In this document: piece by piece, positions 1 to 64,000 of the stretch | How the letters are laid out: each line of letters opens with the position of its first letter | Position numbering within the stretch: position 1 is the first letter of the stretch | Virus record (IMG/VR): IMGVR_UViG_3300049048_000052 | Coordinates: 187,781 to 251,780 of that record | Strand: one strand, 5' to 3' | DNA: 64,000 nucleotides | Notes under the pieces: generated by a model | Databases searched by the model: none | Told to the model about the DNA's origin: nothing | The model's input: the letters and a program-made list of their open reading frames with translations, nothing else | Position numbers and translations under genes: made by a program

Positions 1-25
1 TAGTTTTGATTACAATTGAGGAGAA

Positions 26-277
26 ATGAGAATGTTGTACTATGCAATAGTCTACAATAAGGTTAGCCTTAAAAGTTCCCTAGTAAGCGCGGGCAGCCCT
101 GGGGCTAGATTTACCGATCCTCAGGTTGCCGAGACTAGACTAAGGAATGCAATCAAATCAGAAACAGAGTTTGGCTGTGTTTATGGAGGTCTGGGTTATA
201 CAAACGCGCTTAGGCATCCTCCCATAATATGGGTGAATGCTAGTGGCGAGGATAAGTCAAGATTGGTGGCAGGCTAA
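26..277 (+). CDS. Hypothetical protein (paralog family A)
   Basis: GAGGAG RBS upstream; weak similarity to the next ORF (AETRLRNAIKSETEFGCV vs AEQMLQTALTSDQYGVV). Confidence 0.7.
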   Translation: MRMLYYAIVYNKVSLKSSLVSAGSPGARFTDPQVAETRLRNAIKSETEFGCVYGGLGYTNALRHPPIIWVNASGEDKSRLVAG

Positions 278-522
278 TGATCCTGGCAATCGCAATAAGT
301 AGGGAAACAGGGGAATCAAATAAGATTCCTACTAGGGAGGGTAAGTACAATTGGGATTCAAGGGAAGGTGCTGAGCAGATGCTTCAGACCGCCTTAACCT
401 CAGACCAATATGGAGTTGTAGTGGAGGTTAATAATCCCTTCTTCCTACACCTGGGTCAAGTGCTTACATTCGTAGGTACTACAAAGGCTGACGAACAAAA
501 TTGGAGATCAGTAGTCCAATAG
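277..522 (+). CDS. Hypothetical protein (paralog family A)
   Basis: TAATG stop/start overlap with the previous ORF. Confidence 0.7.
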   Translation: MILAIAISRETGESNKIPTREGKYNWDSREGAEQMLQTALTSDQYGVVVEVNNPFFLHLGQVLTFVGTTKADEQNWRSVVQ

Positions 523-561
523 GTTATGATATACATAGGAGTCCATCAACTCCTATCACAC

Positions 562-635
562 GCGCCTGTAGCTCAGTTGGTTAGAGCGCCGAACTCATAA
601 TTCGGATGTCCCTGGTTCGAATCCAGGCTGGCGCA
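562..635 (+). tRNA. tRNA with CAT anticodon (tRNA-Ile2 favoured, elongator tRNA-Met possible); CCA not encoded
   Basis: Cloverleaf: acceptor GCGCCTG/CTGGCGC (one mismatch), D arm GCTC..GAGC, anticodon arm CCGAA-CTCATAA-TTCGG, T arm CCTGG-TTCGAAT-CCAGG, A73; no initiator features. Confidence 0.95.
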
Positions 636-655
636 TTGAGTCTCCGCTAAGGCTC

Positions 656-676
656 ATGGGGACCTTAGGTCCCCAT
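656..676 (+). promoter_or_regulatory. GC-rich hairpin between the tRNA and the RNA ligase RBS
   Basis: Perfect inverted repeat ATGGGGACC-TTA-GGTCCCCAT, followed by AAGGAGG. Confidence 0.6.
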
Positions 677-696
677 TAATAATTAAGGAGGTAACT

Positions 697-1332
697 ATGG
701 TTGATCTCAAGTTCCCTAGGACTAAACATCTGCCCTTCTCTCCTGGTAGAGGTAGTGATGATAAGGTTCACCCAGATCTTAGCTTTGTGCTAGATGGTAA
801 GCGTCTACTGCTGACCACAAAGATGGACGGAGAGAACCAAAGGTGGACCCGTAGCAGCTTTAATCTAAGGAGTCTATCATCTACCTCGGGTGGAGAATTG
901 AGATCTAGAGCCAAGGCTAAATGGGGCGAAGTCTGCTACTTAATAGATGAGGGATTGTCTGTTTTTGTAGAGGACACTACAGTAGTCCACTCTATACAAT
1001 ATGGACCCAGACTGACCAATCTATTCGTTATTGCGGTTAGAGATGATAAGACAGGTCACTTCATGTCCTGGTTTGATACTGAACAGTATGCTAGGAAATT
1101 GAACATGAAGACAGTGCCAGTACTATGGCACATGCAAGGCAGTGAATTTATCCGTGTTACTCTGGAGTCTTTAATAAAGGAGAGACATAGAAGTAACCAT
1201 GAGGGTATTGTTTTAAGACCTGAGGACGAGATAACTAATTGGACTGCTCAGACAGCTAAATGGGTTAGGGCTAATCATGTTCAAACAGATGAGCATTGGG
1301 AGCGTACCGCCCTGAAGAACCTGAGGAAGTAA
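697..1332 (+). CDS. ATP-dependent RNA ligase family protein (nucleotidyltransferase domain only)
   Basis: FPRTKHLP N-terminus, motif I KMDGEN, EGIVLR, AKWVRANHVQTDEHW. Confidence 0.85.
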   Translation: MVDLKFPRTKHLPFSPGRGSDDKVHPDLSFVLDGKRLLLTTKMDGENQRWTRSSFNLRSLSSTSGGELRSRAKAKWGEVCYLIDEGLSVFVEDTTVVHSIQYGPRLTNLFVIAVRDDKTGHFMSWFDTEQYARKLNMKTVPVLWHMQGSEFIRVTLESLIKERHRSNHEGIVLRPEDEITNWTAQTAKWVRANHVQTDEHWERTALKNLRK

Positions 1333-1383
1333 TAGGAAAGCACGTGTGGTCCTTACTGCACGTGTATACCCTTGAGGTGGGAT

Positions 1384-1839
1384 ATGAATGAACAGGATAA
1401 ACAAGAGTATCTAGAGGATCTAGAGTATGACGATACTCCCTTGACTGAGCTAGACTATAAGATCCTCTGTCGACTAAAAGATATGGCCGACGATATTATC
1501 AGTGAGAAGTGCAATACCTACCTTGCATCTGTAGGTAGAAGTTGTAATGGATCCTTATACTCAATAGAGTATGATGGAGGTCATATCAATGTGCGTTACG
1601 TTGATCGTAGGCATTGTGGTTGTTGTAGTGACGACTATTACTCCGAGGTTATACCTGCTGCCCTGCTATGGGATGACTCTATCCTGGCTAAGGCCAAAGA
1701 GGAGTTTCTAGAGAAGCAGAGACAGAAGGCTATTGAGAAACAGGAGCATGCCAAAAGACTAGCGGCTCAACAGGCTATGGCCCAAGAGAAAAGGGATGCT
1801 GCTGAGTATGAAAGGCTAAGGGCTAAGTATGAGCAATGA
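1384..1839 (+). CDS. Hypothetical protein (paralog family B) with HCGCC motif and C-terminal coiled coil
   Basis: ATG at 1384 after GAGGTGG preferred over TTG at 1372; shares TExDYxIL, PAxLLW and EYERLxAKYE with the next ORF. Confidence 0.8.
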   Translation: MNEQDKQEYLEDLEYDDTPLTELDYKILCRLKDMADDIISEKCNTYLASVGRSCNGSLYSIEYDGGHINVRYVDRRHCGCCSDDYYSEVIPAALLWDDSILAKAKEEFLEKQRQKAIEKQEHAKRLAAQQAMAQEKRDAAEYERLRAKYEQ

Positions 1840-2233
1840 GGTAGCATCTACTTACCTCAATATGTTGAGAGGTAAGGGTACTATAACTGAGACAGATTAT
1901 GAGATACTCTATCAGCTATCTAGTATAGCAGTAGGCATACTAAGTGAGCGGGGTAGGGAGTATCTCAGGGCCCATGATCTAGAGGTGGTATGTTCCAGCA
2001 TTGTTTCCTTAGACTTCTGGATGAGGGAGATATGTATATGCTTCGAGATAGAGTATGAGGATGATACGTTTGCCTGGCGCCAGGTCCCAGCAGAGCTTCT
2101 ATGGAATGGTGACCTAGTGGAGCAGGTTAAGAATAAGCTTAGAGAGAAGGCTGCAGCAGCTGAGGTCTCTAAGGAAGAAGCTGAATTGATTGAATATGAA
2201 CGATTAAAGGCTAAATATGAAAAGCATTATTAA
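1829..2233 (+). CDS. Hypothetical protein (paralog family B)
   Basis: Colinear motifs with 1384..1839. Confidence 0.8.
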   Translation: MSNEVASTYLNMLRGKGTITETDYEILYQLSSIAVGILSERGREYLRAHDLEVVCSSIVSLDFWMREICICFEIEYEDDTFAWRQVPAELLWNGDLVEQVKNKLREKAAAAEVSKEEAELIEYERLKAKYEKHY

Positions 2234-2390
2234 TAAGAAAGATAAGTTCCATCCGATGGCGGATATGTATATTACCAACTACTACGACAAAGGTATTAGA
2301 CGCTTCATGGTTGATTATTGTAACCGCAATAAACCCTTAGGCTTCGCTAAAGTTAAGACTGAGGAACCTAAGGATGAAAGTAGGGGATAA
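2217..2390 (+). CDS. Small hypothetical protein, 57 aa (not in ORF track)
   Basis: Translated by hand: MKSIINKKDKFHPMADMYITNYYDKGIRRF...KDESRG*; fills the gap and overlaps both neighbours. Confidence 0.6.
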   Translation: MKSIINKKDKFHPMADMYITNYYDKGIRRFMVDYCNRNKPLGFAKVKTEEPKDESRG

Positions 2391-3084
2391 GGTCTGGTTA
2401 GTCAGGGAGGTGGGATCCCGTAGAGAGGCTCATATAGTAGATGAGTATGCTCTAATGAGCAATCCACCTATATATGTATGGAAGGTGGCCTGCCCATCTC
2501 TGGATAGTACTGGTCTTATCTTTAGACAAGATACTAAGAAGTGTTTTAACTATGGTAACAACGCATATTGGATTGAACCTATGGATAGAGAGTTAAACCT
2601 AGAAGAGAAGGCTACTAACTTTGAGACCTATGAGCACATCAATAAGGTGATGCTCTATATGGAACAGATGAAGTTAGCCCTCGCTAAGAGACAGTTCTCA
2701 CATGATAGGTCCAAATTAGAGGATCCTGAGGTAGAGATGTTCACTAGGCTTACCCATAAACTCAAAGGTATTACCTATGGTAGTCAAGAGTATAAGGACT
2801 GTCTAGCTGAGATGGGCCCTGCTTTGGAGCATCACTATTCCGAGAATGCTCATCATCCTGAGCATCACAACTTAGGGGTTGATAGCATGACTCTCATAGA
2901 TGTCCTAGAGATGCTCTGTGACTGGTATGCCTCATGTCAGCGCCATGCTGATGGGAATATTTATAAGTCTATTGATATTAATACTGAGCGCTTTGGTCTC
3001 TCAGATCAACTAGCCAATATATTAAGGAATACAGTGAAGCTCTTTAATGATGACTTCACTCAGACTACTCAGAAAGGTCTATAA
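2374..3084 (+). CDS. HD-superfamily hydrolase (DUF5662-like) with an extra ~75-aa N-terminal domain
   Basis: TYEH, HDRSK, HHYSENAHHPEHH and EMLCDW motifs. Confidence 0.75.
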   Translation: MKVGDKVWLVREVGSRREAHIVDEYALMSNPPIYVWKVACPSLDSTGLIFRQDTKKCFNYGNNAYWIEPMDRELNLEEKATNFETYEHINKVMLYMEQMKLALAKRQFSHDRSKLEDPEVEMFTRLTHKLKGITYGSQEYKDCLAEMGPALEHHYSENAHHPEHHNLGVDSMTLIDVLEMLCDWYASCQRHADGNIYKSIDINTERFGLSDQLANILRNTVKLFNDDFTQTTQKGL

Positions 3085-3087
3085 ATG

Positions 3088-3124
3088 ATGGGGGACCATA
3101 GGGCCCCCCTTTAATTTAGGGGGG
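3088..3124 (+). promoter_or_regulatory. Two mutually exclusive hairpins overlapping the RBS of the methyltransferase gene
   Basis: C-run 3104-3109 can pair with upstream GGGGGACC or with downstream AGGGGGG (3118-3124). Confidence 0.5.
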
Positions 3125-3127
3125 TTT

Positions 3128-3799
3128 ATGAGAGACTTAGCAAGACAGATGCTATTGACTGCTCAGAAGTATGTCAATGTAGGTAAGAAGCCTCCTGGGT
3201 TTCATAGCTTTACCAATAAGTACTTAGAAGAGTATGAGAAAATCTTTAGGAATTGGAGAGAACGCACCTTCTTTCCTATGACGTTAGAGGATGTCCAGGC
3301 AGACCTACTGGCTTCATATGCTAGGGACTTTTTTGTCTATAGCTTCTCTTGGGCTATACCTTCTGATGAGGCTATAGACTTAATTGCTAGCTATGACAAC
3401 ATAATAGATGCTGGCGCCGGTACAGGTTACTGGGCTGGCCTATTAAGACAGCAGGGTTGTAAGGTGGAGGCTTGGGATAAGCAGCCTTATTTCAATGGCT
3501 ACTGTAACACTTCTTGGTCTTATGTAGAGAGGGTAGCTCCTGCGGAGGTCTTATATAGGTTAAGTAGTAGGTGCAATCACACCTTATTACTTGTATGGCC
3601 CCCAGTGAATTCTTTTGCATATAAAGCCGTTAAGGCCTTTAGTGGTAATAGGGTTATATATGTGGGGGAATGGTATGGCTGTACAGGGGATGCTGATTTT
3701 CATAATTATCTTGAGGACTACTTTGAGGTAGTTAATGTCTTAGAGATACCCCGTTGGCCCTGCATATTAGATCGTTTATACGTCTTGGAGAGAAAATAG
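3128..3799 (+). CDS. Class I SAM-dependent methyltransferase-like protein
   Basis: Motif I IIDAGAGTGYWA, then AWD, LLLVWPP and IYVGE. Confidence 0.8.
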   Translation: MRDLARQMLLTAQKYVNVGKKPPGFHSFTNKYLEEYEKIFRNWRERTFFPMTLEDVQADLLASYARDFFVYSFSWAIPSDEAIDLIASYDNIIDAGAGTGYWAGLLRQQGCKVEAWDKQPYFNGYCNTSWSYVERVAPAEVLYRLSSRCNHTLLLVWPPVNSFAYKAVKAFSGNRVIYVGEWYGCTGDADFHNYLEDYFEVVNVLEIPRWPCILDRLYVLERK

Positions 3800-3801
3800 C
3801 A

Positions 3802-4149
3802 TTGGAACAATTACTATGCCATCTAGTTGGCGATTATTTATTGCAAAACGACTGGATGGCTAGTAATAAGACTAAGGACATGTCAGTGGCTGCCATACAC
3901 GGGGCCACTTACTTCCTACCTTTCTTCCTCATTACTAACTCCTTTTGGGCCCTAATAGTTATACTGATTACTCATATAATTATTGATCATTACTCCCTAG
4001 CTAGGGAGTTCAATAAGTTAAAGAATGATTGTTGGACCTTTAATGGATTCCCCCTGGATAGACCTATATGGCTCACTACGTGGGTGATCATTATTATGGA
4101 TAACACTATGCACCTACTAATTAATTACTTTGCATTGAGGTATCTATGA
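3802..4149 (+). CDS. DUF3307-like membrane protein
   Basis: HLVGDYLLQ, IH, THIIIDH and DNTMH motifs; hydrophobic; TTG start at 3802 after GGAGAG preferred over 3754. Confidence 0.8.
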   Translation: MEQLLCHLVGDYLLQNDWMASNKTKDMSVAAIHGATYFLPFFLITNSFWALIVILITHIIIDHYSLAREFNKLKNDCWTFNGFPLDRPIWLTTWVIIIMDNTMHLLINYFALRYL

Positions 4150-4526
4150 GGGTATATCATGGTACAGATCAAGAGCTAACCCATATAAAGAAGGGTAGCT
4201 ATGTAACCCCCTTTCTACATGCAGCTAGACTATGGGGAGTTAAATGGAGCTATGAGCAGTTAATCTCAATAGATCCTAACAAAGTAGGAGAAACATTAAG
4301 ATTCCGTGCGCAGGCTATAGAATCCAGTCCCCTATTTGTGTATGTCAATGAGTTAGATGAGACTCAATTAGAGAAGACTACAACTAATCAGGATGTCCTC
4401 TATCCTTACATATATAAGACCAGGTTAGACCTATGGTTCAAAGAGGAAGAAAGATGGAGTGACTGGAAACTAGTTATTCCTTATTATGAGCGTCAGGATA
4501 GATATGGATACACACAATACCAATAG
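4146..4526 (+). CDS. Hypothetical protein, possible ADP-ribosyltransferase-like fold
   Basis: N-terminal YHGT followed by GSYVT..LHAA. Confidence 0.45.
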   Translation: MRVYHGTDQELTHIKKGSYVTPFLHAARLWGVKWSYEQLISIDPNKVGETLRFRAQAIESSPLFVYVNELDETQLEKTTTNQDVLYPYIYKTRLDLWFKEEERWSDWKLVIPYYERQDRYGYTQYQ

Positions 4527-5217
4527 GACTAGAAACATATTCTATGACACTGAGTTCATAGAAAGGGGCCCTGATTACCCCCTAACCCTTATCAGCATAG
4601 GTATGGTAGATGATGATGGTAGAACCTTCTATAGGGTCTCCTCTGAGTTTAGGGAGGAGGACTGTAATGATTGGGTTAAGGCTAACGTACTACCTTACCT
4701 GGGTCCTACTCACCCTTGTAGTAGAGCTGAGATAGCTCATGATCTAATGGAGTTCATAGGGGCTGATAAGCCTAGGTGGTATGGTTATTACTCTGCCTAT
4801 GACCATGTGCTCCTATGCCAACTCTTTGGTACTATGATAGAGCTTCCCAAGGGGTGGCCTATGTATACTAGGGACATTAAGCAAATGTTGGATTCCATCG
4901 GCAATCCAGAGGTGCCTAAGGACTTCAATGGAGTACTCCATAACGCTCTTGAGGATGCTCTATGGAATAAGAAGGTATACGAATGGCTATTAGGTCTAGG
5001 CTGTATAGAATCTAATGCTAGTCATAGGGATCGTATGGAACGCCTGTTATATGATATGAAGCTGGACTATAATAACCCCGAGCTAGTCCAATATTCCGGG
5101 TATGAAAATACGGATAATATAATCCTCTTAGGTAATGGAAGAGGCTACAGAGGTTTTACTGCAGAGTTCTTCTTTAATCCAGATGGATCCTTCGACCATC
5201 ATGGAATATGGGAATAG
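4486..5217 (+). CDS. DEDDh 3'-5' exo(ribo)nuclease (Rv2179c-like) with C-terminal extension
   Basis: FYDTEF, LISIGMV, SAYDHV and HNALEDA motifs. Confidence 0.88.
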   Translation: MSVRIDMDTHNTNRTRNIFYDTEFIERGPDYPLTLISIGMVDDDGRTFYRVSSEFREEDCNDWVKANVLPYLGPTHPCSRAEIAHDLMEFIGADKPRWYGYYSAYDHVLLCQLFGTMIELPKGWPMYTRDIKQMLDSIGNPEVPKDFNGVLHNALEDALWNKKVYEWLLGLGCIESNASHRDRMERLLYDMKLDYNNPELVQYSGYENTDNIILLGNGRGYRGFTAEFFFNPDGSFDHHGIWE

Positions 5218-5238
5218 GTTAATTGATTATATAAAATA

Positions 5239-5278
5239 CCCCGGCCTGGTATAGGGAGTTCGATTCTCCTACCGGGGA
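5239..5278 (+). ncRNA. tRNA-like minihelix (acceptor stem + T arm; no D or anticodon arm)
   Basis: CCCCGGC-CTGGTATA-GGGAG-TTCGATT-CTCCT-ACCGGGG-A. Confidence 0.55.
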
Positions 5279-5329
5279 CTTTGGGAGTCCCATCTCCCTC
5301 CTATTGATTTCATAGATAATAAGGATACT

Positions 5330-6517
5330 ATGCTATCAAACAGATTTATGACCGAACCACTATTTATAAGTATACTGGGCCCTGCGGGGGTCGGTAAGTC
5401 GTTTACGGTTAATGAGAAGCTTAAAGAGGATCCATCCTACTGTATGAGGACCAGTACCACTGGTATATCAGCAGTGAACCTAGGAGGGGGTGCCATGACT
5501 ATTAACTCAGCCCTCAAATATTTTAATACTAAGCAGCTACTAATGAAGGTAGCCAATAAAGAAATAGATAGTATTCTGAAGAAGATCAGTGAGAGATTCA
5601 GGTACATAGTTATAGATGAGTGCTCTATGTTAGATGCCGCTCAGGTGGACCTTATATATACTGCTATATGTAGATTTAATGCTCAGAATAGAAAGAGGAA
5701 GTTAGGACTATATCTAACTGGTGATAGTGGTCAGTTGCCTGCTGTAAGTGGTAAGCCCTTCTTTGAGGCTAGATACTGGAATGCCTTTCATGTCTCATAT
5801 CTAACTGAGGTAAAGAGACAGAGTGATAAGGACTTTATTAAGGCATTACAACTAGTGAGAGCAGGTAGGCCCGAGGAGGCTGTAGACTGGTTTGAGGAGA
5901 ACATAGGATTCCATAGTTCTATTGATGAGGACTTTGAGGGCTCCACTTTCTTCTCTATGAATGCTGAGGTGGATACCTATAACTTTAGGAAGCTCACTGA
6001 GTTAGAGGGCGTATCCAAGAAGTATGTAGCCCTAATAGAGGGTACACCTATGGCTGTGTGGAAGGACATACCTAAGTATGTTGAACTAAAGAAGGGCGCC
6101 CTCATTACTATCCTTATCAATAACATTGAGCAGGGTTATGCCAATGGTGATATGGCCATCGTCCAGGAGACCTTTGACACCTGTATCCTAGTTAAGCTAC
6201 TGAGAACTAAGAGGCAGGTATACATCCATTATCATGGTGTAAATAATGTGCCCCTAGGTCAATATAAACCTGTAGGTTCTATCAGTTACTTACCAGTTAG
6301 ATTATCGTGGGCCAGCACTATTCATAAGAGTCAGTCTCTGAGTCTAGATGCAGTACAGATTAAGTTAGGTGGTGAGTTCCTAGAGAGATTAAGTGGTGGT
6401 TTATATACTGCTCTATCTAGAGTAAGGACAAAGGAAGGCCTACGCATAGTAGGTAATAGAGAATCGTTTATACAAAGTTGTTACGTTGATCCTAGATACA
6501 TTCCATATATTAAATAG
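5330..6517 (+). CDS. PIF1/RecD-like SF1B DNA helicase
   Basis: Walker A GPAGVGKS, IVIDECSM, GDSGQLP, KRQ, TIHKSQS and YTALSRV. Confidence 0.92.
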   Translation: MLSNRFMTEPLFISILGPAGVGKSFTVNEKLKEDPSYCMRTSTTGISAVNLGGGAMTINSALKYFNTKQLLMKVANKEIDSILKKISERFRYIVIDECSMLDAAQVDLIYTAICRFNAQNRKRKLGLYLTGDSGQLPAVSGKPFFEARYWNAFHVSYLTEVKRQSDKDFIKALQLVRAGRPEEAVDWFEENIGFHSSIDEDFEGSTFFSMNAEVDTYNFRKLTELEGVSKKYVALIEGTPMAVWKDIPKYVELKKGALITILINNIEQGYANGDMAIVQETFDTCILVKLLRTKRQVYIHYHGVNNVPLGQYKPVGSISYLPVRLSWASTIHKSQSLSLDAVQIKLGGEFLERLSGGLYTALSRVRTKEGLRIVGNRESFIQSCYVDPRYIPYIK

Positions 6518-6527
6518 GTATAGATAA

Positions 6528-7277
6528 ATGAGTAACTTACAGGACCTCTACAGGGAAATGGATAATAAAGTGAAGAATATGAATGAGCTCAAAACAGAGT
6601 TCTCTGAGCTTATGTTCTTTGTTGATTACCCAGAGATAGATACGGTTCACTTCTATTGTGAATATGAATACAACGATCAGGGTGGTACTTATCCTGTGTT
6701 TAGGATAAACACAGTAGAAATACATGATGAGCAAAGAAGGGCTCAGTTCCTCAACCGTATGGGTTATCCAGATACTGATATGGAGGAATGGTTAGAGGAG
6801 GAAGGCAGCTATGAGTTTGGTTATATATTAGGTAGATATATTGAAAGCCATGCGGATGAATATGGCGAGGGCTCCTTACATAATGATAGGGAAACTCTAG
6901 GAGAGCGTTGTCTAAGTCTGGCTCAGAGAATGAGTGAAGCTATAGGCTCATCCAATATCCCTATCGTATATATAGTAGAAGAAGTCATAGTTAACTATGA
7001 TGATTCCTACTATAGATTAGCAGAGGGTCATCAGGCTGACTCTGTATTCCTAGATAAGAAAGCAGCAGAGAAGAAAGCAGAGCAATGTGCCCTCTATATC
7101 CTTAAGGAATATGGTGATGACATAGAGTACATTGAGGATCATATCACCTGGCCTAGTGACTATATGTACCTAGGAGCTGATAAGCTTGTACAGGATATAT
7201 TAGATGGTACTTTAGGTATTGATAGAGTGGGATATAGCTCCCTTGCTAAAGTGAGGGAAATAAAAATAGAAGGTTAA
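6528..7277 (+). CDS. Acidic hypothetical protein; N-terminal half belongs to paralog family C
   Basis: FFVDYPEI...YNDQGG motif shared with ORFs at 7983, 8387 and 8817. Confidence 0.8.
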   Translation: MSNLQDLYREMDNKVKNMNELKTEFSELMFFVDYPEIDTVHFYCEYEYNDQGGTYPVFRINTVEIHDEQRRAQFLNRMGYPDTDMEEWLEEEGSYEFGYILGRYIESHADEYGEGSLHNDRETLGERCLSLAQRMSEAIGSSNIPIVYIVEEVIVNYDDSYYRLAEGHQADSVFLDKKAAEKKAEQCALYILKEYGDDIEYIEDHITWPSDYMYLGADKLVQDILDGTLGIDRVGYSSLAKVREIKIEG

Positions 7278-7278
7278 T

Positions 7279-7986
7279 ATGAAAGGTTTATCTATTACAG
7301 CCATCGGTCGGCGTCCCATAGAGGAATGTGTAAATATCTACTATGAGTTGATCGATAAGCTAGGAGTAGAGTACCTTCAGTTAGCAGTTGGGTCTAAGTG
7401 TAATGTGGAGTATTTAGATGGCCTAGATACTCCCTTTACTCTGCATGATAGCTGTCTATACGAGGGGGACTCTAGGTTATTCATTAATCCGTTAGAAGAT
7501 ACTAACTATGATAGGTATAAGGACTTCATAGAGAAGCACCAGGTTAGTTATATGGGTATACATCCTCCATTAAAGAAGGACTGTACTCAGCGTGAGTTAA
7601 GAGAAGGCCTTCAGTATATGTCTAAGTACTTAGGTATACCTGTGGCCCTAGAGATAATGCCTAGTCCTGAGTACTGGATGTCTGAGGATAATATGGTACC
7701 TGGTGTCCCTATCCTCCTGGATATTAGTCATATAAATCTATGGACTGAGGGTAATCTTAGTAGGGCCGAGAATGTCTCCTTATCCCTATTAGAGAGATAC
7801 CAAGTACTAGAGATACATCTCTCACATAACAGAGGCAGGGCTGATTCTCATGATATGATTCCGAGGTCCATCTGGTTTAACCAATACTTAGAACAGTGGG
7901 ACGATGAGTATCGTCTTGTAACCTATGAGTCTGTACCTATTGATTATAAGGAATACGAAAGGTTAGATAAGAGGAGAAATAAATGA
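7279..7986 (+). CDS. TIM-barrel metalloenzyme, endonuclease IV / xylose isomerase-like superfamily
   Basis: Ordered ligand motifs TLH, GIHP, ALE, LLDISH, EIHLS, DSH and TYE. Confidence 0.75.
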   Translation: MKGLSITAIGRRPIEECVNIYYELIDKLGVEYLQLAVGSKCNVEYLDGLDTPFTLHDSCLYEGDSRLFINPLEDTNYDRYKDFIEKHQVSYMGIHPPLKKDCTQRELREGLQYMSKYLGIPVALEIMPSPEYWMSEDNMVPGVPILLDISHINLWTEGNLSRAENVSLSLLERYQVLEIHLSHNRGRADSHDMIPRSIWFNQYLEQWDDEYRLVTYESVPIDYKEYERLDKRRNK

Positions 7987-8390
7987 CATTAAACATAGAT
8001 GACTTAGTCCTTAAACTTAAGAGGACCCATAATCTGCTGACCACTTATAAATTGTTTCAGAAGTACCCTGAGATTAAACAGGTTAAAGTAAGGTTCTCTA
8101 ACCAATATAACGATTGGGGTGGTTATGATGAGGTTATTGAACTAAAAGGTGTGGGACTCTTTGAGGATAAAGCAGAAGAGTTCACAGCCTCTATGAAGAG
8201 GTTTGCTAGCCCAGACCTTAATTTAGAAGAGATCATAGAATGTGGTTCAGGATACCCGCAGCAACTTCATTATATTGAGGATGAGGAAGTCACTTATACT
8301 AATCCAGGCCCCGAGGTTATAGAGAGTAATCTACTCAGTATTGAGGCTATGCTCTGGGGCATCAATAAGTTAAATGAAGTACAGGAATGA
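7983..8390 (+). CDS. Hypothetical protein (paralog family C)
   Basis: LKRTHNLL, KYPEI, YNDWGG, GYP and YTNPGP. Confidence 0.85.
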   Translation: MTLNIDDLVLKLKRTHNLLTTYKLFQKYPEIKQVKVRFSNQYNDWGGYDEVIELKGVGLFEDKAEEFTASMKRFASPDLNLEEIIECGSGYPQQLHYIEDEEVTYTNPGPEVIESNLLSIEAMLWGINKLNEVQE

Positions 8391-8824
8391 GTAGCGCTAA
8401 TATAGGTGTTCTAGTAGAAAAACTAAAGATAACCCATAACTTGCTAGAGACCCTAAAGTTCTTTCATAAATATCCTCAACTTGATTATGTGGTGGTTAAA
8501 CACTCTAATAACTATAACGATGAGGGTGGGTTCTATGACTCCGTGTCGCTGTATGACTTTGAGATATTAGAGGGACAGGAGCAATTCCTATTGGAAGCCT
8601 TTAACTTCAATGTATGTAACCCTGATCATATATGTGCCTTTGATATAGAGGATACCACTGGATATCCCAACACACTATGGTTTACCTATGATGGGGATGA
8701 GGTTACCTACCACAACCCTGGACCTGATAAGGCAGCCGCTTACATTGATCATACAGAGACTACTATTAAGGGCATCAATGCCTTATTTGAACTAAACGAT
8801 ATGTGTAAGGGTAAGTATGAGTGA
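8387..8824 (+). CDS. Hypothetical protein (paralog family C)
   Basis: LKITHNLL, KYPQL, YNDEGG, GYP and YHNPGP. Confidence 0.85.
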   Translation: MSSANIGVLVEKLKITHNLLETLKFFHKYPQLDYVVVKHSNNYNDEGGFYDSVSLYDFEILEGQEQFLLEAFNFNVCNPDHICAFDIEDTTGYPNTLWFTYDGDEVTYHNPGPDKAAAYIDHTETTIKGINALFELNDMCKGKYE

Positions 8825-9254
8825 AAGTCTGGCAACCGGCATTATAAAAGAGCTGAAAAAGTTACACAATGCATTGAGAACTCTAGAGTTCTTTAAGGAA
8901 TACCCTCAAGTAGAGAGCCTTCAGGTTGAGTGCTGTAGGAGCTATGATGACCATGAGTATTATGATGATATGCAACTGGTCAAGATAGAACTTATAGAGG
9001 GTAGAGAGGAAGAGTTCTGTGACCTAATACAGGTAGATAGGACCTACTGGAAGGAGGAGGGCTTTGGGTTTGAAGTAGAACCCCAAACTAACTACCCTCA
9101 TGAGTATCTCATGTATATGCACGATGGTTATATAGTCGATTATGTTAATCCAGGGCCTGCCTTAATAGATTGTAATATAAGATCTATTGAGGGAAGACTT
9201 AGGGCGATAGCAGGTTTATTACATATGGACTTAGAGGAATATGACTATAATTAA
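8817..9254 (+). CDS. Hypothetical protein (paralog family C)
   Basis: LKKLHNAL, EYPQV, YDD, NYP and YVNPGP. Confidence 0.85.
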   Translation: MSESLATGIIKELKKLHNALRTLEFFKEYPQVESLQVECCRSYDDHEYYDDMQLVKIELIEGREEEFCDLIQVDRTYWKEEGFGFEVEPQTNYPHEYLMYMHDGYIVDYVNPGPALIDCNIRSIEGRLRAIAGLLHMDLEEYDYN

Positions 9255-10371
9255 AGAAAGTCCTACATACATCAGTAAAGCTAAGAAAGGTAATGATAAG
9301 TTCTGGAGGATAGCTGTACTTGAGAAAGGCACATCTTATTACACCAGACAGGAATACTGGCAGACCACTAATGATGGCACGGATAGTGTCCATCAGTTTA
9401 GTGAACCTAAGCTCATTACACCTAAGAACGTAGGTAAGAAGAACGAGACTAGCCCCCTAGCACAAGCCCTATCTGAGATGGAGTCAACTATACTCCGATA
9501 TAAGGATAAGGGTTATCATCTAGAGGGTGAAGACGCGGCTACCCTCATACTACCTATGCTTGCTATGGAATATAGTAAACGTAAGGCAGTCAATAAGGTT
9601 ACATGGCCTATGTATGGTCAACCCAAGTTAGACGGGGCCCGTTGCTTATACAGTAATAAGACTGGATTCTATAGTAGGATGGGTAAACCTTTCCTAGCTG
9701 AGGTTACAGCTCATATTCACAGACCAAGTATCAAGGATAGCTACATACTAGATGGAGAGCTTATACTACTTAGGCCCTATACTTTCCAGGATACAATGAA
9801 GGCCATCAAGAAGTTTAGGGAGGACCTAAGTCCTCAGCTAGTATATGTAACCTACGATGTTATAGATACTGAGAATCTAGATATGCCCTTCATTGAGAGG
9901 CTAGACTTATTAGATCATATCCATTCTATCTTTCTATCTAGAAGTATGGTGACCTGTAAGACTGAGACTCTAGTCGACGAGGAGGATATGCTTAAGTATC
10001 ATACAGAGATTATCCGATTAGGCTTCGAGGGCACAATGCTTAGGGATCCTAACTCTACCTATAGTATTAATCATAGGAGCGCTGGGCTACTCAAGTATAA
10101 GGACTTCCTTGATGATGACTTTGAGATCACTAATGTAGTCTCAGGTGTGGCTAAGTTCAAGGACTGCGGCATATTCGAATGTAGAACCAAGGATGGTCAG
10201 ATCTTCTCTGTAACACCTCAGGGCACCCTTGAGGAGAAGCAGGAGTACCTCAAGAAGTCCAAGGAGTTAATTGGTCAGTTACTTAAAGTTAAATATCAGA
10301 ATTTATCAGAGGATGGTATACCTAGATTCCCAGTGGGTATAGGTATACGAGATAAAAATGTAGAGGGCTAA
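9241..10371 (+). CDS. ATP-dependent DNA ligase
   Basis: QPKLDGAR, LDGE, EGTMLR, LLKYK and PRFP motifs. Confidence 0.95.
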   Translation: MTIIKESPTYISKAKKGNDKFWRIAVLEKGTSYYTRQEYWQTTNDGTDSVHQFSEPKLITPKNVGKKNETSPLAQALSEMESTILRYKDKGYHLEGEDAATLILPMLAMEYSKRKAVNKVTWPMYGQPKLDGARCLYSNKTGFYSRMGKPFLAEVTAHIHRPSIKDSYILDGELILLRPYTFQDTMKAIKKFREDLSPQLVYVTYDVIDTENLDMPFIERLDLLDHIHSIFLSRSMVTCKTETLVDEEDMLKYHTEIIRLGFEGTMLRDPNSTYSINHRSAGLLKYKDFLDDDFEITNVVSGVAKFKDCGIFECRTKDGQIFSVTPQGTLEEKQEYLKKSKELIGQLLKVKYQNLSEDGIPRFPVGIGIRDKNVEG

Positions 10372-11664
10372 ATGTTAGATGATATTACTATTCAAAGGCT
10401 AGAGAGATTAAAGAACCACATAGGCCTGTCTAGTATACATCCTGACTTCAATACTAGAGGGGCGTCTAATTGCCCCTTTTGTAATAAGAAGGGTAAGGGT
10501 TATATAGTAGATGACCAGTTCTTCAAGTGCTATAGCAGTAGGTGTGCTACCCAAGGCGACCTCGTATCTATCTATAGGAAACTACACGGACTAGAGGGTA
10601 AAGGATCATTCTTTACAGCCATATCTGAGTTAGAGAAGCTAGCAGGACTATCTGATCTTACTGAGACTAATGATGAGAGATCTGAACTCTTAGGGGAGGT
10701 AGTTGACACCTATGCCTCTATCCTATGGACATCCGAGGGTAGAGAAGCACTCAAGTATCTAAAGAGTAGAGGCTTTGATGATATTAGCCTTAATATGTAC
10801 CAAGTAGGATATGCACCACAAGGTTCAACCCTACTCAAGTATGGCTTTGATATTAATAAGCTAAGTCAGCATCAATTATATGATAGGCGCCATGAGAAGG
10901 AATACTTCTCTAATCGTATTACCTTCCCCATTAGGGATATGCAAGGTAAGTATGTTCATATAGTTGGTCGTTGGTTAGGTGATGTACCCAAGGATGAGAA
11001 TGGGGATGATAAATGGCTAAGGTATAAGGACAGTAAGGGTCCAATTACTAGTAAGAACTACTTCGCCTTTGAGCATCTAATCCCTGCTTTTAGTCTTAGG
11101 AACAAACCATACCTTGTATTAACTGAAGGGTTCCCTGATGCACTAACCTTAAATCAGGCAGGCATTCCTGCTATAGCTATCCTAGGACTTGAAGGCCTTC
11201 TTAAACAGTATCAAAAGTTTAAGGATCTAGAGGAACTAATAGTCGTAGCTGATAATGATTACTTTGCTGAGGATCATCCATTATATCCGCTTGAATATAA
11301 GAGTTGGAGAAGGTTGATACCACAACTAGTAGAGCTGCAGATCATGCTACCTCAGGTCAAGATCAGTTGGCTTATGGTACCTGAGGGCGGCACCACTAGT
11401 AGAGGTATTAGCTATAGCTGTAAAGATGTTAATGATTGGTATAACAGATCTGGTATGAGCAGTAGAGATCTACAGGCTCATATCATAGCTAATAAACAAG
11501 AGTTAGTACCTACCCTCATAGAGAAGTGGGGCCCAGATCTTAGTAGACACTTATCCTTAATTAGGTTAATAACTGCTACGGGCTCTGATGTTAGGCAACT
11601 AGAGAGATATATACCTGTGGGCTGGAGTCCTATAACGTACGCATCTCAAGTCTTCTCTTCATGA
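10372..11664 (+). CDS. dnaG: DnaG-type DNA primase
   Basis: Zn finger CPFC...CYSSRC, YLKSRGF, RITFPI, TOPRIM EGFPD and ADND. Confidence 0.92.
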   Translation: MLDDITIQRLERLKNHIGLSSIHPDFNTRGASNCPFCNKKGKGYIVDDQFFKCYSSRCATQGDLVSIYRKLHGLEGKGSFFTAISELEKLAGLSDLTETNDERSELLGEVVDTYASILWTSEGREALKYLKSRGFDDISLNMYQVGYAPQGSTLLKYGFDINKLSQHQLYDRRHEKEYFSNRITFPIRDMQGKYVHIVGRWLGDVPKDENGDDKWLRYKDSKGPITSKNYFAFEHLIPAFSLRNKPYLVLTEGFPDALTLNQAGIPAIAILGLEGLLKQYQKFKDLEELIVVADNDYFAEDHPLYPLEYKSWRRLIPQLVELQIMLPQVKISWLMVPEGGTTSRGISYSCKDVNDWYNRSGMSSRDLQAHIIANKQELVPTLIEKWGPDLSRHLSLIRLITATGSDVRQLERYIPVGWSPITYASQVFSS

Positions 11665-11703
11665 TTTAATTGATCCATTGATTGGTACTTAAACTTAAGA
11701 ACC

Positions 11704-12267
11704 ATGTCGATAACTAATATAATTAATGTCTATGATCAAGCTACCCAAGCTGATGTACTAAAGGGTAGCCAGTGGTATTCTAATGCCCGTCTAATAGCAG
11801 AGCATATGAGTAGAGAGTATGATGTTCCAATAGAACAATGTGTTGCAGTCATGTCAGCCCTCTCACCTAGAAATAGATGGGAGAATAACATAGAGGATGC
11901 AAGAACTGTACTAAGGGCATTCAAGGAAGGTAAAGGTGAGGGGGATGTTAAGGTACATACCTTCAATAAGAATAAGACAAAGGCCTTTGAGGTATTAAGG
12001 CAGGGCAATCCTGGACTTGTAACTACCTCTAATAAGACTAGGGCCTTCTTTGATAATATAGTTAATCCTTATAGTGACAAGGTGACCGTGGATGTACATG
12101 CTTATAGTGTATATAACGGAGAACGCCTAAGTAAACCAAGTATAAGTAATAGTAAATATAAAGAAGTTAGTGATAGTTATAAGGAGGCCGCAACTCAGAT
12201 AGGGGTAAAACCTTATGAGTTACAGGCTATAACCTGGGTAACTTGGAAGCGTATAAATAAGATATAA
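11704..12267 (+). CDS. Phage protein with helix-hairpin-helix DNA glycosylase-like features (DUF7178-like)
   Basis: WY, ALSPRNRW, KTRAF, VTVDVH (compare EndoIII VDTH) and LQAITW. Confidence 0.6.
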   Translation: MSITNIINVYDQATQADVLKGSQWYSNARLIAEHMSREYDVPIEQCVAVMSALSPRNRWENNIEDARTVLRAFKEGKGEGDVKVHTFNKNKTKAFEVLRQGNPGLVTTSNKTRAFFDNIVNPYSDKVTVDVHAYSVYNGERLSKPSISNSKYKEVSDSYKEAATQIGVKPYELQAITWVTWKRINKI

Positions 12268-12285
12268 GAACAAACTATAAATATT

Positions 12286-12960
12286 ATGCAGAGTGCTATA
12301 CATATAGAAACTGGAGGCTCAGACAATGTAGTTGGACCTATAGTAGGAGTGGGTATAGCAATAGATGATCATGAAGTAGCTGCCTTAAGGGGATTGCTTC
12401 ATATAGCTATATCCCCTAATAGATTACGTGATATAAACTATAAATCCCTTTATGAGATCTTAGAGGTCCTAGATAAGGTCAATGGTAATAGGGAATCGCA
12501 GGGTCAACCTAGACTCATGAGAGGGGATCTGATAATAAGGAAGGCCGACTGGCTAGATTACTATGGTAAAGAGTCCTCCATATTAGGTATGATCCGCAGC
12601 TTAAAGCTCAGAATGAGAGCAGAGTATGGGGTCAATACAAAGGATATAAGCTGTACTGAGTTAGATCTAGGTGGTCCTGATATAGGCAGTGTTACTTCCT
12701 TATTAGCTTATATACACTCCCGTGCAATTAGGGAGTCCTATATTATTAATTATGATCTACACTTCCCTGGATTAGGTCTTATTAATCATAGAGGTAAGTT
12801 AAACAAAGAGCATATAAGGCGCCTAATGAAAATGAGAGTTAGGCCCGACTTCTATATATCACATTTATTAGTAGAGCTATCAAAGGAATTAGATGATGTT
12901 ACTACAGAAAGTAATAGATACGTGTCTGGATTACCAAGCGCAGAAGGGAATCAAACTTAA
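12286..12960 (+). CDS. Degenerate RNase HII-like protein
   Basis: ETGG..VVGPIV N-terminal strand and FPGLGLINHRG...KEH C-terminal motif; canonical DE pair reduced to IE. Confidence 0.55.
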   Translation: MQSAIHIETGGSDNVVGPIVGVGIAIDDHEVAALRGLLHIAISPNRLRDINYKSLYEILEVLDKVNGNRESQGQPRLMRGDLIIRKADWLDYYGKESSILGMIRSLKLRMRAEYGVNTKDISCTELDLGGPDIGSVTSLLAYIHSRAIRESYIINYDLHFPGLGLINHRGKLNKEHIRRLMKMRVRPDFYISHLLVELSKELDDVTTESNRYVSGLPSAEGNQT

Positions 12961-13234
12961 TGAGTTTCTGTTAGATCTGGATAGCCATGTGTGTCAGGCG
13001 GACTTCTTGGTAGGGGATGACGTACTGAATGCCTATGTAGACTTTATGTCTCACATAACTACATTAGGTAAAGCACTTGGTATGTATGGAGAGGAGAAAG
13101 TCTTTGATCCTGCTGCTATAGAATCATTGAGGGATCCTGCATTTGCATCTAAGTATCTTCAGGTATTTAGAGGTAAGAGATTGGATGCCCTATCAAAGAT
13201 CAAGGAAAGCAGGACTTCACAAGTGCTAGAATAG
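12893..13234 (+). CDS. Hypothetical protein
   Basis: ORF in operon orientation; AAGGA upstream. Confidence 0.7.
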   Translation: MMLLQKVIDTCLDYQAQKGIKLNEFLLDLDSHVCQADFLVGDDVLNAYVDFMSHITTLGKALGMYGEEKVFDPAAIESLRDPAFASKYLQVFRGKRLDALSKIKESRTSQVLE

Positions 13235-13265
13235 AGTCTGAAAAAGACTATATTTATATTGATTT

Positions 13266-13802
13266 ATGGTTAAGAAGATATGTGTTGTAGGGATAGATCC
13301 AGGAATAAGAGGTGGTCTATCCTTACTTATAGGAACTAAGAATAAGATAGAGTATTGTGTAGCTAAGGCTGCCCCTACTATTAGTGTTGAGATCAAGAAG
13401 AATAAGTTTAGGGATAGAGTAGATGAGCTATCTATAGTTCCACTTCTATCAGGTTGGAATGTGTCTTATAAGATTGATGGTGTCTTCATCGAAAGGCAAC
13501 ATGTTATAAGCAAACAGGGCCTGGTTAGTAGTGGTGTGACTATGGAGGGTTATGGTCTGTATAAAGGTATATGTGCTGGACTTGGTCTAAAGTACTTTAT
13601 ACTAGAGGCCAAGGAATGGCAGGCAGATTATGACTTTAGTAGTAACGATGATACTAAGGATGGAAGTATTAGTTGGGCTAAGAGACTATTTCCTAATGTA
13701 GATCTATTTAGGAACTCTAGGTGTAGAACAGAGAGTGACGGTATGTCAGACTCTCTACTCATAGCTCATTTTGGTTTAAGTCATTGGGATGATATTAATT
13801 AA
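13266..13802 (+). CDS. ruvC: RuvC-like Holliday junction resolvase
   Basis: VGIDPG, VFIE and DGMSDSLLIA. Confidence 0.9.
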   Translation: MVKKICVVGIDPGIRGGLSLLIGTKNKIEYCVAKAAPTISVEIKKNKFRDRVDELSIVPLLSGWNVSYKIDGVFIERQHVISKQGLVSSGVTMEGYGLYKGICAGLGLKYFILEAKEWQADYDFSSNDDTKDGSISWAKRLFPNVDLFRNSRCRTESDGMSDSLLIAHFGLSHWDDIN

Positions 13803-13808
13803 TTGATT

Positions 13809-14927
13809 ATGCATAAGATAAATGAAAGTAAGGTATTAAAGAGTAAACCCAAGACTTACTCTGTCTCTAGGCTAAAGACCTTTGAGAGATGTAGTTATGA
13901 GTACTACCATAAATATGTATTGGAAACTCCTATGGAGAGGAAACATACACTTAGTACTCTACTCGGGGGCCTTATACATGAATCCCTAGAGTTCCTCCAT
14001 ACTACTGATAGGGAGGATATTATTAAGCTTATAGATGCTTTCCATGTCATAGTACTTGATTACCTCATAAAGAATAAGGTAATGGGGAATGTAAGTAGGG
14101 AGGAGGCTGAGGGTGTCGTATCTCTATTAGAGTCCTATAGTAAGGATATAGCTCTCCTTTATGAGAGAGCCTCTGAGAACTATAGAGGGGCTGATGCTAT
14201 TAGAGTAAAGGGTGGCGGCATTGCATCCAACCCCACGATGACCACCGGCTGGAAGAATGCTGAGATAGAACTTGATCTACCTAATAGAAGAACCATCATA
14301 GAGAACTTCTTAGCTGATAAAGGGTCCGATGAGTATTCACATTTAGTACCTCAGCTATATGCTGACGCATATACTATGTGTACTGCATATAAGACCCCTA
14401 CTGAAATTAGAGAGATAGTAGCATTAGAAATGCCCATCTCACACTGGTCTAAAGAAGAGATGAAGCTTATCAATCCTGTTAAGATGCCAGCTACCTATGG
14501 GGGTAAGAAGAGCATATACCTTAATGGTTATGTGGATCTTATCGCTAAGGTAGAGGTAGACGGTCACACGGGTATAGCTATCATAGACTATAAGACTGAT
14601 AAGGCGGCCTACACTCAGGATGAGGTCTCCTGCAATCGTCAGCTTATGACATATGTATATGCCTATGAGATACTCACAGAACAGCAGGTTGACTATATCG
14701 GTATTAATAATATTAGAAATAATAAGCTCGTACTATCTAAGATTGATAGGGAGAAGATGGAGGTGGCCCTTGGGTCTCTCTTCTCGGCACACCTATTAAT
14801 TGATAAGGGTCACTTCATTAAGAAGACACCTGATAGTGCTTATTCGCCATGTAAGGACTGCTATGGAAAGGCATGTCCCTTCCTAGAGTTCTGCTGGCCT
14901 CATACTTATGAAATATTAAACAGTTAG
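13809..14927 (+). CDS. PD-(D/E)XK exonuclease, Cas4/AddB-like, with Fe-S cysteines
   Basis: YSVSRL..FERC, GGLIH, GYVDLI, IIDYKT, QL..Y and a C-terminal Cys cluster. Confidence 0.88.
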   Translation: MHKINESKVLKSKPKTYSVSRLKTFERCSYEYYHKYVLETPMERKHTLSTLLGGLIHESLEFLHTTDREDIIKLIDAFHVIVLDYLIKNKVMGNVSREEAEGVVSLLESYSKDIALLYERASENYRGADAIRVKGGGIASNPTMTTGWKNAEIELDLPNRRTIIENFLADKGSDEYSHLVPQLYADAYTMCTAYKTPTEIREIVALEMPISHWSKEEMKLINPVKMPATYGGKKSIYLNGYVDLIAKVEVDGHTGIAIIDYKTDKAAYTQDEVSCNRQLMTYVYAYEILTEQQVDYIGINNIRNNKLVLSKIDREKMEVALGSLFSAHLLIDKGHFIKKTPDSAYSPCKDCYGKACPFLEFCWPHTYEILNS

Positions 14928-14936
14928 GAGAATGAC

Positions 14937-15107
14937 ATGGGCGAGCTAATAGTTTGGCTGGTTGCAGCTTTAGTAACTATGTGGACCTACAATGACTTAG
15001 CCACACATCTATGGCAAATACCAACAGTTAATTATTGGCAAGCCCTAGAAATGACCCTGCTTTTAGGAATAACAAGGCTGTTAGCGCTTGTGGATAGTCT
15101 AGAGTAG
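14937..15107 (+). CDS. Small membrane protein, 56 aa (paralog family D; not in ORF track)
   Basis: AGGAG RBS; translated by hand MGELIVWLVAALVTMWTYNDLATHLWQIPTVNYWQALEM...DSLE*. Confidence 0.7.
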   Translation: MGELIVWLVAALVTMWTYNDLATHLWQIPTVNYWQALEMTLLLGITRLLALVDSLE

Positions 15108-15143
15108 TTTTATTGATTGACCTTATAAGTTAGGTTAATAATA

Positions 15144-15371
15144 ATGTTGAAGGATAAATCACTAGTAGAGTTCCTAGTCCTAGCCGCTATATTTATAGCT
15201 TTAAGGGTTGCCCTAATAGCATTTTCAGCTTGGGTAGCCCTTATTCTTTATAATAGCTTTGCCCCAGGACTATGGAGTGTTAGGGAAGCTACTTATAATG
15301 GGATGATACAACTCTTAGTTTTCTATGGAGTACTCTACGGTACTTGGGCATCTAGTACTAGTAAAGACTAA
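15144..15371 (+). CDS. Small membrane protein (paralog family D)
   Basis: Hydrophobic; YNSFAPGLW..TY resembles YNDLATHLW..NY of the previous ORF. Confidence 0.75.
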   Translation: MLKDKSLVEFLVLAAIFIALRVALIAFSAWVALILYNSFAPGLWSVREATYNGMIQLLVFYGVLYGTWASSTSKD

Positions 15372-15478
15372 CTATAAGCCCGCTTGCACTTGCTAATTAC
15401 ATACTTCTGTACTAATCTATATGTGTATACGTATAATATAGGCTACTTAGGAATAAGTCCTAAGTATGGAGGTACAAT

Positions 15479-15832
15479 TTGGCACGTGCGCATAGTGGGC
15501 TTGATAGCCTAACAAAGTATCTAAAGACTAGGTTCCCCTGGAAGGAAGAATGGTATTGTGAAAGGCTAGAGGCAACCTTCACATATGAGGAAGTAAAGGA
15601 AGCCCTTAAGAGACTTAAGAAGACTGACCCTAAGTTGCATAGACTCTTAGAGTACCGTTGGCTAAGTCATAGGAGTAGATCGGCTATCGCTAACTCCCTA
15701 TATATGGACAGTTCTACATTGAAGAGGTCCTGGGATAAGGCTATGAACACCATAGTTAATTGGTTGAATCATGGTATCCGTGAGGACCTAGTAGAAGAAC
15801 TAGATGCTATAGATCTATTGCAATATGACTAA
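15479..15832 (+). CDS. HTH transcription regulator, sigma-70 region 4-like
   Basis: GGAGG RBS before TTG; RLLEYRW..RSRSAIANSLYMDSSTLKRSWDKA HTH pattern. Confidence 0.7.
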   Translation: MARAHSGLDSLTKYLKTRFPWKEEWYCERLEATFTYEEVKEALKRLKKTDPKLHRLLEYRWLSHRSRSAIANSLYMDSSTLKRSWDKAMNTIVNWLNHGIREDLVEELDAIDLLQYD

Positions 15833-16526
15833 TACAGAAACTCTTATTAATAGTCTATTGTCCTTTAGGGATAGGTTCTCAGAACAACTGCTTAAGTCTA
15901 AGTTAGCAGGTGTTGATGTATGGTCCGGACTCATGGAGGAGTTGGATGGTCTTATAGATGTATTTGATAAGCCTATAGAAATTGATCCTGCATATCTTAA
16001 GAAGTCCTCCATTATCGATAGGTTAGGCCTGGGCTTCCAGGTTATAAAGCTATATGAAGAGGACTATAAGGAGATACAGATAGGTGAGATTCTTACTAAT
16101 CAGACAGGCTTAACTATCACTACTGCTGAGGTTAAGAAGTGGCTTGAGATTAATAAGAATGATCTAACTATTAGTAAACCTGTGGCCCTTAAAGGTTCAG
16201 TCTTTGATACTCAGGCTAGGATGCAAGAGATCTTTGAGGATTTATATATCCGTATAGATACTATTAGAGCTAAGAGTGAGGATGCCTATAAGGGTAATAA
16301 AGTAAGTAAGGATGAGGTTGAACTAGAGTATTTAAAAGAAGTAAGACAATTAGTTAAGGACGCCGCTAATATAGTATCAGCAGTGTCCACCATGAATAGG
16401 GTTAATGACTTCCAAAAGTTAGTCATAGAAGTAATAGGTCAAGTAAGTCCGGCCGCCCAACAACAACTATTAAGAAAGCTGAATGAGCATAGAGTAATTA
16501 TGGGGAGTTTAATACCTCCTAGTTAG
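15825..16526 (+). CDS. Helical hypothetical protein
   Basis: Long ORF coupled to the HTH gene; last gene of the + arm. Confidence 0.75.
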   Translation: MTNTETLINSLLSFRDRFSEQLLKSKLAGVDVWSGLMEELDGLIDVFDKPIEIDPAYLKKSSIIDRLGLGFQVIKLYEEDYKEIQIGEILTNQTGLTITTAEVKKWLEINKNDLTISKPVALKGSVFDTQARMQEIFEDLYIRIDTIRAKSEDAYKGNKVSKDEVELEYLKEVRQLVKDAANIVSAVSTMNRVNDFQKLVIEVIGQVSPAAQQQLLRKLNEHRVIMGSLIPPS

Positions 16527-19500
16527 TTCATCATTAGATGGGCCGTAGAAGGATCAAAAGCCTTATTAATTAAGTATTGTTTAGCTGTTGACTCTAAATC
16601 ATTGTCAACAGCTTTTTGTTTGCCTACACTCACGTCCTCTTCCTTCTTATTGACTTTTAGACCCTGTTTAATGATGGGTTTATTACCAGTTTGTACCTGA
16701 GCATTAAAGTTAGTGCTATCTTCAGATCTAGATGTAACTGATTGTTTGGGTATACTTATACTAAACTCTTGATTCCTTCTAGCGGTTGTGGATGTTATTA
16801 AGGCATTAACCTCAGCTAAATTACTAATGATACCGGCATCCTCAAGTTGCCTCATAGACTTAACATCCTTAACTAATATCTTGATATTAATATCGGATGT
16901 ATTCTTAAGAACCTGAACAGCCTGGGCTGCTAGGGTCTCCTCGAATCTCCTCTCAGAGGCCTGTATATCCTTATAGTTATTAGCAGACTTAGCCATAGTA
17001 CGCCACATATAACGACCTACTATGGATTGGTTATAGTACTGAGCCCTTATCTCAAATTCCCTGGATATAGTACTATCAGCCATAAAGTTCATAGGTCTGA
17101 TGTTACCAAGGTTACGTGACCATAGATCCTTATATGGGCTGTCACTAACTGCTTGACCGTATAAACTTGGACTAGTAAATAAAGCAGCAGTTTGTTTCCC
17201 AGTAGGATCTGCAGCTCCTTGCAACAATGTCTTATACTCTGCATCTATAACCTGCTGTGCTGTCCCTATCATAAAGGGTGAACCTGGATGGGAGAAGCCA
17301 TATCTAGGTTGCTCGGTTATGCTATTAGGGGAGGAGGCTATCATTGCACCAATAGGCACACTACCTATCTTCCATGCGCTAACTACTCTACTAATGGTAG
17401 TGGCAACATTAGCTATTGCATCTGGGAACATTAGGCCCAAGACTCCACCTACTCCAGCAGCAGCAAGACCTATAATACCCACCGCAGCCCAACCACCTAC
17501 AGCACCAAAAGCTAATAGTCCAACTCCAAATGCAGCCCCCGCTAGTCCGGTACCTACCGCCATAGTGGCCCCTGCCTTACCCCTATCTCCTGCTATCATA
17601 TGACTGACTGAGGGTAAGGCCTCACCAAAGAGGTAACCTACTCCATCGCTTACAGCATAGTAGCTATCACCTATAAACTTAGTGAAGCTCTTATAACCTG
17701 ACGTGTTGCTAGCCTTATCCATAGCAGGCGCTACAAACTTCTTCCATAGTGCTATACCCCCCGCTGTAATAGCTGCTGCGCCTAGTAATCCGAGTATTAC
17801 TAATCCCACAGGAGGAATTGTTACACCCGTGGCAGCTGCTGTAGCACCGGTACCCGCTGCAGCACCACCTATAGTCAAACCCCCCGCCGCAAGTATGCCT
17901 GCCCACCAGGTACTTATTGCGGTCATAGCCTTACCTATTCCTAATGTAGCTAGGTAGCCCAGACCTATAGATGCAGTTACATTAGTAACCGTACTACCTG
18001 CTTCGTTTCTTATCAAAGCTAATTGGGATCTACTAATGTTAGGGTTATCTTGGGCGGCAGCTAAACGGCTAAAGCTTGAGAATATATCAAAGGCTTGGAA
18101 CGTATCGGTTATCAAACCTATTACGTTGACCAGTTCAAATAGGCCACCACCCCAACCAGCCTTAGCCTTTATAGACTTACTAAGTGTTCCTCCCCTAACT
18201 ATCTCAGCAGGATCAGATACTTTTACTGTTGTTGAGGTAGATATGGTACCTTTATTAGCCTTAGGTCTAACTGTAGATGACATAACGTTACCTGCAAATT
18301 TGATAACGTTCTCTATCTCCCCTTGTAGTGCTTGAGAATAATCAATGGAAACTACTCTACCCAGACCTCCTATATTATTTATTAGGTTACCAAAGGCAGG
18401 GGACTTAGTTACTTCCTGTAAGACCTTCTCCGTAAGTACTTTTATACTTGTGGTCTGGTCAGCATTCATAGAGTGGATGAGTTGTTGCTCTATCCTGTCA
18501 GACCAACCAAAGAAGCCCCCTCCTCTTACTTCCCTTTGGAGTACATCCTCTACAGTCTTTTCTAGAGACTTCTTAAGTTCCTCCTTAGCACCAACTAACT
18601 GAGGCATAGCCTTCTCTAGATCCTGTGGGGTATCTAATCTAAGATTAGGATCACTAAGATCTAGGTCAGGATTAAGTAGGGCTACTAATCTTACTTTCTT
18701 ACCATTTATATCTACTTGGATATCTGTAATAGCCTCAAAGTAATTATCTACTAACTTGTTAAGTTGTTCTCTATACTCTACTCTAAGCTTATCTATATAT
18801 TCAGATCTAGAGTCTCCTATAGAGGGTGCCTGCTCAGCTAACTTCTGATTAACCGTAGTCCTCATATTATCCAGGAAGCTCTTATCCGCATCAGCACCAT
18901 ACATCTTACCCATATAAGAGTTCTGTATGGCTACCTCCATCTGAGCCATAGCATCATTGATAGCCTTAATATTAGATAGATCCCTTGTTGACCGACCAGT
19001 CAGTAAGGTGTTATTCATCTGGAAGTATCTGGAACCCTTATGCACAATTAGCTTTGGTCTACCACCTTCCTCCATAACAGATCCATATAAACCTCTCTGT
19101 TGTCTAACTGTAAAGGAGTAGGGTGAGTCTGGGGCTCCTCTTGTGCCTCCCTTGGTATACCAAGGCTCATTCAGTAGTCTGTCAACTTCCTGTTGAAGTT
19201 GATTAAATTGCCTCCTGGCATTCATAGTGGTTAACATAGACATTCCCATAGTACCAACAGCGGCACCTAGGAATACGTAGAGTGGATACTGTAGGGGTCC
19301 TATACTAGAGGCTACCATAGAGAGTCCATAGGCGAATCCTGAAGGTATAAAGGATCCTTGACCGTTATCATCGCTAGGGACAAATGGACTATACATATCA
19401 GCCCATTGGCTAGGATCTGATACATAGGTAGGCAGGCCTCTTAATCTACCTGTCTTAGCATCCTTCTCAAAGAACTTAGCGCTAACAATCTTAATGTCTC

Positions 19501-22500
19501 TAGTAACATTACCAAAACTATCATTAAATATCTTATATAGATTCTCTCTATTACCATTCATCATATCCATAATGATGCCGACGGCGTCCTTATGGTTCAT
19601 AGCCCTTATTAGCATGTCACTTACCAAGGACTGACTAGGCTGGAAACTCATATGGGCCGTCATCTTACTTCTGTAATCTATAGCCCCGGCCACTAAGTCG
19701 TCACCACCTATAAGACCTAATACAGACTCATCTACCTTACTAATCTTCCTTCTCTCCTTGAGAGGCTGAAGATGAGCGGTAACGCTCATAAGATTAACGG
19801 CTGCCTTCCTAAGATCCTTCTCAGCTAACTTGGATAGACCGCTCTCAGAGTTGGCAGCATTAGATACTGCCTTTAGGGCTTTTATAGTATTGATAGCTAG
19901 ATCATTATTACCCGCGAATGATTCCTTGAATAGGAAAGCAGCAGACATAGAATAGACTGCGGTAGATATATCCTGACCGGCGGATTGCATCTGAATATAC
20001 ATACTATTTCTAGTACCATACTCACCAGTCCTGAATGTCACACCAAATAGGTTGTAGAAGTTAAGGAAGGCATTGGGTTCGTCTAGGATAAATAAACTAC
20101 TTATATCCTTCCATATCTTGTTGGCACCTGAGTTTCTATCAGGTCCCTTAACTAGTTTCCTGTACTTAACTGGAGAAGCAGATAGACCGAATGAGCTGCC
20201 AGGTACCATAGGGGTGGGTAAGGGGCCCATACGTTCTATACTTCTATCCTGACCGGTTACTAATCTGAATGTGTCTGCTAATATAGAACCTAGATATTGT
20301 AAGGGTTTAATACCCGTATTGAAGCCAGTCTCTAGACCATCGAATATATTATTTATGGCCTCCCTATTCTGACCGCCACCAGTTAATAGGGCTGCAGTGG
20401 TTGCCGTGCCTAATCCTAACCAAGCTAGACTCCTAATGGCCCTCCTACTTAGTAATGTAGGTCTTACCCTTCTGTTAACAGCGCCAGCCTTTCTAGCTAA
20501 TGAGGATAGACCCTCTCCCACATTAGGATCGTTATGATCACCCCTTATAATCTTTATGAGGGCATCCTTATCTCCATCAGTGGCAAGATTAAATACTTGC
20601 TCTCCACTGTCTACCTTCATGGCATTGGTCTTAGCCATCTGTTGAGATATCCTATGGATATCCGCATCAGCCTTGGCATCAGGACTATTGGCGACCTCAT
20701 GCATTCTAGATGCCATATCTATAATATATGCACTATCCTGAGCCAGTGCTCTTTCATGTAGCTTCAACCACCAATGTCTAAGAGCCTGGACTCCTTTTGG
20801 TCCCGCAGGGGTATTCTTAGTCTTCTCTAGTATATTGGCATATGCATCTAGGGTATCTGCATTTGACATACCCATCTTACCCATGCCATAGGTGATGGAT
20901 GTCATAGTGGCAGCATACATACTCATGACGCTGAGTCTATAAACTATATCCTCCCTACCATCATACTTGTCCATATCCCTAGAATAGCCAAAGTTAGGAT
21001 CTGTAATGGCATAGGCTATACCGGCAAATAGACCAAAGACCTTGGCTCTACCACTATGTCTCAAGTTATATATAGGCTTACCCATTCTGTTCCAGAGAAA
21101 GCTACCAGTAGATGCTACGGTCCTCTGTAAATGAGTGGGCATCCTGTTGTACATACCTCTAGCAGATAGACGGGCTAGTCTAGCTGCACTAGGTATAAGA
21201 TTCTTAGATAGTTCGAATACTTCTGGGCCTAATATGGTCAGGGCTGGTCCTACAGTAAAGGTTCCTAATAGGCCGCCCATAGTTATGTCAGCAGGATCCT
21301 TACGACCTAATAAGGCTGCGCCAGTACTTCCTAGTATGGAACCTACGTACATGCCCACCATACCTTTGAGGGCCAAAGACTTAAATAACTGGGCCTGTGT
21401 TGGGGCTTTAAAGACGGGAAGGCTCTTATTCATAGCATTAGCTATACCTCCGTAAACCCCCAGGTCAGCAACCGCCATACCCCTAACTATACGATAGGCT
21501 GTTGCCGGTATAGCCTCAGCAGCCCTAGTCCCATACCTTATAATCCTATTGGCTGTCTCATAGGATTTAGTAATGGAAGTCATGCTTATCATGCCAGGTT
21601 TGTAGCTACCAGATGGTCCTAGCTTGCTGTCTATAAGATTACTCAACATCTGGCCCACCGCTACAGTTAGGGTAGCAGTGCCTGTCAGTAGACCTACACT
21701 CTGTATGAAATCTATGGTGTTTGACTGTTCATTATATGCAACACCTAAGCCAAACATACCCCCACCCCTATATATCTTTATAGGTAGTTGGGTACTAATG
21801 GACACACCAAATATAGGGGCGGATTGGATACCTACAGAATAATAACTAGTTCCACCTTTGCTATTATCAGGCGCTCCATTAGGTAAAGTAGGACGACCCT
21901 TAATAGTCTCTGCTAAGAAGAACTGTATAAATGGTAGGGGTGACTGTTTAGCTATAACTTGTACAGTTGGGCCCATTCTATCTTGGTCTAATGCAGGTAG
22001 TACCTTTGATAGTTCACCGCCGTAGAATGCCGCCATTAACTCCAGGTTAGAGGGTCTTTGACCACTATCTAGTCTCTCCTTAACTAACCTCTTGAAGTTA
22101 GCTATCTGGCTAATGGCGCTAGCCATAGCAGGATCTACCCTATGCATTCCAGTACCAACATCGGTCAATCTAATACCGATTGCATTGGTTATAAATCCTA
22201 AGGCCCCTCCAGCTAGAGCACCTAGTATTATACCTCTACCACTCTTGGTTAGAGACCCTAGACCTGCAGCCCCTGCTGCACCAAATATAAGAGGATCAAG
22301 ACTACCCCTGCCACCCTCCTGGAAGAGACTACTGCTAGTAGATGTCCAGTTCCTAGAGAGCTGCAATAAACCTGCAGTAGCACTACGAGCCCCTTGGGTG
22401 GCTAACATACCTACACCAAAGACAATAGCAGTATTCCTGTTGATATCACCCATCATACGTATGACAGGTTTCTCATAGGTTATAGCCCCGTTAATAGCTA

Positions 22501-25408
22501 CCTTACGGAATAACTGGAAACTCCTAGTTACCTTATCTCCGTCCATCATGGCTAAATGGAATACGCCTGCTACACCTTTGGCGGCACCTTGCATATCCTC
22601 ATCACTTATCAGCTTAAAGCCTATATTACCTTTAGTAACCTTAAGCAGGGCCTCGACAGCCTCACCCTTAATAGAATAGGGAACAGTCACTGGTCTCCTC
22701 ATACCATGGGCAACATGTCTAGCCAGCATGAGCATACCCCCAGCATAGGCAGAGCTAACTAAAACGTTAGATGCCATCTCACTAGGAAATATGCTTATAG
22801 TCGGTAAGAAACGACCTGCCGTGAACTCAGGTGCTAGTCCATACTGACCTGTTGTGACTGAGGCTGCTATCTGGGTAAATATAGAGGCTCCACCTGATGA
22901 CTGGAATAGCTCATTACCTACTATGGCTATATCTAGAGCGAGGATGGCATACATAGCTATCTTGGCCTTTGATCTGGATAGACTAGGTTCGGAACCTATT
23001 CCAGGCCTTAGCAGATCCCCTGCAGTACTTGCGGTCATCTGCATTATCTTAGACTCTGCTATCCTTTCAGATAACTTAGATACAGTGTCTACCTCATAGC
23101 CATGTCCCTTAAGGAAATCCTCATATTCAATCATGGCATCGAATAGTTGGGTAGGTAATGCATCTAGCTTGAACGCTTTAACTACTCTAACGTCTCCGTT
23201 GTCACTCCATTCTAGGTTAGTGGCCCCTCCACTTATTAGGGATTCCTCTGCAGCTCTAAATGCAGATGTTACCCTATTAAGTTTCTTAGCGACTGCAGCC
23301 TGAGTATTAACCCTAGCAGTTCCCTCTACAGCCGCCATTTGAATGGCCCTAAATAGACCTTTAGCTTTTCTATGTATAGCAGAGCCTACATTATCGCTAC
23401 CTGTGCCCGGCATGACCTCAGTCTTAGAGAACATACCACCTAATCCATTGGCACCCAAGAACACCTTCTGCATGTAGTCAGTTGCCTGGGCAAAAGATAG
23501 TATGTTGCCAACCATTAAAGGCTTAGCCCCTGATTCGTCTATACCTCCAAATATCCTCCAATTAAGGGGATTAAGTGGTACTGCATCAAGGACACCCTGT
23601 AATGCTCTAGCTACATTCTGCTGTCTCTCAGCACCTACGTTAGTAAGCATGATGACAGCCTCATCCTTACCTATAGTCTTAGCTAGCTTGGGATCCTGCA
23701 GAGCATCGTATAAGTCCTGAAGATTACCGAACTTATTGTTATGTACCTGTAGACCTACAGGTCTACCAACCTCTGCTATAAGTTTATCTATAGCATCAAC
23801 AAATGTTCTGGAATCCTCACTACCTGCCCTATAAGGATTTATGTGCTCTACTAGGAACGGTTTGACTATGGTACTGAGTAATATCTCAGCCCTCTTTCTA
23901 AAGAAGGCTGAGTTAGCATGATAGGGAGTTAAACTAAATGAACTTATATCATAGAATTCTTTATTACTACCTTGAAGGTCTATTAGTCTTTTAACTACAG
24001 AGGCCTTGAGGGATGTACCATCCTTTTCACCCCAATGTTCTAGACCTAACCCCAGGTTAGCTGCGGCCCTTCTTCTAAGTGCTTCTGGCATAGTAGGACC
24101 ATCACTAGCAAATGCCAGGTCAAGAAGATCCTGTGTCTGGTTCTTGAAGCTCTCCCCTAATATAAGGTTTAAGGGTTCCCCCACTGCCAGGTAGAGGGAT
24201 ACTGCTGCTGCAGAGCTTAATGCTAAGTTAGTACTAAAGCCTAATAAGCTCTCAAAGAATCCAGCCTTAGGTTCTTTATATGAAGCACCCCTAGACATAT
24301 CCTCTGATAACTTAGCAGAGTCACTCCTAGGATCTGTGTAATAAAGATAGGTCTTATCTAGTACTCTACCTATAGCGCCTGTGAGGGATGGTAGGAATCC
24401 TAGTTCATCTTTATACAATCTACCTAAGCCCACAGGCATAAACCAGTGTTCATTAAGCCACATACCCAGGCCGGGTGTTGTAAGCTCAACGTCAAACCTA
24501 CGAACAGCGTAGGGTGTTTGTTGTTGGACTAGATCTGTCTTCCTAGCAATAGCTATTCTATATAGGGCGCCTAGGACTGCAGTATTATCATTATTAATAA
24601 TCTCAGTAGGCATACCCCCCTGTCTCATCATATTGTTATGAAGAGCTACAGCATAGAAGTAAGAAGGGCCCATCTGTGAAGGGACTGATAGACCCCCTGT
24701 TACATTGGTGTCATCAAATAAGGTTACTAATTGAGGGTTATCTACGCCGTACTTCTGGGCTAGGTGAGTAGCATTGTAATAGGCTACCTGCCTCAGGTCT
24801 TCTCTACGAGATGTACCTAATAACTGTAGAACACCGTTCTTATATTTAACAGGATTAACATAGTTACGATTTGAGTATATGCCCACACCGTTGACTATAT
24901 TGGAGACGGCAATACCTTCCATCTCCTCTGTCATTACAGTAGGATCATAGAAAGGATCTCCCTTAAAATAAGGATGAGCATAACCTCTCTTAAGTAGTTC
25001 CTGGGATAGATCTCTACCATCCTCAGTCATTACCTTGGCAATAGGACGGCCATTGTTATCTAACCCTCTAATATAGAGGGTTACTTCCTTGCCCTCTACA
25101 AGAGACTGAGTATAATCTGTTGCTGCGGTCCCGTATGGTTGGGATCTTAGCTTATTAATCCTGCTTAATAGGTTACCATTATTCCAGAATTGAGAACCGT
25201 GAGCCGTCTCAGGTGTGTCTGCACCTGAGAGTCTAACGACTCCCTTAATATCAGGATCAGCAACGCTGAAGGTGTCGCCGTCTATTACTCTAGTAACCCT
25301 TGTTTTAACAATACGAGAAGTTCCAGTGGTGAATGAATAATTACCATTACCACTGGAACTGTCATTATTTAACAGGTTATCAAACTGTGAAGATATAACT
25401 TGAGGCAT
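16523..25408 (-). CDS. Giant 2961-aa virion protein: N-terminal thermonuclease (SNase) domain plus many Gly/Ala-rich hydrophobic helices (ejection or tape-measure-like)
   Basis: VTRVIDGDTF, VRLSGADTPET, DNNGR and ELLKRGYA; more than 12 hydrophobic glycine-zipper-like segments. Confidence 0.85.
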   Translation of the reverse strand: MPQVISSQFDNLLNNDSSSGNGNYSFTTGTSRIVKTRVTRVIDGDTFSVADPDIKGVVRLSGADTPETAHGSQFWNNGNLLSRINKLRSQPYGTAATDYTQSLVEGKEVTLYIRGLDNNGRPIAKVMTEDGRDLSQELLKRGYAHPYFKGDPFYDPTVMTEEMEGIAVSNIVNGVGIYSNRNYVNPVKYKNGVLQLLGTSRREDLRQVAYYNATHLAQKYGVDNPQLVTLFDDTNVTGGLSVPSQMGPSYFYAVALHNNMMRQGGMPTEIINNDNTAVLGALYRIAIARKTDLVQQQTPYAVRRFDVELTTPGLGMWLNEHWFMPVGLGRLYKDELGFLPSLTGAIGRVLDKTYLYYTDPRSDSAKLSEDMSRGASYKEPKAGFFESLLGFSTNLALSSAAAVSLYLAVGEPLNLILGESFKNQTQDLLDLAFASDGPTMPEALRRRAAANLGLGLEHWGEKDGTSLKASVVKRLIDLQGSNKEFYDISSFSLTPYHANSAFFRKRAEILLSTIVKPFLVEHINPYRAGSEDSRTFVDAIDKLIAEVGRPVGLQVHNNKFGNLQDLYDALQDPKLAKTIGKDEAVIMLTNVGAERQQNVARALQGVLDAVPLNPLNWRIFGGIDESGAKPLMVGNILSFAQATDYMQKVFLGANGLGGMFSKTEVMPGTGSDNVGSAIHRKAKGLFRAIQMAAVEGTARVNTQAAVAKKLNRVTSAFRAAEESLISGGATNLEWSDNGDVRVVKAFKLDALPTQLFDAMIEYEDFLKGHGYEVDTVSKLSERIAESKIMQMTASTAGDLLRPGIGSEPSLSRSKAKIAMYAILALDIAIVGNELFQSSGGASIFTQIAASVTTGQYGLAPEFTAGRFLPTISIFPSEMASNVLVSSAYAGGMLMLARHVAHGMRRPVTVPYSIKGEAVEALLKVTKGNIGFKLISDEDMQGAAKGVAGVFHLAMMDGDKVTRSFQLFRKVAINGAITYEKPVIRMMGDINRNTAIVFGVGMLATQGARSATAGLLQLSRNWTSTSSSLFQEGGRGSLDPLIFGAAGAAGLGSLTKSGRGIILGALAGGALGFITNAIGIRLTDVGTGMHRVDPAMASAISQIANFKRLVKERLDSGQRPSNLELMAAFYGGELSKVLPALDQDRMGPTVQVIAKQSPLPFIQFFLAETIKGRPTLPNGAPDNSKGGTSYYSVGIQSAPIFGVSISTQLPIKIYRGGGMFGLGVAYNEQSNTIDFIQSVGLLTGTATLTVAVGQMLSNLIDSKLGPSGSYKPGMISMTSITKSYETANRIIRYGTRAAEAIPATAYRIVRGMAVADLGVYGGIANAMNKSLPVFKAPTQAQLFKSLALKGMVGMYVGSILGSTGAALLGRKDPADITMGGLLGTFTVGPALTILGPEVFELSKNLIPSAARLARLSARGMYNRMPTHLQRTVASTGSFLWNRMGKPIYNLRHSGRAKVFGLFAGIAYAITDPNFGYSRDMDKYDGREDIVYRLSVMSMYAATMTSITYGMGKMGMSNADTLDAYANILEKTKNTPAGPKGVQALRHWWLKLHERALAQDSAYIIDMASRMHEVANSPDAKADADIHRISQQMAKTNAMKVDSGEQVFNLATDGDKDALIKIIRGDHNDPNVGEGLSSLARKAGAVNRRVRPTLLSRRAIRSLAWLGLGTATTAALLTGGGQNREAINNIFDGLETGFNTGIKPLQYLGSILADTFRLVTGQDRSIERMGPLPTPMVPGSSFGLSASPVKYRKLVKGPDRNSGANKIWKDISSLFILDEPNAFLNFYNLFGVTFRTGEYGTRNSMYIQMQSAGQDISTAVYSMSAAFLFKESFAGNNDLAINTIKALKAVSNAANSESGLSKLAEKDLRKAAVNLMSVTAHLQPLKERRKISKVDESVLGLIGGDDLVAGAIDYRSKMTAHMSFQPSQSLVSDMLIRAMNHKDAVGIIMDMMNGNRENLYKIFNDSFGNVTRDIKIVSAKFFEKDAKTGRLRGLPTYVSDPSQWADMYSPFVPSDDNGQGSFIPSGFAYGLSMVASSIGPLQYPLYVFLGAAVGTMGMSMLTTMNARRQFNQLQQEVDRLLNEPWYTKGGTRGAPDSPYSFTVRQQRGLYGSVMEEGGRPKLIVHKGSRYFQMNNTLLTGRSTRDLSNIKAINDAMAQMEVAIQNSYMGKMYGADADKSFLDNMRTTVNQKLAEQAPSIGDSRSEYIDKLRVEYREQLNKLVDNYFEAITDIQVDINGKKVRLVALLNPDLDLSDPNLRLDTPQDLEKAMPQLVGAKEELKKSLEKTVEDVLQREVRGGGFFGWSDRIEQQLIHSMNADQTTSIKVLTEKVLQEVTKSPAFGNLINNIGGLGRVVSIDYSQALQGEIENVIKFAGNVMSSTVRPKANKGTISTSTTVKVSDPAEIVRGGTLSKSIKAKAGWGGGLFELVNVIGLITDTFQAFDIFSSFSRLAAAQDNPNISRSQLALIRNEAGSTVTNVTASIGLGYLATLGIGKAMTAISTWWAGILAAGGLTIGGAAAGTGATAAATGVTIPPVGLVILGLLGAAAITAGGIALWKKFVAPAMDKASNTSGYKSFTKFIGDSYYAVSDGVGYLFGEALPSVSHMIAGDRGKAGATMAVGTGLAGAAFGVGLLAFGAVGGWAAVGIIGLAAAGVGGVLGLMFPDAIANVATTISRVVSAWKIGSVPIGAMIASSPNSITEQPRYGFSHPGSPFMIGTAQQVIDAEYKTLLQGAADPTGKQTAALFTSPSLYGQAVSDSPYKDLWSRNLGNIRPMNFMADSTISREFEIRAQYYNQSIVGRYMWRTMAKSANNYKDIQASERRFEETLAAQAVQVLKNTSDINIKILVKDVKSMRQLEDAGIISNLAEVNALITSTTARRNQEFSISIPKQSVTSRSEDSTNFNAQVQTGNKPIIKQGLKVNKKEEDVSVGKQKAVDNDLESTAKQYLINKAFDPSTAHLMMN

Positions 25409-25468
25409 GTGTCGCTACTATCCCTAATAGAAGTAAGTTAAGATGCTTACTCCCATATGTTGTAGGCG

Positions 25469-26293
25469 CTATGCTCTAGGATCAAATACACCAGGGTAAT
25501 AGCTCTGGCTGTATAGGTTATAGCTGGAGGCTTGATCTAAGAAGATTATATCCCTGAATAATGGAGGCTTAACATAGTTGATAGTATATACCTCATTTAA
25601 TAGAGGGGCCGCACCATTAAACCTAATGCCTAATTCGGTATAGACTTCCTCATTTATAGACTGAGTAATAAGGTTATCTACAACTTCCTTATACACTGTA
25701 AAGTCTTGATATATGGTGCCGTCTGAGCCTACTACTGAAACAATATCAATTATATCCAGGGGTATAGCATCATAAGTTCCGGAGCCTCTACTTATATCGA
25801 TACTACCTAACTTAGGTGATTTATGTGCATAAGAGAACCATTCTTTATAGTTGAGAGCAGCATACCCATTGCAAGAGGGGACTAGCCAATTCTCTGTCTT
25901 AATTAGCTTCTTCCTAGGTATGGTCTTATTAACATATGATGAACCCTTAACTATGGGGTACCATATCCAATATTCAACAATATAACAAGAGTTAATACCC
26001 CAACCAATAGAAGGTGTTAGGGATAGTCTTATTAGATAGCGGTTACCTGAAGATGTTGCAACCTTGTCTATAGGGTAAACCCTATCATTGTCATGTAACA
26101 TACCTAGGGAGTTGTATGTTTGAGGCGCCTTTATTCTTAAGTAGAAACGGGGTGCCATAGTAAGAATCTTAGCCCCTAACTCATTAAGAAAGAGGGGTAG
26201 ATTGGTTTGTATGGTGGTGCTAAATTCCTTAGGGTCAGATGCCTCATTAGGCACTATTAAATCTGTTATGTCTGTATATATAGGGGTCTTCAT
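25469..26293 (-). CDS. Hypothetical virion-associated protein
   Basis: ORF coupled to terL in the late arm. Confidence 0.75.
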   Translation of the reverse strand: MKTPIYTDITDLIVPNEASDPKEFSTTIQTNLPLFLNELGAKILTMAPRFYLRIKAPQTYNSLGMLHDNDRVYPIDKVATSSGNRYLIRLSLTPSIGWGINSCYIVEYWIWYPIVKGSSYVNKTIPRKKLIKTENWLVPSCNGYAALNYKEWFSYAHKSPKLGSIDISRGSGTYDAIPLDIIDIVSVVGSDGTIYQDFTVYKEVVDNLITQSINEEVYTELGIRFNGAAPLLNEVYTINYVKPPLFRDIIFLDQASSYNLYSQSYYPGVFDPRA

Positions 26294-28047
26294 TATAAGC
26301 CTTTCCTAACCTTACCTATTGCATTACCCATCTTTAGCACACGTTTGAGGTCATTGGGTGTTTGAAGTTTACGGGTATTACTATTTGATACCTTGGTAAC
26401 AGAACCCATAACCCCAGATACTATACCCGATTGCACCTGATAGTTATAACAGTTATATACTGCAAGGCAGATAGCATCAGCTATATCCTTGCCAGCATAA
26501 GGGTGGACTATCTGCTTATTGGGCTTAAGAACTAGTTCAGAGAGCTCAGCCTTAATATCCCCTGTCCAGGTACTATCCTTAGGGAATATGAGAAGGTTCT
26601 GATTAAGCAAATCTCTAAGTAAGGTGTAGTATAACAATTGCTTCTCTCTACTTGAAGATATCTCTGCGGTAGGTATACCCTGCATATGTAGCTTCTGTAT
26701 AAGGGATGCTGAGTTAAAGCTGTCAAAGGTTACCTTCTTAACGCCCCTTGATCTACATAAGAGTAAGAGTTTATCCTCTATATCAGTAAATGAGACCACT
26801 CTCTTAATGCCCTTCTGGTCAGTCCTAGGTTGCCACTTAAGGACTCCGTCTATTTGTATACCCCATCTACCATCCTCTAATTTAACAGAGCGGGATATAG
26901 CAAGGGCAGCACTATCTTTCTTAAGTGCAGGGTCTACATGTATAAAGGAATGCAGACTAACATCACTAAAGAGACGATCTATCTGTATACCAACATATTC
27001 CCTCCTGTCTCCATTAACCTCTAGATCTAGATCAACACCCCTAGCATCAAATGCAGAGGGACCTGTGCATGCTTTCTCTACATTGGTGCGAGATAGAAAA
27101 GTATTATGTTTACTACTTCTAATACCCTCATATTCAAGACGGGCACTAATATAATCCTTAGCGTAATCGGAGACAATAACTTGTGTACGGTCCTTACTCA
27201 TTGTAGGATTAAGCTGAAAAGTACTTAACCTAAAACCTAGACTATTAGCATCAGTCTGACTAGCTAAGTAGAGACGCTCTATAGGATCTCCTATCTCCCA
27301 TGCTGATGAGATAGCTACCTTACGTCCATGTGATTGGAAGGCAGAGGTACCTTTACCTACGTTGTCCCACATCAGGTCCGCCCCATTGGTACCAGTTTCC
27401 TTACTAGTCTCAAAACGTGCGGCTTCATCCAGGATCATACACTTAAGTGAGTACCCAACCAGTGCTCTAGAGTTAGTATGCTTAGCATATATACCTATAT
27501 TCTTAGCAGGACATCTAACCTCCTCAGATAGGATCTCTATTATGCCAGAGTCCTGCAAACCCTTAAAGTACATAGAACCTTCAGCATAACCCTTGATCTT
27601 AGCAAAGATAGTCTCTTTAGCTTGATCTTGTGACTGAGATATAACGAAGATAGCTATAGGATCATTAGGTAGAATACCATAGGTCTTAGCAGGACTCTCA
27701 AGTGTAATCAGATCATAGAACTCTTTAAGGGCTATGATAGAGGCAATGGTAGACTTAGAACCTCTTCTTCCTGCTTCAAGGACTAGGTTGATATAATGTC
27801 TGCCCTCTACCCAGGTAGTCCTATCTAAACCTAGCCATTCAGAGAGTATAGTCTTATCACTCTCGGTCAACTCTTCATTGTAGAAGGCTCTAAGTATAGC
27901 TCTCTGTTGAGGATAGAGAGTATACTGGCCATTGAATAAGACATCCTCAGCAAACTCAACGATACCCATATCATTGTTACCTCGGATGCTCATGCTAATC
28001 ATGGAGAGCATCCGGTTAAACAAGTCGTCCTGGTTTATATCCTTCAT
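26293..28047 (-). CDS. terL: Terminase large subunit
   Basis: YPQQ, Walker A GRRGSKS, Walker B ILDEAA; nuclease motifs IHVDPA, TFD and KDIADA. Confidence 0.93.
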   Translation of the reverse strand: MKDINQDDLFNRMLSMISMSIRGNNDMGIVEFAEDVLFNGQYTLYPQQRAILRAFYNEELTESDKTILSEWLGLDRTTWVEGRHYINLVLEAGRRGSKSTIASIIALKEFYDLITLESPAKTYGILPNDPIAIFVISQSQDQAKETIFAKIKGYAEGSMYFKGLQDSGIIEILSEEVRCPAKNIGIYAKHTNSRALVGYSLKCMILDEAARFETSKETGTNGADLMWDNVGKGTSAFQSHGRKVAISSAWEIGDPIERLYLASQTDANSLGFRLSTFQLNPTMSKDRTQVIVSDYAKDYISARLEYEGIRSSKHNTFLSRTNVEKACTGPSAFDARGVDLDLEVNGDRREYVGIQIDRLFSDVSLHSFIHVDPALKKDSAALAISRSVKLEDGRWGIQIDGVLKWQPRTDQKGIKRVVSFTDIEDKLLLLCRSRGVKKVTFDSFNSASLIQKLHMQGIPTAEISSSREKQLLYYTLLRDLLNQNLLIFPKDSTWTGDIKAELSELVLKPNKQIVHPYAGKDIADAICLAVYNCYNYQVQSGIVSGVMGSVTKVSNSNTRKLQTPNDLKRVLKMGNAIGKVRKGL

Positions 28048-29018
28048 GGTATTAGTAATGTGCCCTTAATGTTTAGGACCTTCTGTGTTCCTGGTATAGG
28101 AGGTAATATAGATACTAGACCTAAGGATTGTCTAATAAGGTTAATGTCTGTATCTGAGGAGCCTGCCATATAATATATGTTAGGAGCACCAGGCATGAAG
28201 TATTTAGCTGATGGACTATCTACTACATTAACCTTAAGGGGCATAGTACCTGTGTCAGTTATTTGTGTGAACATGATCCAGGCTGACTTATCTATATGTA
28301 TATTAAGTAGGGTATCTACATCCATTGGATAATCCAGGGTACTAGTATAGGATGATAACATCTCTCCCATAGTGGGTACATTAGCCGTGGTTCCCTCTAG
28401 GAGGAATACCTTTATAGGATATAAGGGCGTACTTAACCTATTCGGGTCTCTGTAGATAGAACTAGCATCTAAACTAATCTGATTGGCCTGATATGTATCA
28501 GTCTTATTAGTCTTTGATTTAAAGTAATTGTTACTTATAGGGGAGGTGGTTGATACTCTATTAATAAGAAGTATCAGTATTCTATTACTGCCTTTATAAG
28601 TAGGGAACTGTAGATAATAGGTGGCCCCTGATTTGGACTCCATTACCAGAGCCTTATCTAATATAGAGTTACCAAATACACCTAGGTGGTCACTAACACT
28701 ATATAGCAGCCTACCCTCAGTATCTAAGATGCTATAAGGTTCATCTAATATACAAGATCTCTCTGAATAACTACCGTTGAATTCATCCTTCTCATACATA
28801 ATGAACCTAAAACTCCAGGGGGACAGCATAACAATACTGTCGGTATGATAAAGGAGTCTTGCAATCTGCAGGTTTAATAAAAGATTATTATGATTACTGG
28901 AATAGTCTATATCATTAGCATCAGCTATGGCAGACACCAAAGGACCTGGGCCCCCAAAGTTAGAGCTGGGTATAACTAATCTTTTAGATATAAATGACAG
29001 GACCTCGGTGGCGCTCAT
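28044..29018 (-). CDS. Hypothetical protein
   Basis: 324-aa ORF overlapping the terL start. Confidence 0.75.
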   Translation of the reverse strand: MSATEVLSFISKRLVIPSSNFGGPGPLVSAIADANDIDYSSNHNNLLLNLQIARLLYHTDSIVMLSPWSFRFIMYEKDEFNGSYSERSCILDEPYSILDTEGRLLYSVSDHLGVFGNSILDKALVMESKSGATYYLQFPTYKGSNRILILLINRVSTTSPISNNYFKSKTNKTDTYQANQISLDASSIYRDPNRLSTPLYPIKVFLLEGTTANVPTMGEMLSSYTSTLDYPMDVDTLLNIHIDKSAWIMFTQITDTGTMPLKVNVVDSPSAKYFMPGAPNIYYMAGSSDTDINLIRQSLGLVSILPPIPGTQKVLNIKGTLLIP

Positions 29019-29020
29019 GG

Positions 29021-29515
29021 TTATGGGGTTGTACTGATTCTAAGGTTGGCAGTATGAGTAAAGACAGTGGGGAATGTCAGGGATATAGGGGCAGCTATTA
29101 AGGGTTCTACAAGAACAACTAGGCCCTGTATGTTACCTCTATTATTACCATTGGCTGTTGATATACCTGTTAGGTTAGCCCCTCTAACATAAACTATGTG
29201 AGTCGCAGTATCTAGGGTTTGACCTGGGTCTGCCTGGAAAGTAGCCTGTGCTGTATTAGTGCTAAGGTTAGGATCCCCATTGACCGTAGTGCCTAATGTA
29301 ACTACACTTCTCTTGTAGCCCTTGAGGGATGTAGCACCTATTTCTTTGGAGATGACATACGCCATAGTTAATGCCCTCCTAGCTGATAGTTGGGTACTAT
29401 TAGGTGCATCTGTAAGACCAAGGGTCTCATCATTTATAAGGAGTGCTACTAAATTGTACGAGATATAAGTATCTATAAAAGACTTTCTTATTTCATCAGA
29501 GTATGTAGGTATCAT
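29021..29515 (-). CDS. Putative virion structural protein
   Basis: Thr/Asn-rich beta-type ORF in the late operon. Confidence 0.6.
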   Translation of the reverse strand: MIPTYSDEIRKSFIDTYISYNLVALLINDETLGLTDAPNSTQLSARRALTMAYVISKEIGATSLKGYKRSVVTLGTTVNGDPNLSTNTAQATFQADPGQTLDTATHIVYVRGANLTGISTANGNNRGNIQGLVVLVEPLIAAPISLTFPTVFTHTANLRISTTP

Positions 29516-29525
29516 ATGATCTTAT

Positions 29526-29966
29526 TTATATAGTGAACCAGGCTGTGCCATTGCTGTATATGTGAACCTTAGTGTTTACCACATAGGTAGAGGTTCCCTC
29601 TATTTGATTTGAGCCAAAGGGATCCAAGCTTATAGGATAGGTATCACCCTGGTTAGATTCGTCTCTGATTATATAGACCTTACCAGGAGATACTAAGGTG
29701 ACGTTAGGTAAATTAAGCGTAATAGCGGTTGTTCTCTGTCCTATGCCGATAATATAATCAGAGGCGCTGAGGGTGATAGGGGTTTGATTATAGTTAGCAT
29801 AACTAACAATGCCGCCGGATACTTGATTAAGTTCATCCTCAACAGCTGATATAAACTGGTTAATCCTAAATACCACAGCGGTCCCGTTAGAGCCTTCTAC
29901 GGGATCTTCTATAAGTTGTATGTTAGCACTACCTTGTACTAACTTATTATCCTGAAAGTCTGCCAT
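29526..29966 (-). CDS. Putative fibre/decoration protein
   Basis: DYIIG..TTAITLNLP..GKVYIIRDE..IEG..YSNGTAW module typical of phage fibres. Confidence 0.6.
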   Translation of the reverse strand: MADFQDNKLVQGSANIQLIEDPVEGSNGTAVVFRINQFISAVEDELNQVSGGIVSYANYNQTPITLSASDYIIGIGQRTTAITLNLPNVTLVSPGKVYIIRDESNQGDTYPISLDPFGSNQIEGTSTYVVNTKVHIYSNGTAWFTI

Positions 29967-31052
29967 TTAGTCTCCTATATTAATTGATGCTAGGTCTGAT
30001 GACTGTGTAATGTCATAAGCCTGGTTTGTACTTAAAATACTTATATTAATGCCAGGATTAGTAGGATCATCAATAGCCTTAGCTAATTCATAGAACTGTA
30101 AAGCATATGGATTAGTCTCCTCAGTCTCCTCTAATTTAAGGAAGGAGGTACCATCCTCTCTCTCATATAGTATGTAGCTATTAAGAGGATCATACTTTGA
30201 GGTAGTCCTATAACCAGTGCTAAGACCGTACATATTTAAGTAAGAGTTGTTAGGTGGTATACCTACGATTAGGCAAGGATCTAAGACAATTTCATCACTA
30301 GTTGTATTACCTAATGGATAATCTAAGTTGATAGGCCTCAGGGTTGATATGTATAAATCATCCTTTATACCATAGAGACCTAAGGAGTCAAAGTACTCAA
30401 AGAGTAAGGAACCATTAGACTGCTGGGCTACCTTACCAGTGAAATAGAAGTAGGGTTGATATGGATGATAAAAGTCATCTGCTATATCTAAGCTATAATA
30501 TGACTCAAAACTAGAGGCTGCTCTATTGTATAGGTACTCCTCCCTCGGGTATACCTTATTGGCTGTTAGAGCTGATGTATTATAGTAAGTAACGTGGGGT
30601 AGTTTGTCCTTAAGTAAGGCCCTAGAGTTAGCAGAGACGGGAGCATACAAATACTTCCAGGTGGACATAGGTAAGTCCTTATCCCCTAATACGAATTCAT
30701 AGTATAGGTTGGTAGTCCTATAGGGCCGCCCGTCATAACCTATAAGAAAGAAGCTATTAATCATAGCTGCATCATTAAACATATTAGTATCAAAGTAACT
30801 AGGGTAGATACCCTCTCTTACATTGATGGTCCCTGTATACTCATAACCCTCATTGAGTACCTCGGTTATAGCTAGGGATACTGGCTTATCTGGAGTTAAT
30901 GGTAGGGTTATAGGGTTAAACAGCTTGGGGTGCTTAGGATGCCTTGCTCTCTGTTCTCTAAGTTGTGAGACATAAGTGGCAAAGTCCACTACATTACCGG
31001 CCGCTATTCTATCTAGTCTTTCTTGTAACCTTGTCATTATCTCTTCCTCCAT
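29967..31052 (-). CDS. Hypothetical protein (Tyr-rich)
   Basis: 361-aa ORF in the late operon. Confidence 0.75.
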   Translation of the reverse strand: MEEEIMTRLQERLDRIAAGNVVDFATYVSQLREQRARHPKHPKLFNPITLPLTPDKPVSLAITEVLNEGYEYTGTINVREGIYPSYFDTNMFNDAAMINSFFLIGYDGRPYRTTNLYYEFVLGDKDLPMSTWKYLYAPVSANSRALLKDKLPHVTYYNTSALTANKVYPREEYLYNRAASSFESYYSLDIADDFYHPYQPYFYFTGKVAQQSNGSLLFEYFDSLGLYGIKDDLYISTLRPINLDYPLGNTTSDEIVLDPCLIVGIPPNNSYLNMYGLSTGYRTTSKYDPLNSYILYEREDGTSFLKLEETEETNPYALQFYELAKAIDDPTNPGINISILSTNQAYDITQSSDLASINIGD

Positions 31053-33454
31053 AGCTCTAACGTACCTTGAGTTATAGAATAAACTAGGTCAGCAGGCTTT
31101 GACTGTTTTACTCCTGATATATCTATCCAGTAGACGTAGTCAGTCTTAAGGCCGGGTACGATTGAATTGGTAGATTGTATACCTAACCAACGGGAGACAA
31201 AGGAGCTGTTACCCGATACGTCAGTTATACGGACTGTATTAACTGGGAGTGGACCATTAGGTTTTACAACATCCCCAAGATATAACTGCTTACCATCTGG
31301 GCCTTTACCAATCGGTCCTTTAGAGGTATTGCTAGAAGCAGGAGATGAGGGCCTAGTCTCTGTGTTGCTGGCAGTAGAAGGTATACTTTTAGCGTCTATA
31401 CATACCTGCACGTTAGTGCTAACGTTAATCCATCTCTCTAGGTCCTGTATAGTATAGAAGTTTAGACCCCCTTCAGCAAGGCCCCCCATTATTAAACGGT
31501 AAGCTTCTGATGGCATTACCTCAAAGGTATTGCTAGGACCTACTACACTAAAGTTCCTTCTAATAATCCTACCGCTGCTTATTATGTATAAGTCAAAGTC
31601 AAAGTTTCCTATTATCTTAGTGGCTCCCAAGCTTTCTAATTTAGCATCAGGATTGTAAGGAGGGGTAGCAGGGTTATAAGTTATACGTCTGCCCTTCTGC
31701 AGTAAGTCTTCTAAGGCTCTCTTATACTCCGAGCCACCCCATAGGCGATCAGGGGAGACTCCGTAGGTTTTAGCTCTTTGTATAAGGGAGTTTATAGCCT
31801 CCTTACCTCTATATAGCTTGCCGTCATCAGGCTCACAGATAAATTCACCTGTGGAATCTACTTTCCTCAAATACACTAGTTCACAGGTGGAAACGTTATA
31901 GGCTAGGAACCTACGAGAAGATCTACCTGTATCCTTCTCCCCAAATATAGGATTACCTTGTATATCCCTTGTAACCCAACCACCAGATTTTATAGAGGTT
32001 AATACCGCGTCGTTACATCTACTACTGAGTTTCTTAGTAGATGGATCGGGAACGCTAGCATCTACAGCCCCATCAACCTCATTAGTAAGGTTAACCGGCT
32101 CATCAGATCTATTGCCGTGATCAATCACCTCAAGGTCCATGGTATACCAGGTCCTATCAGATCTAGTATGGAAGGCCTCTATCTTACGTACGAAGGCCTT
32201 GAACTTAGGATTACCCGTAGCAGGATCCCTTAACTGAGTACTTAGCTCAGGGGATGGATCTGACTTCTGAGTAATATCATTATTACGGGCCATGTTGATC
32301 TCTACTACTAACTCATTAGAGTCTAGGACTGATATCCTATAGAACTCATTGAAGCTATTATAAGAGTCAAATGTAGACTTAATGAACTTAAGGTTACCAT
32401 AAGGTCTTTGATCCGCTGGACCTTTATAAGAGGGATCGGGACTATCAGGACTATTAAGTAAGTTCTTAGCACCTAGGAAGTGATTATAGTTCCTAATGGA
32501 TTCACCATCAGCCCCAGTGAACGCACCTACTATAGTAACCATAACAGTATCAACTCCAAGATGCTGATAGGCAGGTTGGAATCCTGGTATCCTATGTTTA
32601 ATAACGTTAGGTACCACCTTGATAGAGAGACCGGGTTGGGCCCCTGGTACGTCCATAGAACCCTGCATAGGTATGACAGACTTCATAGCAGGTAGTAAGG
32701 ACATATACCATTCCTTTTCTATCTTATTTTGGAACTCTGGTTTTATCCTTTGACCTAAAGTAGAACCGCTGACGAAGTTACCTATTGTGCTTCCTCCAGA
32801 AGTACCATCCCTACTACCGCCTAATACCCCGCCTAAGCTCTCCAGGCTAGAGCTGGCTGAGATACCTGTAGAAGTATTACTTGAACCCGCACCAGGTAAA
32901 GGCTCTAAACCTAAATAGGTAAACTTAATACCCCAGGAAGCAGCGCTCATAGGGCTGCTATCATTAGTGGTATCTGGCTTAGCAGTGGGATCCAATCCGC
33001 CCCCTGCTTTCATGGTTTTGTCCTCAGTTGAAGCATTACCCTTGGACTTCTTTATTTCATCCTGTAGATATTTGATAGCAGAGTTGAGAGATGCTAACTG
33101 TATTTTCTGGAAGGAGGCAATATTATTATCTACTTCTATACAACGGGTTCTCTCAGTGGGAGGTATGGTAGTGCTCTTACAGAAGGCGGTAGCGTATTTA
33201 TAAGACTCGTATATGGGCTTTGATAGACGGCCAAAGTCTGTCGACTTACCTGTGGCTATAAGGTCCAGCTCATCATAACTATACCTTAGAAGAACATCGA
33301 GAGTATCTAACTTAGCACCTAGATATTTATAGTTATCAGGCAGGGCCCTTGCACCTACAAAGGTATCGAGGGTACTTTCTATTACTTTACCTAGGACGGG
33401 TAGGCTCTCAGTCGCCACTAATATTAGGTTCTCTTTTGCTTGTTCTACTGTCAT
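31037..33454 (-). CDS. Putative tail protein with a central GpU/tube-initiator-like domain
   Basis: KHRIPG..PAYQHLG..VTIVGAFTG pattern; Ser/Gly linkers. Confidence 0.5.
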   Translation of the reverse strand: MTVEQAKENLILVATESLPVLGKVIESTLDTFVGARALPDNYKYLGAKLDTLDVLLRYSYDELDLIATGKSTDFGRLSKPIYESYKYATAFCKSTTIPPTERTRCIEVDNNIASFQKIQLASLNSAIKYLQDEIKKSKGNASTEDKTMKAGGGLDPTAKPDTTNDSSPMSAASWGIKFTYLGLEPLPGAGSSNTSTGISASSSLESLGGVLGGSRDGTSGGSTIGNFVSGSTLGQRIKPEFQNKIEKEWYMSLLPAMKSVIPMQGSMDVPGAQPGLSIKVVPNVIKHRIPGFQPAYQHLGVDTVMVTIVGAFTGADGESIRNYNHFLGAKNLLNSPDSPDPSYKGPADQRPYGNLKFIKSTFDSYNSFNEFYRISVLDSNELVVEINMARNNDITQKSDPSPELSTQLRDPATGNPKFKAFVRKIEAFHTRSDRTWYTMDLEVIDHGNRSDEPVNLTNEVDGAVDASVPDPSTKKLSSRCNDAVLTSIKSGGWVTRDIQGNPIFGEKDTGRSSRRFLAYNVSTCELVYLRKVDSTGEFICEPDDGKLYRGKEAINSLIQRAKTYGVSPDRLWGGSEYKRALEDLLQKGRRITYNPATPPYNPDAKLESLGATKIIGNFDFDLYIISSGRIIRRNFSVVGPSNTFEVMPSEAYRLIMGGLAEGGLNFYTIQDLERWINVSTNVQVCIDAKSIPSTASNTETRPSSPASSNTSKGPIGKGPDGKQLYLGDVVKPNGPLPVNTVRITDVSGNSSFVSRWLGIQSTNSIVPGLKTDYVYWIDISGVKQSKPADLVYSITQGTLELWRKR

Positions 33455-33864
33455 GGCTTGTATGTATGCATAAGGTTATATAGGACCTCCGATGGTCTAT
33501 CTAAGCCCTGAAGGGATGTAGTATCTGTGTCGCTAACATCATAATAGATACGCATACTACCAGTATCAAATAGAGGGGCCTTAAAGGGGCTGACTACGTT
33601 GCGGTCTACATAAGGTGGATTAATAACCTCTATAGAACTAAGGTTAAACTTAGATACCTCTACTAGTTCCTCATCTGTAAAGAGAGTAATGTCATAACCC
33701 TGCAATAGTATAGCCATAAGTATAAGTTTAGCCTCCCCAATTAGGGGAAGCCTCTTAATAAGTATCTGGAATATATGAGTGACTGATTCCCTACTAGGAT
33801 TAACCTTACTGTTTAGTTCTAAGGTAGTCAGCTTATTAAACAGGCTCTGAAGCTGGGAGTTCAT
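33451..33864 (-). CDS. Hypothetical protein
   Basis: ORF overlapping both neighbours. Confidence 0.7.
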   Translation of the reverse strand: MNSQLQSLFNKLTTLELNSKVNPSRESVTHIFQILIKRLPLIGEAKLILMAILLQGYDITLFTDEELVEVSKFNLSSIEVINPPYVDRNVVSPFKAPLFDTGSMRIYYDVSDTDTTSLQGLDRPSEVLYNLMHTYKP

Positions 33865-34024
33865 TAGATTTATTCCTAATTAGTTCGTTAACTAGTTGTT
33901 CTAGTTGTATCACTCTCTCCCTTAGTTCCTGTATCTCAGCATCCTTAGGGGACTTTCTTATTATGATGGCACCACTCTCGTCATAGTAGGCATTTATAGG
34001 TAGGTGGTGATTATTATTATTCAT
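33836..34024 (-). CDS. Small coiled-coil protein following the DUF4815-like genes
   Basis: ATG at 34024, immediately after the upstream stop; DESGAII then EIQELRERVIQLEQLV. Confidence 0.65.
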   Translation of the reverse strand: MNNNNHHLPINAYYDESGAIIIRKSPKDAEIQELRERVIQLEQLVNELIRNKSNELPASEPV

Positions 34025-34025
34025 A

Positions 34026-36977
34026 TTAGGTTCCGTATGTAATAGAGGATAGTCTTCTAGCAAAGGGTATAACGGAGCTATCAGCAGTCTTGAAGTCTAA
34101 TCTTATTGTTAGTTTCCTTCTGAGGGTACTTATGGAGGCCCCTGATGGGCTGATATTAGATATAGCATCTGATAAGGATAATGCCTTATAAGTATAACCA
34201 TATAAGGGTATATTACCATCAAGTAGGAAGGTAGCAGCTGAATCCATGTCCATAGTCTCCCAGCTAATACCAGCATTAGAACTAAATAGAACATCGATAG
34301 ACGTACCCTTTGGTATGTATGCCTCAAAGGTAGTTTCTATATTATTATAGGCCGCCTCAAACTCTACAGTCTTACTGATCCAGGTAGAACTACGTCTATT
34401 AGCTATAGTGGTGAATGTACTAGCATCTAGTTCTAATAAAGGAGACATTTGGTTAGTGTTGTTAAGTACAACCTTTAATTCAGAGGTGCTTGCAGGTTGT
34501 TGTAAGGTGTATTCATAGCCTCTAACCAAAGCCCAAGTACCATTCTCTTTAACGTAGGTTTGTATATTAGTACCAGCAGGTAATATAACAGGCATGTTAA
34601 ATCTAACAGAGTTGTAGGGCTCTACATTCTCTATGTTAACTAATAGCTCAGACTTAGTATTAGCCATGACAGCCTTATTAAGTCTAAAGCTGAGATCCAT
34701 ATCATTATGAGGCTGCCAGCTACCCTCTTTCCTGGATAGGAGGATACCATTGAGTAGGGCTTGTGTAGTGGTTATTGTACCGTCAAGCAGCGAACGGGCC
34801 CCTATTGTAGAAACATATAATTCTAGGCCAGGTAAGTTGGGACTAATAACTAATGCATATTGACCCCTGTTGCTTATAAAGGCAGGTTTGTCTAATACAA
34901 CCTCTGTCCACTTACTACCGTTACTACTTAGTTGTATATCAGACAAACTTAAGTCTCCTATAGCTAGACATTCTGGAGTGGGTAGGCCACCATTAGCTGA
35001 GACTATAGATACCCTTGCTGCTATGATTGTGTTGTCCGTTTGTAGATTAGGAGCACTTCTTATCTTTAACCATATCGAGGTAATGCTAACAGGTTCCTCA
35101 ATAAGGAATGTTTGGGCCCAACCCTCAGTGCTTGATGCATAAGTAGTATTTAGAGGTAATACACCAGAGGCTGAATCTAGATCAGTTGTTATGGGCACTA
35201 TGGCATCGTTTATAGATCTGTACACCGCTGAGGCAGTCGATCTAGGACCTGATAGTGTTACAACATAAGTATCAAGAGCTAGATTACTTGGTATGAAGAA
35301 CTTAAGGAAAGCCATACCATCAGCCCTAGCCTTTATGGAGTTAGTGGAAGAACCCGCCAAGGTGCCATTTAATAATGTGAACTGACTTATAGCTACATTA
35401 CCAAAAGAGAGTGTAAGATTATCCTCGTTAGGTTGGAAACCCGTACATTGGACGGTTATCTCCCTAACTAATAGGTTGAGGTTCAGGCTCACCCTACTAT
35501 CATTATTAAGTGATAATGCTTTTAATATATTATCTTTAAGTGTTGGTAGAGATGATGGGGCCACCGCGCTATAAGGTATAGTAGCGGAGTCTGCTGGACC
35601 ACTACTGGGACTTATATTCATATGAGCTATAGTTCGGGTGTTGACTCCTAGGTTGACCCATGATGTACACTTAGCCTGTTCTATGTATGACTCTTCAGAG
35701 AATGAGCACATAGCGTAATTAGGTGTCCCATTACGGGCTACTATGTCTAAGGCAGTGGGAGTTAAGCCCACATTGACTATATCCTTAATACTAGTACTAA
35801 AGCCTGGCCTCAGTGCCCTAATAGAGGGCATGAAGGAAGCATTGTAAAGAGGATGGTATGTATCGCTCCTGCTAAGGTCTATTAGAGCATCTGTAAATAC
35901 GCCACTCAAATCAAATAGGTTATTATCTCCTATATCTAAAGCCTGCTTATCTAATAATAATTGGGTCATCTCCCTCTCATTACGATAGTTCTCCTCTGAG
36001 AGCAGTATAAGATCTGCATTAGTTAGGGATCTCTTCTTGGACAAAACAAGGGATATGTCCCTCTTGAATTGCCCTCCTATTAAAGTTCTATTAGTAATTT
36101 CTAGAGTAGCTAGATCTATAGTTGAGTGGGGTAAGCCGGGTACATATGTAGTAGGATCCTGCTCAGAATAATATTCTATAGTTCCTTGTTGGTTGAGCAG
36201 TATGATGTACCTAAATATTGTATTAGGTGTAGACGGAAAACTAGGTAAGTATAGGTAGGAGCCATAGGGTAAATAAACCCTGACTCCCTCTATATAAGCA
36301 ACACCTGCATTAATTGTTAGCTTACGTGTTTCTTGATCCAGGCTAACCTCCATACCGTTAGCTATGAAGTCCCCGTTCTCTTCATACCAACGCTGACTAA
36401 CCCTAGAGGATATAGCCTGGCCTATTATATTAGGGTCATATACCTTGGTAAGCTTACCGGGTCTATAGTGAAGTACATCCGGGGCCCCACCTGAAGGTCT
36501 ATTATCAATTACTGCTATAGGATAACTATCCTCATTAAGAGTAAGTCTATATCTTACAACCAATCTATGAGCCCCGTAATCCCCCTTAATGAATAAGGGG
36601 TCTCTTAGAAGCTCAGAGTTATCATCTATAAGAAAGTCTATCCTAAAGCCTAAGGATACTCTACCCTGTTTGGATACAGGTATCCGGTCGGCGGGTGCTA
36701 TGTCTATGTAGAGGCCTCCGTGGGGAGTCTCTACATATATCTGACCCTGAGATAAGTGTAATATGTTGTACTTATCATTTATCTCAATGACACTAACCTT
36801 AAGGCCCCAAGTTGGAGAGTATATACCGTAGACATAGGACGATAACCTTTGGTATTGGTAATTAAGTACAGATTGGAGTTCATGTAGCTCAGCTATTTGC
36901 AAAGGCCTATCAGGTCTGGCTAGCACCTTTACCCAACCAGACTCAGGGGTCCACCTATTAGAATATTTATTTTCCAT
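34026..36977 (-). CDS. DUF4815/VrlC-like baseplate-fibre structural protein (paralog 2)
   Basis: WVKVLARPDRPLQIAELHELQ, GAHRL, EENGDF, AGVAYIEG and AQTF. Confidence 0.8.
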   Translation of the reverse strand: MENKYSNRWTPESGWVKVLARPDRPLQIAELHELQSVLNYQYQRLSSYVYGIYSPTWGLKVSVIEINDKYNILHLSQGQIYVETPHGGLYIDIAPADRIPVSKQGRVSLGFRIDFLIDDNSELLRDPLFIKGDYGAHRLVVRYRLTLNEDSYPIAVIDNRPSGGAPDVLHYRPGKLTKVYDPNIIGQAISSRVSQRWYEENGDFIANGMEVSLDQETRKLTINAGVAYIEGVRVYLPYGSYLYLPSFPSTPNTIFRYIILLNQQGTIEYYSEQDPTTYVPGLPHSTIDLATLEITNRTLIGGQFKRDISLVLSKKRSLTNADLILLSEENYRNEREMTQLLLDKQALDIGDNNLFDLSGVFTDALIDLSRSDTYHPLYNASFMPSIRALRPGFSTSIKDIVNVGLTPTALDIVARNGTPNYAMCSFSEESYIEQAKCTSWVNLGVNTRTIAHMNISPSSGPADSATIPYSAVAPSSLPTLKDNILKALSLNNDSRVSLNLNLLVREITVQCTGFQPNEDNLTLSFGNVAISQFTLLNGTLAGSSTNSIKARADGMAFLKFFIPSNLALDTYVVTLSGPRSTASAVYRSINDAIVPITTDLDSASGVLPLNTTYASSTEGWAQTFLIEEPVSITSIWLKIRSAPNLQTDNTIIAARVSIVSANGGLPTPECLAIGDLSLSDIQLSSNGSKWTEVVLDKPAFISNRGQYALVISPNLPGLELYVSTIGARSLLDGTITTTQALLNGILLSRKEGSWQPHNDMDLSFRLNKAVMANTKSELLVNIENVEPYNSVRFNMPVILPAGTNIQTYVKENGTWALVRGYEYTLQQPASTSELKVVLNNTNQMSPLLELDASTFTTIANRRSSTWISKTVEFEAAYNNIETTFEAYIPKGTSIDVLFSSNAGISWETMDMDSAATFLLDGNIPLYGYTYKALSLSDAISNISPSGASISTLRRKLTIRLDFKTADSSVIPFARRLSSITYGT

Positions 36978-36983
36978 CTTGTT

Positions 36984-39900
36984 TTAGTACACGTATGTCA
37001 TAACGTTCTTTATAACAGCCTGCTTGGCTCTATCGGTGGTACTGATCTCTATCCTATACCTAAACTTCTTCCTGAGCTCAGTAAGTGCATAGATAGTAGA
37101 TGGCTCTACCTTAAAGTATCTAGCCTCATATAGCTGAGTACCACTGTCCACAAGAGAGACGGAGGTGTTATCTAGGGTTAACTCATACCACTCCTGGCCT
37201 TCCCATGCAAAGCCGCTAGTAGGACTGTAGAATACCTTAATATTAGCTTCAACTGGTTTCACATATCTAACTATGACATCTATCTTTTTATAGGCATCCG
37301 GATAGGTGACCATCTTACTTACTATTTGAGAGGCAGCATTAGCAGAATAAAAAGATATAGAGTTACCCTCTAGTGATATAGCAGGGCTAATAGTATCTGA
37401 GAATGTAGATAATGTAGCCCTAACTCTTAGAGAGTTCTTCTTAAAGGGTAAACATACTGTGACGTTAGGTTGGAATTTAACCCATACACTAGGAGTACTC
37501 TCGTATTCATAGGTAAGCTCTGTACCCTTTGGTACTATGTCTCTTGTATTGAGGCAGAAATAAGTTATATCAGTTACGGCATCTGATATGCCATAGGTAC
37601 CTAAGTCTACAATTACAGGACTAGTACTAAACTTAGCCCGGTCAATCTCATATGTAAGATCCTCCCGGTCTAATTCGCTAAGTATATTACCGTCCTTAGT
37701 TGTATATAGGGAGCCTTGTAGATACAGTTGGTCTCCTAAGGTTGAACCATTAATAAGATCTGGCTCTCCTAGTTGAGAAGTAAATATATTAAAGGATCCC
37801 GAGGTACTTTCTAGACCTAACGAGTAGTTTTGGTTCCTATTTATAAGGATAGGCTTAGGAAACTGGAATGTAGTCTGTAGGGCAGAATTGGTACTGTATT
37901 GATACGTATCTGCTTGGGCCCTAGTGTAAGTTATCTTACCCGGCATATCATTAGCAGACCTTAGGTATACATTAAGATCTCCATCGGATGGACCTGACTT
38001 TAATCTTAGTTTAACCCCAGTAACATAGTAATTACCGAAGGATTCAAAGGTCTGATTAATAGGACTGAATCTAATAGGATACTCCTGAGCTTTCTCTAGC
38101 TGTAGGGTACTACTATTACCAATAGCCCCTGGATCTATATTAGATACGCCTAGCCTTAGGAGATCCTCACTAATATAGTCGTTATACTCTACGGGTAATG
38201 CAGAGTTACTGGTTACGCTTATGGGTAAGGCGCCCCAACTCTTCATAGCACCTATAACTATCTGATTAAACAAATTGTTATATAGACTAATCCTAGACTT
38301 AGCATAGCCATCATTACCTACCAGCTCTATAGCTAGAACTCCGGGGGCCAAGTCAGCAGGTAAGGTTATTCTAACTGTTATAGTTCCATCAGCTTTAGCC
38401 TTAATAGCCCCTGGGTATGCAAGACTACCCGGAGTATTATTCTGTAGGACAAAGGTAGTTACAGGCTTACCCGATATCATAATTCTATAATTATCAGAGC
38501 CCGGTATTAGGCCTTCTGCCATAAGGATTAAGCCAATATTAGCCTCTATAGTAACCTGGGAGAATAAGGCAGCCAGGAAACTATTAGTTCTAGCATCTAC
38601 GCTGTTAATAGCATCACCTGATAATATAGAGTCGGAGGCCTTTTCAGCTGCCGAGGAGAAGAGACTATTAACTGAAGATACAATACTATCCACATAAGGA
38701 GAACGTGCTCCCTGTCTAAGTAATGTGCTTGTTATAGCCGTAAGGTAATCACAAGGTGTTAAACCCTTAAAGGTCTTATTATTAAATAATGTGGCACTGG
38801 AAATATATAACTTACCTCTCCTCTTAACACTATTGGAGTAAGGAGATAGCGCCATAGATCTAGTGGCCCTTGACTGAGAGATAAGGGGAACATTGGTATA
38901 GGGTAAGGTTACTACCGAATTAATACCTGTCTCATTCTTTGATACTAATCCACCTGATGTATACCTAATAGGTACATCCTTATGAATATAACCCGCGCTA
39001 ATAGACTGTATAGCAGGAACTACAGAAGCACTCCAGAGAGTGGACGAAGTATCCAACTTAGATAAGTCTTGCACTGGTTCATTGAATAGGCCTATAGGGG
39101 CGCTACCTACCGCTAAACTAGATCTCCTATATGCTTCTAGGTCTAACTTGATTATCTCTAGATTCTGAGTGTTTTGCCGTACCCTGTCTGATAATACCTG
39201 TTGATCTTGGACTGTAAGTCTACGACACTTAAGAGGTGCAATAGTAATCCTATCTGCAAACATCTTAAAGGATGATACTGCTAATAGATTATCTGGTACT
39301 GAAGGTAGTAATGGGTCCTGACTAGCCGCAGATAATATATAACCAAAGTTACCATCCTTGTCTAGAGTTATTACACCAGCCTTAGCTAGATAATAGGTAT
39401 AGCTGACAGTAAATGTACCATTATAAACATTAATGCCTTGGGCCGTCTGGGTATAGACTACTGCAGGCGTTCTACCAATAAAGATTATAGAGTCTGTACT
39501 GGAATCCAGGGTGAAATCATCGTTTATTGCTAAGGGCTGGGTATATAAAAAGGACACATAATAGGTGGTGCCGGGGGCAGGTTCAACCCCTGACAGAGAC
39601 CAATCAATCTTAGACTGATCTACTAAACGGAAGTCTATGCCCTCCGTATATGTAGTAGTACCTTGTATAACCTTGATGATTCTGAATATAGAATCATCTC
39701 CTAATAGATCTGTAGTACCAGGGGTGGTACCTCTGACTAGAGGTTTTAAGTCCTCCTGCATCTCAGCAACTAGGCTAAGTATTTCAGCAACGGGTCTAAA
39801 TCCTAGTTGGAAGGCAGTTGTAGTGCCTCCGCCACCTAGATTAGCACTAGGGATATCAGATATGATACGGCCTGCACCGGAGGCTTGATTGCTACTGTTC

Positions 39901-41402
39901 CTCTTAATAGATTCTATCGATACCCCTATCTGGTTAGCTCTTTCGTTTAAGGAAGTGCTGGTTATCTCTAATGAAGTACCAGAGGCCCCTGCCTTATTAA
40001 TAACTAGATTGTTCTTTATAATAGCTCTAACCTCTATAGAACTTAAGGCGCTATTAGGACTAATGTAAGTTATATAAGCGTTTAGAGTATTATCTACACT
40101 ATTAACTTGTTGTTCTATAAATAGTAGTAATGAGGGTATATCTGTTAGGGCAGTATTGGCAGCAGCACAACTAACCTCAATAGATGCGGTAATTGAATTA
40201 CCTTGATATAGAAGATTAGTGAAGGTTACTCTTAGTAGAGTATTATCAGCAACTATATTAGCAAATGTGGATCCATCAGTTAACAGCAGTTGTCTAATAG
40301 CTTTAGCAGGGGTGCCTGCATATGTAAACTTAACTGAGTCTACTGCGGTAGTAGGTAAGTCCTTAGGTACCGATATTATAGAGGGATCTGCTTTACATAC
40401 CCGGAAGCCTTCAACGTATGCCACACCTGCGGTAATGCTAAAGAGTTCCTTATCTACTAATAGGTTGGATGCCTTATCAAGACTAGTACTGCTATTCTGG
40501 TATAAGGTCTGTTTAGTCACTACGAGGTTAGCCAGACCATTATAGTCAGACTGTGCCTGAGCCACACGCTGTAGTAGATCGGCCCTAAGTGCTAGGTTAC
40601 CACTAGTGGGACTGGCATTAGCTTGTAGATTAGACTGGTTTAATTGAGATTGTAGATTCTCTAGATTAGCCTTAGCTGCCTGAGCGTCTGATAGCGATTG
40701 TTGTAACTCTGAATTAGCAATATCTACTGCATTCTGTAAGCTAGTGTATTTATTCTTATCGGCTACCGCCCTACTACTATTACCTACAGAAGTGGTCTCA
40801 TAACCACTAACACAGAAATGTCCTGATCTTTCATATGTATACTGACTAAGAACTGTCTCAACCCTATAAAAAGGATTAAGTTGAGATTGGTTAACTACTC
40901 CATCAATAACCTTACCTATAGTAAAGGCATTGGGATCATCTATAAGAACAGAGGTAGTCCATATAAGTCTAGCTGCACCTGCTGGACCATACAATTCACC
41001 GCCTTTAAGTGGGTCTCTAAGAGAAGCATCCTCTTTCTCAGTTATGATGGACTCTTCTAGAAGTATTCCCACAGAGTAAGAACCTGATGTAGGTACAACA
41101 ATATTAGTAGATGGTATATCAACTATTAAACCCTCTACATAAAACTGCCCTGCACTAATAGATATAGTTACTTCCTCTTCAGACCTAGCGCTAACCCCCA
41201 TCCTCAAACCAGATATAGAGGTGCCATTTTTAAATAAGGTATTAAAACCCTGCTTAAGATTATCCTGAATTATGGTTTGTATCTCAGTCACCTCAGCAGT
41301 CTGCAGTGCTTGGCCTGGTACAGGAAGTACCTTAACCCAGTTCTTGTTTCTCTTATACCTATCGGGATACAGGGGATCTCTAGAGTAGTCAAATAATGCC
41401 AT
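36984..41402 (-). CDS. DUF4815/VrlC-like baseplate-fibre structural protein (paralog 1) with coiled-coil insertion
   Basis: WVKVLPVPGQALQTAEVTEIQ, GAARL, ERSGHF, AGVAYVEG and NQTF. Confidence 0.82.
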   Translation of the reverse strand: MALFDYSRDPLYPDRYKRNKNWVKVLPVPGQALQTAEVTEIQTIIQDNLKQGFNTLFKNGTSISGLRMGVSARSEEEVTISISAGQFYVEGLIVDIPSTNIVVPTSGSYSVGILLEESIITEKEDASLRDPLKGGELYGPAGAARLIWTTSVLIDDPNAFTIGKVIDGVVNQSQLNPFYRVETVLSQYTYERSGHFCVSGYETTSVGNSSRAVADKNKYTSLQNAVDIANSELQQSLSDAQAAKANLENLQSQLNQSNLQANASPTSGNLALRADLLQRVAQAQSDYNGLANLVVTKQTLYQNSSTSLDKASNLLVDKELFSITAGVAYVEGFRVCKADPSIISVPKDLPTTAVDSVKFTYAGTPAKAIRQLLLTDGSTFANIVADNTLLRVTFTNLLYQGNSITASIEVSCAAANTALTDIPSLLLFIEQQVNSVDNTLNAYITYISPNSALSSIEVRAIIKNNLVINKAGASGTSLEITSTSLNERANQIGVSIESIKRNSSNQASGAGRIISDIPSANLGGGGTTTAFQLGFRPVAEILSLVAEMQEDLKPLVRGTTPGTTDLLGDDSIFRIIKVIQGTTTYTEGIDFRLVDQSKIDWSLSGVEPAPGTTYYVSFLYTQPLAINDDFTLDSSTDSIIFIGRTPAVVYTQTAQGINVYNGTFTVSYTYYLAKAGVITLDKDGNFGYILSAASQDPLLPSVPDNLLAVSSFKMFADRITIAPLKCRRLTVQDQQVLSDRVRQNTQNLEIIKLDLEAYRRSSLAVGSAPIGLFNEPVQDLSKLDTSSTLWSASVVPAIQSISAGYIHKDVPIRYTSGGLVSKNETGINSVVTLPYTNVPLISQSRATRSMALSPYSNSVKRRGKLYISSATLFNNKTFKGLTPCDYLTAITSTLLRQGARSPYVDSIVSSVNSLFSSAAEKASDSILSGDAINSVDARTNSFLAALFSQVTIEANIGLILMAEGLIPGSDNYRIMISGKPVTTFVLQNNTPGSLAYPGAIKAKADGTITVRITLPADLAPGVLAIELVGNDGYAKSRISLYNNLFNQIVIGAMKSWGALPISVTSNSALPVEYNDYISEDLLRLGVSNIDPGAIGNSSTLQLEKAQEYPIRFSPINQTFESFGNYYVTGVKLRLKSGPSDGDLNVYLRSANDMPGKITYTRAQADTYQYSTNSALQTTFQFPKPILINRNQNYSLGLESTSGSFNIFTSQLGEPDLINGSTLGDQLYLQGSLYTTKDGNILSELDREDLTYEIDRAKFSTSPVIVDLGTYGISDAVTDITYFCLNTRDIVPKGTELTYEYESTPSVWVKFQPNVTVCLPFKKNSLRVRATLSTFSDTISPAISLEGNSISFYSANAASQIVSKMVTYPDAYKKIDVIVRYVKPVEANIKVFYSPTSGFAWEGQEWYELTLDNTSVSLVDSGTQLYEARYFKVEPSTIYALTELRKKFRYRIEISTTDRAKQAVIKNVMTYVY

Positions 41403-41412
41403 GTTCTCGTCT

Positions 41413-41964
41413 CTACAGTTTTATTATTGTTTGTATGGAGTGACTCTTGTTGGTAATTCTTGCTATAGGAGTACTATAAGCAACCCAATGGAGGAGGCCC
41501 GTGCTCTTAATCTCACTGGGTAGGTATTCCTGCTTATTAGTGGGTATACCTGAGTTAAACGTCACGTTGGTGTGTAGACCTGTAACCCTATAAGCAGGCT
41601 CTGTATAATCAGTACTTTTGATTACAGTAGCTAAGTACAGGTGTGTAGGATATATCTCAAAGTACGTGCCGTCTATAAGCAAATCATCAAGATCATATAA
41701 CCTATACCAAACATTATCACACAGTATATCCTTAGAGGTTGGACAATCTGTGATCCTAGCAGCCTTGAAGGTAAGAACTCTCTTAATTAGTATAGGTTCG
41801 GGTACTCCCCTTAGATCTACTGGAGGTAGTGGTGGTTGTGTGTCATCGGGCCAGGCCGTTGGCTTTGCTATGGAGAAAAAGAAGTTATTATTGCCATTAA
41901 CAAAGTCATATATTCTATGGGCCTTCCCTTGGAGGGTTATACTCTGGTTGATTATGTTAGTCAT
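41413..41964 (-). CDS. Baseplate wedge subunit (gp8-like)
   Basis: FFSIAKPTAWPDDTQPPLP motif; lies immediately before the DUF4815-like gene. Confidence 0.65.
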   Translation of the reverse strand: MTNIINQSITLQGKAHRIYDFVNGNNNFFFSIAKPTAWPDDTQPPLPPVDLRGVPEPILIKRVLTFKAARITDCPTSKDILCDNVWYRLYDLDDLLIDGTYFEIYPTHLYLATVIKSTDYTEPAYRVTGLHTNVTFNSGIPTNKQEYLPSEIKSTGLLHWVAYSTPIARITNKSHSIQTIIKL

Positions 41965-43073
41965 ACGTTAAGAATACTATCTATTATTTCTTTTGAGGTT
42001 AGGCCTGCGGATATAAAGGAGCCTTGTCTAGGGCCGTCATATGGTATAGCTAGAACACCTGTGACATGAATGTTAGGTATGGTTGTCCTGAAGCCTTGGC
42101 TAAGTTTAGGGAAGTTAGGCATAAAGCTATAGGATTCTATAGGGTCCTTAGTAGGTATAAGCTTATAGTCTGGATCCAAGCCCGTCATGACTATTATATA
42201 GTCTATATCATCTAATACCTCTTGAAAGTCTGAGGTGTTATTACCTGTAAGACTAACTATATTAGATGAGACCCTCTGTAGTCTCCTATGTATGTAGGGA
42301 GTTATAGAGGGTTGCCATGCTTTAATATCCTGTAAGTATTTAAGTCTGAGGGGCCAATCCTGGATTCTTCTATAGAATCCACCAAGGCCTGTCTTAGGAC
42401 CCCATTCTGTCCAGGTAGGTAAGGGGTAATTAGTTACCTTAGGATCGGCCTTAGTAATCCAGTAGACAGTGTTCTCATGGGCGAATCTCTCAGTTACCTC
42501 AGCGGCACCCTGTCCACTACCTATTACACATATCCTCTTGTTAGTAGGAGACTCTGATAATAAGAAGCTAAGTTTAACCTCCTTCTGTTTCAGCTCTGTC
42601 TTAGCTATCCACTTGGGTAGTGTGCCAAGATTACAGCCTCCAAATGCTACGACGATGTTCTTGGCCTCTATTGTTTGGAATGTTGTCCTAATCTTATTAC
42701 CATCAATAAGGTTGACCCTCTCTCTAATTAGGGCGGCCCCCTGTAAAGTTAACTGGAATATATGTTTAAGGTAACCCTCGAATGTTGCCCTATCTACTTT
42801 GGAACCTTGTGTCTCCACAGCATACTGACTAGCACTATAAGGCAGATTCAACTCCATATACTCGTTAAGTGAGTACTCATACATGTCAGGCAGATATGTA
42901 AATAGATCAAAGGTAGAAGGACTCCTCATCTCAAGGTCTGGTATTATATTTGGGGCCCTCCAACTTGCCAGAGGCTGATCATCAATCATAACTACACTAA
43001 GCCCTCTCTCGATGGCATACTTAGCTACTGATAATCCCCTGGGACCTACACCTAATACTGCTAGATCAAACAT
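41961..43073 (-). CDS. FAD/NAD(P)H-dependent oxidoreductase, class B flavin monooxygenase (lysine/ornithine N-hydroxylase-like)
   Basis: DLAVLGVGPRG (FAD), MRSP, VIGSGQGAAE (NADPH), MTG and VTG..GP. Confidence 0.85.
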   Translation of the reverse strand: MFDLAVLGVGPRGLSVAKYAIERGLSVVMIDDQPLASWRAPNIIPDLEMRSPSTFDLFTYLPDMYEYSLNEYMELNLPYSASQYAVETQGSKVDRATFEGYLKHIFQLTLQGAALIRERVNLIDGNKIRTTFQTIEAKNIVVAFGGCNLGTLPKWIAKTELKQKEVKLSFLLSESPTNKRICVIGSGQGAAEVTERFAHENTVYWITKADPKVTNYPLPTWTEWGPKTGLGGFYRRIQDWPLRLKYLQDIKAWQPSITPYIHRRLQRVSSNIVSLTGNNTSDFQEVLDDIDYIIVMTGLDPDYKLIPTKDPIESYSFMPNFPKLSQGFRTTIPNIHVTGVLAIPYDGPRQGSFISAGLTSKEIIDSILNV

Positions 43074-43130
43074 ATTAATACTTATATAGCTAAATCATCA
43101 TGTTCCCTAAGGGTTGTGTGATGGTGCGCA

Positions 43131-43163
43131 ATAAAAAACAGTAGGACTTTCATCCTACTGTTT
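43131..43163 (-). terminator. Rho-independent terminator
   Basis: Minus strand AAACAGTAGGAT-GAAA-GTCCTACTG followed by TTTTTTAT. Confidence 0.88.
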
Positions 43164-43181
43164 GTCTGTTAAGAAAACCAA

Positions 43182-46100
43182 TTAGTATGTTGTTAAGGCA
43201 TACTTAGATTTCAAGGATTGCTCTATAGCCGCTGCCTCAGGTAAGGTCAGGGCTGTGTCCATAACATAGAGAGCGGCAATGTCGGCGGCTAGGGCTGGGT
43301 TACCGTTACCATCACCACATATATGACATCTAGTCCTATTCATGTGCCTATAGTTATATAGGATACTATCGTTTGTAGTATTAGAGGTAACAGTAGTAAC
43401 TCCATTTACCCTAATATAACGTGCCATATCTGGGAAGTGACTAACGACGATAACGTTCCAGCTATCCTGCACTGTATTACCAGTAGACGCCTCGTCAAAG
43501 GCCATGCCGTTGAAGCCCATAAGATATCTAGTAGCCCCGTTAGCCCCATTCTTAATAACGACGATGCCTTGGTTGTTATAGCTGGTTGTAAGGTTAAATA
43601 GAAGACCAGTTCCTACGTTGCCCTGTCTAATAACACAGATAAAAGTGAAACCTCTTTGGAAGTCCCTGAAATGTGTACCAGGTAAGTCTAATAGCTTACT
43701 ACCATTGAAGGCCAAGTAGGGTAAACCGTTGGGACCTCCCGATGTCAGGATAGGTGCACTAGCCTCTGGTCTAGTAGCCGTAATACCTGCACCAGATATA
43801 TCAGCCCAGGCGGTGACCGCATTGCCTGCCCCTACAGTAGTACCTACATCAGATTCATAACCTGCTAATAGACCTGGAGTACCAAAGAGAGTTCTAGTAG
43901 CATGAGGATACTCCTGAATACCTGTAACGTAACTATAAGTACCAGTTAAGGTCTTGCCTGCATCCGCAGCATTAAAGATAAAGGAACCATTAGACATATT
44001 AACTATGGCTTCGTTGGGACCTGGTACAGAGTTAAAGGTACCATATAAGGTTGCCAGGGGATTGCCACCATAACCAGATAGACTCAGACTGTGGTTATAG
44101 GTTTGGTCATTATCCAAACCTACAAATCTAGTATCTGGGCTACCCCCAAACATGGACTTAGGTACGATCACCCTATAAGGTGCTGTATTGGGTACAGTAA
44201 CGCTTATGGCTTGATCTATCTTAAGGGGTTTAGCGTAGAAGGCAAACTCATGGTTTAGAGTGTTACTAACATCCTTGAATATACCCCTACAGACGTACTG
44301 GGTGTAGTAGTTATTAGCTACAAAGTGAGGTGAGGATGTACCTGTTGCCCAGGCTATTGTTAAACCAAATGGCATAGCATCTGTAGATGTATGAGTAGTC
44401 TTGGCCCCAATAGCAGGCTCCTGTAACCAGGTATTAGTAATAGTACTCCAAACCCAAGGTCTAATAACCCAGGCGCTGCCATTCCATTCATAGTAATCCC
44501 AACCTAATGGGTTATCTCTAATAGTAGTACCGCTCGTACCATTGACCATATTGCTCTGATTGAATATATGGAATTGGTAGTTACCAAAGTGAGCTATACC
44601 TTTGCCCATGTAGACAAAGCGGTAGCCCATGTCTATAGCTCGGTGATCGGCTGCCACCTTAGTACCGTTAATATCCCATATAGAGGTTCTACCAATTAGA
44701 CAGTTCTTCTCAAAGAAGATTTGGTTATATGGGGCTGAGTATACGGTACTGTTCCCCAGAATCGTAAAAGCGTCTTGCTGAGTAGTACCCCATGCCATCT
44801 TAGCAAGAATATGATTACTACCATTAAACAGTTGTATAGCCCAGAAGCTACCACTGTCAGATACGTTAAAGAAGTTGTTATGGTTTATCCAATTAAGCGT
44901 ATTAACAGTTGAGGTATATAAGAAATGACCGGTGGTAGCACCTGCTGCCTGACTCCACCAAACAACTCTCCTATTACTGTTATAAGTATTAGCATTAGTG
45001 CTCTGATCCCACAAAGCAATGCCAAGGCGATCATCCACATGCTCAGGATCAACCTTTAAGAGTACTGCACATGCCCAATTACTATCTGTTAGACCAGCAT
45101 AAGTAATAGGTAAGGCAACACTAAAGTCATCACTATTAGCTAGTCTACCCTCTAGAACAGCATACACTCTACCGTTTCTACCTACGTCAACCCCATAACA
45201 AGCATCAGTTGTCATTCTGGTAACTGTAGCAGCTAGAAATGTAGGATTGAGACCTCCGGTTAGAGAGATCTTCCACAAGCCAGTAGCCCTACAGCCAGCC
45301 CATATCTCACCATTGGCAGGATTAACCTCCACTTGATTAAGGGCAGTAACAGGTAGTGCAGGGGTAGTGGTAGCATCTAGGGCTATATAAGCACCGGTCA
45401 TTATATCTACGACGTTAAGACCTGTTGCATCCCATTGGATGATAGTACTCTCATTAAATCTAATAGCCTTAAGGGAGCCCATACCATGTTCTTTAACACG
45501 TATAGCTCTGTCAGGGTGGAAGAAGGGGTTAGTAGTGATCCTATCAGCCCAGGTGTTTCCGTTCTGACCTAAGAAGTGCTTAACGTTGATCCTATAGGTG
45601 GCCGTACCTACATTACCCCCAGTTACAACATCTAGGTTGTATATCTGAGGATACTTACCAGTCCAGGTGCTAGTCGTACCTGTAACAGTAAAAATACCAG
45701 ACCCAGTAGCTAGGTTTTGATCATCCTGCATTGGTAGAGTGGCTGCGGCTGAGTGACTATACTTAGCCTGTACAACATTAGTATTGGGAGTAGCATTCTC
45801 CATAGACCAGGCAGTAGCCGATTTTAGTATAGGACTAGCCTGTGTCCAGTTAAAGGCGGGATCCAGAATACCATAGGTTATACCATTAACTACACGACCT
45901 ATCTCTTGAGTCGTGTTGACTGTATAGGTATGCTTAACCTTATATAAGGCCCTCTTAACTCCAATAGTATAACCCCTAGGTGGGGTATAGGCAGTACCCC
46001 TATTTGCTACAAAGCCTGCCTCCTGATTAGTCTCAGTATAGTAATCTATGTAAGGGAAAGTAGTAGAATTCTTAGTGACAGGAGTAAAGCTTAAAAATCC

Positions 46101-46748
46101 AGGCAGGAAAGCACCTCTAGAGTTATCATCCGAATAGGAGATGTTGGGTGCGGTGAAACCCGCCACAGCTCTATAGCATTCAATAGCGGCCTTAGGACTT
46201 ATTCTTACATGTTGGTCTACATCTACAAACTGTATTCTATAGAATATATCTATAATGTCAGAGGGCCCCTGAGTACAAGGGACATCTAATACTAACCAAG
46301 CACTAACTGCCACATCGTTAATTGGGCTAGCATGTGCATTACTTGAGGGTAGGGATGTGGTAAGGCATACCGTATTAAATGATCTAGATGAACCTATAAA
46401 ACTAATCCTGTTCTGTACCTGATAATAGGGAGGACTGACATCCTCTGTTAGGGTAGGAGATGTTACACCAGAGGCGACGAAGCCAGTGGCTATAATACCA
46501 TCTATATACCATCTACCCATATTTGGGGTCTCAGACTGATTACCTATAGATATGAAATTACCTCTCAAATAGTTCCTATGAGGGTTAGGATTACCAAAGT
46601 TGTTACCACCCTCTAACAGACCTATATAAAGCCAGTTACAGACTACGTTATCCTTCTTGATAACCTGCTTGACCTCACCAGTATTAGAATCTATAACTCT
46701 AATCTCGGCAGATCCTTTTAGTGTTGGTCCTTGAAATTGCATGTTCAT
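43182..46748 (-). CDS. Putative receptor-binding/tail fibre protein with propeller-like middle and C-terminal LamG/ConA-like domain
   Basis: Thr/Asn/Gly-rich; NPANGEIWAG..GLWK repeat-like strands; VTAWADISG..APIL..NGLPYLAFNG. Confidence 0.65.
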   Translation of the reverse strand: MNMQFQGPTLKGSAEIRVIDSNTGEVKQVIKKDNVVCNWLYIGLLEGGNNFGNPNPHRNYLRGNFISIGNQSETPNMGRWYIDGIIATGFVASGVTSPTLTEDVSPPYYQVQNRISFIGSSRSFNTVCLTTSLPSSNAHASPINDVAVSAWLVLDVPCTQGPSDIIDIFYRIQFVDVDQHVRISPKAAIECYRAVAGFTAPNISYSDDNSRGAFLPGFLSFTPVTKNSTTFPYIDYYTETNQEAGFVANRGTAYTPPRGYTIGVKRALYKVKHTYTVNTTQEIGRVVNGITYGILDPAFNWTQASPILKSATAWSMENATPNTNVVQAKYSHSAAATLPMQDDQNLATGSGIFTVTGTTSTWTGKYPQIYNLDVVTGGNVGTATYRINVKHFLGQNGNTWADRITTNPFFHPDRAIRVKEHGMGSLKAIRFNESTIIQWDATGLNVVDIMTGAYIALDATTTPALPVTALNQVEVNPANGEIWAGCRATGLWKISLTGGLNPTFLAATVTRMTTDACYGVDVGRNGRVYAVLEGRLANSDDFSVALPITYAGLTDSNWACAVLLKVDPEHVDDRLGIALWDQSTNANTYNSNRRVVWWSQAAGATTGHFLYTSTVNTLNWINHNNFFNVSDSGSFWAIQLFNGSNHILAKMAWGTTQQDAFTILGNSTVYSAPYNQIFFEKNCLIGRTSIWDINGTKVAADHRAIDMGYRFVYMGKGIAHFGNYQFHIFNQSNMVNGTSGTTIRDNPLGWDYYEWNGSAWVIRPWVWSTITNTWLQEPAIGAKTTHTSTDAMPFGLTIAWATGTSSPHFVANNYYTQYVCRGIFKDVSNTLNHEFAFYAKPLKIDQAISVTVPNTAPYRVIVPKSMFGGSPDTRFVGLDNDQTYNHSLSLSGYGGNPLATLYGTFNSVPGPNEAIVNMSNGSFIFNAADAGKTLTGTYSYVTGIQEYPHATRTLFGTPGLLAGYESDVGTTVGAGNAVTAWADISGAGITATRPEASAPILTSGGPNGLPYLAFNGSKLLDLPGTHFRDFQRGFTFICVIRQGNVGTGLLFNLTTSYNNQGIVVIKNGANGATRYLMGFNGMAFDEASTGNTVQDSWNVIVVSHFPDMARYIRVNGVTTVTSNTTNDSILYNYRHMNRTRCHICGDGNGNPALAADIAALYVMDTALTLPEAAAIEQSLKSKYALTTY

Positions 46749-46764
46749 GTTCCTTTTATAATGT

Positions 46765-47748
46765 TTAACCTAATACTAGACCACCTGAGTTCCAGGTATA
46801 AGGCGTGTTTGTCTTAGTAGTCTGGGTTAGAGAGTAACCAGGACTCAATGGGGCTGCCTCTGCAGTGGGCTCCAGATTAACCAGTAGGCTATAGAAGGGC
46901 AGAGGAGTATTTATAAGTATAGTGGTATTAGCACTATAGGCTGGAGCTAAGACACCGGGATCTACATACTCTTGGTTAGTAAAGGCAGTGGAAAAGGTTA
47001 AGTTAGTTGGCGTTACTGTAGTACTAGCTAACCCGTAGCCTGGTGAGAGAGACCCACTATCATCCGCAATAGGTAGAGTAGGTATACTAGAGTAGTATAG
47101 AACATCTGAGTCTCTATGTCTTAATACTCCATTAGTTACATAGTTAAACCTAATCTTAAACCAGCTGGGTGCTTCATCTAATAGACCCCTAGGAACCGAG
47201 GCTGCAGGGAATGTCTCTACAGGGTCATATGTTCCCGTGGTTGGGGACAGCTTAAGCCACGTACTACTATGCCAATATAGGGTATCAGCGGGTGCAGGCC
47301 AAGTTATTAGTGCGGTAGTCGCAACGTAAGCCTTGGATAAATATAAGGGGGCTGCGGCTGTTGTAGAGGTAACAGAGGTTTGTCTGTTATCAATTTCTAT
47401 ACTCCTAGTATTGCTGTAGGCTGGGCCTACATTTGCTGGAGATTGGGGTACCGTACTTATCTTTACATCAAACGTTGTATCAACTAGTGGTCCAGGTATT
47501 GTGGCCCTTACTACAATAGGATTAATGTCTAGTACGTTATTTGCTAGACCACAGAAGGTAGGGGCTAAGGTATTCCCATTAGTAATAGTTAGCGGTCTAC
47601 CACTTATTTGACTCCAAGTAACGGGGGCATCAGGTGGACTACTGGCCATACCTGCAAACGTTAGACAATCAATACATATAACGTTGTAGGCCTCAGGACC
47701 TGTTATAGTGGCTAAGTTTAGAGCAGGAAAGAATAGAAATCTTCTCAT
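46765..47748 (-). CDS. Virion protein with PKD/Ig-like N-terminal domain
   Basis: VTWSQISG..ITNGNTLAPTF motif; Thr/Pro-rich. Confidence 0.6.
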   Translation of the reverse strand: MRRFLFFPALNLATITGPEAYNVICIDCLTFAGMASSPPDAPVTWSQISGRPLTITNGNTLAPTFCGLANNVLDINPIVVRATIPGPLVDTTFDVKISTVPQSPANVGPAYSNTRSIEIDNRQTSVTSTTAAAPLYLSKAYVATTALITWPAPADTLYWHSSTWLKLSPTTGTYDPVETFPAASVPRGLLDEAPSWFKIRFNYVTNGVLRHRDSDVLYYSSIPTLPIADDSGSLSPGYGLASTTVTPTNLTFSTAFTNQEYVDPGVLAPAYSANTTILINTPLPFYSLLVNLEPTAEAAPLSPGYSLTQTTKTNTPYTWNSGGLVLG

Positions 47749-48353
47749 TACTTTGTTACCCTCAGTGTGAATGCTAAATTAGAGGGTGTTACTACACTAA
47801 TCACTTCAAGTTCTACTAAACTATTAATTGTCACAGCACCGCTATTTGCTGTAAATGTGGTAACACTAGTACTAGCAGAGACTGCGGTAATACCACTAAC
47901 GGCTACCCCATTAACCTTAAGGGTTACTACAGCAGAGCCTGCCGTTAACCTAAGGGCTAATGAATTAATAGTATAAGCAAAGGCAGCACTTACATCTAAT
48001 ATATATGACTTAACTACAGGAGTCTCTATATGACCCGTCAAGGCATCCATATTAGCCGTAGGTATATATTTACCTAAGGTACCGTTATAACGGAGTACAT
48101 CTCCATTAACAGGGGGATTACTATCAACAGGCACACCCTGTATACCTGAGACAATAGGTAAGTTGGCAGTACCTGATAGATCCTTAGTAAGTCTAAGTCT
48201 ACCCTTAACTAGAGATGAGGCATCCACTAGTATCTGGGATACAGTTATCTTCTCATTAGTAGGAGTGCTATTAGCGGACCTAACTAAGGGTAGTAAGTCC
48301 TCGTCCGCTACGGCAGTGGCTGCTAATAATTCAGTTATCTTCTTACCAGCCAT
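47748..48353 (-). CDS. Short fibre protein (paralog of 48356..49015)
   Basis: KKITEL, KGRLRLTKDLSGTA and GHIETP..KSYIL. Confidence 0.7.
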   Translation of the reverse strand: MAGKKITELLAATAVADEDLLPLVRSANSTPTNEKITVSQILVDASSLVKGRLRLTKDLSGTANLPIVSGIQGVPVDSNPPVNGDVLRYNGTLGKYIPTANMDALTGHIETPVVKSYILDVSAAFAYTINSLALRLTAGSAVVTLKVNGVAVSGITAVSASTSVTTFTANSGAVTINSLVELEVISVVTPSNLAFTLRVTK

Positions 48354-48355
48354 TC

Positions 48356-49015
48356 TTAACCTACCCTGCTAATCTCTATTGTAAATGAGAGGTCTGTTAC
48401 TGTACCTGATGGCACAACCTGCATAGATACGGTAGCCCCGATAGGAACTAATATACCCTGAGGGGCTACGGTTCTCTGTGAACCAGTATTAGCCGTCAGG
48501 TTACTTAAGCCTGATACAGGATTACCATCTACTCTAAGAGTAACCGATGCAGTACCACTTACGGTCTGCATAGTTATACCCTCTAGGTAGTAAGCATATA
48601 CGGCCCTCTGCTCTAAAATGTATGCTTTATTAAGTGGCAGCTCTATCTGCCCACTAATACTGTCTATAGGTTCAAACTTAGCAACCCTTACCCAGTTGGA
48701 TGTGTCTGAGTAGTATATAGCACCAGTCTGACTAACATATGCTAATTGAATGTCTGAGGGAGCGGGAGGTAGGGATGCTACGGTTGTGTATATAGGTATA
48801 ACAAGGGCGCCCCCATCGGAACCCCCAGTGCCGTTGCTAATACTAACAATACGTCCTTTAGCATCAACGGTTACATTAGCATTGTTGTAAAGACCTGCTA
48901 CGACCCCAGTACTAGATAGTTGGGGAGATTCAGCAGTTCCCGCTAAGTCCCCTGTGAGTCTGATCTTACCCTTAATAGTCTGGGTAGCATCAGGTGTATA
49001 TAAATTAAGTCCCAT
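48356..49015 (-). CDS. Short fibre protein (paralog of 47748..48353)
   Basis: DATQTIKGKIRLTGDLAGTA, VTVDAKGRI and GQIELP..KAYIL. Confidence 0.72.
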   Translation of the reverse strand: MGLNLYTPDATQTIKGKIRLTGDLAGTAESPQLSSTGVVAGLYNNANVTVDAKGRIVSISNGTGGSDGGALVIPIYTTVASLPPAPSDIQLAYVSQTGAIYYSDTSNWVRVAKFEPIDSISGQIELPLNKAYILEQRAVYAYYLEGITMQTVSGTASVTLRVDGNPVSGLSNLTANTGSQRTVAPQGILVPIGATVSMQVVPSGTVTDLSFTIEISRVG

Positions 49016-49028
49016 TTGATATCAGCCT

Positions 49029-51512
49029 CTAAGGATAAGGTGTGAATAATTCGAGGTATATAGGATCACCATTATCTTCTAATAGCGTATCTGTACCGTC
49101 TTCTAGTAGGAGAATTAAAGGCTCCACGGGTATCTCATCTAGATATGTGTGATCGTAACATAGAGGACCTATATCGTTGAGGTCAAAATCCTGGAGTATA
49201 CCTTCCAAGTAGAGAAGTTTAATACCTGCAGCTCTAATACGCTCAGTTTCAAGGATAACGTCCTCATCCAATATTTGCTTCACTCTAAGTTCAATAACAT
49301 TAACGGAGGCATAATCATTACCTGATATCAGACTATTGCTTATATCCTTGTTACCTGTATAAGTCTTAGGGGAATCAAATGTTAATACATCCTTCCAAGG
49401 TTCATATATCTCTATAGGATTTATCTCTATAAGCTCAAGACAGGTTTTAAATGAGGACTCTGTATTGGCGCCACCTATAATCTTATGTATCAACCTATTG
49501 GTATACTTGTAATCCTCTTCTCTAAATCTCCTGGATAGCTTAAGATCCTTACCTGTTCTATTTAGATTAGAGCCTCTAGAGGTGGTAATATTGCTGGACT
49601 TTCTTACTCTTAGTAGTGTAGTGGGGATATTAGCAAGTGCCCTACTAACAGATAACAATATAGAACCTAGGACGTTCTTAGGAGACTTGGATAGTTCACT
49701 TACCCAAGTGAAATTAATAGGCCAGGAGTCTCTAACTCTATTAAGGTTTTGGGATCTATGGAACTCTAGAGTATAGAGGTCCTCTATAGAGAATATAGAG
49801 GAGAACTCATAGGACCATAGGGCATTGGGTAGTAGACACTCTGATACAAATGATATGCTCAGGGTATTCCTGTCTGATGCTTGATAGTCTGTAAGGTTAC
49901 TATATACCTGATCTAGTTGACCAATATAGTCTACTAGGTAGTTTGAGTTAAATGCTGATTGGATATTGCTATATAGTAAAGTGTTTATTCTAAGTACTTG
50001 ATTAGTAGTGTAAGAATCACTAATAGATATTACATTAAATATAGATAGGTTATTAGGGTTGCTGATGTCTATGTTAATTAGTTGATCAGGCGCCTTTAGC
50101 TTGCTAGATAAGAAGGCTATGAGAGACTCTGTTATATCTGCCCTACCCTGTAGCCAGGAGAATGTAAGGCCATATGCAGTTGATTCTAGAGTTATATTAA
50201 GGTCACTATAGGATTGTACAAACTGATTAGAGCTTGTATCAAATAGTAGCCTGTAAACAGAATTAGATATTTCCAAGGAATACTCTAATAATGATTGTTG
50301 TTTGGTTACATCATAGGCTTTGAGAAGGGCTAATGAAGTAATAATAGAGGTACTAGTGTTATATACCTCTATAGGTACAGAGAGACCATATACATCATTA
50401 TGTGTATGACCTTCCCTCAATAGAGAGGTCTCAACATTAATCTGAGATAGCAGATAGGTGGCTATAAGATTAATAGTAGGTTCATACCTACTATCGTTAT
50501 AACTTAATTGGTATACACAGTAGGCATACAGTAACCATGCAAGGGCCCTTGTGTTTACCTCTCTAGATATAAGAGTTTCATCAATGCCGACTTTAACACA
50601 ATCATTCTCTAAACAACCCTCTTCTATGTAACGTACCTCATTATTCTGATACTTGTTATCAGCATTAGGCCCGTATATATCTGAAGGCTCAGTATAGGTG
50701 GCAGGATACCTAGGAATAGAGCCATATCGCTTGGAAGAGATATCACGATCTACTAACCTAGATAATCTGGCTAGATTATCCTCTATTACCTGTTTTATAT
50801 GAGGGTCTCTATAAGAGTCATCTCTATATAAAGTTTGGCCCTTAATAGGTCTATAGTAATTAGTAAGTAGTAGAGGTAATAATGAGAATGCTATATCCTC
50901 TAGGTCCGTCTTCTGATCTACGTAGTTGTAACCTAATATATAACCTGTTTGATAACGTGTTAGGTTATCCGGATTACTATAGGTGCCCATATGGTTAAGT
51001 ACAGGAGTAACTGTAGTAGGACTTACCCTCTTAAGCTGCACAAACTTAATGGATTGAGGTAATAAGGAGTAAGAACGGAAGGTCATATTATTAAATAGAC
51101 TTACATTCTCATCTCTAATAGCGATATCCCCACAAGCCAAATATACATAACCTATATCCACTACATAAGTATCGCCATTTTCATCTAGGGGACCCCTTAC
51201 CCAATATTGGGTGGTGCCCCCTATTGTCCTGCTGATATCGGTCTTAATGGCTGTGGTCCATATACCAGTTTCTTCTAAACAGCCATACTCAATGCAGTCC
51301 TTCTCTACTATGGTACCGCCATAGTCTAAAGCAAGGTATCTTACTATACCCTCTACTATACCCCTATCGTAGTAGCCGCCATTCTTGGTTAACTCTATAT
51401 GTACTAAGGGTCTATTCGGGTCTGTAGTAATATTACTCTTTATAAGAGATTCCCCTCCGGTTCTATGGAGACTCTCTAGATGGGAAGTACAGAGTTCTTC
51501 TCTTGTTATCAC
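49029..51512 (-). CDS. Baseplate wedge protein (gpI/gp7-like C-terminus) with a possible alpha/alpha-toroid domain
   Basis: ITTSRGSNLNRTG..RRFREEDYKYTNRL and IRAAGIK; follows baseplate J. Confidence 0.6.
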   Translation of the reverse strand: MITREELCTSHLESLHRTGGESLIKSNITTDPNRPLVHIELTKNGGYYDRGIVEGIVRYLALDYGGTIVEKDCIEYGCLEETGIWTTAIKTDISRTIGGTTQYWVRGPLDENGDTYVVDIGYVYLACGDIAIRDENVSLFNNMTFRSYSLLPQSIKFVQLKRVSPTTVTPVLNHMGTYSNPDNLTRYQTGYILGYNYVDQKTDLEDIAFSLLPLLLTNYYRPIKGQTLYRDDSYRDPHIKQVIEDNLARLSRLVDRDISSKRYGSIPRYPATYTEPSDIYGPNADNKYQNNEVRYIEEGCLENDCVKVGIDETLISREVNTRALAWLLYAYCVYQLSYNDSRYEPTINLIATYLLSQINVETSLLREGHTHNDVYGLSVPIEVYNTSTSIITSLALLKAYDVTKQQSLLEYSLEISNSVYRLLFDTSSNQFVQSYSDLNITLESTAYGLTFSWLQGRADITESLIAFLSSKLKAPDQLINIDISNPNNLSIFNVISISDSYTTNQVLRINTLLYSNIQSAFNSNYLVDYIGQLDQVYSNLTDYQASDRNTLSISFVSECLLPNALWSYEFSSIFSIEDLYTLEFHRSQNLNRVRDSWPINFTWVSELSKSPKNVLGSILLSVSRALANIPTTLLRVRKSSNITTSRGSNLNRTGKDLKLSRRFREEDYKYTNRLIHKIIGGANTESSFKTCLELIEINPIEIYEPWKDVLTFDSPKTYTGNKDISNSLISGNDYASVNVIELRVKQILDEDVILETERIRAAGIKLLYLEGILQDFDLNDIGPLCYDHTYLDEIPVEPLILLLEDGTDTLLEDNGDPIYLELFTPYP

Positions 51513-52570
51513 TATACTATCCTCAAGTCTATAACTAGGGAGTCTATACCTATGGCACTCTCAGCCTCTACGCTAATATCCTCAGTAGGTGTTATAACCT
51601 GACAGTTAGTTATGCCGGGTACAGCTAGAGCTATAGCTGCTATAGAACTAAGGGACATTGTGCCGCCTAGTGGTATAGACTCGCCGTAAGAGGTGATCCT
51701 GGCTTTTACTTCGGATAATGTGGCCTGGTATATATCAGGCCTATCAGTGTTTAATAGGAGTGATACTGATGTCCTATAAACCTGCAATGGCTTAACTATA
51801 TAAGATACACCGGAGGCCTTATTCTGATCTATGAGAGCCCTTACAGAGGCTTGAACTCTTGCATCTTGACTGTCTATATATACAGTTATGAAACCCGTAG
51901 CAGGTGTGTGTTCCTTAATATATATTCTGCCCGGCACATAGGATAATATGGCCGTATATATAGCCTCTCTAGTACCCCTAGCTAAACTAGTAATATAAGA
52001 GGATATCCTAGATCTCAGCTGCCTATCTGACTCAGAGGACTTACCTCCTACAAGCGATACCTGAGGTTCTTTAGTAGTTGGGTCCCTATACTTACCTACT
52101 ACAAATGTAACCTGAGGATATCTAGCAGAGAATAGTCTGATACCTGCATCCAGATTGGCATCGCTAGTGTTATCTACTGAGGTAATAGGTATGGGATTCT
52201 CAGTATAGATAAATACGTCAGCGGTAGTAGTAAACTGTAGGGTCTGCTGTGCGTTGGTTAGTACTGTGCCAGAGGGTATTTCTATCTGACTAGCAGAGGC
52301 TAGAACAAAGCCGCTGGCGGGTAGACCTAACTGTCTGGCCAGACCTACATCAGATGCCTTGCGATCTAGCTCTTCTGCTTTAGCAGTGTCTAGATAAAAG
52401 GAGTTCTCTATATTAGATAAGAGTAGATCTTGTTCAGCCGCTATTATGGCACTGCTCCTTAGCAGTGCATATATATTACTAAAGGGGGAGAAGTTAGCCA
52501 AGGGTGAGGATAGAGACTGTAAGCCCCTTCTCATGGTTTGCATAACCTCGTTTACTGATCTGGGTATCAT
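51512..52570 (-). CDS. Baseplate J/gp47 family protein
   Basis: LDTAKAEELDRKA, IPSGT, GGKSSESDRQLRSRI, ARGT and VPGI. Confidence 0.92.
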   Translation of the reverse strand: MIPRSVNEVMQTMRRGLQSLSSPLANFSPFSNIYALLRSSAIIAAEQDLLLSNIENSFYLDTAKAEELDRKASDVGLARQLGLPASGFVLASASQIEIPSGTVLTNAQQTLQFTTTADVFIYTENPIPITSVDNTSDANLDAGIRLFSARYPQVTFVVGKYRDPTTKEPQVSLVGGKSSESDRQLRSRISSYITSLARGTREAIYTAILSYVPGRIYIKEHTPATGFITVYIDSQDARVQASVRALIDQNKASGVSYIVKPLQVYRTSVSLLLNTDRPDIYQATLSEVKARITSYGESIPLGGTMSLSSIAAIALAVPGITNCQVITPTEDISVEAESAIGIDSLVIDLRIV

Positions 52571-52992
52571 AGACTTAATGTGGTAACAATAGTTTGGACG
52601 GGTTGTCCTAGTAGGGAATACTCAACCTTAACGTCAATAGTATCGAAGCTGACAACGTTAACTCTTACTGACTCAAGATTAATCTCAGAGGACACAAAGG
52701 ATATAGCACTCTCTATATCCTGTTTAATCTGGGAGACAAGATTAACTGTAAGGCCCTCAGATAGACGACTATATATAGCATCCCCAAAACCCCCATCCAG
52801 ATTAGATATACCATTAGTATCTATAACATAGCGACCTATATAACCTAAGGGCGTCTCAACGGCCCTTCTTACTAAGTGTCTAATGGCAGTCACTTCATCC
52901 TCTACCTCTATGTCATAGTAGGTAATACTATCGTCGGCGCCATCAAACTCTCTAATAGAAAAGTCCTGATTTACTAGTTTTATGTCTATCAT
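52567..52992 (-). CDS. gp25/GPW-like sheath initiator
   Basis: AVETPLG..FG..LSE pattern; size and position before baseplate J. Confidence 0.7.
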   Translation of the reverse strand: MIDIKLVNQDFSIREFDGADDSITYYDIEVEDEVTAIRHLVRRAVETPLGYIGRYVIDTNGISNLDGGFGDAIYSRLSEGLTVNLVSQIKQDIESAISFVSSEINLESVRVNVVSFDTIDVKVEYSLLGQPVQTIVTTLSL

Positions 52993-53366
52993 GATAGGGG
53001 TATAGGTGGGAATGTAGAGAAGGGCATACCTACTATTAACTTGGCTTTATCCCTAGTAATTCCTACTACTATTTGGCCGGATACACTGGTATTACCATTC
53101 TTGTAAACAGTTATCTTAATAGTATAGAAACCTAGGTTCAGATTGTTACTCTTTTTGTATAAGAAGAGTACCCCATTAGCAGAGTAATTGACTATCTCTT
53201 CCCATAGCTTCATTTGGGTAGGACCACAGTTAAGCCAGTTAAAGTTAGGATTCTCAGATGAGTAATGTATTTCACACTTAGTGGCCACAGCATCTGCTAC
53301 ATCTAAGGCAGGCACAAATACGGCTATACCCTTATTAATTACGGGAGGTGGTGCAATTGGTTTCAT
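52989..53366 (-). CDS. Hypothetical baseplate-region protein
   Basis: Coupled ORF with ATGA overlaps. Confidence 0.7.
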   Translation of the reverse strand: MKPIAPPPVINKGIAVFVPALDVADAVATKCEIHYSSENPNFNWLNCGPTQMKLWEEIVNYSANGVLFLYKKSNNLNLGFYTIKITVYKNGNTSVSGQIVVGITRDKAKLIVGMPFSTFPPIPLS

Positions 53367-56300
53367 ATAACTATATACGCATCGCTTATAAGTGGGATTA
53401 ATCTATTACCAATATCATCTATATCATATTCATATATGAGACCTTGGGGATCCTGCAACTGTATAACTGGGACAGCCCTACTTATAATAGCTATACCTAT
53501 ATTGTTGGCCAGTTGGTAGTCAGTTATTTGGTAGCTGTATACAGTGGGAGTATACTGCCCTGGGCCTATGTAAGGCTTTAGCTCAGTAAGATCCCTGGCC
53601 CTTACAAATGTATTAATCTTAAGTTGTAGGACGTCACCAGCAGAGGGAATCTTTCCACCTAGGATATTGGCTTTAGGATTAGCAAGACCAAATAGTATCC
53701 TAGCATTGTAGGTTTCTTTTATTTCTACAGTGCCTTGGATATAGGTGGTAGTCGGTACTCTAAAGCAACCATCTAAGGGAATATCTAAGGAGAGCTGTTT
53801 GATGCTATCTACTACTTTAGGGTCTATAGTATCTAAGAAGTTTTCAGGTGTGTCCTTAATAGTATTAAAGGCCTGTATTAATCTTGGTAGATCCTCGGTG
53901 GCCCCCACTGCATCATTGGGATTTCCGCCCTTAAATAGATTAGATACCTTACCGAGTAGGCTATTTATCTTACCTAGTAGGTCTAGACAATTCAATATAG
54001 TATTTACCTGATCTAGGAACCCTATATTGTACTTATTCATAAGGTTTACCAGTTCAGGAACTTTACTAAGGGCCTCAATGGTACCATATAAAGTCTCCGC
54101 AACGTCTATAGCATCTCGTACTGTTCCTGCATTCTCAGGTCCAGCTATAAAGTCAAGCAGACTATTAAAGGAGCCTCCCTTAATAACCGTCATAACGTCC
54201 CCAGTATTTATATCTTTTATAAGACCTTGAACGTTTCTATATAGGCCCACCGCAGTACCTATCTCGCTGACCCCAGTAATCTTCTGTAATACAGAGGCGA
54301 TGCTGTCTATCAATCTATCGCTGTCTATTGGTTGGCCATTAGTATTATCGATTATGATGCGGGTTATATCAGGTATAGCTGAGGCATATCTATCATCTAG
54401 GAAATTGGATAGTACTTGGGAAACTGAATCTACTAATCCCCTATCTACTAGTTGACGGAAGTCTGCCTCTGGATTCTTAAGTAGAATATCCCCTATATTA
54501 ATTAGAGGAGTTAGGCTGGAATCAAACTTAGAGACAAAGTAGTTAAGTCCTGAGAGGTCATTCTGGCATATACCTTCTAAAGCACTAAGACCGTCACTTA
54601 CACTGACTATAATAGGAAGACCTATACCAATAGCACTACTAATTTCTGTGCCATTGTTATTGAGTACATCAATAACACCCCCAAAGTAACCTACAGCAGC
54701 TATATAACTACCAATGTCCTGCGTCCTCTTAACTAACTGAGGACCTCCTTCCATATCAAGTATATAAGGAGGTACATCCTGTATAAGAACCTTATCCAAA
54801 TTCTTTATTACTTCCTTAGTGGTCAGGTCTGGTATCTTAAATTGTTTAGCTGCCTCAGTAACCGCTGAAGGCACTGCCTTTAGTAATGGGGGTAGTAAGT
54901 CTGGTCCCTTTTCATCCTTAGGGGATTCTTGTTTATTAGGTAATTGGCGAGAATATCTACTAGGGTATATATGGAGACCGCCCTTTATAAACTCCGAACC
55001 TCTTATAGCAGAGGTACTCTCCACTTGAGAGGTCTCTTGTTTGTTAGGACTATTAGAGGAGGCTAAGGCTCTAGGAGGACTAAACTTGTCGGCGGTACTG
55101 GTCTTATTTATATGAGCGGGTTGTCTAAGTGTCGGGTTACCATCACTAGTTCTACCTATAGAACTAGTAGACGTACCAGTTGCTGCATAGATATGATTCT
55201 CTCTGTTTGGTTGAATAGGGGGTTTATACATATGGCCTTCCCTATTAGTCTCAGGAGGTAGGTCATCTTGACTCATACCCTCTGCAGACTTCTTACCTAA
55301 CTCTATACCTTTCTTAATGTTGTCCTGAGCTGAAGGTTTCTTGACCTTGAATCTATCAGGTATACAAGCCTCAAGACTGGATAGAGCTCCACTAGGAAGA
55401 GTTGGTAACTCAGGTATCTGTACGATCTTACCTGGAGTTACGGATTCTATATCAAAGGGCACTATAGGTATAGGCATTCTACCCAGAAACGTTAGACCTC
55501 CATATATAAATAGGCCACCCCTATTAGTGGCCGCAGTGAGGGTCTGACCACCAGAGATAGTCATAGTGCGAGTGGCAGAGAAAAGGCTATTCTTGGTAGC
55601 GCTAATAGCAGCCTCAGTAGCTACATTAATAATGCTTTGACTAATGGCGGCAGTTATCTCACCAGCATTAGTAACAAAGTTACCACTACTAGTAACCGAG
55701 ATATTACCAGTATTACCGCCCTTACCATTACTAATCAGTTTGATATAACCATTAGAACCTGTTAGAGGATCTAAGGGATTACTACCTGCAGCATTAACAG
55801 ATGCGACATCCTCTGTAGAGGCAGATGCAGTGATAGTAAGATCACCGGATTGAAGGGATGTGGCATTACGAGAGCTAATACGCATAGTAGAGGCAGATGC
55901 CTGCTCTAAGTGATCATCAGCATATATATTGGTATTCTGACCTTGTATCTCGTTGAGGCCTGTAGCAACTGACTGGGCTTCCTTAGAGAAACTCCTATTA
56001 CTCTCAGTTGCTACAGTTTGTATATAAGTAGCTGTCTTTTGGTCTACTGCTAATTCTGTATATCTATTCTTACCTATATTAAACTGTTCATCTGATATAG
56101 TAGCTATTTGGTTGGCGTGTATCTGCTGTAGCTTAGTATTCATACTAAATACAGGAGACATGATATTAGTTACTGCATCAGAACCAATATGTAATGTGTT
56201 GGCACCTATTCGCAGGTCGGTACCTGCTGATATGATAATGCCCCCGTTAGACTTAGATGCACTACGGGATACAGATTCGGCAGCACTGGATAATGTCTTA

Positions 56301-56701
56301 CCTGCCTTCTCTGTACCTTTCTTAATCGGATCACTTGCCTTCTTACCATCCTTAGTTAGAGAGGCCACTCTTTGAGAGGACTCCGAGGCAGGTTGTAAAT
56401 ATGACTCGGTAGTAGATTGAGAGGTACCCATAAACGAGTTAACTGGGTAGGTGCCACTAATAGCAGCCAAAGGCTCTGCTAGTATCTGATGAGATATGTT
56501 AAGAGGTTTATCCGTATTATCAGACTTAGCAGAGGTGGATGATAGTAAATCTATACCTGTTGTAAAGGAATACTTAGTAGCCTGCAGGTTAGTATTAATA
56601 GAGTCCTTCTGAACATCATAAGCCTTCAGGTTATAACCCTTACCTGAGTAAGTAGATAATTTGGGGCTATCTAATAGCTCCTTGATACTAGTAGTTGTCA
56701 T
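53363..56701 (-). CDS. Large putative baseplate/spike-associated protein
   Basis: 1112 aa; Ser/Thr/Ala beta-repeat-like N-half, low-complexity linker, amphipathic helical C-half. Confidence 0.65.
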   Translation of the reverse strand: MTTTSIKELLDSPKLSTYSGKGYNLKAYDVQKDSINTNLQATKYSFTTGIDLLSSTSAKSDNTDKPLNISHQILAEPLAAISGTYPVNSFMGTSQSTTESYLQPASESSQRVASLTKDGKKASDPIKKGTEKAGKTLSSAAESVSRSASKSNGGIIISAGTDLRIGANTLHIGSDAVTNIMSPVFSMNTKLQQIHANQIATISDEQFNIGKNRYTELAVDQKTATYIQTVATESNRSFSKEAQSVATGLNEIQGQNTNIYADDHLEQASASTMRISSRNATSLQSGDLTITASASTEDVASVNAAGSNPLDPLTGSNGYIKLISNGKGGNTGNISVTSSGNFVTNAGEITAAISQSIINVATEAAISATKNSLFSATRTMTISGGQTLTAATNRGGLFIYGGLTFLGRMPIPIVPFDIESVTPGKIVQIPELPTLPSGALSSLEACIPDRFKVKKPSAQDNIKKGIELGKKSAEGMSQDDLPPETNREGHMYKPPIQPNRENHIYAATGTSTSSIGRTSDGNPTLRQPAHINKTSTADKFSPPRALASSNSPNKQETSQVESTSAIRGSEFIKGGLHIYPSRYSRQLPNKQESPKDEKGPDLLPPLLKAVPSAVTEAAKQFKIPDLTTKEVIKNLDKVLIQDVPPYILDMEGGPQLVKRTQDIGSYIAAVGYFGGVIDVLNNNGTEISSAIGIGLPIIVSVSDGLSALEGICQNDLSGLNYFVSKFDSSLTPLINIGDILLKNPEADFRQLVDRGLVDSVSQVLSNFLDDRYASAIPDITRIIIDNTNGQPIDSDRLIDSIASVLQKITGVSEIGTAVGLYRNVQGLIKDINTGDVMTVIKGGSFNSLLDFIAGPENAGTVRDAIDVAETLYGTIEALSKVPELVNLMNKYNIGFLDQVNTILNCLDLLGKINSLLGKVSNLFKGGNPNDAVGATEDLPRLIQAFNTIKDTPENFLDTIDPKVVDSIKQLSLDIPLDGCFRVPTTTYIQGTVEIKETYNARILFGLANPKANILGGKIPSAGDVLQLKINTFVRARDLTELKPYIGPGQYTPTVYSYQITDYQLANNIGIAIISRAVPVIQLQDPQGLIYEYDIDDIGNRLIPLISDAYIVI

Positions 56702-58031
56702 TTATAGGATCATCCTTAAAGTCTTTTCTTCCATCTTCTATTCCAGATAGAAGAGCTAAATTATCAGCCGTATTAATCATGTGTTCTAGGTTAGATTTCT
56801 TTAGTAGCCTAGAGGCTAAATATATTAGTCTGAAGATGCGGCCTAATTCATCTGTGGGTACTAATGTTTGATCTGTTGATCTGTTATTACTTATGTGAGT
56901 ATGTACAAGTATATAAGCCCTATTAAGTAATGAGGCCGCAGATATAAGTAATGCCATGTTAAGTCCTGAGGGATTAGGGTATGTTTCTAATAACAACTGT
57001 GAGGCCTCCCTAAGGAGTCCCGCCCTATCATTAAGACTTATATTAAGCACTAACTCCTCTAGGAGTATATCTATAGAACCTGAGGGCGCCCCAGCAATAT
57101 AACTTGTCCTCTTCCTAATATCCACTAACTCCTCCTCTACCTTATAAAGGATAGGACATATACTCTGGTGTATAAAATCCCAACCTAGATTAACTAGAGA
57201 GTCATGATCTATACCGTTAGACAAACATAAACAAGCAATGTCCTTCAGGGTATCGTAAGCATACCTGCTATTCTCTGTCTCGGGGACTAAGGGTAATATG
57301 GGTAGATCTGTCTCACTATAAGGTTGAAGGTACCAAGATATTACCTTGGGCAACCAAGACTGTAAGAATTGAAGCCTCTTGTATGAGGTCCTAATAATAT
57401 TGACCCTAGAGACTAAATCACTATGGAATCTATATATTGCGGTGTCACTCTCTATTGAGTCCTTAGTAGTATGCTCTATAAACTGGTCATAGATATTGAC
57501 TATCTGTTGGGTATCCTCTCTTTCCCTAAGAGGTTGGACAGTTAGATCGATAAGACTTCTAATATTTACATCTATAAGTTGAGAAGTGGATTGATATTCC
57601 TCTAAGGTTTCTTTGAATACCTGATAATAAGATAGAGTTCCGTATGTTCCCACCCAAGTCTTAAAGTTGGAGAACATTAGCTCGTTAACATAGTCATCCG
57701 TGGGTAGTATCTTAAGTGAGCTAACACCTATCTTCCTCCTACAATAATGAGGGCTAAGCTTCCTTCTATCCATAGAACCAATCGTGGGTATGGTTAAGAG
57801 GGTAACCATATAGCTTTCTAGGGAGAGTAAGAGGGAATATAGACTAGCCTCGTCTTGGGCATCTATCTCCCTACTCTGCAATTCTTGGAGTTCTGAGAAT
57901 CTACTTATAGTGTTAATGCAGTTAAAGCTCAAATTAAGATAGCCCTTAAAAAGAAGGGCATTGCTAGTATTGTCCTGGTTATATATGTATGTATCCTCTA
58001 TAGGAAGTTCGTCTAAATACTGTATATCCAT
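56688..58031 (-). CDS. Hypothetical helical protein
   Basis: 447-aa ORF in the operon. Confidence 0.75.
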   Translation of the reverse strand: MDIQYLDELPIEDTYIYNQDNTSNALLFKGYLNLSFNCINTISRFSELQELQSREIDAQDEASLYSLLLSLESYMVTLLTIPTIGSMDRRKLSPHYCRRKIGVSSLKILPTDDYVNELMFSNFKTWVGTYGTLSYYQVFKETLEEYQSTSQLIDVNIRSLIDLTVQPLREREDTQQIVNIYDQFIEHTTKDSIESDTAIYRFHSDLVSRVNIIRTSYKRLQFLQSWLPKVISWYLQPYSETDLPILPLVPETENSRYAYDTLKDIACLCLSNGIDHDSLVNLGWDFIHQSICPILYKVEEELVDIRKRTSYIAGAPSGSIDILLEELVLNISLNDRAGLLREASQLLLETYPNPSGLNMALLISAASLLNRAYILVHTHISNNRSTDQTLVPTDELGRIFRLIYLASRLLKKSNLEHMINTADNLALLSGIEDGRKDFKDDPINDNY

Positions 58032-58693
58032 CTCTCTATTACCTGAGCTACTGATTGTACTGTTCTCTCGGAGAAGCCTAAACCACGACTAGCCATGACG
58101 CCTGCCTTTACCCTATCACCATTAACTACTATAGACTGGAAGGCATCCATGCCTATGACCTGATAGTCACAACAGTTAAATATCCTATCTAGTTTGTCAT
58201 AGAGGGATAGATCGTCCTTACTTATAAACTCTATAGTTGAGTCCATACCTATAACATGTGTTATGGCTGAGGTCTCTTCTCTATCTAAAGATGCCTTAAT
58301 AGTATTACTGAAGTTCACCGAGGTGACTGATTCAGATAACCTAAGAAGACTTACTGAACTAGGTATATTACTTATGATCTTCTGTTTGAAGTCAGATCCC
58401 TCTTGTTCAGTGTAGTACTTAAGAGTATCAGCATCCTCCTTACTAAATAAATAGGCAAGGAGCACCTGTACCTTAGGTGGAAATAAGAATAGGTTAACCT
58501 GACCCGCTCTAGTATCAAACATCCTAAGCTTAGGTCCCTCTTCAGGTATAGCAGTTATAGAGGATTGTATAAGGTGAGATAGTAGCTCATACTGAGCTTC
58601 ACTACCACCATCATCTGCTATAGCAGACTTAAGTAGATATTCATGTTCCCTGCCAATGTAGTAGGGGTAATTGGATGATAGTGTTGCTGCCAT
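58013..58693 (-). CDS. Hypothetical protein
   Basis: 226-aa ORF coupled to the lysin gene. Confidence 0.75.
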   Translation of the reverse strand: MAATLSSNYPYYIGREHEYLLKSAIADDGGSEAQYELLSHLIQSSITAIPEEGPKLRMFDTRAGQVNLFLFPPKVQVLLAYLFSKEDADTLKYYTEQEGSDFKQKIISNIPSSVSLLRLSESVTSVNFSNTIKASLDREETSAITHVIGMDSTIEFISKDDLSLYDKLDRIFNCCDYQVIGMDAFQSIVVNGDRVKAGVMASRGLGFSERTVQSVAQVIERWIYSI

Positions 58694-59829
58694 TATATTT
58701 TCACATATAGTACTGGATTAAGAGGTTTGCCATAGCTGCCTCCTCTTCTAACTTCAAAATGTAAGTGGGGACCAGTAGAGAAACCAGTACTACCCATAAG
58801 ACCTATAACAATACCTTGCTTAACATCCTGACCTGTCCTAGCTATTATCTTGCTGAGGTGTGCATATCTAGTAGTTAGACCGTTGGCATGTTGTATATCC
58901 ACAATATTACCGTAGCCACCTGCGGGGCCTGTATATATAACCTTGCCATCGCCTGAGGCTAATATGGGTGTGCCTGTATTGTTAGCTATGTCAACTCCGT
59001 TATGCATTCTACCCCAGCGCCAACCAAAGGGTGAGTTAAATATGCCTTTGCAGGGGCGTATAAAACCGCCAGGGATAGGTGTGAAATTAACAGGAGGTGC
59101 TCCTATGCCAGCAGGTGCCCCAGTACCAAGTACACCCATACCTGGAGCGGGATAAGGATAACCTGTACCTCCTGGCCTAGCTGTAGCTATCTTAGTAGCA
59201 CAGCCTGTATATATAATACGATCCGCCACCGTATAAGGAGGTGGGTCACAATTAGATCCTGTTAACATTATAGATAATGCTCCTTCGCCTGATGGTAATT
59301 GAGGGGCTGTACCTGCTACTGGGCTATTAGTAGGGCTATTAGGATTGATAGTATCACCTAAGGCTACTGCACCGTCCCCTAATCTTTTACCCTTGAAGGC
59401 TGCAAACTTCTTCTTAACATCACTAAGTGTACAGACACCTTGTTTACTATACCTCCAGGGAGGTAGTGATGCCCACTCGTGGGATAGCTTATTCATAGCG
59501 GCCTCTATATTACCACTAAGGACCTCCTTAAGAGCAAACTGCTTTCTATGTATAAGGACTATAGCAACTAGATCTTGATTATGAGGTGAGAAGTCTGTGG
59601 CCCCCGCAAACCTCTTATAACTATCCCAGGTTGTACTAATAAACTGATAGCGGCCTGCTGCATCAGAATTCACACTTCTCTGATATTGTCTAGGATGGTC
59701 GGCATAAGAATATAGCTTCTTATAAGTAACGATGGTGTTATAGGTGGCGCCCTCACAACTGGCTATCACATTAAGCATGGCCCTAATGTTATCGTTCTTT
59801 AGCAGATTCTCATAATAGTCTCTAGACAT
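58693..59829 (-). CDS. Lambda-type lysozyme/lytic transglycosylase (GH104) fused to an M23 metallopeptidase
   Basis: IASCEG, DHP, AAGRYQF and EWASLP; Pro/Gly linker; RWGRMHNGVD and STGPHLHFE. Confidence 0.93.
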   Translation of the reverse strand: MSRDYYENLLKNDNIRAMLNVIASCEGATYNTIVTYKKLYSYADHPRQYQRSVNSDAAGRYQFISTTWDSYKRFAGATDFSPHNQDLVAIVLIHRKQFALKEVLSGNIEAAMNKLSHEWASLPPWRYSKQGVCTLSDVKKKFAAFKGKRLGDGAVALGDTINPNSPTNSPVAGTAPQLPSGEGALSIMLTGSNCDPPPYTVADRIIYTGCATKIATARPGGTGYPYPAPGMGVLGTGAPAGIGAPPVNFTPIPGGFIRPCKGIFNSPFGWRWGRMHNGVDIANNTGTPILASGDGKVIYTGPAGGYGNIVDIQHANGLTTRYAHLSKIIARTGQDVKQGIVIGLMGSTGFSTGPHLHFEVRRGGSYGKPLNPVLYVKI

Positions 59830-60283
59830 CCTCTACTCCTAAATCTATTTGTTTAGTACGGGTAAATCTGTTTAGATATCTGTATAACTTAGACTTATCA
59901 AAGTTAATGGGGTCCTCATAATAACCAGTAGTATCTATCTCTGTATGAGTGGTAATACGATCATCCTCTATACCCGTCGCAGCTACAACCATAGCTAAAC
60001 TCATATATTGCTCCTCTGTGTACCCCTGATGAGGATCCAACACCTCTGGTGACTCTAATGCAATCTGATATGCGAAGTCGTCTACTGAGTTGTTAATGGA
60101 CTCTCCATTAAATTCAGTATTAGCAGCGGCAAATGCTTTCATATTGGAGGCCACCCCATAAAGGATAATACCATCCCTGGTTATCAGGACATGGTAACTG
60201 ACGCCGGAGGATGCAGATTGTAACTCCCTTAGGGCCTGTTGTATTGGTACCCCAGTCTCATGTATAACTACTATTGGTTTCAT
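59822..60283 (-). CDS. N-acetylmuramoyl-L-alanine amidase (Amidase_2)
   Basis: VVIHET, VSYHVLI, YTEEQY, ITTH and DP zinc-ligand pattern. Confidence 0.87.
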   Translation of the reverse strand: MKPIVVIHETGVPIQQALRELQSASSGVSYHVLITRDGIILYGVASNMKAFAAANTEFNGESINNSVDDFAYQIALESPEVLDPHQGYTEEQYMSLAMVVAATGIEDDRITTHTEIDTTGYYEDPINFDKSKLYRYLNRFTRTKQIDLGVEDV

Positions 60284-60292
60284 GTTTTATCT

Positions 60293-62008
60293 TTATAGTA
60301 GAGTGTTCAATAGTTCTGTAAGTCTAGTATAAGCAGACCCAGTCAGGTGTATGCCGTCTGTAGTAAACTCTTTCTTGATAGATCCGTTACTAGAGACTAT
60401 AGATGAGTAAGCATCAAAGTAACTATAACTAGTACCGCCGCTAGCCCTAAGCCTATCGTTTATCCACAGAATGTCCTTATTCTGGACGTTAGCAATCTTA
60501 TCCTTATAATCCTTATTAATAGCGGTGATCTCATCAGGAGCACTCTTAGGTAGGATAGACTGTATATATATCTTAGTGGTGGGAGAGGCTGTATTTATAC
60601 GCTTAACTGTCTCCATTAAGTTTTTATATACATCCTCCCTATTTCTGCCTGCTAATAAATCATTAATACCTACGGCAAGTACTACTGTTTTGGGTTTGTT
60701 GCTGGCTATTTGGTTAGCTCGATTAAGAAGGCCAATAGAGCTCTCCCCCGATATACCTTGGTTCAATACCTTATTATTCAATAGAGTAGGAGGTATTCTC
60801 TGTACTATAGAGTCTCCTGCTATAATCGAGGCTCCAGAGGTAGATGACTCCTTCTCAAATAAAGACAACCAGTCTGAATACTTAGGGGATCCAGGAGGTG
60901 CCTCAGTCTTAAAGGCTGCTTTATATCTAGTCCTATAAATAGATTCACCTGATACCTGGGTAGTATTCCTTAGGGCCATATTAGCAGGATTCACTGCGGC
61001 GTTCCTTTGGTCTGCAGGCATATAAGTAGCACCATCTACTGCCAGCTTAACCTCACTAGGTTTAGAGCCTGTCTCATTGCCATACTTAGTCTGTAGAATA
61101 TCAGCCTGTGCCATAGTCGAGGCGGATTGAGTATTACAATCCTTAGCCCTATCTAAGGCTAACTTACTAAGCTCTTGGTTCTGCTCGGCTCTATATGTAG
61201 CAGGCAATGGCTCATTAAAATCACTAAGTACTGGAGGAGTATCGCTGACTGGTACTAAGGGCTTAACCCCACTTGCAGTAGTAGCTAAGGAGCCTCCTAT
61301 AGCCCTACCTATAAAATAAGCTATACGACTGTGAGTGGAGGCTAACCTAAGCATTTGGGTACATTTCTCCTCTGTAGTACCCCCACTAACAGTGATATTG
61401 TTACCGTCGGAGTAGTTGATAATAGAGCCAAAGGTATAGGAGACTAACTCTGTACCATTCTTCATTATGATAGAACCAGTCTGTCCCCTAGAGGCGGCCT
61501 TGTCCTGTATCGTATCGTGGAACTCAGGGGAGTCATAGGCTGTGGCCATTACCTTAGAGCCTATAAATGAGAAGTCAGCCTCAGGCTGTGTAACCCTATT
61601 AGGATGGATACTTGTTTGATTAGCTTCTGCTTGGCCGGTATCTGAGCCTATAAGCTCACCAGGCTTATTACCTTCACCCTTGTTGAGAAACTTATCCCAT
61701 TCGCCATTAGTCCAGAAGGATCTGATGATTACTGCATCCTCTAAGACCCCATTCTTACAAAGGATTATTACAGGATCCTCATTCTGTAAGGCCTTATATT
61801 CACCATTACCATTGTAGCTGGCATACTCCGACGCTCTCTTACATTGACGAAGGGTAACACCCCAATCCATTAGATTGACATCATAGGATTGAGTGAGGTC
61901 ATTATGTCTCTGTTTATTAACAATCTTACCCATGTACATATGGTTGGAACCATAACGATTCTCAAAGGCATGATTAGTAAGAAATATATTATTAGGATTA
62001 TCGCTCAT
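60293..62008 (-). CDS. Baseplate spike-like protein (gp5/VgrG OB-fold-like N-terminus) fused to a C-terminal SGNH/GDSL hydrolase
   Basis: N-terminal GKIV..D..V..GNGEY..EDPVII..G..AVII; SGNH blocks GDS, NQGISG, GIND and DGIH. Confidence 0.8.
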   Translation of the reverse strand: MSDNPNNIFLTNHAFENRYGSNHMYMGKIVNKQRHNDLTQSYDVNLMDWGVTLRQCKRASEYASYNGNGEYKALQNEDPVIILCKNGVLEDAVIIRSFWTNGEWDKFLNKGEGNKPGELIGSDTGQAEANQTSIHPNRVTQPEADFSFIGSKVMATAYDSPEFHDTIQDKAASRGQTGSIIMKNGTELVSYTFGSIINYSDGNNITVSGGTTEEKCTQMLRLASTHSRIAYFIGRAIGGSLATTASGVKPLVPVSDTPPVLSDFNEPLPATYRAEQNQELSKLALDRAKDCNTQSASTMAQADILQTKYGNETGSKPSEVKLAVDGATYMPADQRNAAVNPANMALRNTTQVSGESIYRTRYKAAFKTEAPPGSPKYSDWLSLFEKESSTSGASIIAGDSIVQRIPPTLLNNKVLNQGISGESSIGLLNRANQIASNKPKTVVLAVGINDLLAGRNREDVYKNLMETVKRINTASPTTKIYIQSILPKSAPDEITAINKDYKDKIANVQNKDILWINDRLRASGGTSYSYFDAYSSIVSSNGSIKKEFTTDGIHLTGSAYTRLTELLNTLL

Positions 62009-62016
62009 AGTTCTCC

Positions 62017-63897
62017 TTAGAAATCACTAACCATTGCAACTTCACTAGTGTAACCAGCGGATTTGCCTTGGGTAATAATCTTATGTTTTATACTTCTAAC
62101 CTTGTATACAGGTAGGATAAGCTTATCCTTATTAGTCTCTATGGTTGAAGTGCGTATGGTACTCTGAGCAAGTTCACTTTGCTCAGTGATAGGTGATCCG
62201 CCTTTAGGTGTTCCAGGAGGTTTACCCTCAGAGTAACTGCTATTGAATTCATCTATAGCCTCTTCTTTGCTCTTGATGGACTTATCAGTGCCTGGATCTA
62301 CTAAGGTATGTGTGTCATGTAATACAGAGTTATATATTCTTACAGCCTCACTGGGATACCATGTTGGATCTCCCATAACTGTCATTTGTACTGCTGTAAT
62401 ATCACGAGCCCATATACGAGCCGCTGATAATCCTACAATTAAGGCCCCGCCTGCAGCACTCTTATAGGTAGATAGGGCCCCATCAAAGACTATCATATTC
62501 CTACAGGGGGGCTTTATTTTCCTATCATCTCCAGATAGTATCCAAGGTAGAGTCTCTAGGGATACCTGTATATTCTCAGCCATGGTGGCTGCGTTAGCTC
62601 CATTAGTATTAGAATCTATAACTACGAACCTATTATAAGTAGCTAAGGTTGATGTGGTGGCCCTCATAGATATAATCTGTTGATTAACACTGGGAGGTGC
62701 TTTATCCCTGGGCCAATCTTTAAAGAAGTATGTTCTATAAGATCTTAATTTATCTTTGAATCCTGAGTTATCTAATACTCTAGGACCAAAGACAAAGTCG
62801 CCATTTACATGTGAGGTAAAGAAGTCTATCGGTCTTTCCTCTGTGGCAGCTAGGAATTGTATTATTTCTAGAGGGCTTCTATTAAGTATCTGAAAGACAG
62901 AGCCTCCACCCTGACTCTTAACTAACGGAGGTCTCTGTACCCAAGTGTGAAACCTGGGTCTACTAAGATAGTCCATAACCTTATGAGTAGCAAACCTCAT
63001 CCATTTAGCTGGGTCCTCTGCGGCATCCTCTTGAGTGAAGCTAACTCTATTATTGTTGTCAGTAGGATATGCGGTGAATGATTGGGCTAAAGGCTCCTCC
63101 TCAGCACCTAGTATAGGCTTCCAACATGTAGGTTCCGTCTGGTCTGCGGTAGGTACGTCGCCTGTGGCAGCCTTAGCTACCTGTATAAGTATCTTATCTC
63201 TTCTACCTTCAGCAACCCCTGTGCCAGCATTCTTATCTTTATTAGAGGGGCCTGCTAGCTCTGGTATAGATATTATCTTAGTGTCCTGAAACACTCTACC
63301 CCTATCTCTGCAAGATATAACATACTGCACCCCACCCCTCGCATCAGCAAGAAGGTCTAGCTTATCTATAAATCCCCAGAATACTGGGGCAAAAGGCTTA
63401 CTTGGGTTATGTTTCATTTCCCCTGTAGCCTGAAATGGTTCAACAGGGTAATCATCTAGCATGTCAGCAGTAATAGGAGTAGTAGGGCTATCTATGTAAC
63501 CCATGTAGACTCTTATTTCATCCTCTACTGTTAAATAAGGATAATTACCGCCCCTAATCTCTTTAAGGTTAGGAAGAGGTGGTATAGGCGTAAGGGAATC
63601 TTTAAGAGGACATGTAAGTGTAATCATTGCGGTTGATACACTCCAATCTCTTACAAGGTCTATACTAATAGACTTGATGGCCCATTCTAATACAGTGTCC
63701 TGAGTCTTTAGGTCTTGAGCATTCTTTATTTGGGCGGGGGTAAGATTGATGTTTGGTCCTTCCGCTTTAAGTATTGTGTAATACCCCTTAACATCATACT
63801 TAGTAGTAAAGAGTATGTGTTGATAAGGTGATTTATTACCTGCGTATACTACTACTGCGGCAGGTACTACTGCATCTGGACTATATGTCTTAGCCAT
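62017..63897 (-). CDS. Baseplate hub protein (gp27/gpD-like)
   Basis: DEIRVYMGY, VFWGFID, ISCRD, TVMGDP and YKVRSIKHKI..GYTS. Confidence 0.78.
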   Translation of the reverse strand: MAKTYSPDAVVPAAVVVYAGNKSPYQHILFTTKYDVKGYYTILKAEGPNINLTPAQIKNAQDLKTQDTVLEWAIKSISIDLVRDWSVSTAMITLTCPLKDSLTPIPPLPNLKEIRGGNYPYLTVEDEIRVYMGYIDSPTTPITADMLDDYPVEPFQATGEMKHNPSKPFAPVFWGFIDKLDLLADARGGVQYVISCRDRGRVFQDTKIISIPELAGPSNKDKNAGTGVAEGRRDKILIQVAKAATGDVPTADQTEPTCWKPILGAEEEPLAQSFTAYPTDNNNRVSFTQEDAAEDPAKWMRFATHKVMDYLSRPRFHTWVQRPPLVKSQGGGSVFQILNRSPLEIIQFLAATEERPIDFFTSHVNGDFVFGPRVLDNSGFKDKLRSYRTYFFKDWPRDKAPPSVNQQIISMRATTSTLATYNRFVVIDSNTNGANAATMAENIQVSLETLPWILSGDDRKIKPPCRNMIVFDGALSTYKSAAGGALIVGLSAARIWARDITAVQMTVMGDPTWYPSEAVRIYNSVLHDTHTLVDPGTDKSIKSKEEAIDEFNSSYSEGKPPGTPKGGSPITEQSELAQSTIRTSTIETNKDKLILPVYKVRSIKHKIITQGKSAGYTSEVAMVSDF

Positions 63898-63940
63898 GTT
63901 CTCTTAATATATCTCTTAATTAAATATAAGCTAAAATGAA

Positions 63941-63971
63941 CAATAAAAAACTGTCCCGATTAGGACAGTTT
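63941..63971 (-). terminator. Rho-independent terminator upstream of the hub gene
   Basis: Minus strand AACTGTCCT-AATC-GGGACAG followed by TTTTTTATTG. Confidence 0.85.
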
Positions 63972-64000
63972 ATATAATAGGCTGTTAGGTGTGGTCTAGT

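What the first reader, a model, noticed from the sequence alone, without database searches (positions are those of the whole stretch)
5239..5278. 40-nt tRNA minihelix: acceptor stem and T arm without D or anticodon arms
Seen: 7-bp acceptor CCCCGGC/ACCGGGG (one mismatch) plus discriminator A, and a canonical T arm GGGAG-TTCGATT-CTCCT in exact tRNA register. The two halves are joined by only 8 nt (CTGGTATA) that retain a D-loop-like TGGTA. It is intergenic and flanked by two ATTGATT motifs. Known: the acceptor/T-arm coaxial stack is the minimal substrate for RNase P, RNase Z and the CCA-adding enzyme. Inference: it could be an mRNA-processing signal in front of the helicase, an anticodon-less decoy or aminoacylatable RNA, or a cleanly deleted tRNA relic.
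Basis: partly seen in the sequence, partly recalled or inferred. Interest (0 to 1): 0.65.

Follow-up and report, generated by a model that had tools for sequence, protein, structure and literature searches.

The report
Anticodon-less tRNA stub in jumbo phage
A 40-base stretch between two genes of a 252-kb soil phage folds like the top half of a tRNA, but it sits in a 55-base insertion that the nearest relative lacks, so it is most likely a truncated copy of a phage tRNA-like gene that host tRNA-cutting enzymes may still recognise, not a proven new RNA.

Summary
The sequence is as described: CCCCGGC / 8-nt linker / GGGAG-TTCGATT-CTCCT / ACCGGGG / A at 5239-5278. It lies in the 112-nt gap between a DEDD 3'-5' exonuclease gene and a Dda-like helicase gene.

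It is more than chance. A T arm plus a six-pair acceptor in register is expected 0.01 times per shuffled genome. T-arm motifs occur 33 times on the + strand and never on the - strand.

It is not a tRNA: there is no D or anticodon arm, and ARAGORN and Rfam do not call it.

The decisive result is comparative. The only close relative found, a fragment with 61% identical exonuclease, keeps the flanks, the next hairpin and the ATTGATT motif. It lacks exactly about 55 nt (5226-5280). More distant relatives have abutting genes. The element is therefore a single-copy, lineage-specific insertion.

Its best match in the genome is an anticodon-less tRNA-like scaffold at genome 103982-104146, which shares GCCTGGTAT and the AUA-T-arm-ACC.GG block.

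There is no integrase and no matching host tRNA, so attP is rejected. No RNA data exist.

Best reading: a truncated tRNA-like relic. If transcribed, it would be cut like a plant-mitochondrial t-element, but selection for that is unproven. Interest is moderate. The genome's other odd tRNA-like loci are more striking.

The parts
4486..5217 (+). Upstream gene: DEDD 3'-5' exonuclease (Rv2179c-like / RNase T-like). Its stop codon is TAG at 5215-5217.
   Evidence: Pfam PF16473 at 1.6e-12 and phrog_2259 at 1.8e-46.
5222..5228 (+). First ATTGATT copy. It is part of GTTAATTGATTATAT, a 15-mer that recurs at genome 184566.
   Evidence: The motif occurs 54 times on + and 20 on -, mostly 0-45 nt before start codons.
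5226..5280 (+). The ~55-nt stretch that the sister phage lacks (boundaries uncertain by a few nt). It holds an AT-rich leader plus the minihelix.
   Evidence: Pairwise alignment A1 shows a single clean 55-column gap between well-conserved flanks.
5239..5245 (+). Acceptor 5' strand CCCCGGC (register A).
5244..5250 (+). Alternative acceptor 5' strand GCCTGGT (register B). Together with 5251-5252 it forms GCCTGGTAT, identical to the first 9 nt of the tRNA-like scaffold at genome 103982.
5246..5253 (+). 8-nt linker CTGGTATA. In register B the linker is ATA, 5251-5253.
5254..5270 (+). T arm GGGAG-TTCGATT-CTCCT. It is 17/17 identical to the T arm of an annotated tRNA-Gly of Streptomyces phage Coruscant.
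5271..5278 (+). Acceptor 3' strand ACCGGGG plus discriminator A. No CCA is encoded; CTTT follows.
5283..5298 (+). Hairpin GGGAG-TCCCAT-CTCCC, conserved in the sister phage with its stem register shifted by one base (GGAGG-CCCAT-CCTCC). It is not part of the insertion. It may end the upstream transcript.
   Evidence: (z -2.65).
5303..5309 (+). Second ATTGATT copy, conserved in the sister phage and followed by the conserved ATAGATAATA.GGATA.
5330..6517 (+). Downstream gene: Dda-like / PIF1-like SF1 helicase. Its AAGGA ribosome-binding site is at 5321-5325.
   Evidence: phrog_325 at 2.7e-54 and PF13604/PF05970.
562..635 (+). Context only: the one canonical tRNA of the window, tRNA-Met(CAT). It lies between same-strand ORFs, next to an RNA ligase gene (697-1332).

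Best explanation
The element is a tRNA-derived stub: acceptor stem stacked on a T arm, with no D arm and no anticodon arm. It entered this phage lineage as part of a ~55-nt insertion into the spacer after the exonuclease gene. Most likely it is an internally deleted copy of one of the phage's own tRNA-like genes. The closest one is the anticodon-less scaffold at genome 103982-104146. Removing that scaffold's D hairpin and long stem between two short AU(A) repeats would leave GCCUGGU-AUA-T arm-ACC.GG., which is what stands here. The element lies on the coding strand inside a tight same-strand gene array, upstream of the conserved hairpin, so it is probably transcribed with the exonuclease operon. 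It keeps what RNase P, 3'-end processing enzymes and the CCA-adding enzyme measure: a stacked helix of about 12 bp capped by a T-loop. The expected consequence is that host enzymes cut it out. That would separate the exonuclease mRNA from its 3' hairpin, as plant-mitochondrial t-elements do. Shown here: the sequence anatomy, the non-random occurrence, the insertion status, the single copy, and the absence of integrase and of a host-tRNA match. Inferred: origin by deletion, transcription, cleavage. Whether the cleavage is selected for is unknown. I lean towards a recent, tolerated relic.
For: - Anatomy and statistics.
- ARAGORN and Rfam do not call it a tRNA.
- The sister fragment L005 has the same exonuclease (61% identity), intergenic region and helicase N-terminus. 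It shows a clean 55-nt gap at 5226-5280 and conserved flanks.
- In relatives with 56-58% identical helicase, the gene upstream of the helicase overlaps or abuts it. That gene is an exonuclease in L010 and L011; in L012 it gave no exonuclease match. No RNA element is present.
- 35 more distant exonuclease loci hold no same-strand T arm.
- Single copy in the genome.
- The best in-genome match of the 3' block (4 nt + T arm + acceptor + discriminator) is the 104122 T arm at 21/29. That same locus begins with the identical 9-mer GCCTGGTAT and has AUA before its T arm.
- All database hits of the 3' two-thirds fall in annotated phage tRNA genes.
- tRNA genes in this phage are interspersed with same-strand ORFs, so RNase P processing of mRNA-tRNA co-transcripts is routine here.
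- Literature: bacterial RNase P cleaves minimal helices (PMC6614837). tRNA-like t-elements direct RNase P and RNase Z cuts in mRNAs (PMC1920247). RNase P acts on polycistronic mRNAs and on the phage P1/P7 C4 RNA precursor (references in PMC4919922).
Against: - There are no RNA data, so neither transcription nor cleavage is shown.
- The deletion origin needs the 3' acceptor strand to differ at 2 of 7 positions, and the T stem at 2-3 pairs, from the proposed parent. That parent is only marginally the best match (21/29 against 20/29 and 19/29).
- The T-arm stem GGGAG/CTCC equals the stem of the neighbouring conserved hairpin. The T arm aligns 16/21 with the sister's hairpin region (shuffle p about 0.006-0.02). 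A local duplication origin is therefore not excluded.
- No full-length donor tRNA with this acceptor and T arm was found anywhere.
- The structure is perfectly intact, which could also mean it is maintained by selection.
- Only one informative close relative exists, from a roughly 1x SISPA assembly.
Confidence: 0.5

Rival explanations
1. It is a selected RNA 'punctuation' signal, a phage t-element. The minihelix is kept because RNase P and RNase Z cleavage there sets the 3' end of the exonuclease operon mRNA, uncouples it from the helicase transcript, or releases a small stable RNA.
For: The minihelix has every feature the processing enzymes need and no decay. The same genome holds other anticodon-less tRNA-shaped modules in intergenic spacers: a scaffold with a nested tRNA-Arg, and permuted-looking units. 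All lie on the coding strand. There is precedent in plant mitochondria (PMC1920247).
Against: The element is absent from the sister phage, which keeps the rest of the spacer, and from all more distant relatives. It is single-copy. No covariation data and no RNA data exist.
Confidence: 0.2
2. It is not tRNA-derived. A local duplication of the conserved spacer hairpin (GGGAG-TCCCAT-CTCCC) acquired an outer GC clamp, and its loop drifted into TTCGATT. On this reading the tRNA likeness is convergent or accidental.
For: The stem is identical to that of the hairpin 29 nt downstream. Ungapped identity of the two 29-nt units is 17/29 (counted by eye). Local alignment to the sister hairpin is 16/21, p 0.006-0.02. 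Only two substitutions and a 1-nt insertion turn TCCCAT into TTCGATT. ATTGATT is also duplicated.
Against: This reading needs several coordinated changes: the loop, two new mutually complementary GC-rich arms, and exact 7+5 register. T-arm 5' strands are commonly purine-rich, so sharing GGGAG is not rare. The GCCTGGTAT and AUA match to a tRNA-like locus is left unexplained. The p-values are uncorrected.
Confidence: 0.15
3. It is an attP-type core, a copy of the 3' end of a host tRNA gene used for site-specific integration.
For: Phage attP sites often copy T-arm and acceptor 3' halves of host tRNAs (general knowledge).
Against: The 252-kb genome, complete by CheckV, has no tyrosine integrase and no serine recombinase. 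No bacterial or archaeal genome, among one from each of 185,579 species, has the 22 specified bases of this T arm and acceptor. An attP core would not need the 5' acceptor strand.
Confidence: 0.02
4. It is an aminoacylatable or decoy minihelix that acts on a synthetase, on EF-Tu or on a tRNA-targeting defence nuclease.
For: Minihelices can be charged by some synthetases (PMC9976931 reviews this). The phage invests heavily in tRNA biology, with more than 25 tRNA-like genes and an RNA ligase.
Against: No acceptor identity set is recognisable. It has C1-G72, C3-G70 and A73, with no G3.U70 and no G-1. It has no anticodon loop for anticodon nucleases. No CCA is encoded and the phage has no CCA-adding enzyme. 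It is not conserved.
Confidence: 0.03
5. It is pure coincidence in an intergenic GC-rich hairpin.
For: Folding energy is not exceptional (z about -0.8).
Against: The expectation is 0.01 per genome. T arms show an extreme strand bias of 33 to 0. The sequence matches tRNA 3' halves.
Confidence: 0.05

Closest known systems
Plant-mitochondrial t-elements (tRNA-like processing signals; Forner et al. 2007, PMC1920247)
   Same: Both have a non-canonical tRNA-like fold built around the GTTCRANYC T-arm motif and an acceptor-like stem. Both are embedded in protein-coding transcripts between or beside genes. Both are expected to be recognised by RNase P at the 5' side and by RNase Z at the discriminator.
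   Different: t-elements have mapped RNA ends and in-vitro cleavage; nothing is mapped here. Most t-elements keep a partial cloverleaf, whereas this is the bare acceptor/T-arm helix with an 8-nt (or 3-nt) bulge. The host system is a bacteriophage, and the element is not conserved even in the sister phage.
Truncated tRNA genes / tRNA pseudogene fragments in phage and bacterial genomes
   Same: It is derived from tRNA sequence, lacks an anticodon, is not called by tRNA finders, is single-copy and is lineage-specific.
   Different: Ordinary fragments are 5' or 3' pieces, for instance att-site duplicates. Here both acceptor strands and the whole T arm survive in exact register, so the stub is still a structurally complete minihelix.
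Synthetic tRNA minihelices (model substrates of RNase P, CCA-adding enzyme and some aminoacyl-tRNA synthetases; PMC6614837, PMC9976931)
   Same: The architecture is the same: a 7-bp acceptor stacked on a 5-bp T stem, a 7-nt T-loop and a single discriminator base.
   Different: Those are laboratory constructs, usually without a bulge and with 3' RCCA. This one is natural, has a 5'-side bulge, a C7.A66 mismatch and no encoded CCA.
tRNA-like domain of tmRNA
   Same: Both have an acceptor stem and a T arm with a reduced D region and no anticodon arm. The phage also encodes a permuted tmRNA-like gene.
   Different: It has no G3.U70 alanine identity, no helix 2, no tag reading frame, and no Rfam or ARAGORN tmRNA signal at this site.

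Membership tests
Canonical tRNA gene | 7-bp acceptor stem with a discriminator base | tested here: met
   Six G-C pairs plus C7.A66, and A73.
Canonical tRNA gene | T arm: 5-bp stem, G53-C61, T-loop TTCRANN | tested here: met
   GGGAG-TTCGATT-CTCCT.
Canonical tRNA gene | D arm and anticodon arm with an anticodon | tested here: not met
   Only 8 nt join the acceptor and the T arm.
Canonical tRNA gene | Recognised by ARAGORN or by the Rfam tRNA model RF00005 | tested here: not met
   ARAGORN gives no call. Rfam gives no hit at E<=10 on 4900-5600. It is not among the 25 RF00005 matches at E<=10 in the genome.
t-element-like RNA processing signal | tRNA-like acceptor/T-arm fold containing the conserved T-arm motif | tested here: met
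   The motif criterion is as used in PMC1920247.
t-element-like RNA processing signal | Lies within a transcript, on the sense strand next to coding regions | tested here: inconclusive
   It is on the same strand as all flanking ORFs, and no sigma-70 promoter or intrinsic terminator is predicted between the exonuclease gene and it. Transcription itself is not observed.
t-element-like RNA processing signal | RNA 5'/3' ends coincide with the element's borders; cleavage by RNase P / RNase Z | not testable with these tools
   Only DNA runs (soil metagenomes) hold the sequence.
t-element-like RNA processing signal | Conservation or covariation among relatives | tested here: not met
   Absent from the sister L005 and from L010-L012. 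The copies in a second study are identical, so they are uninformative.
attP core copied from a host tRNA | Identity to the 3' part of a host tRNA gene | tested here: not met
   The pattern of 22 specified bases gives 0 matches among one genome from each of 185,579 species. The two metagenome hits are an unrelated GC-rich organism with a different 3' strand.
attP core copied from a host tRNA | Phage-encoded integrase | tested here: not met
   PF00589 and PF00239 are absent from the complete genome.
tmRNA tRNA-like domain | G3.U70 pair, helix 2 and a tag reading frame | tested here: not met
   It has C3-G70 and gives no tmRNA call here.
Intrinsic terminator | GC-rich hairpin followed by a U tract | tested here: not met
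   ACUUUGGG follows the stem, and the terminator scan does not list it.

The most novel reading that the evidence does not exclude
The minihelix is the smallest member of a set of anticodon-less, tRNA-shaped modules that this jumbo phage places in intergenic spacers. The others are a scaffold whose 'anticodon arm' is a 16-bp stem enclosing a whole tRNA-Arg, and units in which the T arm and 3' acceptor strand precede their own 5' acceptor strand and D arm. On this reading the phage uses them as cut sites for host RNase P and RNase Z to punctuate polycistronic RNA. That would be a phage counterpart of mitochondrial tRNA punctuation and t-elements.
Probability: 0.15. Interest if true: 0.7.

Novelty: new member of a known kind. 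Interest (0 to 1): 0.4.

Why it matters
If the stub is cut in vivo, a natural acceptor/T-arm minihelix would be shown to be enough to recruit tRNA-processing enzymes to a bacteriophage mRNA. That is known from model substrates and from plant mitochondria, but not from phages. It would give a simple, portable RNA-processing tag. If it is only a relic, it is still a clean snapshot of how tRNA-like genes are gained, nested and trimmed in a jumbo phage that carries about 30 tRNA-like loci. It also points to more unusual loci in the same genome that deserve their own study.

Tried and rejected
- Megablast and blastn of 4400-6600 against GenBank phages gave only an 89-nt match inside the exonuclease gene.
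- The helicase protein found no close IMG/VR relative.
- Exact and degenerate patterns for the T arm plus acceptor found nothing in IMG/VR or in one genome from each of 185,579 species. A pattern for a full-length donor tRNA also found nothing.
- The JGI metagenome scan gave two hits from one unrelated GC-rich organism.
- A looser minihelix pattern found four IMG/VR loci (L015-L018). L016, L017 and L018 share no protein similarity with this phage (tblastx). L015 was not compared, but it is GC-rich and the match lies in a dense tRNA cluster. The folds of L015, L016 and L018 are not convincing, and about one chance match is expected by my own rough estimate. I do not count these loci as homologues.
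- Rfam on the site and on the whole window found only tRNA-Met.
- No sigma-70 promoter or intrinsic terminator is predicted in the spacer.
- blastn-short of the spacer against the genome found no second copy of the minihelix.
- 10-11-mer echoes of CCTGGTATAG elsewhere are coding-region coincidences.
- ARAGORN on artificially rejoined halves of the 'permuted' units called a tRNA at almost any junction, so it was uninformative.
- TAG recoding was checked because of the CTA-anticodon tRNA and rejected: TAG ends 49 of 137 long + frames.
- The sequencing-run search found DNA-only soil metagenomes. The second study holds identical 151-nt pieces, so there is no variation and no expression data.
- Exonuclease neighbourhoods in 35 distant IMG/VR phages hold no same-strand T arm.

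Full report
**Setting.** The window is the last 64 kb (187781-251780, + strand) of a 251,780-bp IMG/VR virus record with 42.6% G+C. CheckV rates it complete. Sequencing runs place it in soil metagenomes. A second, independent study holds identical 151-nt pieces, one of which covers 5247-5397. The phage is rich in tRNA biology. ARAGORN finds 20 tRNAs and a permuted tmRNA-like gene. RF00005 gives 25 matches at E<=10. Group I introns interrupt some tRNA genes. Within the window there is one canonical tRNA-Met at 562-635, next to an RNA ligase gene.

**The observation.** It reads CCCCGGC (5239-5245), CTGGTATA, GGGAG-TTCGATT-CTCCT (5254-5270), ACCGGGG (5271-5277) and A (5278). The acceptor has six contiguous G-C pairs plus a C7.A66 mismatch. 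The T stem has five pairs, one of them G.U. The T-loop is canonical with G53-C61, and the 3' acceptor strand abuts the T stem. The element fills part of the 112-nt spacer between a DEDD 3'-5' exonuclease gene (4486-5217; PF16473, phrog_2259) and a Dda/PIF1-like helicase gene (5330-6517). ATTGATT flanks it at 5222 and 5303.

Thermodynamic stability alone is unremarkable, with z about -0.8. The tRNA register is not. In 300 shuffled genomes, a T arm is expected 1.09 times on both strands together. Observed are 33 on + and 0 on -. A T arm with six Watson-Crick acceptor pairs in register within 20 nt is expected 0.01 times and is seen once, here. The 3' two-thirds of the element hits only annotated tRNA genes in GenBank phages. 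Its T arm is 17/17 identical to that of a Streptomyces-phage tRNA-Gly. So the element is tRNA-like by sequence as well as by shape.

It is not a tRNA. It has no D or anticodon arm, and ARAGORN and Rfam give no call. A second pairing register exists: GCCTGGT at 5244-5250 pairs with ACCGGGG and leaves the linker ATA.

**Comparative evidence.** No close relative exists in GenBank phages or in IMG/VR. Protein word searches found one informative relative, from ENA sample ERZ1744926. Fragment L005 carries the orthologous exonuclease (61% identity over the full length, including the C-terminal extension), then a spacer, then the helicase N-terminus.

The pairwise alignment (A1) is clear. The end of the exonuclease gene, TTAATT, the hairpin, TATTGA(T)T, ATAGATAATA.GGATA and the first helicase codons are all conserved. 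A single gap of 55 columns removes window 5226-5280, which is the AT-rich leader plus the whole minihelix. The neighbouring hairpin (GGGAG-TCCCAT-CTCCC at 5283-5298) is kept in the sister as GGAGG-CCCAT-CCTCC. Its stem register is shifted by one base, but both strands still pair.

In relatives with 56-58% identical helicase (L010, L011, L012), the gene upstream of the helicase overlaps it or ends 9 nt before it. That gene is an exonuclease in L010 and L011. In L012 it gave no exonuclease match at E<=1e-5. None has a spacer RNA. Thirty-five more distant exonuclease loci hold no same-strand T arm. By parsimony, the minihelix is a derived, lineage-specific insertion. It is single-copy in the genome.

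**Where it came from.** Among the 32 other T arms of the genome, I compared the block of 4 nt, T arm, acceptor 3' strand and discriminator. The minihelix matches best the T arm at genome 104122, at 21/29. The next best scores are 20 and 19. That T arm belongs to a 165-nt locus, 103982-104146. This locus begins with GCCTGGTAT, the same 9-mer as window 5244-5252.

The locus folds into a cloverleaf-like shape (z -4.65). It has a 7-bp acceptor, a D hairpin, a 16-bp stem in place of the anticodon arm that encloses the complete tRNA-Arg(CCT), then AUA, then the T arm. Deleting everything between the acceptor 5' strand and that AUA gives GCCUGGU-AUA-T arm-ACC.GG., which is the register-B reading of the minihelix. 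The deleted stretch is bounded by AU/AUA microhomology.

I therefore infer that the stub is an internally deleted paralogue of such a scaffold. This is not proven. The 3' strand differs at 2 of 7 positions and the T stem at 2-3 pairs, and the margin over other tRNAs is small.

A rival origin cannot be excluded. The T-arm stem equals the stem of the conserved hairpin 29 nt downstream. The T arm with its 5' TATA aligns 16/21 with the sister's hairpin region (p 0.006-0.02, uncorrected). A local duplication that drifted into a T-loop is therefore possible. It needs more coordinated changes, and it leaves the GCCTGGTAT match unexplained.

**What it probably does.** All flanking genes are on the + strand and tightly packed. 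No sigma-70 promoter or intrinsic terminator is predicted between the exonuclease stop codon and the element. The conserved hairpin that may end the upstream transcript lies downstream of it. The stub is thus most likely in the 3' untranslated part of the exonuclease operon RNA.

tRNA genes in this phage are routinely embedded between same-strand ORFs. Host RNase P and 3' processing therefore already act on its mRNAs. Bacterial RNase P cleaves even shorter helices than this one (PMC6614837). tRNA-like t-elements direct RNase P and RNase Z cuts that create mRNA ends in plant mitochondria (PMC1920247). RNase P also cuts polycistronic mRNAs and the phage P1/P7 C4 RNA precursor (references in PMC4919922).

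The expected behaviour is excision of a 40-nt RNA. That would sever the exonuclease mRNA from its 3' hairpin. Whether this is selected for is open. The perfect structure argues for selection, or for a recent origin. Absence from the sister, which keeps every other spacer feature, argues that the element is dispensable.

**Rejected readings.**
- attP core: the phage has no tyrosine or serine recombinase, and no species-representative genome carries this T arm and acceptor.
- Chargeable RNA or decoy: no acceptor identity set is recognisable (C3-G70, no G-1), the phage has no CCA-adding enzyme, and there is no anticodon loop.
- Ro60/Y-RNA-like module: the phage has no TROVE protein.
- Terminator: there is no U tract.
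- ATTGATT is not specific to this element. It is a genome-wide motif, 54 on + against 20 on -, lying 0-45 nt before start codons.

**Verdict.** The best reading is a truncated tRNA-like relic that probably still works as an RNase P / RNase Z cut site. A selected 'phage t-element' has about 0.2 probability.

Noticed in passing
outside the window: genome G000:C1:103982-104146 (L008:8983-9147): A 165-nt cloverleaf-like element. It has acceptor GCCTGGT/ACCAGGC, a D hairpin and a T arm. In place of an anticodon arm it has a 16-bp stem that encloses the complete tRNA-Arg(CCT) (104025-104096). MFE is -61.3 kcal/mol and z is -4.65. It is a tRNA nested inside an anticodon-less tRNA-like scaffold, and I know of no described counterpart.
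   Followed up: partly
outside the window: genome 96299-96640 and 102044-102100 (L008:1300-1640, 7045-7100): A T arm plus a 3' acceptor strand is followed, not preceded, by its perfectly complementary 5' acceptor strand, TA and a D-arm-like segment. Examples are CCTTCCC-A-TATAT-GGGAAGG-TAGTCCAACTGGTAGAG and CCAGGCC-G-53 nt-GGCCTGG-TAGACTAGAGG. This is the layout of circularly permuted tRNA genes. Unit 1 folds with an open 'anticodon stem' made from its two ends. Fold z-scores are weak, and the ARAGORN test was uninformative. A literature search found no paper that describes permuted tRNA genes in bacteriophages.
   Followed up: partly
outside the window: genome 132310-132626: A phage-encoded permuted (two-piece type) tmRNA-like gene lies directly after a tRNA-Met. 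ARAGORN calls it a permuted tmRNA with tag ATNNIVPFSRVSSIVV. Rfam scores tmRNA_permuted at 45 bits and cyano_tmRNA at 43 bits, both below their gathering scores. A helicase homologue in a Calothrix assembly is a second weak hint of a cyanobacterial host.
   Followed up: no
whole genome; window copies at 2185, 5222, 5303, 7939, 11677, 13258, 13802, 15112: ATTGATT, often TATTGATTG, occurs 54 times on + and 20 times on -. It mostly lies 0-45 nt upstream of start codons, often directly before the Shine-Dalgarno sequence and sometimes in tandem. It is conserved upstream of the helicase in the sister phage. It is likely a phage regulatory, promoter or processing motif.
   Followed up: partly
outside the window: genome 130487-130728, 120479-121155, 164510-164742, 676-968(-), 179772-180031: Group I intron matches. 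Two lie just upstream of T arms (130776, 121194), which suggests intron-interrupted tRNA genes. RF00005 also matches a 172-nt tRNA with an insert of about 100 nt at 112396-112567.
   Followed up: no
outside the window: genome 50858-50929: A tRNA with anticodon CTA, which would read UAG. TAG is nevertheless a common terminator (49 of 137 long + strand frames), and only 2 internal TAGs are flanked by long open stretches. There is no sign of stop-codon recoding.
   Followed up: yes
L005:2380-2500 and L003:3680-4000 (relatives); corresponds to window ~5395: The helicase P-loop (GVGK|S) is an insertion hot spot in relatives. L005 has an intein-like ORF continuation, and L003 has a non-coding insert of about 310 nt that splits the gene. 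Other homologues carry intein or LAGLIDADG Pfam domains. The ends of L005 and L002 carry the SISPA primer GTTTCCCAGTCACGAT, so contig ends from that sample are artificial.
   Followed up: no
window 636-680: After tRNA-Met comes a perfect hairpin GGGGACC-TTA-GGTCCCC, then the RBS of an RNA ligase gene (697-1332; PF09414). This is another case of a tRNA embedded in a same-strand gene array.
   Followed up: no
L018:3174-3218(-) and L016:1209-1266(-) (unrelated IMG/VR phages): Other intergenic elements of the form CCCCGG...T-loop...CCGGGG, 45-60 nt long, that lack an anticodon arm. L018 even shares CCCCGGC/ACCGGGG with the same C.A mismatch. The search pattern pre-selected these features, and the phages share no proteins with this one. 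Truncated tRNA-like stubs may be more common in phages than annotated.
   Followed up: partly

What the first reader, a model, noticed from the sequence alone, without database searches (positions are those of the whole stretch)
6528..9254. EndoIV-like trinuclear metalloenzyme embedded in a four-member array of acidic paralogs
Seen: the 7279 protein has candidates for all nine EndoIV-type metal ligands in order (H, H, E, DxxH, H, DxH, E) but lacks the HAPY motif. It is flanked by four divergent paralogs sharing F..YP.(I/L/V)...Y(N/D)D; three also share HN.L and NPGP. Known: this fold includes AP endonucleases, sugar epimerases and DUF692/MNIO peptide-modifying oxidases. Inference: the array may be a diversified set of partners, substrates or DNA-mimic anti-defence proteins acting with the enzyme.
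Basis: partly seen in the sequence, partly recalled or inferred. Interest (0 to 1): 0.6.

Follow-up and report, generated by a model that had tools for sequence, protein, structure and literature searches.

The report
Phage metalloenzyme with cognate partner-protein array
A jumbo phage carries an undescribed three-metal TIM-barrel enzyme together with four acidic proteins of a family that sits beside this enzyme in every context that could be read, in cyanobacteria and phages, so they very likely work as one unit of unknown chemistry.

Summary
Window 6528-9254 lies in the replication-gene block of a 251.8-kb jumbo phage. It encodes five tightly packed acidic proteins: A (249 aa), a 235-aa TIM barrel, and C1-C3 (135/145/145 aa).

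- **Paralogy:** C1-C3 are clear paralogs (E 7e-27 and 3e-20). A shares their N-terminal domain.
- **Enzyme:** The TIM barrel (AF2 pLDDT 95) belongs to an undescribed, rare, almost purely cyanobacterial family. All nine EndoIV/MNIO-type metal ligands are invariant in 49 of 49 members.
- **Classification:** It fails the Pfam cut-offs for AP_endonuc_2 and MNIO. Its profile is nearer to MNIO (E 7e-4 to 8e-5) than to Nfo (no match), yet it keeps EndoIV's DxxH.
- **Co-occurrence:** The C domain has only 54 representatives among 1.84 billion proteins, and it abuts this TIM barrel in every informative context.
- **Second partner type:** Most other homologs follow 1-5 tandem copies of another partner, which shares protein A's second module.
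- **Shared motif:** In every partner type, an invariant Asp in a Y-(D/N)-D-like motif.

Best reading: an enzyme plus its cognate protein substrates or partners (MNIO-like logic), expanded in this phage. Binding and chemistry are untested; complex prediction gave no verdict. DNA-mimic anti-defence is unsupported.

The parts
6528..7277 (+). Protein A (249 aa, pI 4.4): two-module partner. It has an N-terminal C domain (aa 1-~130) and a second module M2 (aa ~145-249).
   Evidence: ORF. The C domain matches the C1-C3 HMM at E 2.6e-10. The full C+M2 architecture is shared with P0093/96/97/100/121/128/127. M2 matches the core of the HEAT-type cyanobacterial partner by hhalign at E 1.5e-4. In the AF2 model (pLDDT 80.5) each module is a long beta-hairpin followed by a helix; the YND (48-50) and YDD (157-159) motifs lie at the hairpin turns (strand limits, residue positions).
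7279..7986 (+). TIM-barrel metalloenzyme (235 aa, pI 5.0) with nine invariant ligand residues: H56, H95, E125, D148, H151, H180, D189, H191, E217.
   Evidence: AF2 pLDDT 95.1, eight strands. The fold is a xylose-isomerase-like TIM barrel. The ligands are invariant in 49 homologs. Pfam AP_endonuc_2 scores only 16 bits against a cut-off of 31.1. hhalign to MNIO gives E 7.4e-4 and 7.9e-5; to Nfo nothing.
7983..8390 (+). C1 (135 aa, pI 4.6): C-domain paralog. Its start overlaps the TIM-barrel stop.
   Evidence: It is a member of the C-domain profile family (P0087, E 2.4e-42).
8387..8824 (+). C2 (145 aa, pI 4.5): C-domain paralog.
   Evidence: P0082, E 3.2e-44. The word search found no relative beyond itself.
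8817..9254 (+). C3 (145 aa, pI 4.5): C-domain paralog. Its stop overlaps the start of the ATP-dependent DNA ligase gene (9241).
   Evidence: P0086, E 5.9e-44.

Best explanation
The five genes are a phage copy of a conserved two-part module that is otherwise found in a minority of cyanobacteria. One part is a compact TIM-barrel enzyme with a three-metal centre. The other is one or more co-encoded acidic proteins whose shared feature is an invariant Asp in a Y-(D/N)-D-like motif, modelled in protein A at the tip of a beta-hairpin.

Shown here:
- the fold and the invariant nine-ligand site;
- the strict gene neighbourhood, in cyanobacteria and in several phages, between this enzyme family and proteins carrying the C or M2 module;
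- the recurrent tandem multiplication of the partner gene next to a single enzyme gene.

Inferred: the enzyme acts on these proteins. The hairpin tip probably enters the metal site and is modified post-translationally, with oxidative chemistry as in the MNIO/DUF692 enzymes, its nearest characterised relatives by profile. On this reading A and C1-C3 are a diversified set of substrates, like multi-copy RiPP precursors beside one tailoring enzyme but folded proteins of 135-250 aa. The phage expresses the set with its replication genes. What the modified proteins then do is unknown.
For: Enzyme:
- AF2 pLDDT 95, TIM barrel.
- Nine ligands invariant in 49 of 49 homologs. A nine-ligand set is otherwise known to me only from EndoIV and MNIO (established knowledge; MbnB ligand list from PMC9060507).
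- hhalign to a 17-member MNIO profile gives E 7.4e-4 with E125, D148..H151, H180 and D189-x-H191 in register. With cousins added it gives E 7.9e-5, probability 61%. An equal-sized Nfo profile gives nothing.

Linkage:
- Of 37 loci with an intact TIM gene in the tree set, 28 have HEAT-type partners (1-5 tandem copies or repeat units) on the same strand upstream, 8 have C genes adjacent, upstream or downstream (5 cyanobacterial-type, 3 phage-like), and 1 (L034) has an M2-only partner.
- The C-domain profile finds only 54 representatives in 1.84e9 proteins.
- All look-ups with enough context show a TIM barrel next door: L058, L059/60, L061 and L062/63.
- P0102 is a C domain joined to a TIM fragment.
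- Partner type tracks the TIM phylogeny: 5 label changes against a shuffled mean of 11.6.
- A related phage (helicase 72% identical) keeps the order helicase, C+M2, TIM, C.
- A cousin TIM family (hhalign E 1.7e-15) is also preceded by one or two unannotated ~240-aa proteins with an A/G-Y-D-D-E motif.

Substrate-like features:
- Copy number varies from 1 to 5 per enzyme.
- Conservation concentrates on the motif: Y43 and D45 in C; V110, S113 and D119 in the HEAT type.
- MNIOs are reported to modify whole proteins as well as peptides (PMC12452194 abstract).
Against: - No direct evidence of binding. Complex prediction gave no verdict.
- The family fails the Pfam MNIO cut-off; only 4 of 49 members hit it at all, best E 0.0039.
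- The highly conserved MNIO Asn ligand (17 of 17 here) is His in this family, as in EndoIV.
- Most described MNIO substrates carry Cys motifs, and the partners are DUF2063/MbnC-like. Here there is no conserved Cys and no such partner.
- The Tyr of the motif is Phe in some HEAT-type partners, so only the Asp is universal, and no internal-Asp MNIO chemistry is known to me.
- The position among replication genes, next to a ligase, would also suit a DNA enzyme.
Confidence: 0.4

Rival explanations
1. The TIM barrel is an EndoIV-like phosphodiesterase or nuclease acting on DNA, in repair or processing, or as a toxin. The acidic hairpin proteins are its inhibitors or regulators (antitoxin-, immunity- or DNA-mimic-like) and plug the metal site with the Asp/Tyr hairpin.
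For: - DxxH at ligand 5, as in Nfo (19 of 19) and unlike MNIO.
- Local motifs resemble Nfo: H-D-S at the first His, and H-x-x-x-N against Nfo's H-L-N-D.
- Location between a Dda-like helicase and an ATP DNA ligase and primase.
- Rare, patchy, fast-evolving and phage-borne distribution, as for conflict systems.
- The upstream acidic partner is tightly abutted or overlapping, as in toxin-antitoxin pairs.
- Canonical nfo was not found over its cut-off in 121 sampled genomes of the phylum.
Against: - No profile similarity to an Nfo profile (E 0.18-0.23).
- No NCBIfam or PADLOC hit.
- The SUKH immunity hint appeared in only 1 of 17 members at E 0.063.
- The enzyme itself is acidic (pI 5.0, net -13) and compact, lacking about 50 residues relative to Nfo.
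- Arrays of up to five inhibitors for one stand-alone enzyme have no clear precedent.
Confidence: 0.25
2. The acidic proteins are accessory specificity or activation subunits (the role MbnC or TglI play for MNIOs), not substrates. They present an unidentified third-party peptide, protein or small molecule to the enzyme, and the paralogs give alternative specificities.
For: - Characterised MNIOs need a partner that caps the barrel (PMC9060507; PMC12452194).
- The C domain and M2 are predicted as folded domains (pLDDT 80-94).
- HEAT/ARM-like N-termini in the main partner type are typical protein-binding modules.
Against: - No third conserved gene accompanies the pair; neighbours differ in every locus.
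- MNIO partners are normally single-copy, whereas these are multiplied up to five-fold.
Confidence: 0.15
3. The TIM barrel is a small-molecule enzyme (sugar or sugar-phosphate isomerase, epimerase or dehydratase, like most AP_endonuc_2 members). The neighbouring proteins are scaffolds or are functionally unrelated.
For: - The cousin family passes the Pfam AP_endonuc_2 cut-off.
Against: - As far as I know, those enzymes use a one- or two-metal E/D/H/E site; here five further His/Asp ligands are invariant.
- There are no sugar-metabolism neighbours.
- The strict linkage to C/M2 proteins would be unexplained.
Confidence: 0.1
4. C1-C3 are stand-alone phage anti-defence DNA mimics that merely happen to lie beside the enzyme.
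For: They are small, acidic proteins (pI 4.5-4.6) in an early or replication gene block, multiplied in this phage.
Against: - The same domain is chromosomal in cyanobacteria and always beside the TIM barrel.
- No C domain was found without the enzyme where context was readable.
- No anti-defence or defence model hit.
- No fold match to known mimics.
Confidence: 0.05

Closest known systems
MNIO / DUF692 enzymes with their partners and precursors (MbnBC-MbnA, TglHI-TglA, BufBC-bufferins, HvfBC-HvfA)
   Same: - TIM barrel with the ligand pattern H, H, E, D-x-x-X, H, D-x-H, E.
- Best profile-profile relative among characterised families: E 7e-4 to 8e-5, ligand columns in register.
- Always encoded beside cognate proteins.
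- Multi-copy neighbouring genes, and protein-sized substrates, are known for MNIOs (PMC12452194).
   Different: - Below the Pfam PF05114 cut-off.
- The conserved Asn ligand is His.
- About 30-40 residues shorter.
- The partners are unrelated to DUF2063/MbnC.
- No Cys motif and no signal peptide.
- Present in phages.
Endonuclease IV (Nfo, TIGR00587)
   Same: - Nine ligands of the same residue types, including D-x-x-H.
- H-D-S at the first His.
- Similar ligand spacing.
- Genomic position among DNA-metabolism genes in the phage.
   Different: - No significant profile similarity.
- No NCBIfam hit.
- 50 residues shorter.
- Obligate linkage to acidic partner proteins, which Nfo does not have.
- Rare accessory distribution rather than housekeeping.
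Pfam AP_endonuc_2 (xylose isomerase-like TIM barrel) sugar isomerases and epimerases
   Same: - Sub-threshold Pfam hits in 19 of 49 members.
- A cousin family at hhalign probability 98.5% passes the Pfam cut-off.
   Different: Those enzymes have a mono- or binuclear site (established knowledge). Here a full trinuclear-type ligand set is invariant, with no sugar-pathway context.

Membership tests
Endonuclease IV (Nfo) | Nine metal ligands H, H, E, D-x-x-H, H, D-x-H, E | tested here: met
   H56, H95, E125, D148, H151, H180, D189, H191 and E217 are invariant in 49 homologs. The Nfo residues were checked on the E. coli sequence and on 19 homologs.
Endonuclease IV (Nfo) | Sequence-family membership (TIGR00587 or profile similarity to Nfo) | tested here: not met
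   The NCBIfam scan gives no hit. hhalign against a 19-sequence Nfo profile gives E 0.18-0.23, probability 0.3%.
Endonuclease IV (Nfo) | AP-site or 3'-diesterase activity on DNA, and DNA-recognition loops | not testable with these tools
   This needs an enzyme assay or an experimental structure. The model coordinates could not be superposed here.
MNIO / DUF692 (PF05114) | Pfam gathering threshold | tested here: not met
   No hit for the phage protein. Only 4 of 49 members hit at all, best E 0.0039.
MNIO / DUF692 (PF05114) | Ligand set H, H, E, D, N, H, D, H, E (Asn at the third iron) | tested here: not met
   Eight of nine residue types agree. The Asn (MbnB N166, 'highly conserved' per PMC9060507; 17 of 17 cyanobacterial MNIOs) is His151 in 49 of 49 here.
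MNIO / DUF692 (PF05114) | Remote homology by profile-profile comparison | tested here: inconclusive
   hhalign probability 26%, E 7.4e-4, over 165 columns. With cousins added, probability 61%, E 7.9e-5. Both profiles have low Neff.
MNIO / DUF692 (PF05114) | DUF2063/MbnC-type partner and a Cys-motif precursor in the cluster | tested here: not met
   The partners have no Pfam, NCBIfam or PHROG match, no fold match and no conserved Cys.
MNIO / DUF692 (PF05114) | Iron- and O2-dependent modification of a co-encoded peptide or protein | not testable with these tools
   This needs metal analysis and MS of co-expressed proteins.
Xylose isomerase-like TIM barrel (Pfam AP_endonuc_2, clan level) | Fold and family-level sequence signal | tested here: met
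   [not shown]
Toxin-immunity / SUKH-type polyimmunity arrays; known defence systems | Match to SUKH/Imm or PADLOC models | tested here: not met
   SMI1_KNR4 appears in 1 of 17 partners at E 0.063. PADLOC gives no hits for enzyme or partners.
Phage DNA-mimic anti-defence proteins | Acidic small protein acting on host DNA-binding defence, independent of a cognate enzyme | tested here: not met
   Acidity is met (pI 4.4-4.6). Independence is not: the domain is chromosomal in cyanobacteria and always abuts the TIM barrel. There is no fold match.

The most novel reading that the evidence does not exclude
A previously unrecognised class of protein-modifying trinuclear-metal TIM-barrel enzymes is intermediate between EndoIV and MNIO. 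These enzymes act on an Asp-bearing Y-(D/N)-D beta-hairpin of folded acidic proteins encoded in tandem arrays. The system is shared between cyanobacteria and their jumbo phages, and the phage makes several modified proteins during early infection.
Probability: 0.3. Interest if true: 0.8.

Novelty: new variant of a known kind. Interest (0 to 1): 0.62.

Why it matters
If the enzyme does modify its neighbours, MNIO-type chemistry would extend in four ways: to a new enzyme family with a different third-metal ligand, to folded cytoplasmic protein substrates without cysteine motifs, to cyanobacteria beyond their canonical MNIOs, and to phages.

It would also give a clean, small experimental system of one 235-aa enzyme and four 135-250-aa candidate substrates. 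That system could ask how the EndoIV-type and MNIO-type trinuclear sites relate.

If the enzyme is instead a nuclease held by acidic hairpin inhibitors, it would be a new toxin/inhibitor-like pair built on an EndoIV-type site.

Either way, three protein families with no annotation gain a testable context: the TIM family, the C domain and the M2/HEAT-type partner.

Tried and rejected
- **Complex prediction, TIM barrel + C2 with own alignments:** score 0.14 and 0.02, under the mark of 0.32. No verdict, so it counts neither for nor against binding.
- **Phage databases and IMG/VR scans:** nothing with the DNA, the TIM barrel or C2.
- **PHROGs:** no hit for any of the five proteins.
- **PDB sequence-profile search with the TIM family:** no match even at E 10.
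- **Structure searches, TIM model:** Foldseek and VIA could not pick a subfamily; all were tied.
- **Single-sequence Nfo hhalign:** uninformative, so it was replaced by a 19-sequence profile.
- **Homology between the C and M2 modules:** rejected; the hhalign match is only a tail artefact. They share a motif, not detectable ancestry.
- **SUKH immunity-protein lead:** rejected, 1 of 17 members at E 0.063.
- **PADLOC:** none.
- **Extra small ORFs in the related phage-like contigs:** not C- or M2-like.
- **psbA in the phage:** none. The cyanobacterial host is inferred only from the range of homologs.
- **Literature searches:** no paper on this family.
Full report
**Setting.** The window is the last 64 kb of a 251,780-bp IMG/VR virus record that CheckV rates as complete. 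The finding lies in a co-directional block of DNA-metabolism genes:
- an Rv2179c-like exonuclease (4486-5217);
- a Dda-like helicase (5330-6517);
- the five genes of interest (6528-9254);
- an ATP-dependent DNA ligase (9241-10371);
- a 430-aa ORF that looks primase-like from its sequence (not scanned) (10372-11664).

The five genes are packed with overlaps of 4-14 nt or gaps of 1-10 nt. Promoter-like sites are fewer than in shuffled sequence, and no convincing terminator separates the genes. They therefore look like one translationally coupled string. The phage has no close relative in the phage collection; its ligase is at most 35% identical to anything there.

**Observation check.** C1, C2 and C3 are unambiguous paralogs (E 7e-27 and 3e-20). 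Protein A shares their N-terminal domain: E 4e-5 pairwise and 2.6e-10 against a C1-C3 HMM. Columns F31, Y34, P35, Y48 and D50 are invariant in all four. All five proteins are acidic, pI 4.4-5.0. The genome holds no further copies.

**The enzyme.** The word search found 81 homologs at 39-85% identity. None has a Pfam domain, and all those named by a source are cyanobacterial. A scan of one genome per species found 47 loci. Nearly all are cyanobacteria; the two exceptions are metagenome bins labelled otherwise.

Sequence models do not claim it either:
- AP_endonuc_2 scores 16 bits against a cut-off of 31.1, with sub-threshold hits in 19 of 49 members.
- The MNIO model touches 4 of 49 members.
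- NCBIfam and a PDB profile search give nothing.

**MNIO or EndoIV?** I built comparable profiles from genomes: 17 cyanobacterial MNIOs and 19 Nfo proteins, namely E. coli plus 18 from the phylum sample around the MAG labelled Crocinitomicaceae.
- The new family aligns to the MNIO profile over 165 columns at E 7.4e-4. The Glu, D-x-x-X, His and D-x-H columns are in register.
- After adding three cousin sequences the value is E 7.9e-5, probability 61%.
- Against the Nfo profile there is no meaningful alignment (E 0.18-0.23).

The fifth ligand points the other way. It is His in 49 of 49 members, as in Nfo (19 of 19). MNIOs have Asn there (17 of 17; MbnB N166 is described as highly conserved in PMC9060507). 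The first His also sits in H-D-S, as in E. coli Nfo. The family is therefore a separate branch that keeps the full trinuclear-type ligand set. By profile it is somewhat nearer to MNIOs; in two local features it resembles EndoIV.

A cousin family of 264-273-aa cyanobacterial proteins links it to Pfam AP_endonuc_2. The cousins score 62 bits there and match the new family at hhalign probability 98.5%, E 1.7e-15.

**The partners.** This is the main result. In cyanobacterial genomes the enzyme gene is directly preceded, on the same strand, by unannotated genes. An HMM map of all loci shows two partner types.

- **Type 1, in most loci.** It has an N-terminal HEAT/GUN4_N-like repeat. A core follows whose most conserved stretch is P-G-D-x-I-Y-S-V-Y-x-S-x-x-x-Y-x-D-x-x-Y, then an A-E-x-x-A helix. 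It occurs as 1-5 tandem genes or internal duplications: five in L022, four in L019, three in L024, and doubled 618-629-aa proteins in L004, L007 and L012.
It lies upstream of the enzyme in L031 and L035 (two C genes each), and in L037, L041 and L043.

A profile of nine C domains was searched against 1.84 billion representative proteins, because the word search and family scans had left the family open. It found only 54 proteins at E up to 1e-3. Their architectures are:
- C alone;
- C followed by a second module, M2, with the motif Y-A-V-x-E-P-x-x-x-Y-(D/N)-D-E-Y-Y;
- DUF6878 followed by C;
- one C domain joined to a TIM fragment (P0102).

Every look-up that returned enough flanking DNA shows the enzyme next door: L058, L059/L060, L061 and L062/L063. 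Two contigs were too short to tell, and two gave no DNA.

Protein A has the complete C+M2 architecture. Its M2 aligns to the core of the type-1 partner at hhalign E 1.5e-4. C and M2 are not detectably homologous to each other.

In the AF2 model of A (pLDDT 80.5) each module is a long beta-hairpin followed by a helix. Y-N-D (48-50) and Y-D-D (157-159) fall at the hairpin turns (strand limits, residue positions).

The cousin TIM family is likewise preceded by one or two ~240-aa proteins carrying A/G-Y-D-D-E. Across all partner types the residue that is always kept is the Asp of this motif. The Tyr is Phe in some type-1 partners.

**Phages.** L058 and L061 overlap at 99.8% DNA identity, so they come from one phage. 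Its helicase is 72% identical to ours. Its gene order is helicase, C+M2 protein (P0127), TIM barrel (53% identical), one C protein with the NPGP-type tail (P0118), then an unrelated ORF. The module and its position are thus conserved in the lineage, and the three downstream paralogs in our phage are a local expansion.

In a maximum-likelihood tree, the window, L058 and L061 form a clade (100/97). That clade is sister to the type-1-associated enzymes. The cyanobacterial C-associated enzymes, plus the phage-like L062, form the other main clade. Partner type needs 5 changes on the tree against 11.6 in shuffles. Relatedness alone can produce such clustering.

**Rarity.** In 121 genomes sampled evenly from the phylum, a full-length enzyme was found only in the seed genome. 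No C domain was found. Full-length type-1 partners (with the M2 core) were found only in the seed genome. The many other hits are just the widespread N-terminal repeat module. This is an accessory module, not a housekeeping repair gene. The sample is too sparse for a formal co-occurrence statistic.

**Interpretation.**
- *Shown:* the fold, the invariant nine-residue site, the strict neighbourhood with C/M2 proteins, the multiplication of the partner gene, and the conservation of the module in phages.
- *Inferred:* the enzyme acts on or with these proteins through the Asp-bearing hairpin.

I favour the substrate reading (confidence 0.4), with MNIO-like logic: one tailoring enzyme and several diversified co-encoded substrates that share a recognition and modification motif. 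The reasons are the variable copy number, the concentration of conservation on one exposed motif, and the absence of any third conserved gene.

The strongest rival (0.25) is an EndoIV-like nuclease held by acidic hairpin inhibitors. It rests on the D-x-x-H ligand, the replication-gene context and the conflict-system-like distribution. It lacks any sequence-family support.

The accessory-subunit reading (0.15), the small-molecule-enzyme reading (0.1) and the free-standing DNA-mimic reading (0.05) follow.

Complex prediction gave no verdict, and no read data could be obtained.

**Novelty.** No Pfam, NCBIfam, PHROG or PADLOC model, no solved structure by sequence, and no paper found covers the enzyme family or either partner family. 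I file it as a new variant of a known kind: a metallo-TIM-barrel enzyme with cognate proteins, nearest to MNIO systems. It is not filed as a member of MNIO or EndoIV, because defining features of each were tested and not met.

Noticed in passing
window 16523-25408 (- strand): A single ORF of 2961 aa heads a long minus-strand block of large ORFs (up to 1472, 1188 and 1112 aa), presumably virion or structural genes.
   Followed up: no
window 3754-4149 and 4486-5217: A DUF3307 membrane protein (phrog_6676) and an Rv2179c-like 3'-5' exonuclease (PHROG 'Rnase H') lie just upstream of the helicase.
   Followed up: no
L010:1-4505 (Leptolyngbya sp. NIES-2104): Directly upstream of the partner and TIM pair lie ATP-grasp-like, sulfatase and radical-SAM genes plus a second partner copy. 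This may be a larger tailoring cluster or only a neighbour.
   Followed up: no
loci (e.g. G067, G061, G124, G010): The N-terminal module of the type-1 partner (V-L-G-G-Q-x-P-P-P ... L-G-G-I-E-G-L plus a HEAT/GUN4_N-like repeat) is widespread in cyanobacteria. There it heads many 270-700-aa proteins that lack the M2 core.
   Followed up: partly
P0102 (277 aa): A C domain is joined in frame to a TIM barrel that lacks roughly its first 65 residues, including the first His ligand. It is probably a deletion product, but it is a further sign of adjacency.
   Followed up: partly
L038, L048, L050, L052, L053, L055-L057; G001:C2:4700985-4701113: Several cyanobacterial loci hold split, frameshifted or fragmentary TIM-barrel copies. 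One is a 43-codon remnant with two stops just downstream of an intact copy. The module appears to decay readily.
   Followed up: no
L033:5824-6660: In Dulcicalothrix desertica PCC 7102 a third type-1 partner gene lies downstream of the TIM barrel, so the phage's arrangement of partners on both sides has a cyanobacterial parallel.
   Followed up: no
L118-L120 (G076, G037, G025): A cousin nine-ligand TIM family (264-273 aa, passes Pfam AP_endonuc_2) has its own conserved upstream ~240-aa partner family carrying an A/G-Y-D-D-E motif. L118 has two tandem paralogs.
   Followed up: partly
121 sampled genomes of the phylum: Canonical nfo (TIGR00587) was not found over its cut-off in any sampled genome. 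Only ~283-aa sub-threshold relatives appeared, in the ~2-Mb genomes.
   Followed up: no
L062/L063 (contigs of GCA_013565675.1 and GCA_013565735.1): A phage-like 26-kb contig carries RNase T, dCMP deaminase and DUF8296 genes. It holds the TIM barrel, a 102-aa ORF and a C protein in that order, inside assemblies with very many contigs whose organism I did not identify.
   Followed up: no
P0089, P0090 (and L031:1565-2494, L037:4138-5004): Some C proteins carry an N-terminal DUF6878 domain (27-33 bits against a cut-off of 24.3) with a G-E-G-D-S-G motif. Its function is unknown.
   Followed up: no

Follow-up and report, generated by a model that had tools for sequence, protein, structure and literature searches.

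A giant late-arm protein family of Ma-LMM01-related cyanophages with an exchangeable N-terminal nuclease, a candidate ejected nuclease carrier

What would a cyanophage do with a single protein of 2961 amino acids that bears a thermonuclease at its very N-terminus and is encoded at the far end of the late arm, away from the tail genes? The locus lies in a 64-kb stretch of DNA (the window) that forms the final part of its IMG/VR contig, and the source virus is large and cyanophage-like. The giant gene proved to be one uninterrupted open reading frame of 2961 codons (16523-25408, minus strand), as originally predicted, and its setting was also as described, with terL upstream, the giant gene last in the window's late arm and a hub-like gene about 37 kb off. 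All genes from 63897 down to 16523 run in one direction, and the last of them, the giant gene, overlaps a convergent gene of the replication arm by 4 nt. No match was obtained by megablast of the giant gene against phage records, and a 5.4-kb stretch of it was present in the one public run found, which is labelled a soil metagenome. The protein had no Pfam match at E≤0.1 except SNase, and so none to a tape measure or MuF profile.

The N-terminal SNase (thermonuclease) domain was assigned to residues 31-160 (24929-25318, minus strand) from Pfam, from an alignment to the S. aureus nuclease (1snq) and from conservation within the family. The Pfam match (PF00565, residues 58-152) had an E-value of 9.2e-14 and 52.2 bits against a cutoff of 21, and three nuclease PHROGs matched the same domain. 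In the alignment to 1snq, residues D43-G-D-T46, R59, D64-T65-P-E67 and R121 of the giant corresponded to D21, R35, D40/T41/E43 and R87 of SNase, and the Ca2+ ligands (D21, D40, and T41) and the catalytic R35, E43, and R87 were all matched. Across the family, D43, D45, R59, D64, E67, and R121 were kept in 25-28 of the 27-29 SNase domains. By residue content the SNase domain of the giant is intact, and the catalytic set that had been read from the letters was borne out together with its coordinates (residues 34-146, nt 24971-25309). The accompanying remark that no signal peptide is apparent also held, as a hydropathy scan and the translation gave no hydrophobic stretch within residues 1-400. SNase is Ca2+-dependent at the millimolar level, far above what the cytoplasm offers.

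Judged by sequence, the giant is a member of an uncharacterised family of giant proteins, that of Ma-LMM01 gp120 and phrog_29513 (E=1.5e-62 to the latter), in which three unrelated nucleases alternate at one position. Among proteins of phage records, matches came only from the Ma-LMM01 group of Microcystis phages and from Microcoleus phage My-WqHQDG, and these relatives are all annotated as hypothetical (gp120 has 2898 aa, the My-WqHQDG ORF 4151 aa). A word-indexed protein search found four metagenomic relatives, and a search of 1.8 billion representatives with a profile built on residues 160-960 recovered 61 proteins, 54 of them at E<1e-30. The family thus comprises about 60 proteins, nearly all of them giants (2250-6072 aa), one of which (P0002) is 36% identical to the window's giant across the full length. 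When 57 members were aligned, the body was conserved from about residue 200 to the C-terminus, with peaks at residues 250-650, 800-900, 1100-1250, 1750-1950, and 2700-2800. The window's giant and those of Ma-LMM01, the MaMV phages and My-WqHQDG are homologous throughout a body that spans about residues 175-2870, with 22-28% identity in segments. They differ at the N-terminus: the window's giant has SNase at its very start, whereas gp120 is without a detectable nuclease and the My-WqHQDG giant carries a PLD-type nuclease behind a 1035-aa extension. The searchable literature gave no description of the function of this family and no virion proteome covering any member.

We scanned 59 family N-termini for their modules. 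SNase was found in 24 members, a single-HKD, Nuc-type PLD (PLDc_2) in 19, a NucA-type Endonuclease_NS in four, and a GDSL hydrolase in one. No nuclease was detectable in about ten members, the cultured Ma-LMM01 among these, and an HKD-like motif in Ma-LMM01 gp80 was below significance. The N-terminal extension ranged from about 100 to 1900 aa, and whatever its length the nuclease in the main family ended within about 40 residues of the body start; the PLD-like domain of My-WqHQDG, at residues 1043-1176, immediately preceded the body. Each PLD module had one HKD motif with H-x-K invariant and the GSHN motif kept, and full-length matches were to Nuc and NucT endonucleases only (1byr, E=2.9e-7; 6ehi). 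The NucA-type modules kept the DRGH motif, and the one in the slot of P0005 matched Anabaena NucA (PDB 1zm8) at E=7e-33. The three module types are homologous to S. aureus Nuc, Anabaena NucA, and Salmonella Nuc or H. pylori NucT, with catalytic residues kept, but unlike these enzymes they lack a signal peptide and form part of a giant carrier chain. In a tree of the body, the three nuclease types were interleaved: the PLD-bearing My-WqHQDG was sister to the SNase-bearing P0032, and one PLD member was nested inside an SNase clade. Parsimony on the FastTree topology gave at least 11 switches of nuclease type among 47 nuclease-bearing members, a number to be taken as approximate. The repeated exchange of three unrelated folds with the same chemistry, two of them standing in for SNase, shows that selection at this slot acts on nuclease activity. 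Distant members with a rearranged layout carried other enzymes, namely SNase together with a GHL10 glycosidase and an M23 peptidase (P0062), or an M23 peptidase (P0060). The GDSL hydrolase carried by P0029 was 28% identical (E=2e-19) to the GDSL domain on the window phage's own baseplate protein.

Downstream of the slot, residues 200-1300 (21509-24811, minus strand) were confidently predicted by AlphaFold2 as a compact, mostly helical multi-domain structure (55-sequence alignment, mean pLDDT 74.8, pTM 0.69). The model had no Foldseek match at E≤1e-3 in PDB or BFVD, the same residues had no match in a profile search of PDB sequences, and residues 160-1100 gave no usable lead when queried against a language-model atlas. 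The most conserved part was a beta-sheet domain at residues 1148-1225 (21734-21967, minus strand), predicted with five strands (model positions 949-1026, pLDDT about 90) and marked by a Q..PLP..QFF motif and the invariant columns Q956, G1002, and P1010 (alignment A6). The many Gly/Ala hydrophobic helices on which the original prediction leaned were recovered as well. A Kyte-Doolittle scan found strong membrane-length segments at residues 817-835, 1059-1079, 2523-2556, and 2616-2666, the string quoted as an example being residues 2616-2650, and projection of the scan onto 57 aligned members indicated that about 10 such segments are conserved family-wide. Six dispersed helices (19229-22960, minus strand) lie at residues 817-835, 1057-1075, 1239-1256, 1346-1359, 1661-1680, and 2035-2060, and the first three of these were confident helices in the model of residues 200-1300 and may be buried in the soluble form.

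Toward the C-terminus, a charged, coiled-coil-like helical stretch at about residues 2200-2400 (18209-18811, minus strand; 28% K/R/D/E), which appeared as long helices in a low-confidence model, preceded the densest hydrophobic cluster of the protein. This glycine-zipper cluster (residues 2481-2663; 17420-17968, minus strand) has 4-6 membrane-length helices with hydropathy peaks of 2.1-2.3 and is kept in most members. A conserved block at about residues 2700-2800 (17009-17311, minus strand), with the motif RELxIRAQxYNQ and invariant-like W, G, and R, formed a peak in the conservation profile and contained near-invariant columns in alignment A8. The AlphaFold2 model of residues 1762-2961 was of low confidence (pLDDT 33, from 5 sequences only). 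In the language-model atlas, residues 2140-2961 looked most like viral Gly-zipper clusters (0.90 and 0.88) and T4_Tape_measure (0.85), and further look-alikes were TMP_2, TMP_3, Tape_meas_lam_C and phiKZ internal proteins, all of them to be read as leads only at 96-133 shared features, below the guide value of 170. The C-terminal third is like tape measure and glycine-zipper proteins only in its features, and homology of its family profile to T4 gp29 was rejected at an hhalign probability of 0.3%.

The large terminase subunit gene terL (26293-28047, minus strand) was assigned from PHROG terL families (E=1.7e-15), and its product is 50% identical to the gp118 terminase of Ma-LMM01. Between terL and the giant gene lies a partner gene for a 274-aa protein (25469-26293, minus strand), which has homologues at the same place in relatives; the protein had no Pfam or PHROG match, and the word-indexed search gave one further homologue only. 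The order terL, a gene of about 270 codons, and the giant was seen in all seven loci compared (the window, Ma-LMM01, My-WqHQDG, and the four metagenomic loci L007, L008, L030, and L031), which together cover all nuclease types. The window shares this order, with convergent replication genes downstream, with Ma-LMM01, the MaMV phages and My-WqHQDG. Convergent genes directly followed the giant in five of the seven loci, L030 had co-oriented genes there, and L031 ends at the giant; the replication and recombination genes beyond the giant include a PD-(D/E)XK exonuclease. The 274-aa protein was considered as a nuclease-specific inhibitor and rejected, because the same family stands beside SNase-type, PLD-type and nuclease-less giants. 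No NuiA-like gene was found near the NucA-type giants in their loci, nor did a nuclease inhibitor or type-specific immunity gene adjoin the giant in the loci examined.

The reading that we prefer, tentatively and with somewhat less than even confidence, is that the giant is a virion-carried, ejected and envelope-spanning protein that delivers a non-specific nuclease. We infer that the giant would be a late product that is packed into the particle and driven through the tail on infection, and that its conserved glycine-zipper helices, chiefly those of the C-terminal cluster, would then enter the host envelope as part of a conduit. The N-terminal module would be an active, sugar-non-specific nuclease arriving at the host side, perhaps directed against host DNA or RNA for shut-off or counter-defence, with the body serving as a constant carrier and the nuclease as an exchangeable cartridge. 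We favour this reading because the SNase is intact and nucleases have been swapped repeatedly with their catalytic motifs kept, because about 10 hydrophobic helices are conserved, because the giant gene is co-oriented with the structural genes and terL in an order held in seven loci, and because distant members carry an M23 peptidase and a glycosidase and one member a GDSL hydrolase of baseplate type. Within the particle, the head or a portal-proximal space is favoured over the tail lumen, since residues 200-1300 are predicted to be compact (pTM 0.69), the length is two to three times what a tail of 160-260 nm would need, the gene sits beside terL, and the N-terminal extension is very variable. 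Taken across the family, the pattern suggests a virus-delivered nuclease on a membrane-inserting carrier. Of the original idea of an ejection protein tipped with a nuclease, the intact nuclease, the conserved helices and the late-arm position stood and were joined by the slot swaps and the lysin domains, whereas the virion location stays a prediction from sequence.

Several observations count against the preferred reading. The body had no sequence or fold similarity to a known ejection protein, the C-terminal third is tape-measure-like to the language model, and with no other tape measure candidate in the late arm the tail would be left without a ruler. The nuclease-less members, Ma-LMM01 included, would carry no such cargo, and the Ca2+ need of SNase exceeds the cytoplasmic supply. 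Moreover, no inhibitor or immunity gene was found nearby that could protect packaged DNA or the producing cell. The phage's own DNA may be spared because the packaged domain is not folded, or is monomeric (an active site of the single-HKD PLD type forms only in a dimer), or because the enzyme depends on Ca2+.

It is unlikely, though worth weighing in full, that the giant instead serves this lineage as its tape measure protein, with a gene that stands apart from the tail module. It would then lie in the tube lumen with its C-terminus at the hub, set the tail length, leave the tail first at infection and form a membrane channel, and its N-terminal nuclease would be an accessory, comparable to the lysin domains found on other tape measure proteins. 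The composition of the tail module speaks for this. The module begins with the hub-like gene (626 aa, 62017-63897), a baseplate protein with the GDSL domain, an amidase, and a protein with lysozyme and M23 domains, continues with genes for 226-aa, 447-aa, spike-like 1112-aa, and 125-aa proteins, and ends with gp25-like, gpJ-like, and then fibre- and baseplate-like proteins. Sheath, a tube-like gene of 229-237 aa and the hub-like gene stand side by side in this order in Ma-LMM01 and in two further relatives, with no tape measure gene between tube and hub. A query with the Ma-LMM01 sheath had matches limited to close Ma-LMM01 relatives. No ordinary tape measure gene was found among the late-arm ORFs either: the 1112-aa ORF was rejected as it looks like a central spike, the 1472-aa ORF as it is beta-rich and fibre- or baseplate-like, and the 447-aa and 226-aa ORFs as too short. 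The distance of about 37 kb from the hub gene, which had been advanced against a tape measure, was correct, but no other gene fills the place from tube to hub, and with no separate tape-measure-like gene found in the late arm and a tape-measure-like C-terminal third this reading stays alive.

Features of the protein itself point both ways on the tape measure reading. The giant has the typical layout of such proteins, in which a coiled-coil stretch leads into a hydrophobic cluster close to the C-terminus, its last 822 residues have the look-alikes to T4_Tape_measure, TMP_2, TMP_3, Tape_meas_lam_C and Gly-zipper clusters given above, and the M23 peptidase of distant members is a common tape measure add-on. 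Against these stand the absence of a Pfam tape measure match, the failed alignment to T4 gp29, and atlas scores that reach the level of leads only. Tape measure proteins scale at about 1.5 Å per residue, and the tails of other relatives reportedly range down to 160 nm. By that scale 2961 aa would correspond to about 440 nm, compared with 260 nm for the tail of MaMV-DH01, which is a relative and hence another phage's tail (PMC9927357). Across the family, a body of 2500-3500 aa would be two to three times too long for tails of 160-260 nm. By our own arithmetic, three copies of the giant (about 1200 nm3) would fill about 40% of a lumen of 4 x 230 nm, so volume alone is no bar. However, the predicted compactness of residues 200-1300 with their beta domain would not suit a simple ruler within a 4-nm tube, the N-terminal extension varies from about 100 to 1900 aa, terL separates the giant gene from the tail genes, and no frameshifted chaperone pair lies upstream. 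A hybrid of the ejected-carrier and tape-measure readings is possible.

A non-virion role, in which the giant would be made late and anchored in a membrane of the infected cell as a nuclease that destroys host or competitor DNA (for nucleotide scavenging, superinfection exclusion, or DNA clearing at lysis), appears improbable to us. Many membrane-length helices joined to a non-specific nuclease would suit it, as would the lack of a proteomic placement in virions in the literature searched and the position of the gene at the late-arm boundary with convergent replication and recombination genes, including the exonuclease. But an anchor would need far less than a body of 2500-3500 aa that is conserved throughout its length, the first hydrophobic helix comes only some 800 residues into a protein that has no signal peptide, the giant gene adjoins structural genes and terL in the examined loci and shares their orientation, and the M23, glycosidase, and baseplate-type GDSL domains of relatives are typical virion entry enzymes. 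Also improbable, slightly more so, is a virion-carried giant whose nuclease works outside the cytoplasm and helps to penetrate the envelope by degrading nucleic acid in the periplasm or outside the cell, for example eDNA in the sheath, mucilage, or mats of cyanobacteria. In its favour, each of the three nuclease types is classically secreted or periplasmic, SNase requires Ca2+ at millimolar levels, envelope-acting enzymes (M23 peptidase, a glycosidase, or a GDSL hydrolase) sit on the same scaffold in other members, and the related cyanophages infect hosts that form mats or colonies, with the sole run found labelled as a soil metagenome. Against it, an enzyme held within the particle cannot meet the outer matrix before ejection, and no periplasmic substrate is known.

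If the giant is ejected, as the preferred reading has it, this would be the first known contractile-tailed lineage in which a giant membrane-inserting carrier brings in a non-specific nuclease already made, which raises the question of how the phage DNA itself escapes cleavage. That three unrelated nucleases have replaced one another repeatedly at one slot is the mark of a molecular arms race, and it points to unknown inhibitors or targets in cyanobacterial hosts, among them bloom formers like Microcystis, the phages of which are studied with a view to controlling blooms. Cultured relatives exist in the Ma-LMM01 group, and the locus bears on an annotation problem in that group, for which no tape measure gene is known. 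A bolder proposal, which we regard as rather doubtful, is that the family represents a previously unrecognised class of entry machine: a giant chain with a tape-measure-like, membrane-inserting C-terminal part, a novel body and a hot-swappable cartridge (SNase, Nuc-PLD, or NucA), delivered pre-made, with exchange driven by host inhibitors or defences. Cyanophages would then have, in the giant, a polymorphic nuclease effector of their own built on a new scaffold.

How does the giant compare with known systems? The internal virion proteins gp14-gp15-gp16 of T7 and gp7-gp20-gp16 of P22 unfold, pass the tail and rebuild a trans-envelope conduit, and T7 gp16 likewise has an N-terminal enzyme domain on a large helical body. 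These podoviruses, however, lack a long tail and a tape measure, whereas the lineage of the giant is contractile-tailed; the giant is one chain and has no detectable homology to their ejection proteins. Tape measure proteins with enzyme add-ons are thought to leave the tail first and to form a membrane channel. T4 gp29, T5 Pb2, and mycobacteriophage TM4 Tmp resemble the giant in being long and mostly helical, with hydrophobic Gly-rich helices near the C-terminus and an enzyme domain, but the giant has no sequence or profile similarity to them, is encoded outside the tail module, is two to three times too long, includes a large region predicted to be compact, and bears an N-terminal nuclease where theirs is a wall hydrolase. 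MuF polymorphic toxins (PMC5576092) and polyvalent proteins (PMC5512222) are encoded beside the portal and terminase genes, travel in the head and enter the host along with the DNA, and they carry exchangeable enzyme domains including nucleases. With these and other packaged effectors (P1 DarB, T4 Alt, and the N4 virion RNA polymerase) the giant shares a terminase-adjacent gene and an exchangeable nuclease, but it has a single effector slot, many hydrophobic helices and an unrelated body. It is without MuF (PF04233) or polyvalent signature domains in Pfam, and its nuclease is N-terminal, with no adjacent immunity gene, whereas that of MuF toxins is C-terminal. Because it has no MuF or tape measure profile, no immunity gene and an enzyme at the N-terminus, the giant is, by sequence, outside the T7 gp16-like, tape measure, MuF and polyvalent classes. 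In its action, as far as this can be read from sequence, the giant may be likened to T7 gp16, enzyme-bearing tape measure proteins, MuF toxins and polyvalent proteins alike, and should one chain turn out to serve as ruler and effector carrier at once, it would go beyond a variant of the known ejected proteins.

The tail module was also present in full, from sheath to spike, in the assembly of Calothrix sp. FACHB-1219 (locus L034, contig JACJQF010000002.1, 359 kb). The hub-like protein of this copy was 42% identical to that of the window, which is encoded by the 626-aa gene at 62017-63897 on the minus strand. The Calothrix tail module may represent a prophage, a tailocin, or a phage that was co-assembled with the cyanobacterium. 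This copy, in the genome assembly of a cyanobacterium, supports the view that the hosts of the lineage are cyanobacteria.

A JGI contig (251,780 bp) and an independently assembled Logan contig (183,128 bp) both terminated at exactly the same point, 103 nt upstream of the hub-like gene (63898-64000). This shared end may be a physical end of the genome or the boundary of a terminal repeat, rather than a chance break.

Two wall-hydrolase genes were located within the tail module on the minus strand (58693-60283), one encoding an Amidase_2-like protein of 153 aa and the other a 378-aa protein that combined a lysozyme with an M23 peptidase. Among the relatives, this stretch was variable and contained VanY, an HNH insert, or a fusion of an amidase with the baseplate protein. 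The baseplate protein of the window (phrog_30576, 60293-62008, minus strand) carried a GDSL/SGNH hydrolase domain at its C-terminus (Pfam, E=3e-15), and a related GDSL/SGNH domain (28% identity, E=2e-19) was found in the N-terminal extension of P0029, a member of the giant family to which Ma-LMM01 gp120 belongs. Two neighbouring large paralogues of 1472 and 983 aa were encoded on the minus strand at 34026-41402, each matching both phrog_877 and phrog_358; these proteins are beta-rich and look fibre- or baseplate-like.

The terL homologue of one relative with a PLD-type giant (915 aa, L008 6337-9084) had a weak match to Pfam Intein_splicing, and its alignment with the terL of the window fell into two blocks. 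The Microcoleus phage My-WqHQDG, and only this phage, carried an additional 127-aa ORF (L001 11077-11460) between its 253-aa partner gene and the giant, and its product was not similar to any of the other small proteins.

Ma-LMM01 carried a second giant ORF, gp80 (3562 aa, L005 1-6389), on the opposite strand, with an HKD-like motif at residues 286-303 (NHPKFFVSDRAALIGTMN). Compared with Pfam and with the PLD profile of the giant family, the motif did not reach significance. Ma-LMM01 gp80 could be a degenerate PLD nuclease, in a phage whose gp120 is without one.

What the first reader, a model, noticed from the sequence alone, without database searches (positions are those of the whole stretch)
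58693..62008. Baseplate cell-wall breaching cassette: spike-borne SGNH esterase, amidase, lytic transglycosylase and M23 peptidase
Seen: three consecutive genes right after the hub encode four catalytic domains with intact motifs. They cover the glycan, amide and peptide bonds of peptidoglycan, plus an esterase fused to the gp5-like spike. Known: lambda R-type enzymes are lytic transglycosylases that need a free MurNAc C6-OH; O-acetylation blocks them; Ape1 peptidoglycan O-acetylesterases are SGNH hydrolases. Inference: the spike esterase may strip O-acyl groups from peptidoglycan (or sheath/EPS) to license the adjacent transglycosylase. This would be a multi-enzyme drill suited to thick cyanobacterial walls.
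Basis: partly seen in the sequence, partly recalled or inferred. Interest (0 to 1): 0.75.

Follow-up and report, generated by a model that had tools for sequence, protein, structure and literature searches.

The report
Phage spike with wall-cutting enzymes
A 252-kb soil phage related to viruses of cyanobacteria encodes, beside its tail-tip hub, a needle protein fused to an acetyl-removing enzyme and then three cell-wall-cutting enzymes; the cluster is real and conserved, and is a new variation on a known entry toolkit.

Summary
Three tightly packed minus-strand genes (60293-62008, 59822-60283, 58693-59829) follow a gpD/gp27-like hub and encode four enzyme domains: SGNH esterase, Amidase_2, lambda-type GH104 transglycosylase and M23 peptidase.

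The N-terminus of the 571-aa protein is a gpV/VgrG-type central spike: all 16 best structural matches are spikes of contractile systems.

The module (sheath, tube, hub, spike, enzymes, gp25, gpJ) recurs in nine related phages, including Microcystis phage Ma-LMM01 and Microcoleus phage My-WqHQDG.

New here: the C-terminus of this spike family is a swappable cargo slot. Of 58 homologues, 46 carry wall enzymes there (Amidase_2 28; also VanY, beta-lactamase-like, Amidase_3, M23, GH104, DPBB, C39). One relative fuses spike, amidase and SGNH in a single protein.

The "Ape1-like de-O-acetylase that licenses the transglycosylase" idea remains unproven. The SGNH domain is closest to sialate O-acetylesterases and PAF acetylhydrolases (Z 23.9), not Ape1 (Z 14). 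A full-text search found no report of peptidoglycan O-acetylation in cyanobacteria. GH104-M23 also occurs without SGNH.

No virion proteomics exists for this group, and Ma-LMM01-group papers list the GH104-M23 orthologue (Ma-LMM01 gp095, MaMV-DH01 ORF117) as a lysis gene.

Verdict: a new variant of a known kind (T4 gp5, evolved VgrG, phi11 Tal-SGNH, A-1(L) hub). Interest is moderate.

The parts
62017..63897 (-). Baseplate hub, 626 aa, gpD/gp27/Mu gp44-like
   Evidence: phrog_34291 5.5e-88, the Ma-LMM01 gp093 family. Atlas structural look-alikes are Phage_GPD / late control D proteins, TM 0.74-0.79 by target. Homologues in the phage collection occur only in cyanophages.
61379..62008 (-). Central spike domain (residues 1-210): N-terminal helix, OB fold and beta region, gpV/VgrG type
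   Evidence: Model pLDDT 86. The 16 best VIA matches (Z 8.2-10.6) are all central spikes: S. coelicolor CIS, R2 pyocin, PVC, AlgoCIS, Mu gp45, AFP, A-1(L), VgrG1, P2 gpV, Pam3 and others. Weak Phage_base_V hits occur in homologues. phrog_30576 'baseplate protein' 8.5e-23.
61049..61378 (-). Two long helices (residues 215-237 and 270-309), possible trimer stalk
   Evidence: Secondary structure of both models. Conserved E213/K215/C216. Function is inferred.
60899..61048 (-). Flexible linker (residues about 321-370)
   Evidence: pLDDT below 50 for residues 321-350. The region is variable and gapped in the family alignment.
60296..60898 (-). SGNH/GDSL acetylesterase-like cargo domain (residues 371-571)
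   Evidence: Pfam PF13472 3e-15. PDB sialate O-acetylesterases 7PZG/6NJC 8e-19, Z 23.9, rmsd 2.0. Ser400, Asn449, Asp551 and His554 are conserved.
59822..60283 (-). Stand-alone Amidase_2 (MurNAc-L-Ala amidase type), 153 aa
   Evidence: PF01510 1.5e-11. Only copy in the genome. Homologous, with E-values down to 1e-38, to the C-terminal cargo of 20 spike homologues. Zn ligands are conserved and Tyr122 replaces the T7 K128-equivalent.
59380..59829 (-). GH104 lambda-lysozyme-type lytic transglycosylase domain (residues 1-150)
   Evidence: 1AM7/3D3D 4e-16 and A-1(L) hub 8KEA_A 8e-7. Catalytic Glu26 by direct reading, with a Glu kept in orthologues.
59080..59379 (-). Pro/Gly-rich linker (residues about 151-250)
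   Evidence: Direct reading of the translation. The region aligns poorly among orthologues.
58696..59079 (-). M23 zinc endopeptidase domain (residues 251-378)
   Evidence: PF01551 7.8e-35. HxxxD and HxH motifs. Only copy in the genome. The whole protein matches phrog_28672, the Ma-LMM01 gp095 family, at 1e-67.
51512..58693 (-). Rest of the conserved baseplate module: 226-aa, 447-aa, 1112-aa and 125-aa proteins, gp25-like (52567-52992) and Baseplate_J (51512-52570)
   Evidence: Pfam and PHROG hits. The same order is found in Ma-LMM01, L004, L010, L011, L012 and L017.

Best explanation
This is the cell-wall-breaching part of the baseplate of a contractile-tailed jumbo phage of the Ma-LMM01 / My-WqHQDG (cyanophage) lineage.

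Proposed architecture (inferred):
- The 571-aa protein trimerises through its gpV-like N-terminal helix, OB fold and beta region inside the gpD-like hub.
- A helical stalk and a roughly 50-residue flexible linker let it carry three copies of an SGNH acetylesterase.
- A PAAR protein encoded elsewhere in the genome probably supplies the sharp tip.

Proposed action (inferred):
- On sheath contraction the spike takes its cargo through the outer membrane to the peptidoglycan.
- The two following gene products are a MurNAc-L-Ala amidase and a two-domain GH104 lytic transglycosylase plus M23 endopeptidase.
- They are made with the spike and most likely act with it as virion-associated lysins, opening a local hole for the tail tube.
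- The SGNH domain most likely removes O-acetyl groups from a wall glycan. Its closest relatives are acetyl-specific esterases, and the same slot in homologous spikes holds almost only peptidoglycan enzymes.
- Whether the target is 6-O-acetyl-MurNAc (which would unblock the transglycosylase) or an acetylated wall-linked or sheath polysaccharide is open.

Shown: domain identities, catalytic motifs, spike fold, synteny, the cargo-slot pattern and the fusion proteins.

Inferred: trimer architecture, presence of the free enzymes in the virion, substrate of the esterase, and order of action.
For: - Gene positions and packing. Sheath and tube lie directly upstream of the hub across the record ends.
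- Domain hits and motifs.
- Spike fold: all 16 best structural matches are central spikes. Hub fold.
- Synteny in nine relatives.
- Cargo slot: 46 of 58 spike homologues carry wall enzymes C-terminally, and nine carry two or three.
- Fusion evidence: P0014/L017 is spike + Amidase_2 + SGNH with no free amidase. L010 and L011 are spike + Amidase_2. P0007 is spike + M23. P0045 and P0049 are spike + a GH104-like domain.
- No signal peptide or membrane helix in the cassette proteins, and no holin-like neighbour.
- Precedent in a solved cyanophage baseplate: the A-1(L) hub gp15 carries lysozyme, endoglucanase and M23 domains, and the endoglucanase and peptidase domains were shown to be active (PMC10966104). 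Its lysozyme domain is a sequence relative of this GH104 domain.
- SGNH relatives are acetyl-specific: sialate O-acetylesterase Z 23.9 and PAF acetylhydrolase Z 19.9.
- A PAAR gene is present in the genome.
Against: - No virion proteomics or structure exists for this phage group. The MaMV-DH01 paper says mass spectrometry is still needed (PMC9927357).
- The free amidase is a bare 153-aa catalytic domain with no evident docking element.
- Ma-LMM01-group papers list the GH104-M23 orthologue among the lysis genes (Ma-LMM01 gp095, 'lysozyme/metalloendopeptidase', PMC5780444; MaMV-DH01 ORF117).
- No GH24, SLT, GH25, M15_4 or Hydrolase_2 endolysin was found elsewhere in the genome, so the cassette may also, or instead, supply the endolysin.
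- Against the peptidoglycan-deacetylase step: the domain is not Ape1-like, the literature search found no cyanobacterial peptidoglycan O-acetylation, and GH104-M23 occurs without SGNH in three relatives.
- The amidase lacks the Lys/Arg found in most fused homologues.
Confidence: 0.6

Rival explanations
1. Only the spike-SGNH protein is structural. The amidase and the GH104-M23 protein are the phage's ordinary endolysins that happen to be encoded in the tail operon. They act from within at the end of infection, or they serve both entry and exit.
For: - Ma-LMM01-group papers call the orthologue a lysis gene.
- Amidase_2 and M23 are single-copy.
- No GH24, SLT, GH25, M15_4 or Hydrolase_2 gene was found elsewhere.
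- The free amidase is only a catalytic domain.
Against: - The position between spike and baseplate genes is conserved in ten phages.
- The same domains are covalently fused to the spike in relatives.
- A-1(L) carries homologous domains in its solved hub.
- No holin, signal peptide or SAR segment is adjacent.
- The genome has other candidate lysins: a DPBB_1 protein with a weakly hydrophobic N-terminus, and a Peptidase_C39_2 protein.
Confidence: 0.25
2. The SGNH domain de-O-acetylates a surface polysaccharide (sheath or EPS, LPS O-antigen, or a wall-linked polysaccharide) rather than peptidoglycan. It would act as a receptor-modifying or path-clearing esterase, like the deacetylating tailspikes of Vi phages, and would be unrelated to the transglycosylase.
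For: - The closest solved relatives act on O-acetylated sugars of glycoconjugates (sialate O-acetylesterases).
- Phage SGNH domains described so far are mostly capsule or LPS deacetylases on fibres and spikes (PMC5380687; titles).
- Peptidoglycan O-acetylation is not documented for cyanobacteria.
Against: - It sits on the central spike, not on a peripheral fibre.
- The same slot in 46 of 58 homologues holds peptidoglycan enzymes, and no recognised polysaccharide depolymerase appears there.
- In all three known contexts it travels with an amidase and an M23 protein whose N-terminal domain is GH104 in two contexts and SLT-like by eye in the third.
Confidence: 0.3
3. The SGNH domain is a lipolytic enzyme (lysophospholipase or phospholipase type) that weakens the outer membrane at the point of puncture.
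For: - The SGNH superfamily includes TesA/lysophospholipase L1 and PlaA (weak hits).
- PAF acetylhydrolases act on a lipid.
- The spike is the first part to meet the outer membrane.
Against: - The best matches are acetyl-specific enzymes, not long-chain lipases.
- No lipid-binding lid or extra domain is seen in the 200-aa model.
- The slot's other cargoes are wall enzymes.
Confidence: 0.1
4. The cassette is a chance juxtaposition, or the enzyme domains are decayed relics with no role.
For: None beyond the Tyr at the Lys128-equivalent position of the amidase.
Against: - Catalytic residues are kept at 33-60% protein identity across relatives.
- The order is conserved in ten phages.
- E-values range from 1e-11 to 1e-35.
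Confidence: 0.02

Closest known systems
Anabaena myophage A-1(L) baseplate hub gp15 (PDB 8KEA; PMC10966104)
   Same: A cyanophage with a contractile tail. A lambda-type lysozyme domain (sequence match 8e-7) and an M23 peptidase are built into the baseplate next to a gpV-like spike. The peptidase and endoglucanase domains lyse host cells in vitro.
   Different: In A-1(L) the enzymes are domains of the hub itself and the spike (gp25) is bare. Here the hub is bare, the spike carries cargo, and the lysozyme-M23 pair is a separate 378-aa protein. A-1(L) has no SGNH or amidase.
Staphylococcus phage phi11 Gp44 / 80alpha Tal (tail-tip protein with a C-terminal SGNH/GDSL hydrolase)
   Same: A tail-tip structural protein with a C-terminal SGNH domain of unproven activity, accompanied by a second virion peptidoglycan hydrolase (PMC4876445; PMC5380687). 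Host MurNAc 6-O-acetyl groups matter for phi11 adsorption.
   Different: phi11 is a siphovirus of a Gram-positive host. The carrier is the gp27-like Tal, not a gpV-like spike. Its SGNH domain was reported as similar to carbohydrate esterase 2WAO, which is only a weaker match here (Z 13.2).
T4 gp5 and 'evolved' VgrG spikes (for example V. cholerae VgrG-3)
   Same: An OB-fold central spike of a contractile machine that carries a peptidoglycan-active enzyme to the periplasm. A PAAR tip is encoded separately. VgrG1 and VgrS are among the structural matches.
   Different: gp5 has its lysozyme inserted before a long beta-helix. Here the cargo is C-terminal, after helices and a linker, and no long beta-helix is predicted. 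The cargo is an esterase. The comparison with VgrG-3 rests on my own knowledge and was not tested here.
Bacillus phage phi29 gp13 (tail-tip lysozyme-like domain + LytM/M23 endopeptidase, about 365 aa)
   Same: The same two-domain plan as the 378-aa protein: an N-terminal glycan-strand cleaving domain, a Gly/Pro-rich linker and a C-terminal M23 domain, sitting at the tail tip (my own knowledge).
   Different: No detectable sequence match appeared in the PDB search. phi29 is a podovirus of a Gram-positive host, and its N-domain family differs.
Ape1 peptidoglycan O-acetylesterases (Neisseria, Campylobacter; PDB 4K3U, 8GLD)
   Same: SGNH catalytic core with Ser-His-Asp and the oxyanion residues.
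   Different: Only superfamily-level similarity (Z 14.2-14.3 against 23.9 for sialate esterase), and no sequence hit at E<=1. Ape1 chains are 350-365 aa, whereas this domain is about 200 aa with no extra domain.
Ma-LMM01 gp093-gp095 and My-WqHQDG homologues (Fukuivirus and relatives)
   Same: Orthologous hub, spike and GH104-M23 genes in the same order.
   Different: The Ma-LMM01 spike has an unrecognised C-terminal region and no amidase gene. The My-WqHQDG spike carries a beta-lactamase-like domain and is followed by two M23 proteins. Ma-LMM01-group papers annotate the GH104-M23 orthologue as a lysis enzyme (gp095; MaMV-DH01 ORF117).

Membership tests
SGNH/GDSL hydrolase superfamily | Block I GDS with the nucleophilic Ser | tested here: met
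   GDS at 398-400, conserved in P0002, P0003, P0014, P0004 and P0031.
SGNH/GDSL hydrolase superfamily | Block II Gly and block III GxND (oxyanion hole) | tested here: met
   NQGISGE and GIND 447-450 are conserved in all aligned homologues.
SGNH/GDSL hydrolase superfamily | Block V DxxH (Asp-His of the triad) | tested here: met
   DGIH 551-554, conserved as TDG[IVL]H.
SGNH/GDSL hydrolase superfamily | Three-layer alpha/beta/alpha fold | tested here: met
   Model residues 374-571 align to 7PZG with Z 23.9 and rmsd 2.0 over 190 residues. Pfam score is above the cut-off.
Ape1-type peptidoglycan O-acetylesterase | Closest sequence or structure relationship to Ape1 rather than to other SGNH subfamilies | tested here: not met
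   No Ape1 chain among the phmmer hits at E<=1. Ape1 4K3U/8GLD score Z 14.2-14.3 and rank 38-40, behind sialate esterase, PAF-AH, xylan esterases and OatA.
Ape1-type peptidoglycan O-acetylesterase | Additional non-catalytic domain accompanying the SGNH core (Ape1 chains are 350-365 aa) | tested here: not met
   The cargo domain is about 200 aa. Only 164-169 residues align to the 350-365-aa Ape1 chains.
Ape1-type peptidoglycan O-acetylesterase | Hydrolysis of the 6-O-acetyl group of MurNAc in peptidoglycan | not testable with these tools
   Needs an enzyme assay. Also, one literature search found no report of O-acetylated peptidoglycan in cyanobacteria.
gpV / gp5 / VgrG central spike of contractile systems | N-terminal OB fold followed by a beta region that builds the trimeric spike | tested here: met
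   Residues about 14-210 match R2 pyocin spike, P2 gpV, Mu gp45, VgrG1, PVC, AFP, AlgoCIS, A-1(L) and Pam3 spikes at Z 8.2-10.6. No non-spike protein ranks among the top 16. The OB signature motif matches 9GTR_q. Weak Phage_base_V hits occur in homologues.
gpV / gp5 / VgrG central spike of contractile systems | Encoded beside the gpD/gp27-like hub in a module with sheath, tube, gp25 and gpJ | tested here: met
gpV / gp5 / VgrG central spike of contractile systems | Trimeric assembly with a pointed apex or a PAAR cap | tested here: inconclusive
   Only a monomer was modelled. No long beta-helix or apex domain is predicted, and helices follow instead. A PAAR-motif gene exists elsewhere in the genome.
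GH104 (lambda R lytic transglycosylase) | Sequence homology to lambda lysozyme | tested here: met
   1AM7/3D3D at 4e-16 over residues 29-128, with the envelope reaching chain residue 5.
GH104 (lambda R lytic transglycosylase) | Catalytic Glu (lambda Glu19) | tested here: met
   Glu26 in A-S-C-E-G lines up with lambda A-W-S-E-G by direct reading. A Glu is kept at or next to this position in five orthologues. That lambda Glu19 is the catalytic residue is from my own knowledge.
Peptidase M23 (LytM/lysostaphin type) | HxxxD and HxH zinc and catalytic motifs | tested here: met
   HNGVD 276-280 and HLH 355-357, conserved in five orthologues. PF01551 at 119 bits.
Amidase_2 (T7 lysozyme / AmpD / PGRP type) | Zinc ligands His, His and Asp/Cys | tested here: met
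   H8, H113 and D124 are conserved in 16 of 18 aligned domains. Pfam score 45 bits against a cut-off of 26.
Amidase_2 (T7 lysozyme / AmpD / PGRP type) | Catalytic Tyr (T7 Y46) and Lys (T7 K128 / AmpD K162) | tested here: inconclusive
   The Tyr is present (Y30 in SYH). The Lys position holds Tyr122 here and in L004, but Arg or Lys in most spike-fused homologues. Active PGRPs carry Thr at this position (my own knowledge), so activity cannot be judged.
Virion-associated lysin (VAL) | Physical presence in the virion | not testable with these tools
   No proteomics or structure exists for this group.
Virion-associated lysin (VAL) | Encoded within the tail or baseplate module and/or fused to a tail structural protein | tested here: met
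   Conserved position in ten phages, with covalent fusions in relatives.

The most novel reading that the evidence does not exclude
The gpV-like central spikes of this phage lineage form an 'evolved-spike' family whose C-terminus is a hot-swappable slot for one to three wall enzymes. The SGNH version is a spike-delivered peptidoglycan (or MurNAc-C6-linked glycan) de-O-acetylase that unmasks the substrate for the lytic transglycosylase encoded beside it. This would imply that the hosts, probably filamentous soil cyanobacteria, O-acetylate their wall as a barrier against phage or lysozyme, a modification not reported for cyanobacteria in the literature searched.
Probability: 0.2. Interest if true: 0.7.

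Novelty: new variant of a known kind. Interest (0 to 1): 0.5.

Why it matters
- It re-reads a gene of the Ma-LMM01 group of bloom-relevant cyanophages. The gene has been listed as that group's lysis enzyme; here it looks like part of a conserved baseplate entry module.
- It shows that the central spike of this lineage is a modular carrier for wall enzymes. That gives a ready catalogue of natural cargo combinations for studying how phages cross the thick, highly cross-linked cyanobacterial wall.
- If the esterase acts on peptidoglycan, it would be the first indication of wall O-acetylation in these hosts. It would also be an example of a phage carrying a 'licensing' enzyme for its own transglycosylase.
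- The enzymes are also candidate cyanobacteria-active lysins.

Tried and rejected
- DNA-level search of the phage collection found only a chance 81-nt M23 match to Staphylococcus tape-measure genes.
- The first locus search, using exact peptide patterns from the whole spike, found nothing in viral contigs. A ten-sequence alignment was needed.
- The 54-sequence alignment was too diverse for pattern search. The genome-collection scan gave one unnamed MAG contig, so there is no host clue.
- A profile search of the PDB with the spike N-domain gave only a sub-threshold OB-motif hit and spurious 14-3-3 matches to the helices.
- Searching the full 571-aa model returned only SGNH matches, so the N-domain had to be modelled separately.
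- The hub has no sequence match in the PDB.
- The context of the nearest cellular SGNH homologue, P0004, is uninformative, and cluster look-ups gave no names.
- The GH19 and GH108 searches are uninformative because the controls did not ring.
- Considered and rejected: that the element is a tailocin or eCIS (it is a 252-kb virus record judged complete, with homologues of Ma-LMM01 genes gp088-gp090 upstream of the sheath); that the SGNH domain is an acetyltransferase like OatA or OafA (no AT3 partner is adjacent); and that the shorter 548-aa gene call is right (the conserved N-terminal motif and helix lie upstream of Met24).
- I could not test whether candidate hosts encode peptidoglycan O-acetylation genes. 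The available families are not specific and the host is unknown.

Full report
**What is at the coordinates.** The interval 58693-62008 holds exactly three minus-strand ORFs: 60293-62008 (571 aa), 59822-60283 (153 aa) and 58693-59829 (378 aa).
- The 626-aa ORF at 62017-63897 lies 8 nt upstream.
- The genes are packed like one translational unit. There is a 9-nt gap between spike and amidase, an 8-nt overlap between amidase and the third gene, and a 1-nt overlap with the next gene.
- Pfam finds Lipase_GDSL_2 (3e-15) at residues 409-560 of the first protein, Amidase_2 (1.5e-11) in the second and Peptidase_M23 (8e-35) at residues 274-369 of the third.
- The N-terminal 150 residues of the third protein match lambda lysozyme (1AM7/3D3D, 4e-16).

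**Genome context.**
- The window is the last 64 kb of a 251,780-bp virus record judged 100% complete.
- The only sequencing run that holds it is labelled a soil metagenome.
- The record is circularly permuted. Homologues of the Ma-LMM01 sheath and tube lie at its first 4.4 kb on the minus strand, directly upstream of the hub at its end.
- The module reads: sheath, tube, hub, spike-SGNH, amidase, GH104-M23, 226-aa, 447-aa, 1112-aa and 125-aa proteins, gp25-like, Baseplate_J.
- The 626-aa protein has no Pfam hit, but its structural look-alikes are gpD/'late control D'/Mu gp44 hubs (TM 0.74-0.79 by target).
- In the phage collection, its homologues and those of the spike N-domain occur only in Microcystis and Microcoleus phages. 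A cyanobacterial host is therefore a reasonable inference, not a demonstrated fact.

**The spike.**
- A model of residues 1-320, built on 54 homologues (pLDDT 86), shows an N-terminal helix, an OB-type barrel (residues about 23-100) and a further beta region reaching about residue 192.
- All 16 best structural matches (Z 8.2-10.6) are central spikes of contractile machines: S. coelicolor CIS, R2 pyocin, PVC, AlgoCIS, Mu gp45, AFP, A-1(L) gp25, VgrG1, P2 gpV, P1, Pa193, VgrS, Pam3, PhiTE and phi812. Generic OB proteins follow only afterwards.
- The classic OB signature matches a Gp5/Vgr chain, and several homologues give weak Phage_base_V hits.
- After the beta region come two long helices (215-237 and 270-309), a disordered stretch (321-350, pLDDT below 50) and the SGNH domain.
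- The 571-aa start at 62008 is preferred over the database's 548-aa call. The N-terminal NPN..F motif and helix are conserved in homologues.
- A PAAR-motif gene lies elsewhere in the genome, so the sharp tip is probably supplied in trans.

**The SGNH domain.**
- All four signature blocks are present and conserved in the homologues that carry the domain: Ser400, the block II Gly, Asn449, and Asp551/His554.
- Its closest solved relatives are the sialate O-acetylesterases of Bacteroides/Phocaeicola (8e-19, 28-30% identity, Z 23.9, rmsd 2.0). Next come a pneumococcal PAF-acetylhydrolase-like protein and brain PAF acetylhydrolase.
- OatA C-terminal domains score Z 16.8, PatB 14.7 and Ape1 14.2-14.3, and no Ape1 chain appears in the sequence search.
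- So the domain is best described as an acetyl-specific SGNH esterase of the PAF-AH/sialate-esterase subfamily. It is not an Ape1-family member. That lowers the claim 'it is an Ape1' but does not exclude that it works on O-acetyl peptidoglycan.

**The amidase and the GH104-M23 protein.**
- The amidase keeps the zinc ligands (H8, H113, D124) and the T7 Tyr46 equivalent (Y30).
- It has Tyr122 where T7 lysozyme has Lys128. Most spike-fused homologues have Arg or Lys there. Its activity therefore cannot be judged from sequence alone.
- In the 378-aa protein, Glu26 lines up with the lambda catalytic Glu19, and the HxxxD and HxH motifs of M23 are intact. Orthologues keep these features.
- A Pro/Gly-rich linker of about 100 residues joins the two domains.
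- None of the cassette proteins has a signal peptide or a membrane helix.

**Comparative evidence.**
- The same module was recovered in nine other phages: Ma-LMM01 (L002), My-WqHQDG (L003), two Logan contigs (L004, L017) and five IMG/VR contigs (L010, L011, L012, L013/L014, L015).
- An M23 protein follows the spike in all of them. Its N-domain is GH104 in five of the ten phages, this one included.
- The amidase is free just after the spike in six, fused to the spike C-terminus in three, and absent only from Ma-LMM01.
- An exhaustive search with the spike N-domain found 58 homologues.
- Of these, 46 carry recognisable wall enzymes C-terminally. Nine carry two or three in tandem.

| C-terminal cargo | Homologues |
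|---|---|
| Amidase_2 | 28 |
| Beta-lactamase-like / S11 | about 9 |
| VanY | 8-10 |
| SGNH | 4 |
| Amidase_3 | 2 |
| GH104-like | 2 |
| M23 | 1 |
| DPBB_1 | 1 |
| C39_2 | 1 |

- P0014 (L017) is spike + Amidase_2 + SGNH in one 775-aa protein, with no free amidase gene.
- So each of the four domains of this cassette is covalently attached to the spike in some relative. This is a strong functional link, and it is the main new result.
- The similarity pattern is incongruent. SGNH is 44% identical to P0014 where the spike N-domain is 35%. Against P0002/P0003 the SGNH is 33-36% identical where the N-domain is 58-59%. This suggests that cargo is exchanged between spike lineages.

**Endolysin question.**
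- Amidase_2 and M23 are single-copy.
- No GH24, SLT, GH25, M15_4 or Hydrolase_2 gene is found elsewhere. The GH19 and GH108 searches are uninformative.
- The genome does hold a stand-alone DPBB_1 (RlpA-like) protein with a weakly hydrophobic N-terminus and a Peptidase_C39_2 protein. Both are homologous to cargo of other spikes.
- Ma-LMM01-group papers list the orthologue of the 378-aa protein among the lysis genes. Ma-LMM01 gp095 is 'lysozyme/metalloendopeptidase', expressed with its tail-gene neighbours (PMC5780444). MaMV-DH01 ORF117 is listed the same way, and that paper states that no holin was found and that virion mass spectrometry is still to be done (PMC9927357).
- A dual entry and exit role therefore cannot be excluded.

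**Mechanism.** I commit to a spike-centred entry toolkit.
- The trimeric gpV-like spike sits in the hub and carries three tethered acetylesterase domains.
- Contraction drives it through the outer membrane.
- The esterase, amidase, transglycosylase and M23 peptidase then act on the wall around the puncture.
- Domain identities, fold, synteny and fusions are shown. The assembly, the virion presence of the two free proteins, the esterase substrate and any licensing order are inferred.
- I put about 0.6 on the toolkit as a whole and about 0.25-0.3 on the specific peptidoglycan de-O-acetylation step.
- That step is plausible because lytic transglycosylases need a free MurNAc C6-OH (established knowledge) and because the slot otherwise carries peptidoglycan enzymes.
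- It is unsupported on three counts: subfamily, host chemistry and strict co-occurrence, since GH104-M23 occurs without SGNH in three relatives.

**Comparison with the known.**
- The A-1(L) hub gp15 has lysozyme, endoglucanase and M23 domains in a solved cyanophage baseplate, and activity was shown for the endoglucanase and peptidase domains.
- phi11 Gp44/Tal has a C-terminal SGNH domain of untested activity.
- T4 gp5, evolved VgrGs and phi29 gp13 are functional analogues (from my own knowledge).
- New here: a gpV-type spike acts as the carrier, the slot is exchangeable, and an esterase is among the cargoes.
- I rate this a new variant of a known kind, interest 0.5.

Noticed in passing
G000:C1:1-4375 (outside the window) and window 62017-63897: The virus record is circularly permuted. 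Sheath and tube genes at the record start are the direct upstream neighbours of the hub at the record end.
   Followed up: yes
G000:C1:29779-29943 (-), outside the window: A 93-aa PAAR-motif ORF (37 bits) lies far from the baseplate module and is probably the spike tip. Ma-LMM01 has a counterpart near 55.8 kb.
   Followed up: partly
G000:C1:108108-108605 (+) and G000:C1:146152-146916 (-), outside the window: There are stand-alone DPBB_1 (RlpA-like lytic transglycosylase) and Peptidase_C39_2 genes. Each is homologous to cargo domains on other phages' spikes. They are candidate endolysins.
   Followed up: partly
window 16523-25408 (-): A giant 2961-aa ORF carries an N-terminal staphylococcal-nuclease (SNase) domain and nothing else recognisable. 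Ma-LMM01 also has a giant gene, gp080.
   Followed up: no
window 34026-36977 (-) and 36984-41402 (-): Two adjacent large ORFs (983 and 1472 aa) both carry DUF4815. They are probably tail fibre or baseplate-periphery proteins.
   Followed up: no
window 61340-61372 (-), spike residues about 213-226: E213, K215 and C216 are conserved just after the beta region in close spike homologues, with a His about ten residues on in the family consensus. This might be a metal site analogous to the gpV apex, but that is speculation.
   Followed up: no
window 61939-62008 (-): The public gene call for the spike starts at Met24 (548 aa). The conserved N-terminal motif and predicted helix upstream support the 571-aa start.
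   Followed up: yes
window 53363-56701 (-): The 1112-aa protein downstream of the enzymes has a Ser/Thr/Ala-rich N-terminal half and the only near-membrane-like hydrophobic segment of the module (around residue 690). It may be the tape measure, placed unusually after the spike.
   Followed up: no
L017:10403-11761: In the phage with the spike-amidase-SGNH fusion, the M23 protein has a non-GH104 N-domain with an E...GVFQI motif. It looks SLT-like by eye but was not verified with a profile.
   Followed up: partly
L027:3782-5591 (Vibrio phage ZF14_PE001): A homologue of the SGNH domain sits beside an acyltransferase, between the cI repressor and the integrase. This is probably a lysogenic-conversion O-acetylation pair, which shows that this SGNH subfamily also works in glycan acetyl transfer.
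   Followed up: no
window 562-635 (+): A single tRNA-Met (CAT) gene is present.
   Followed up: no
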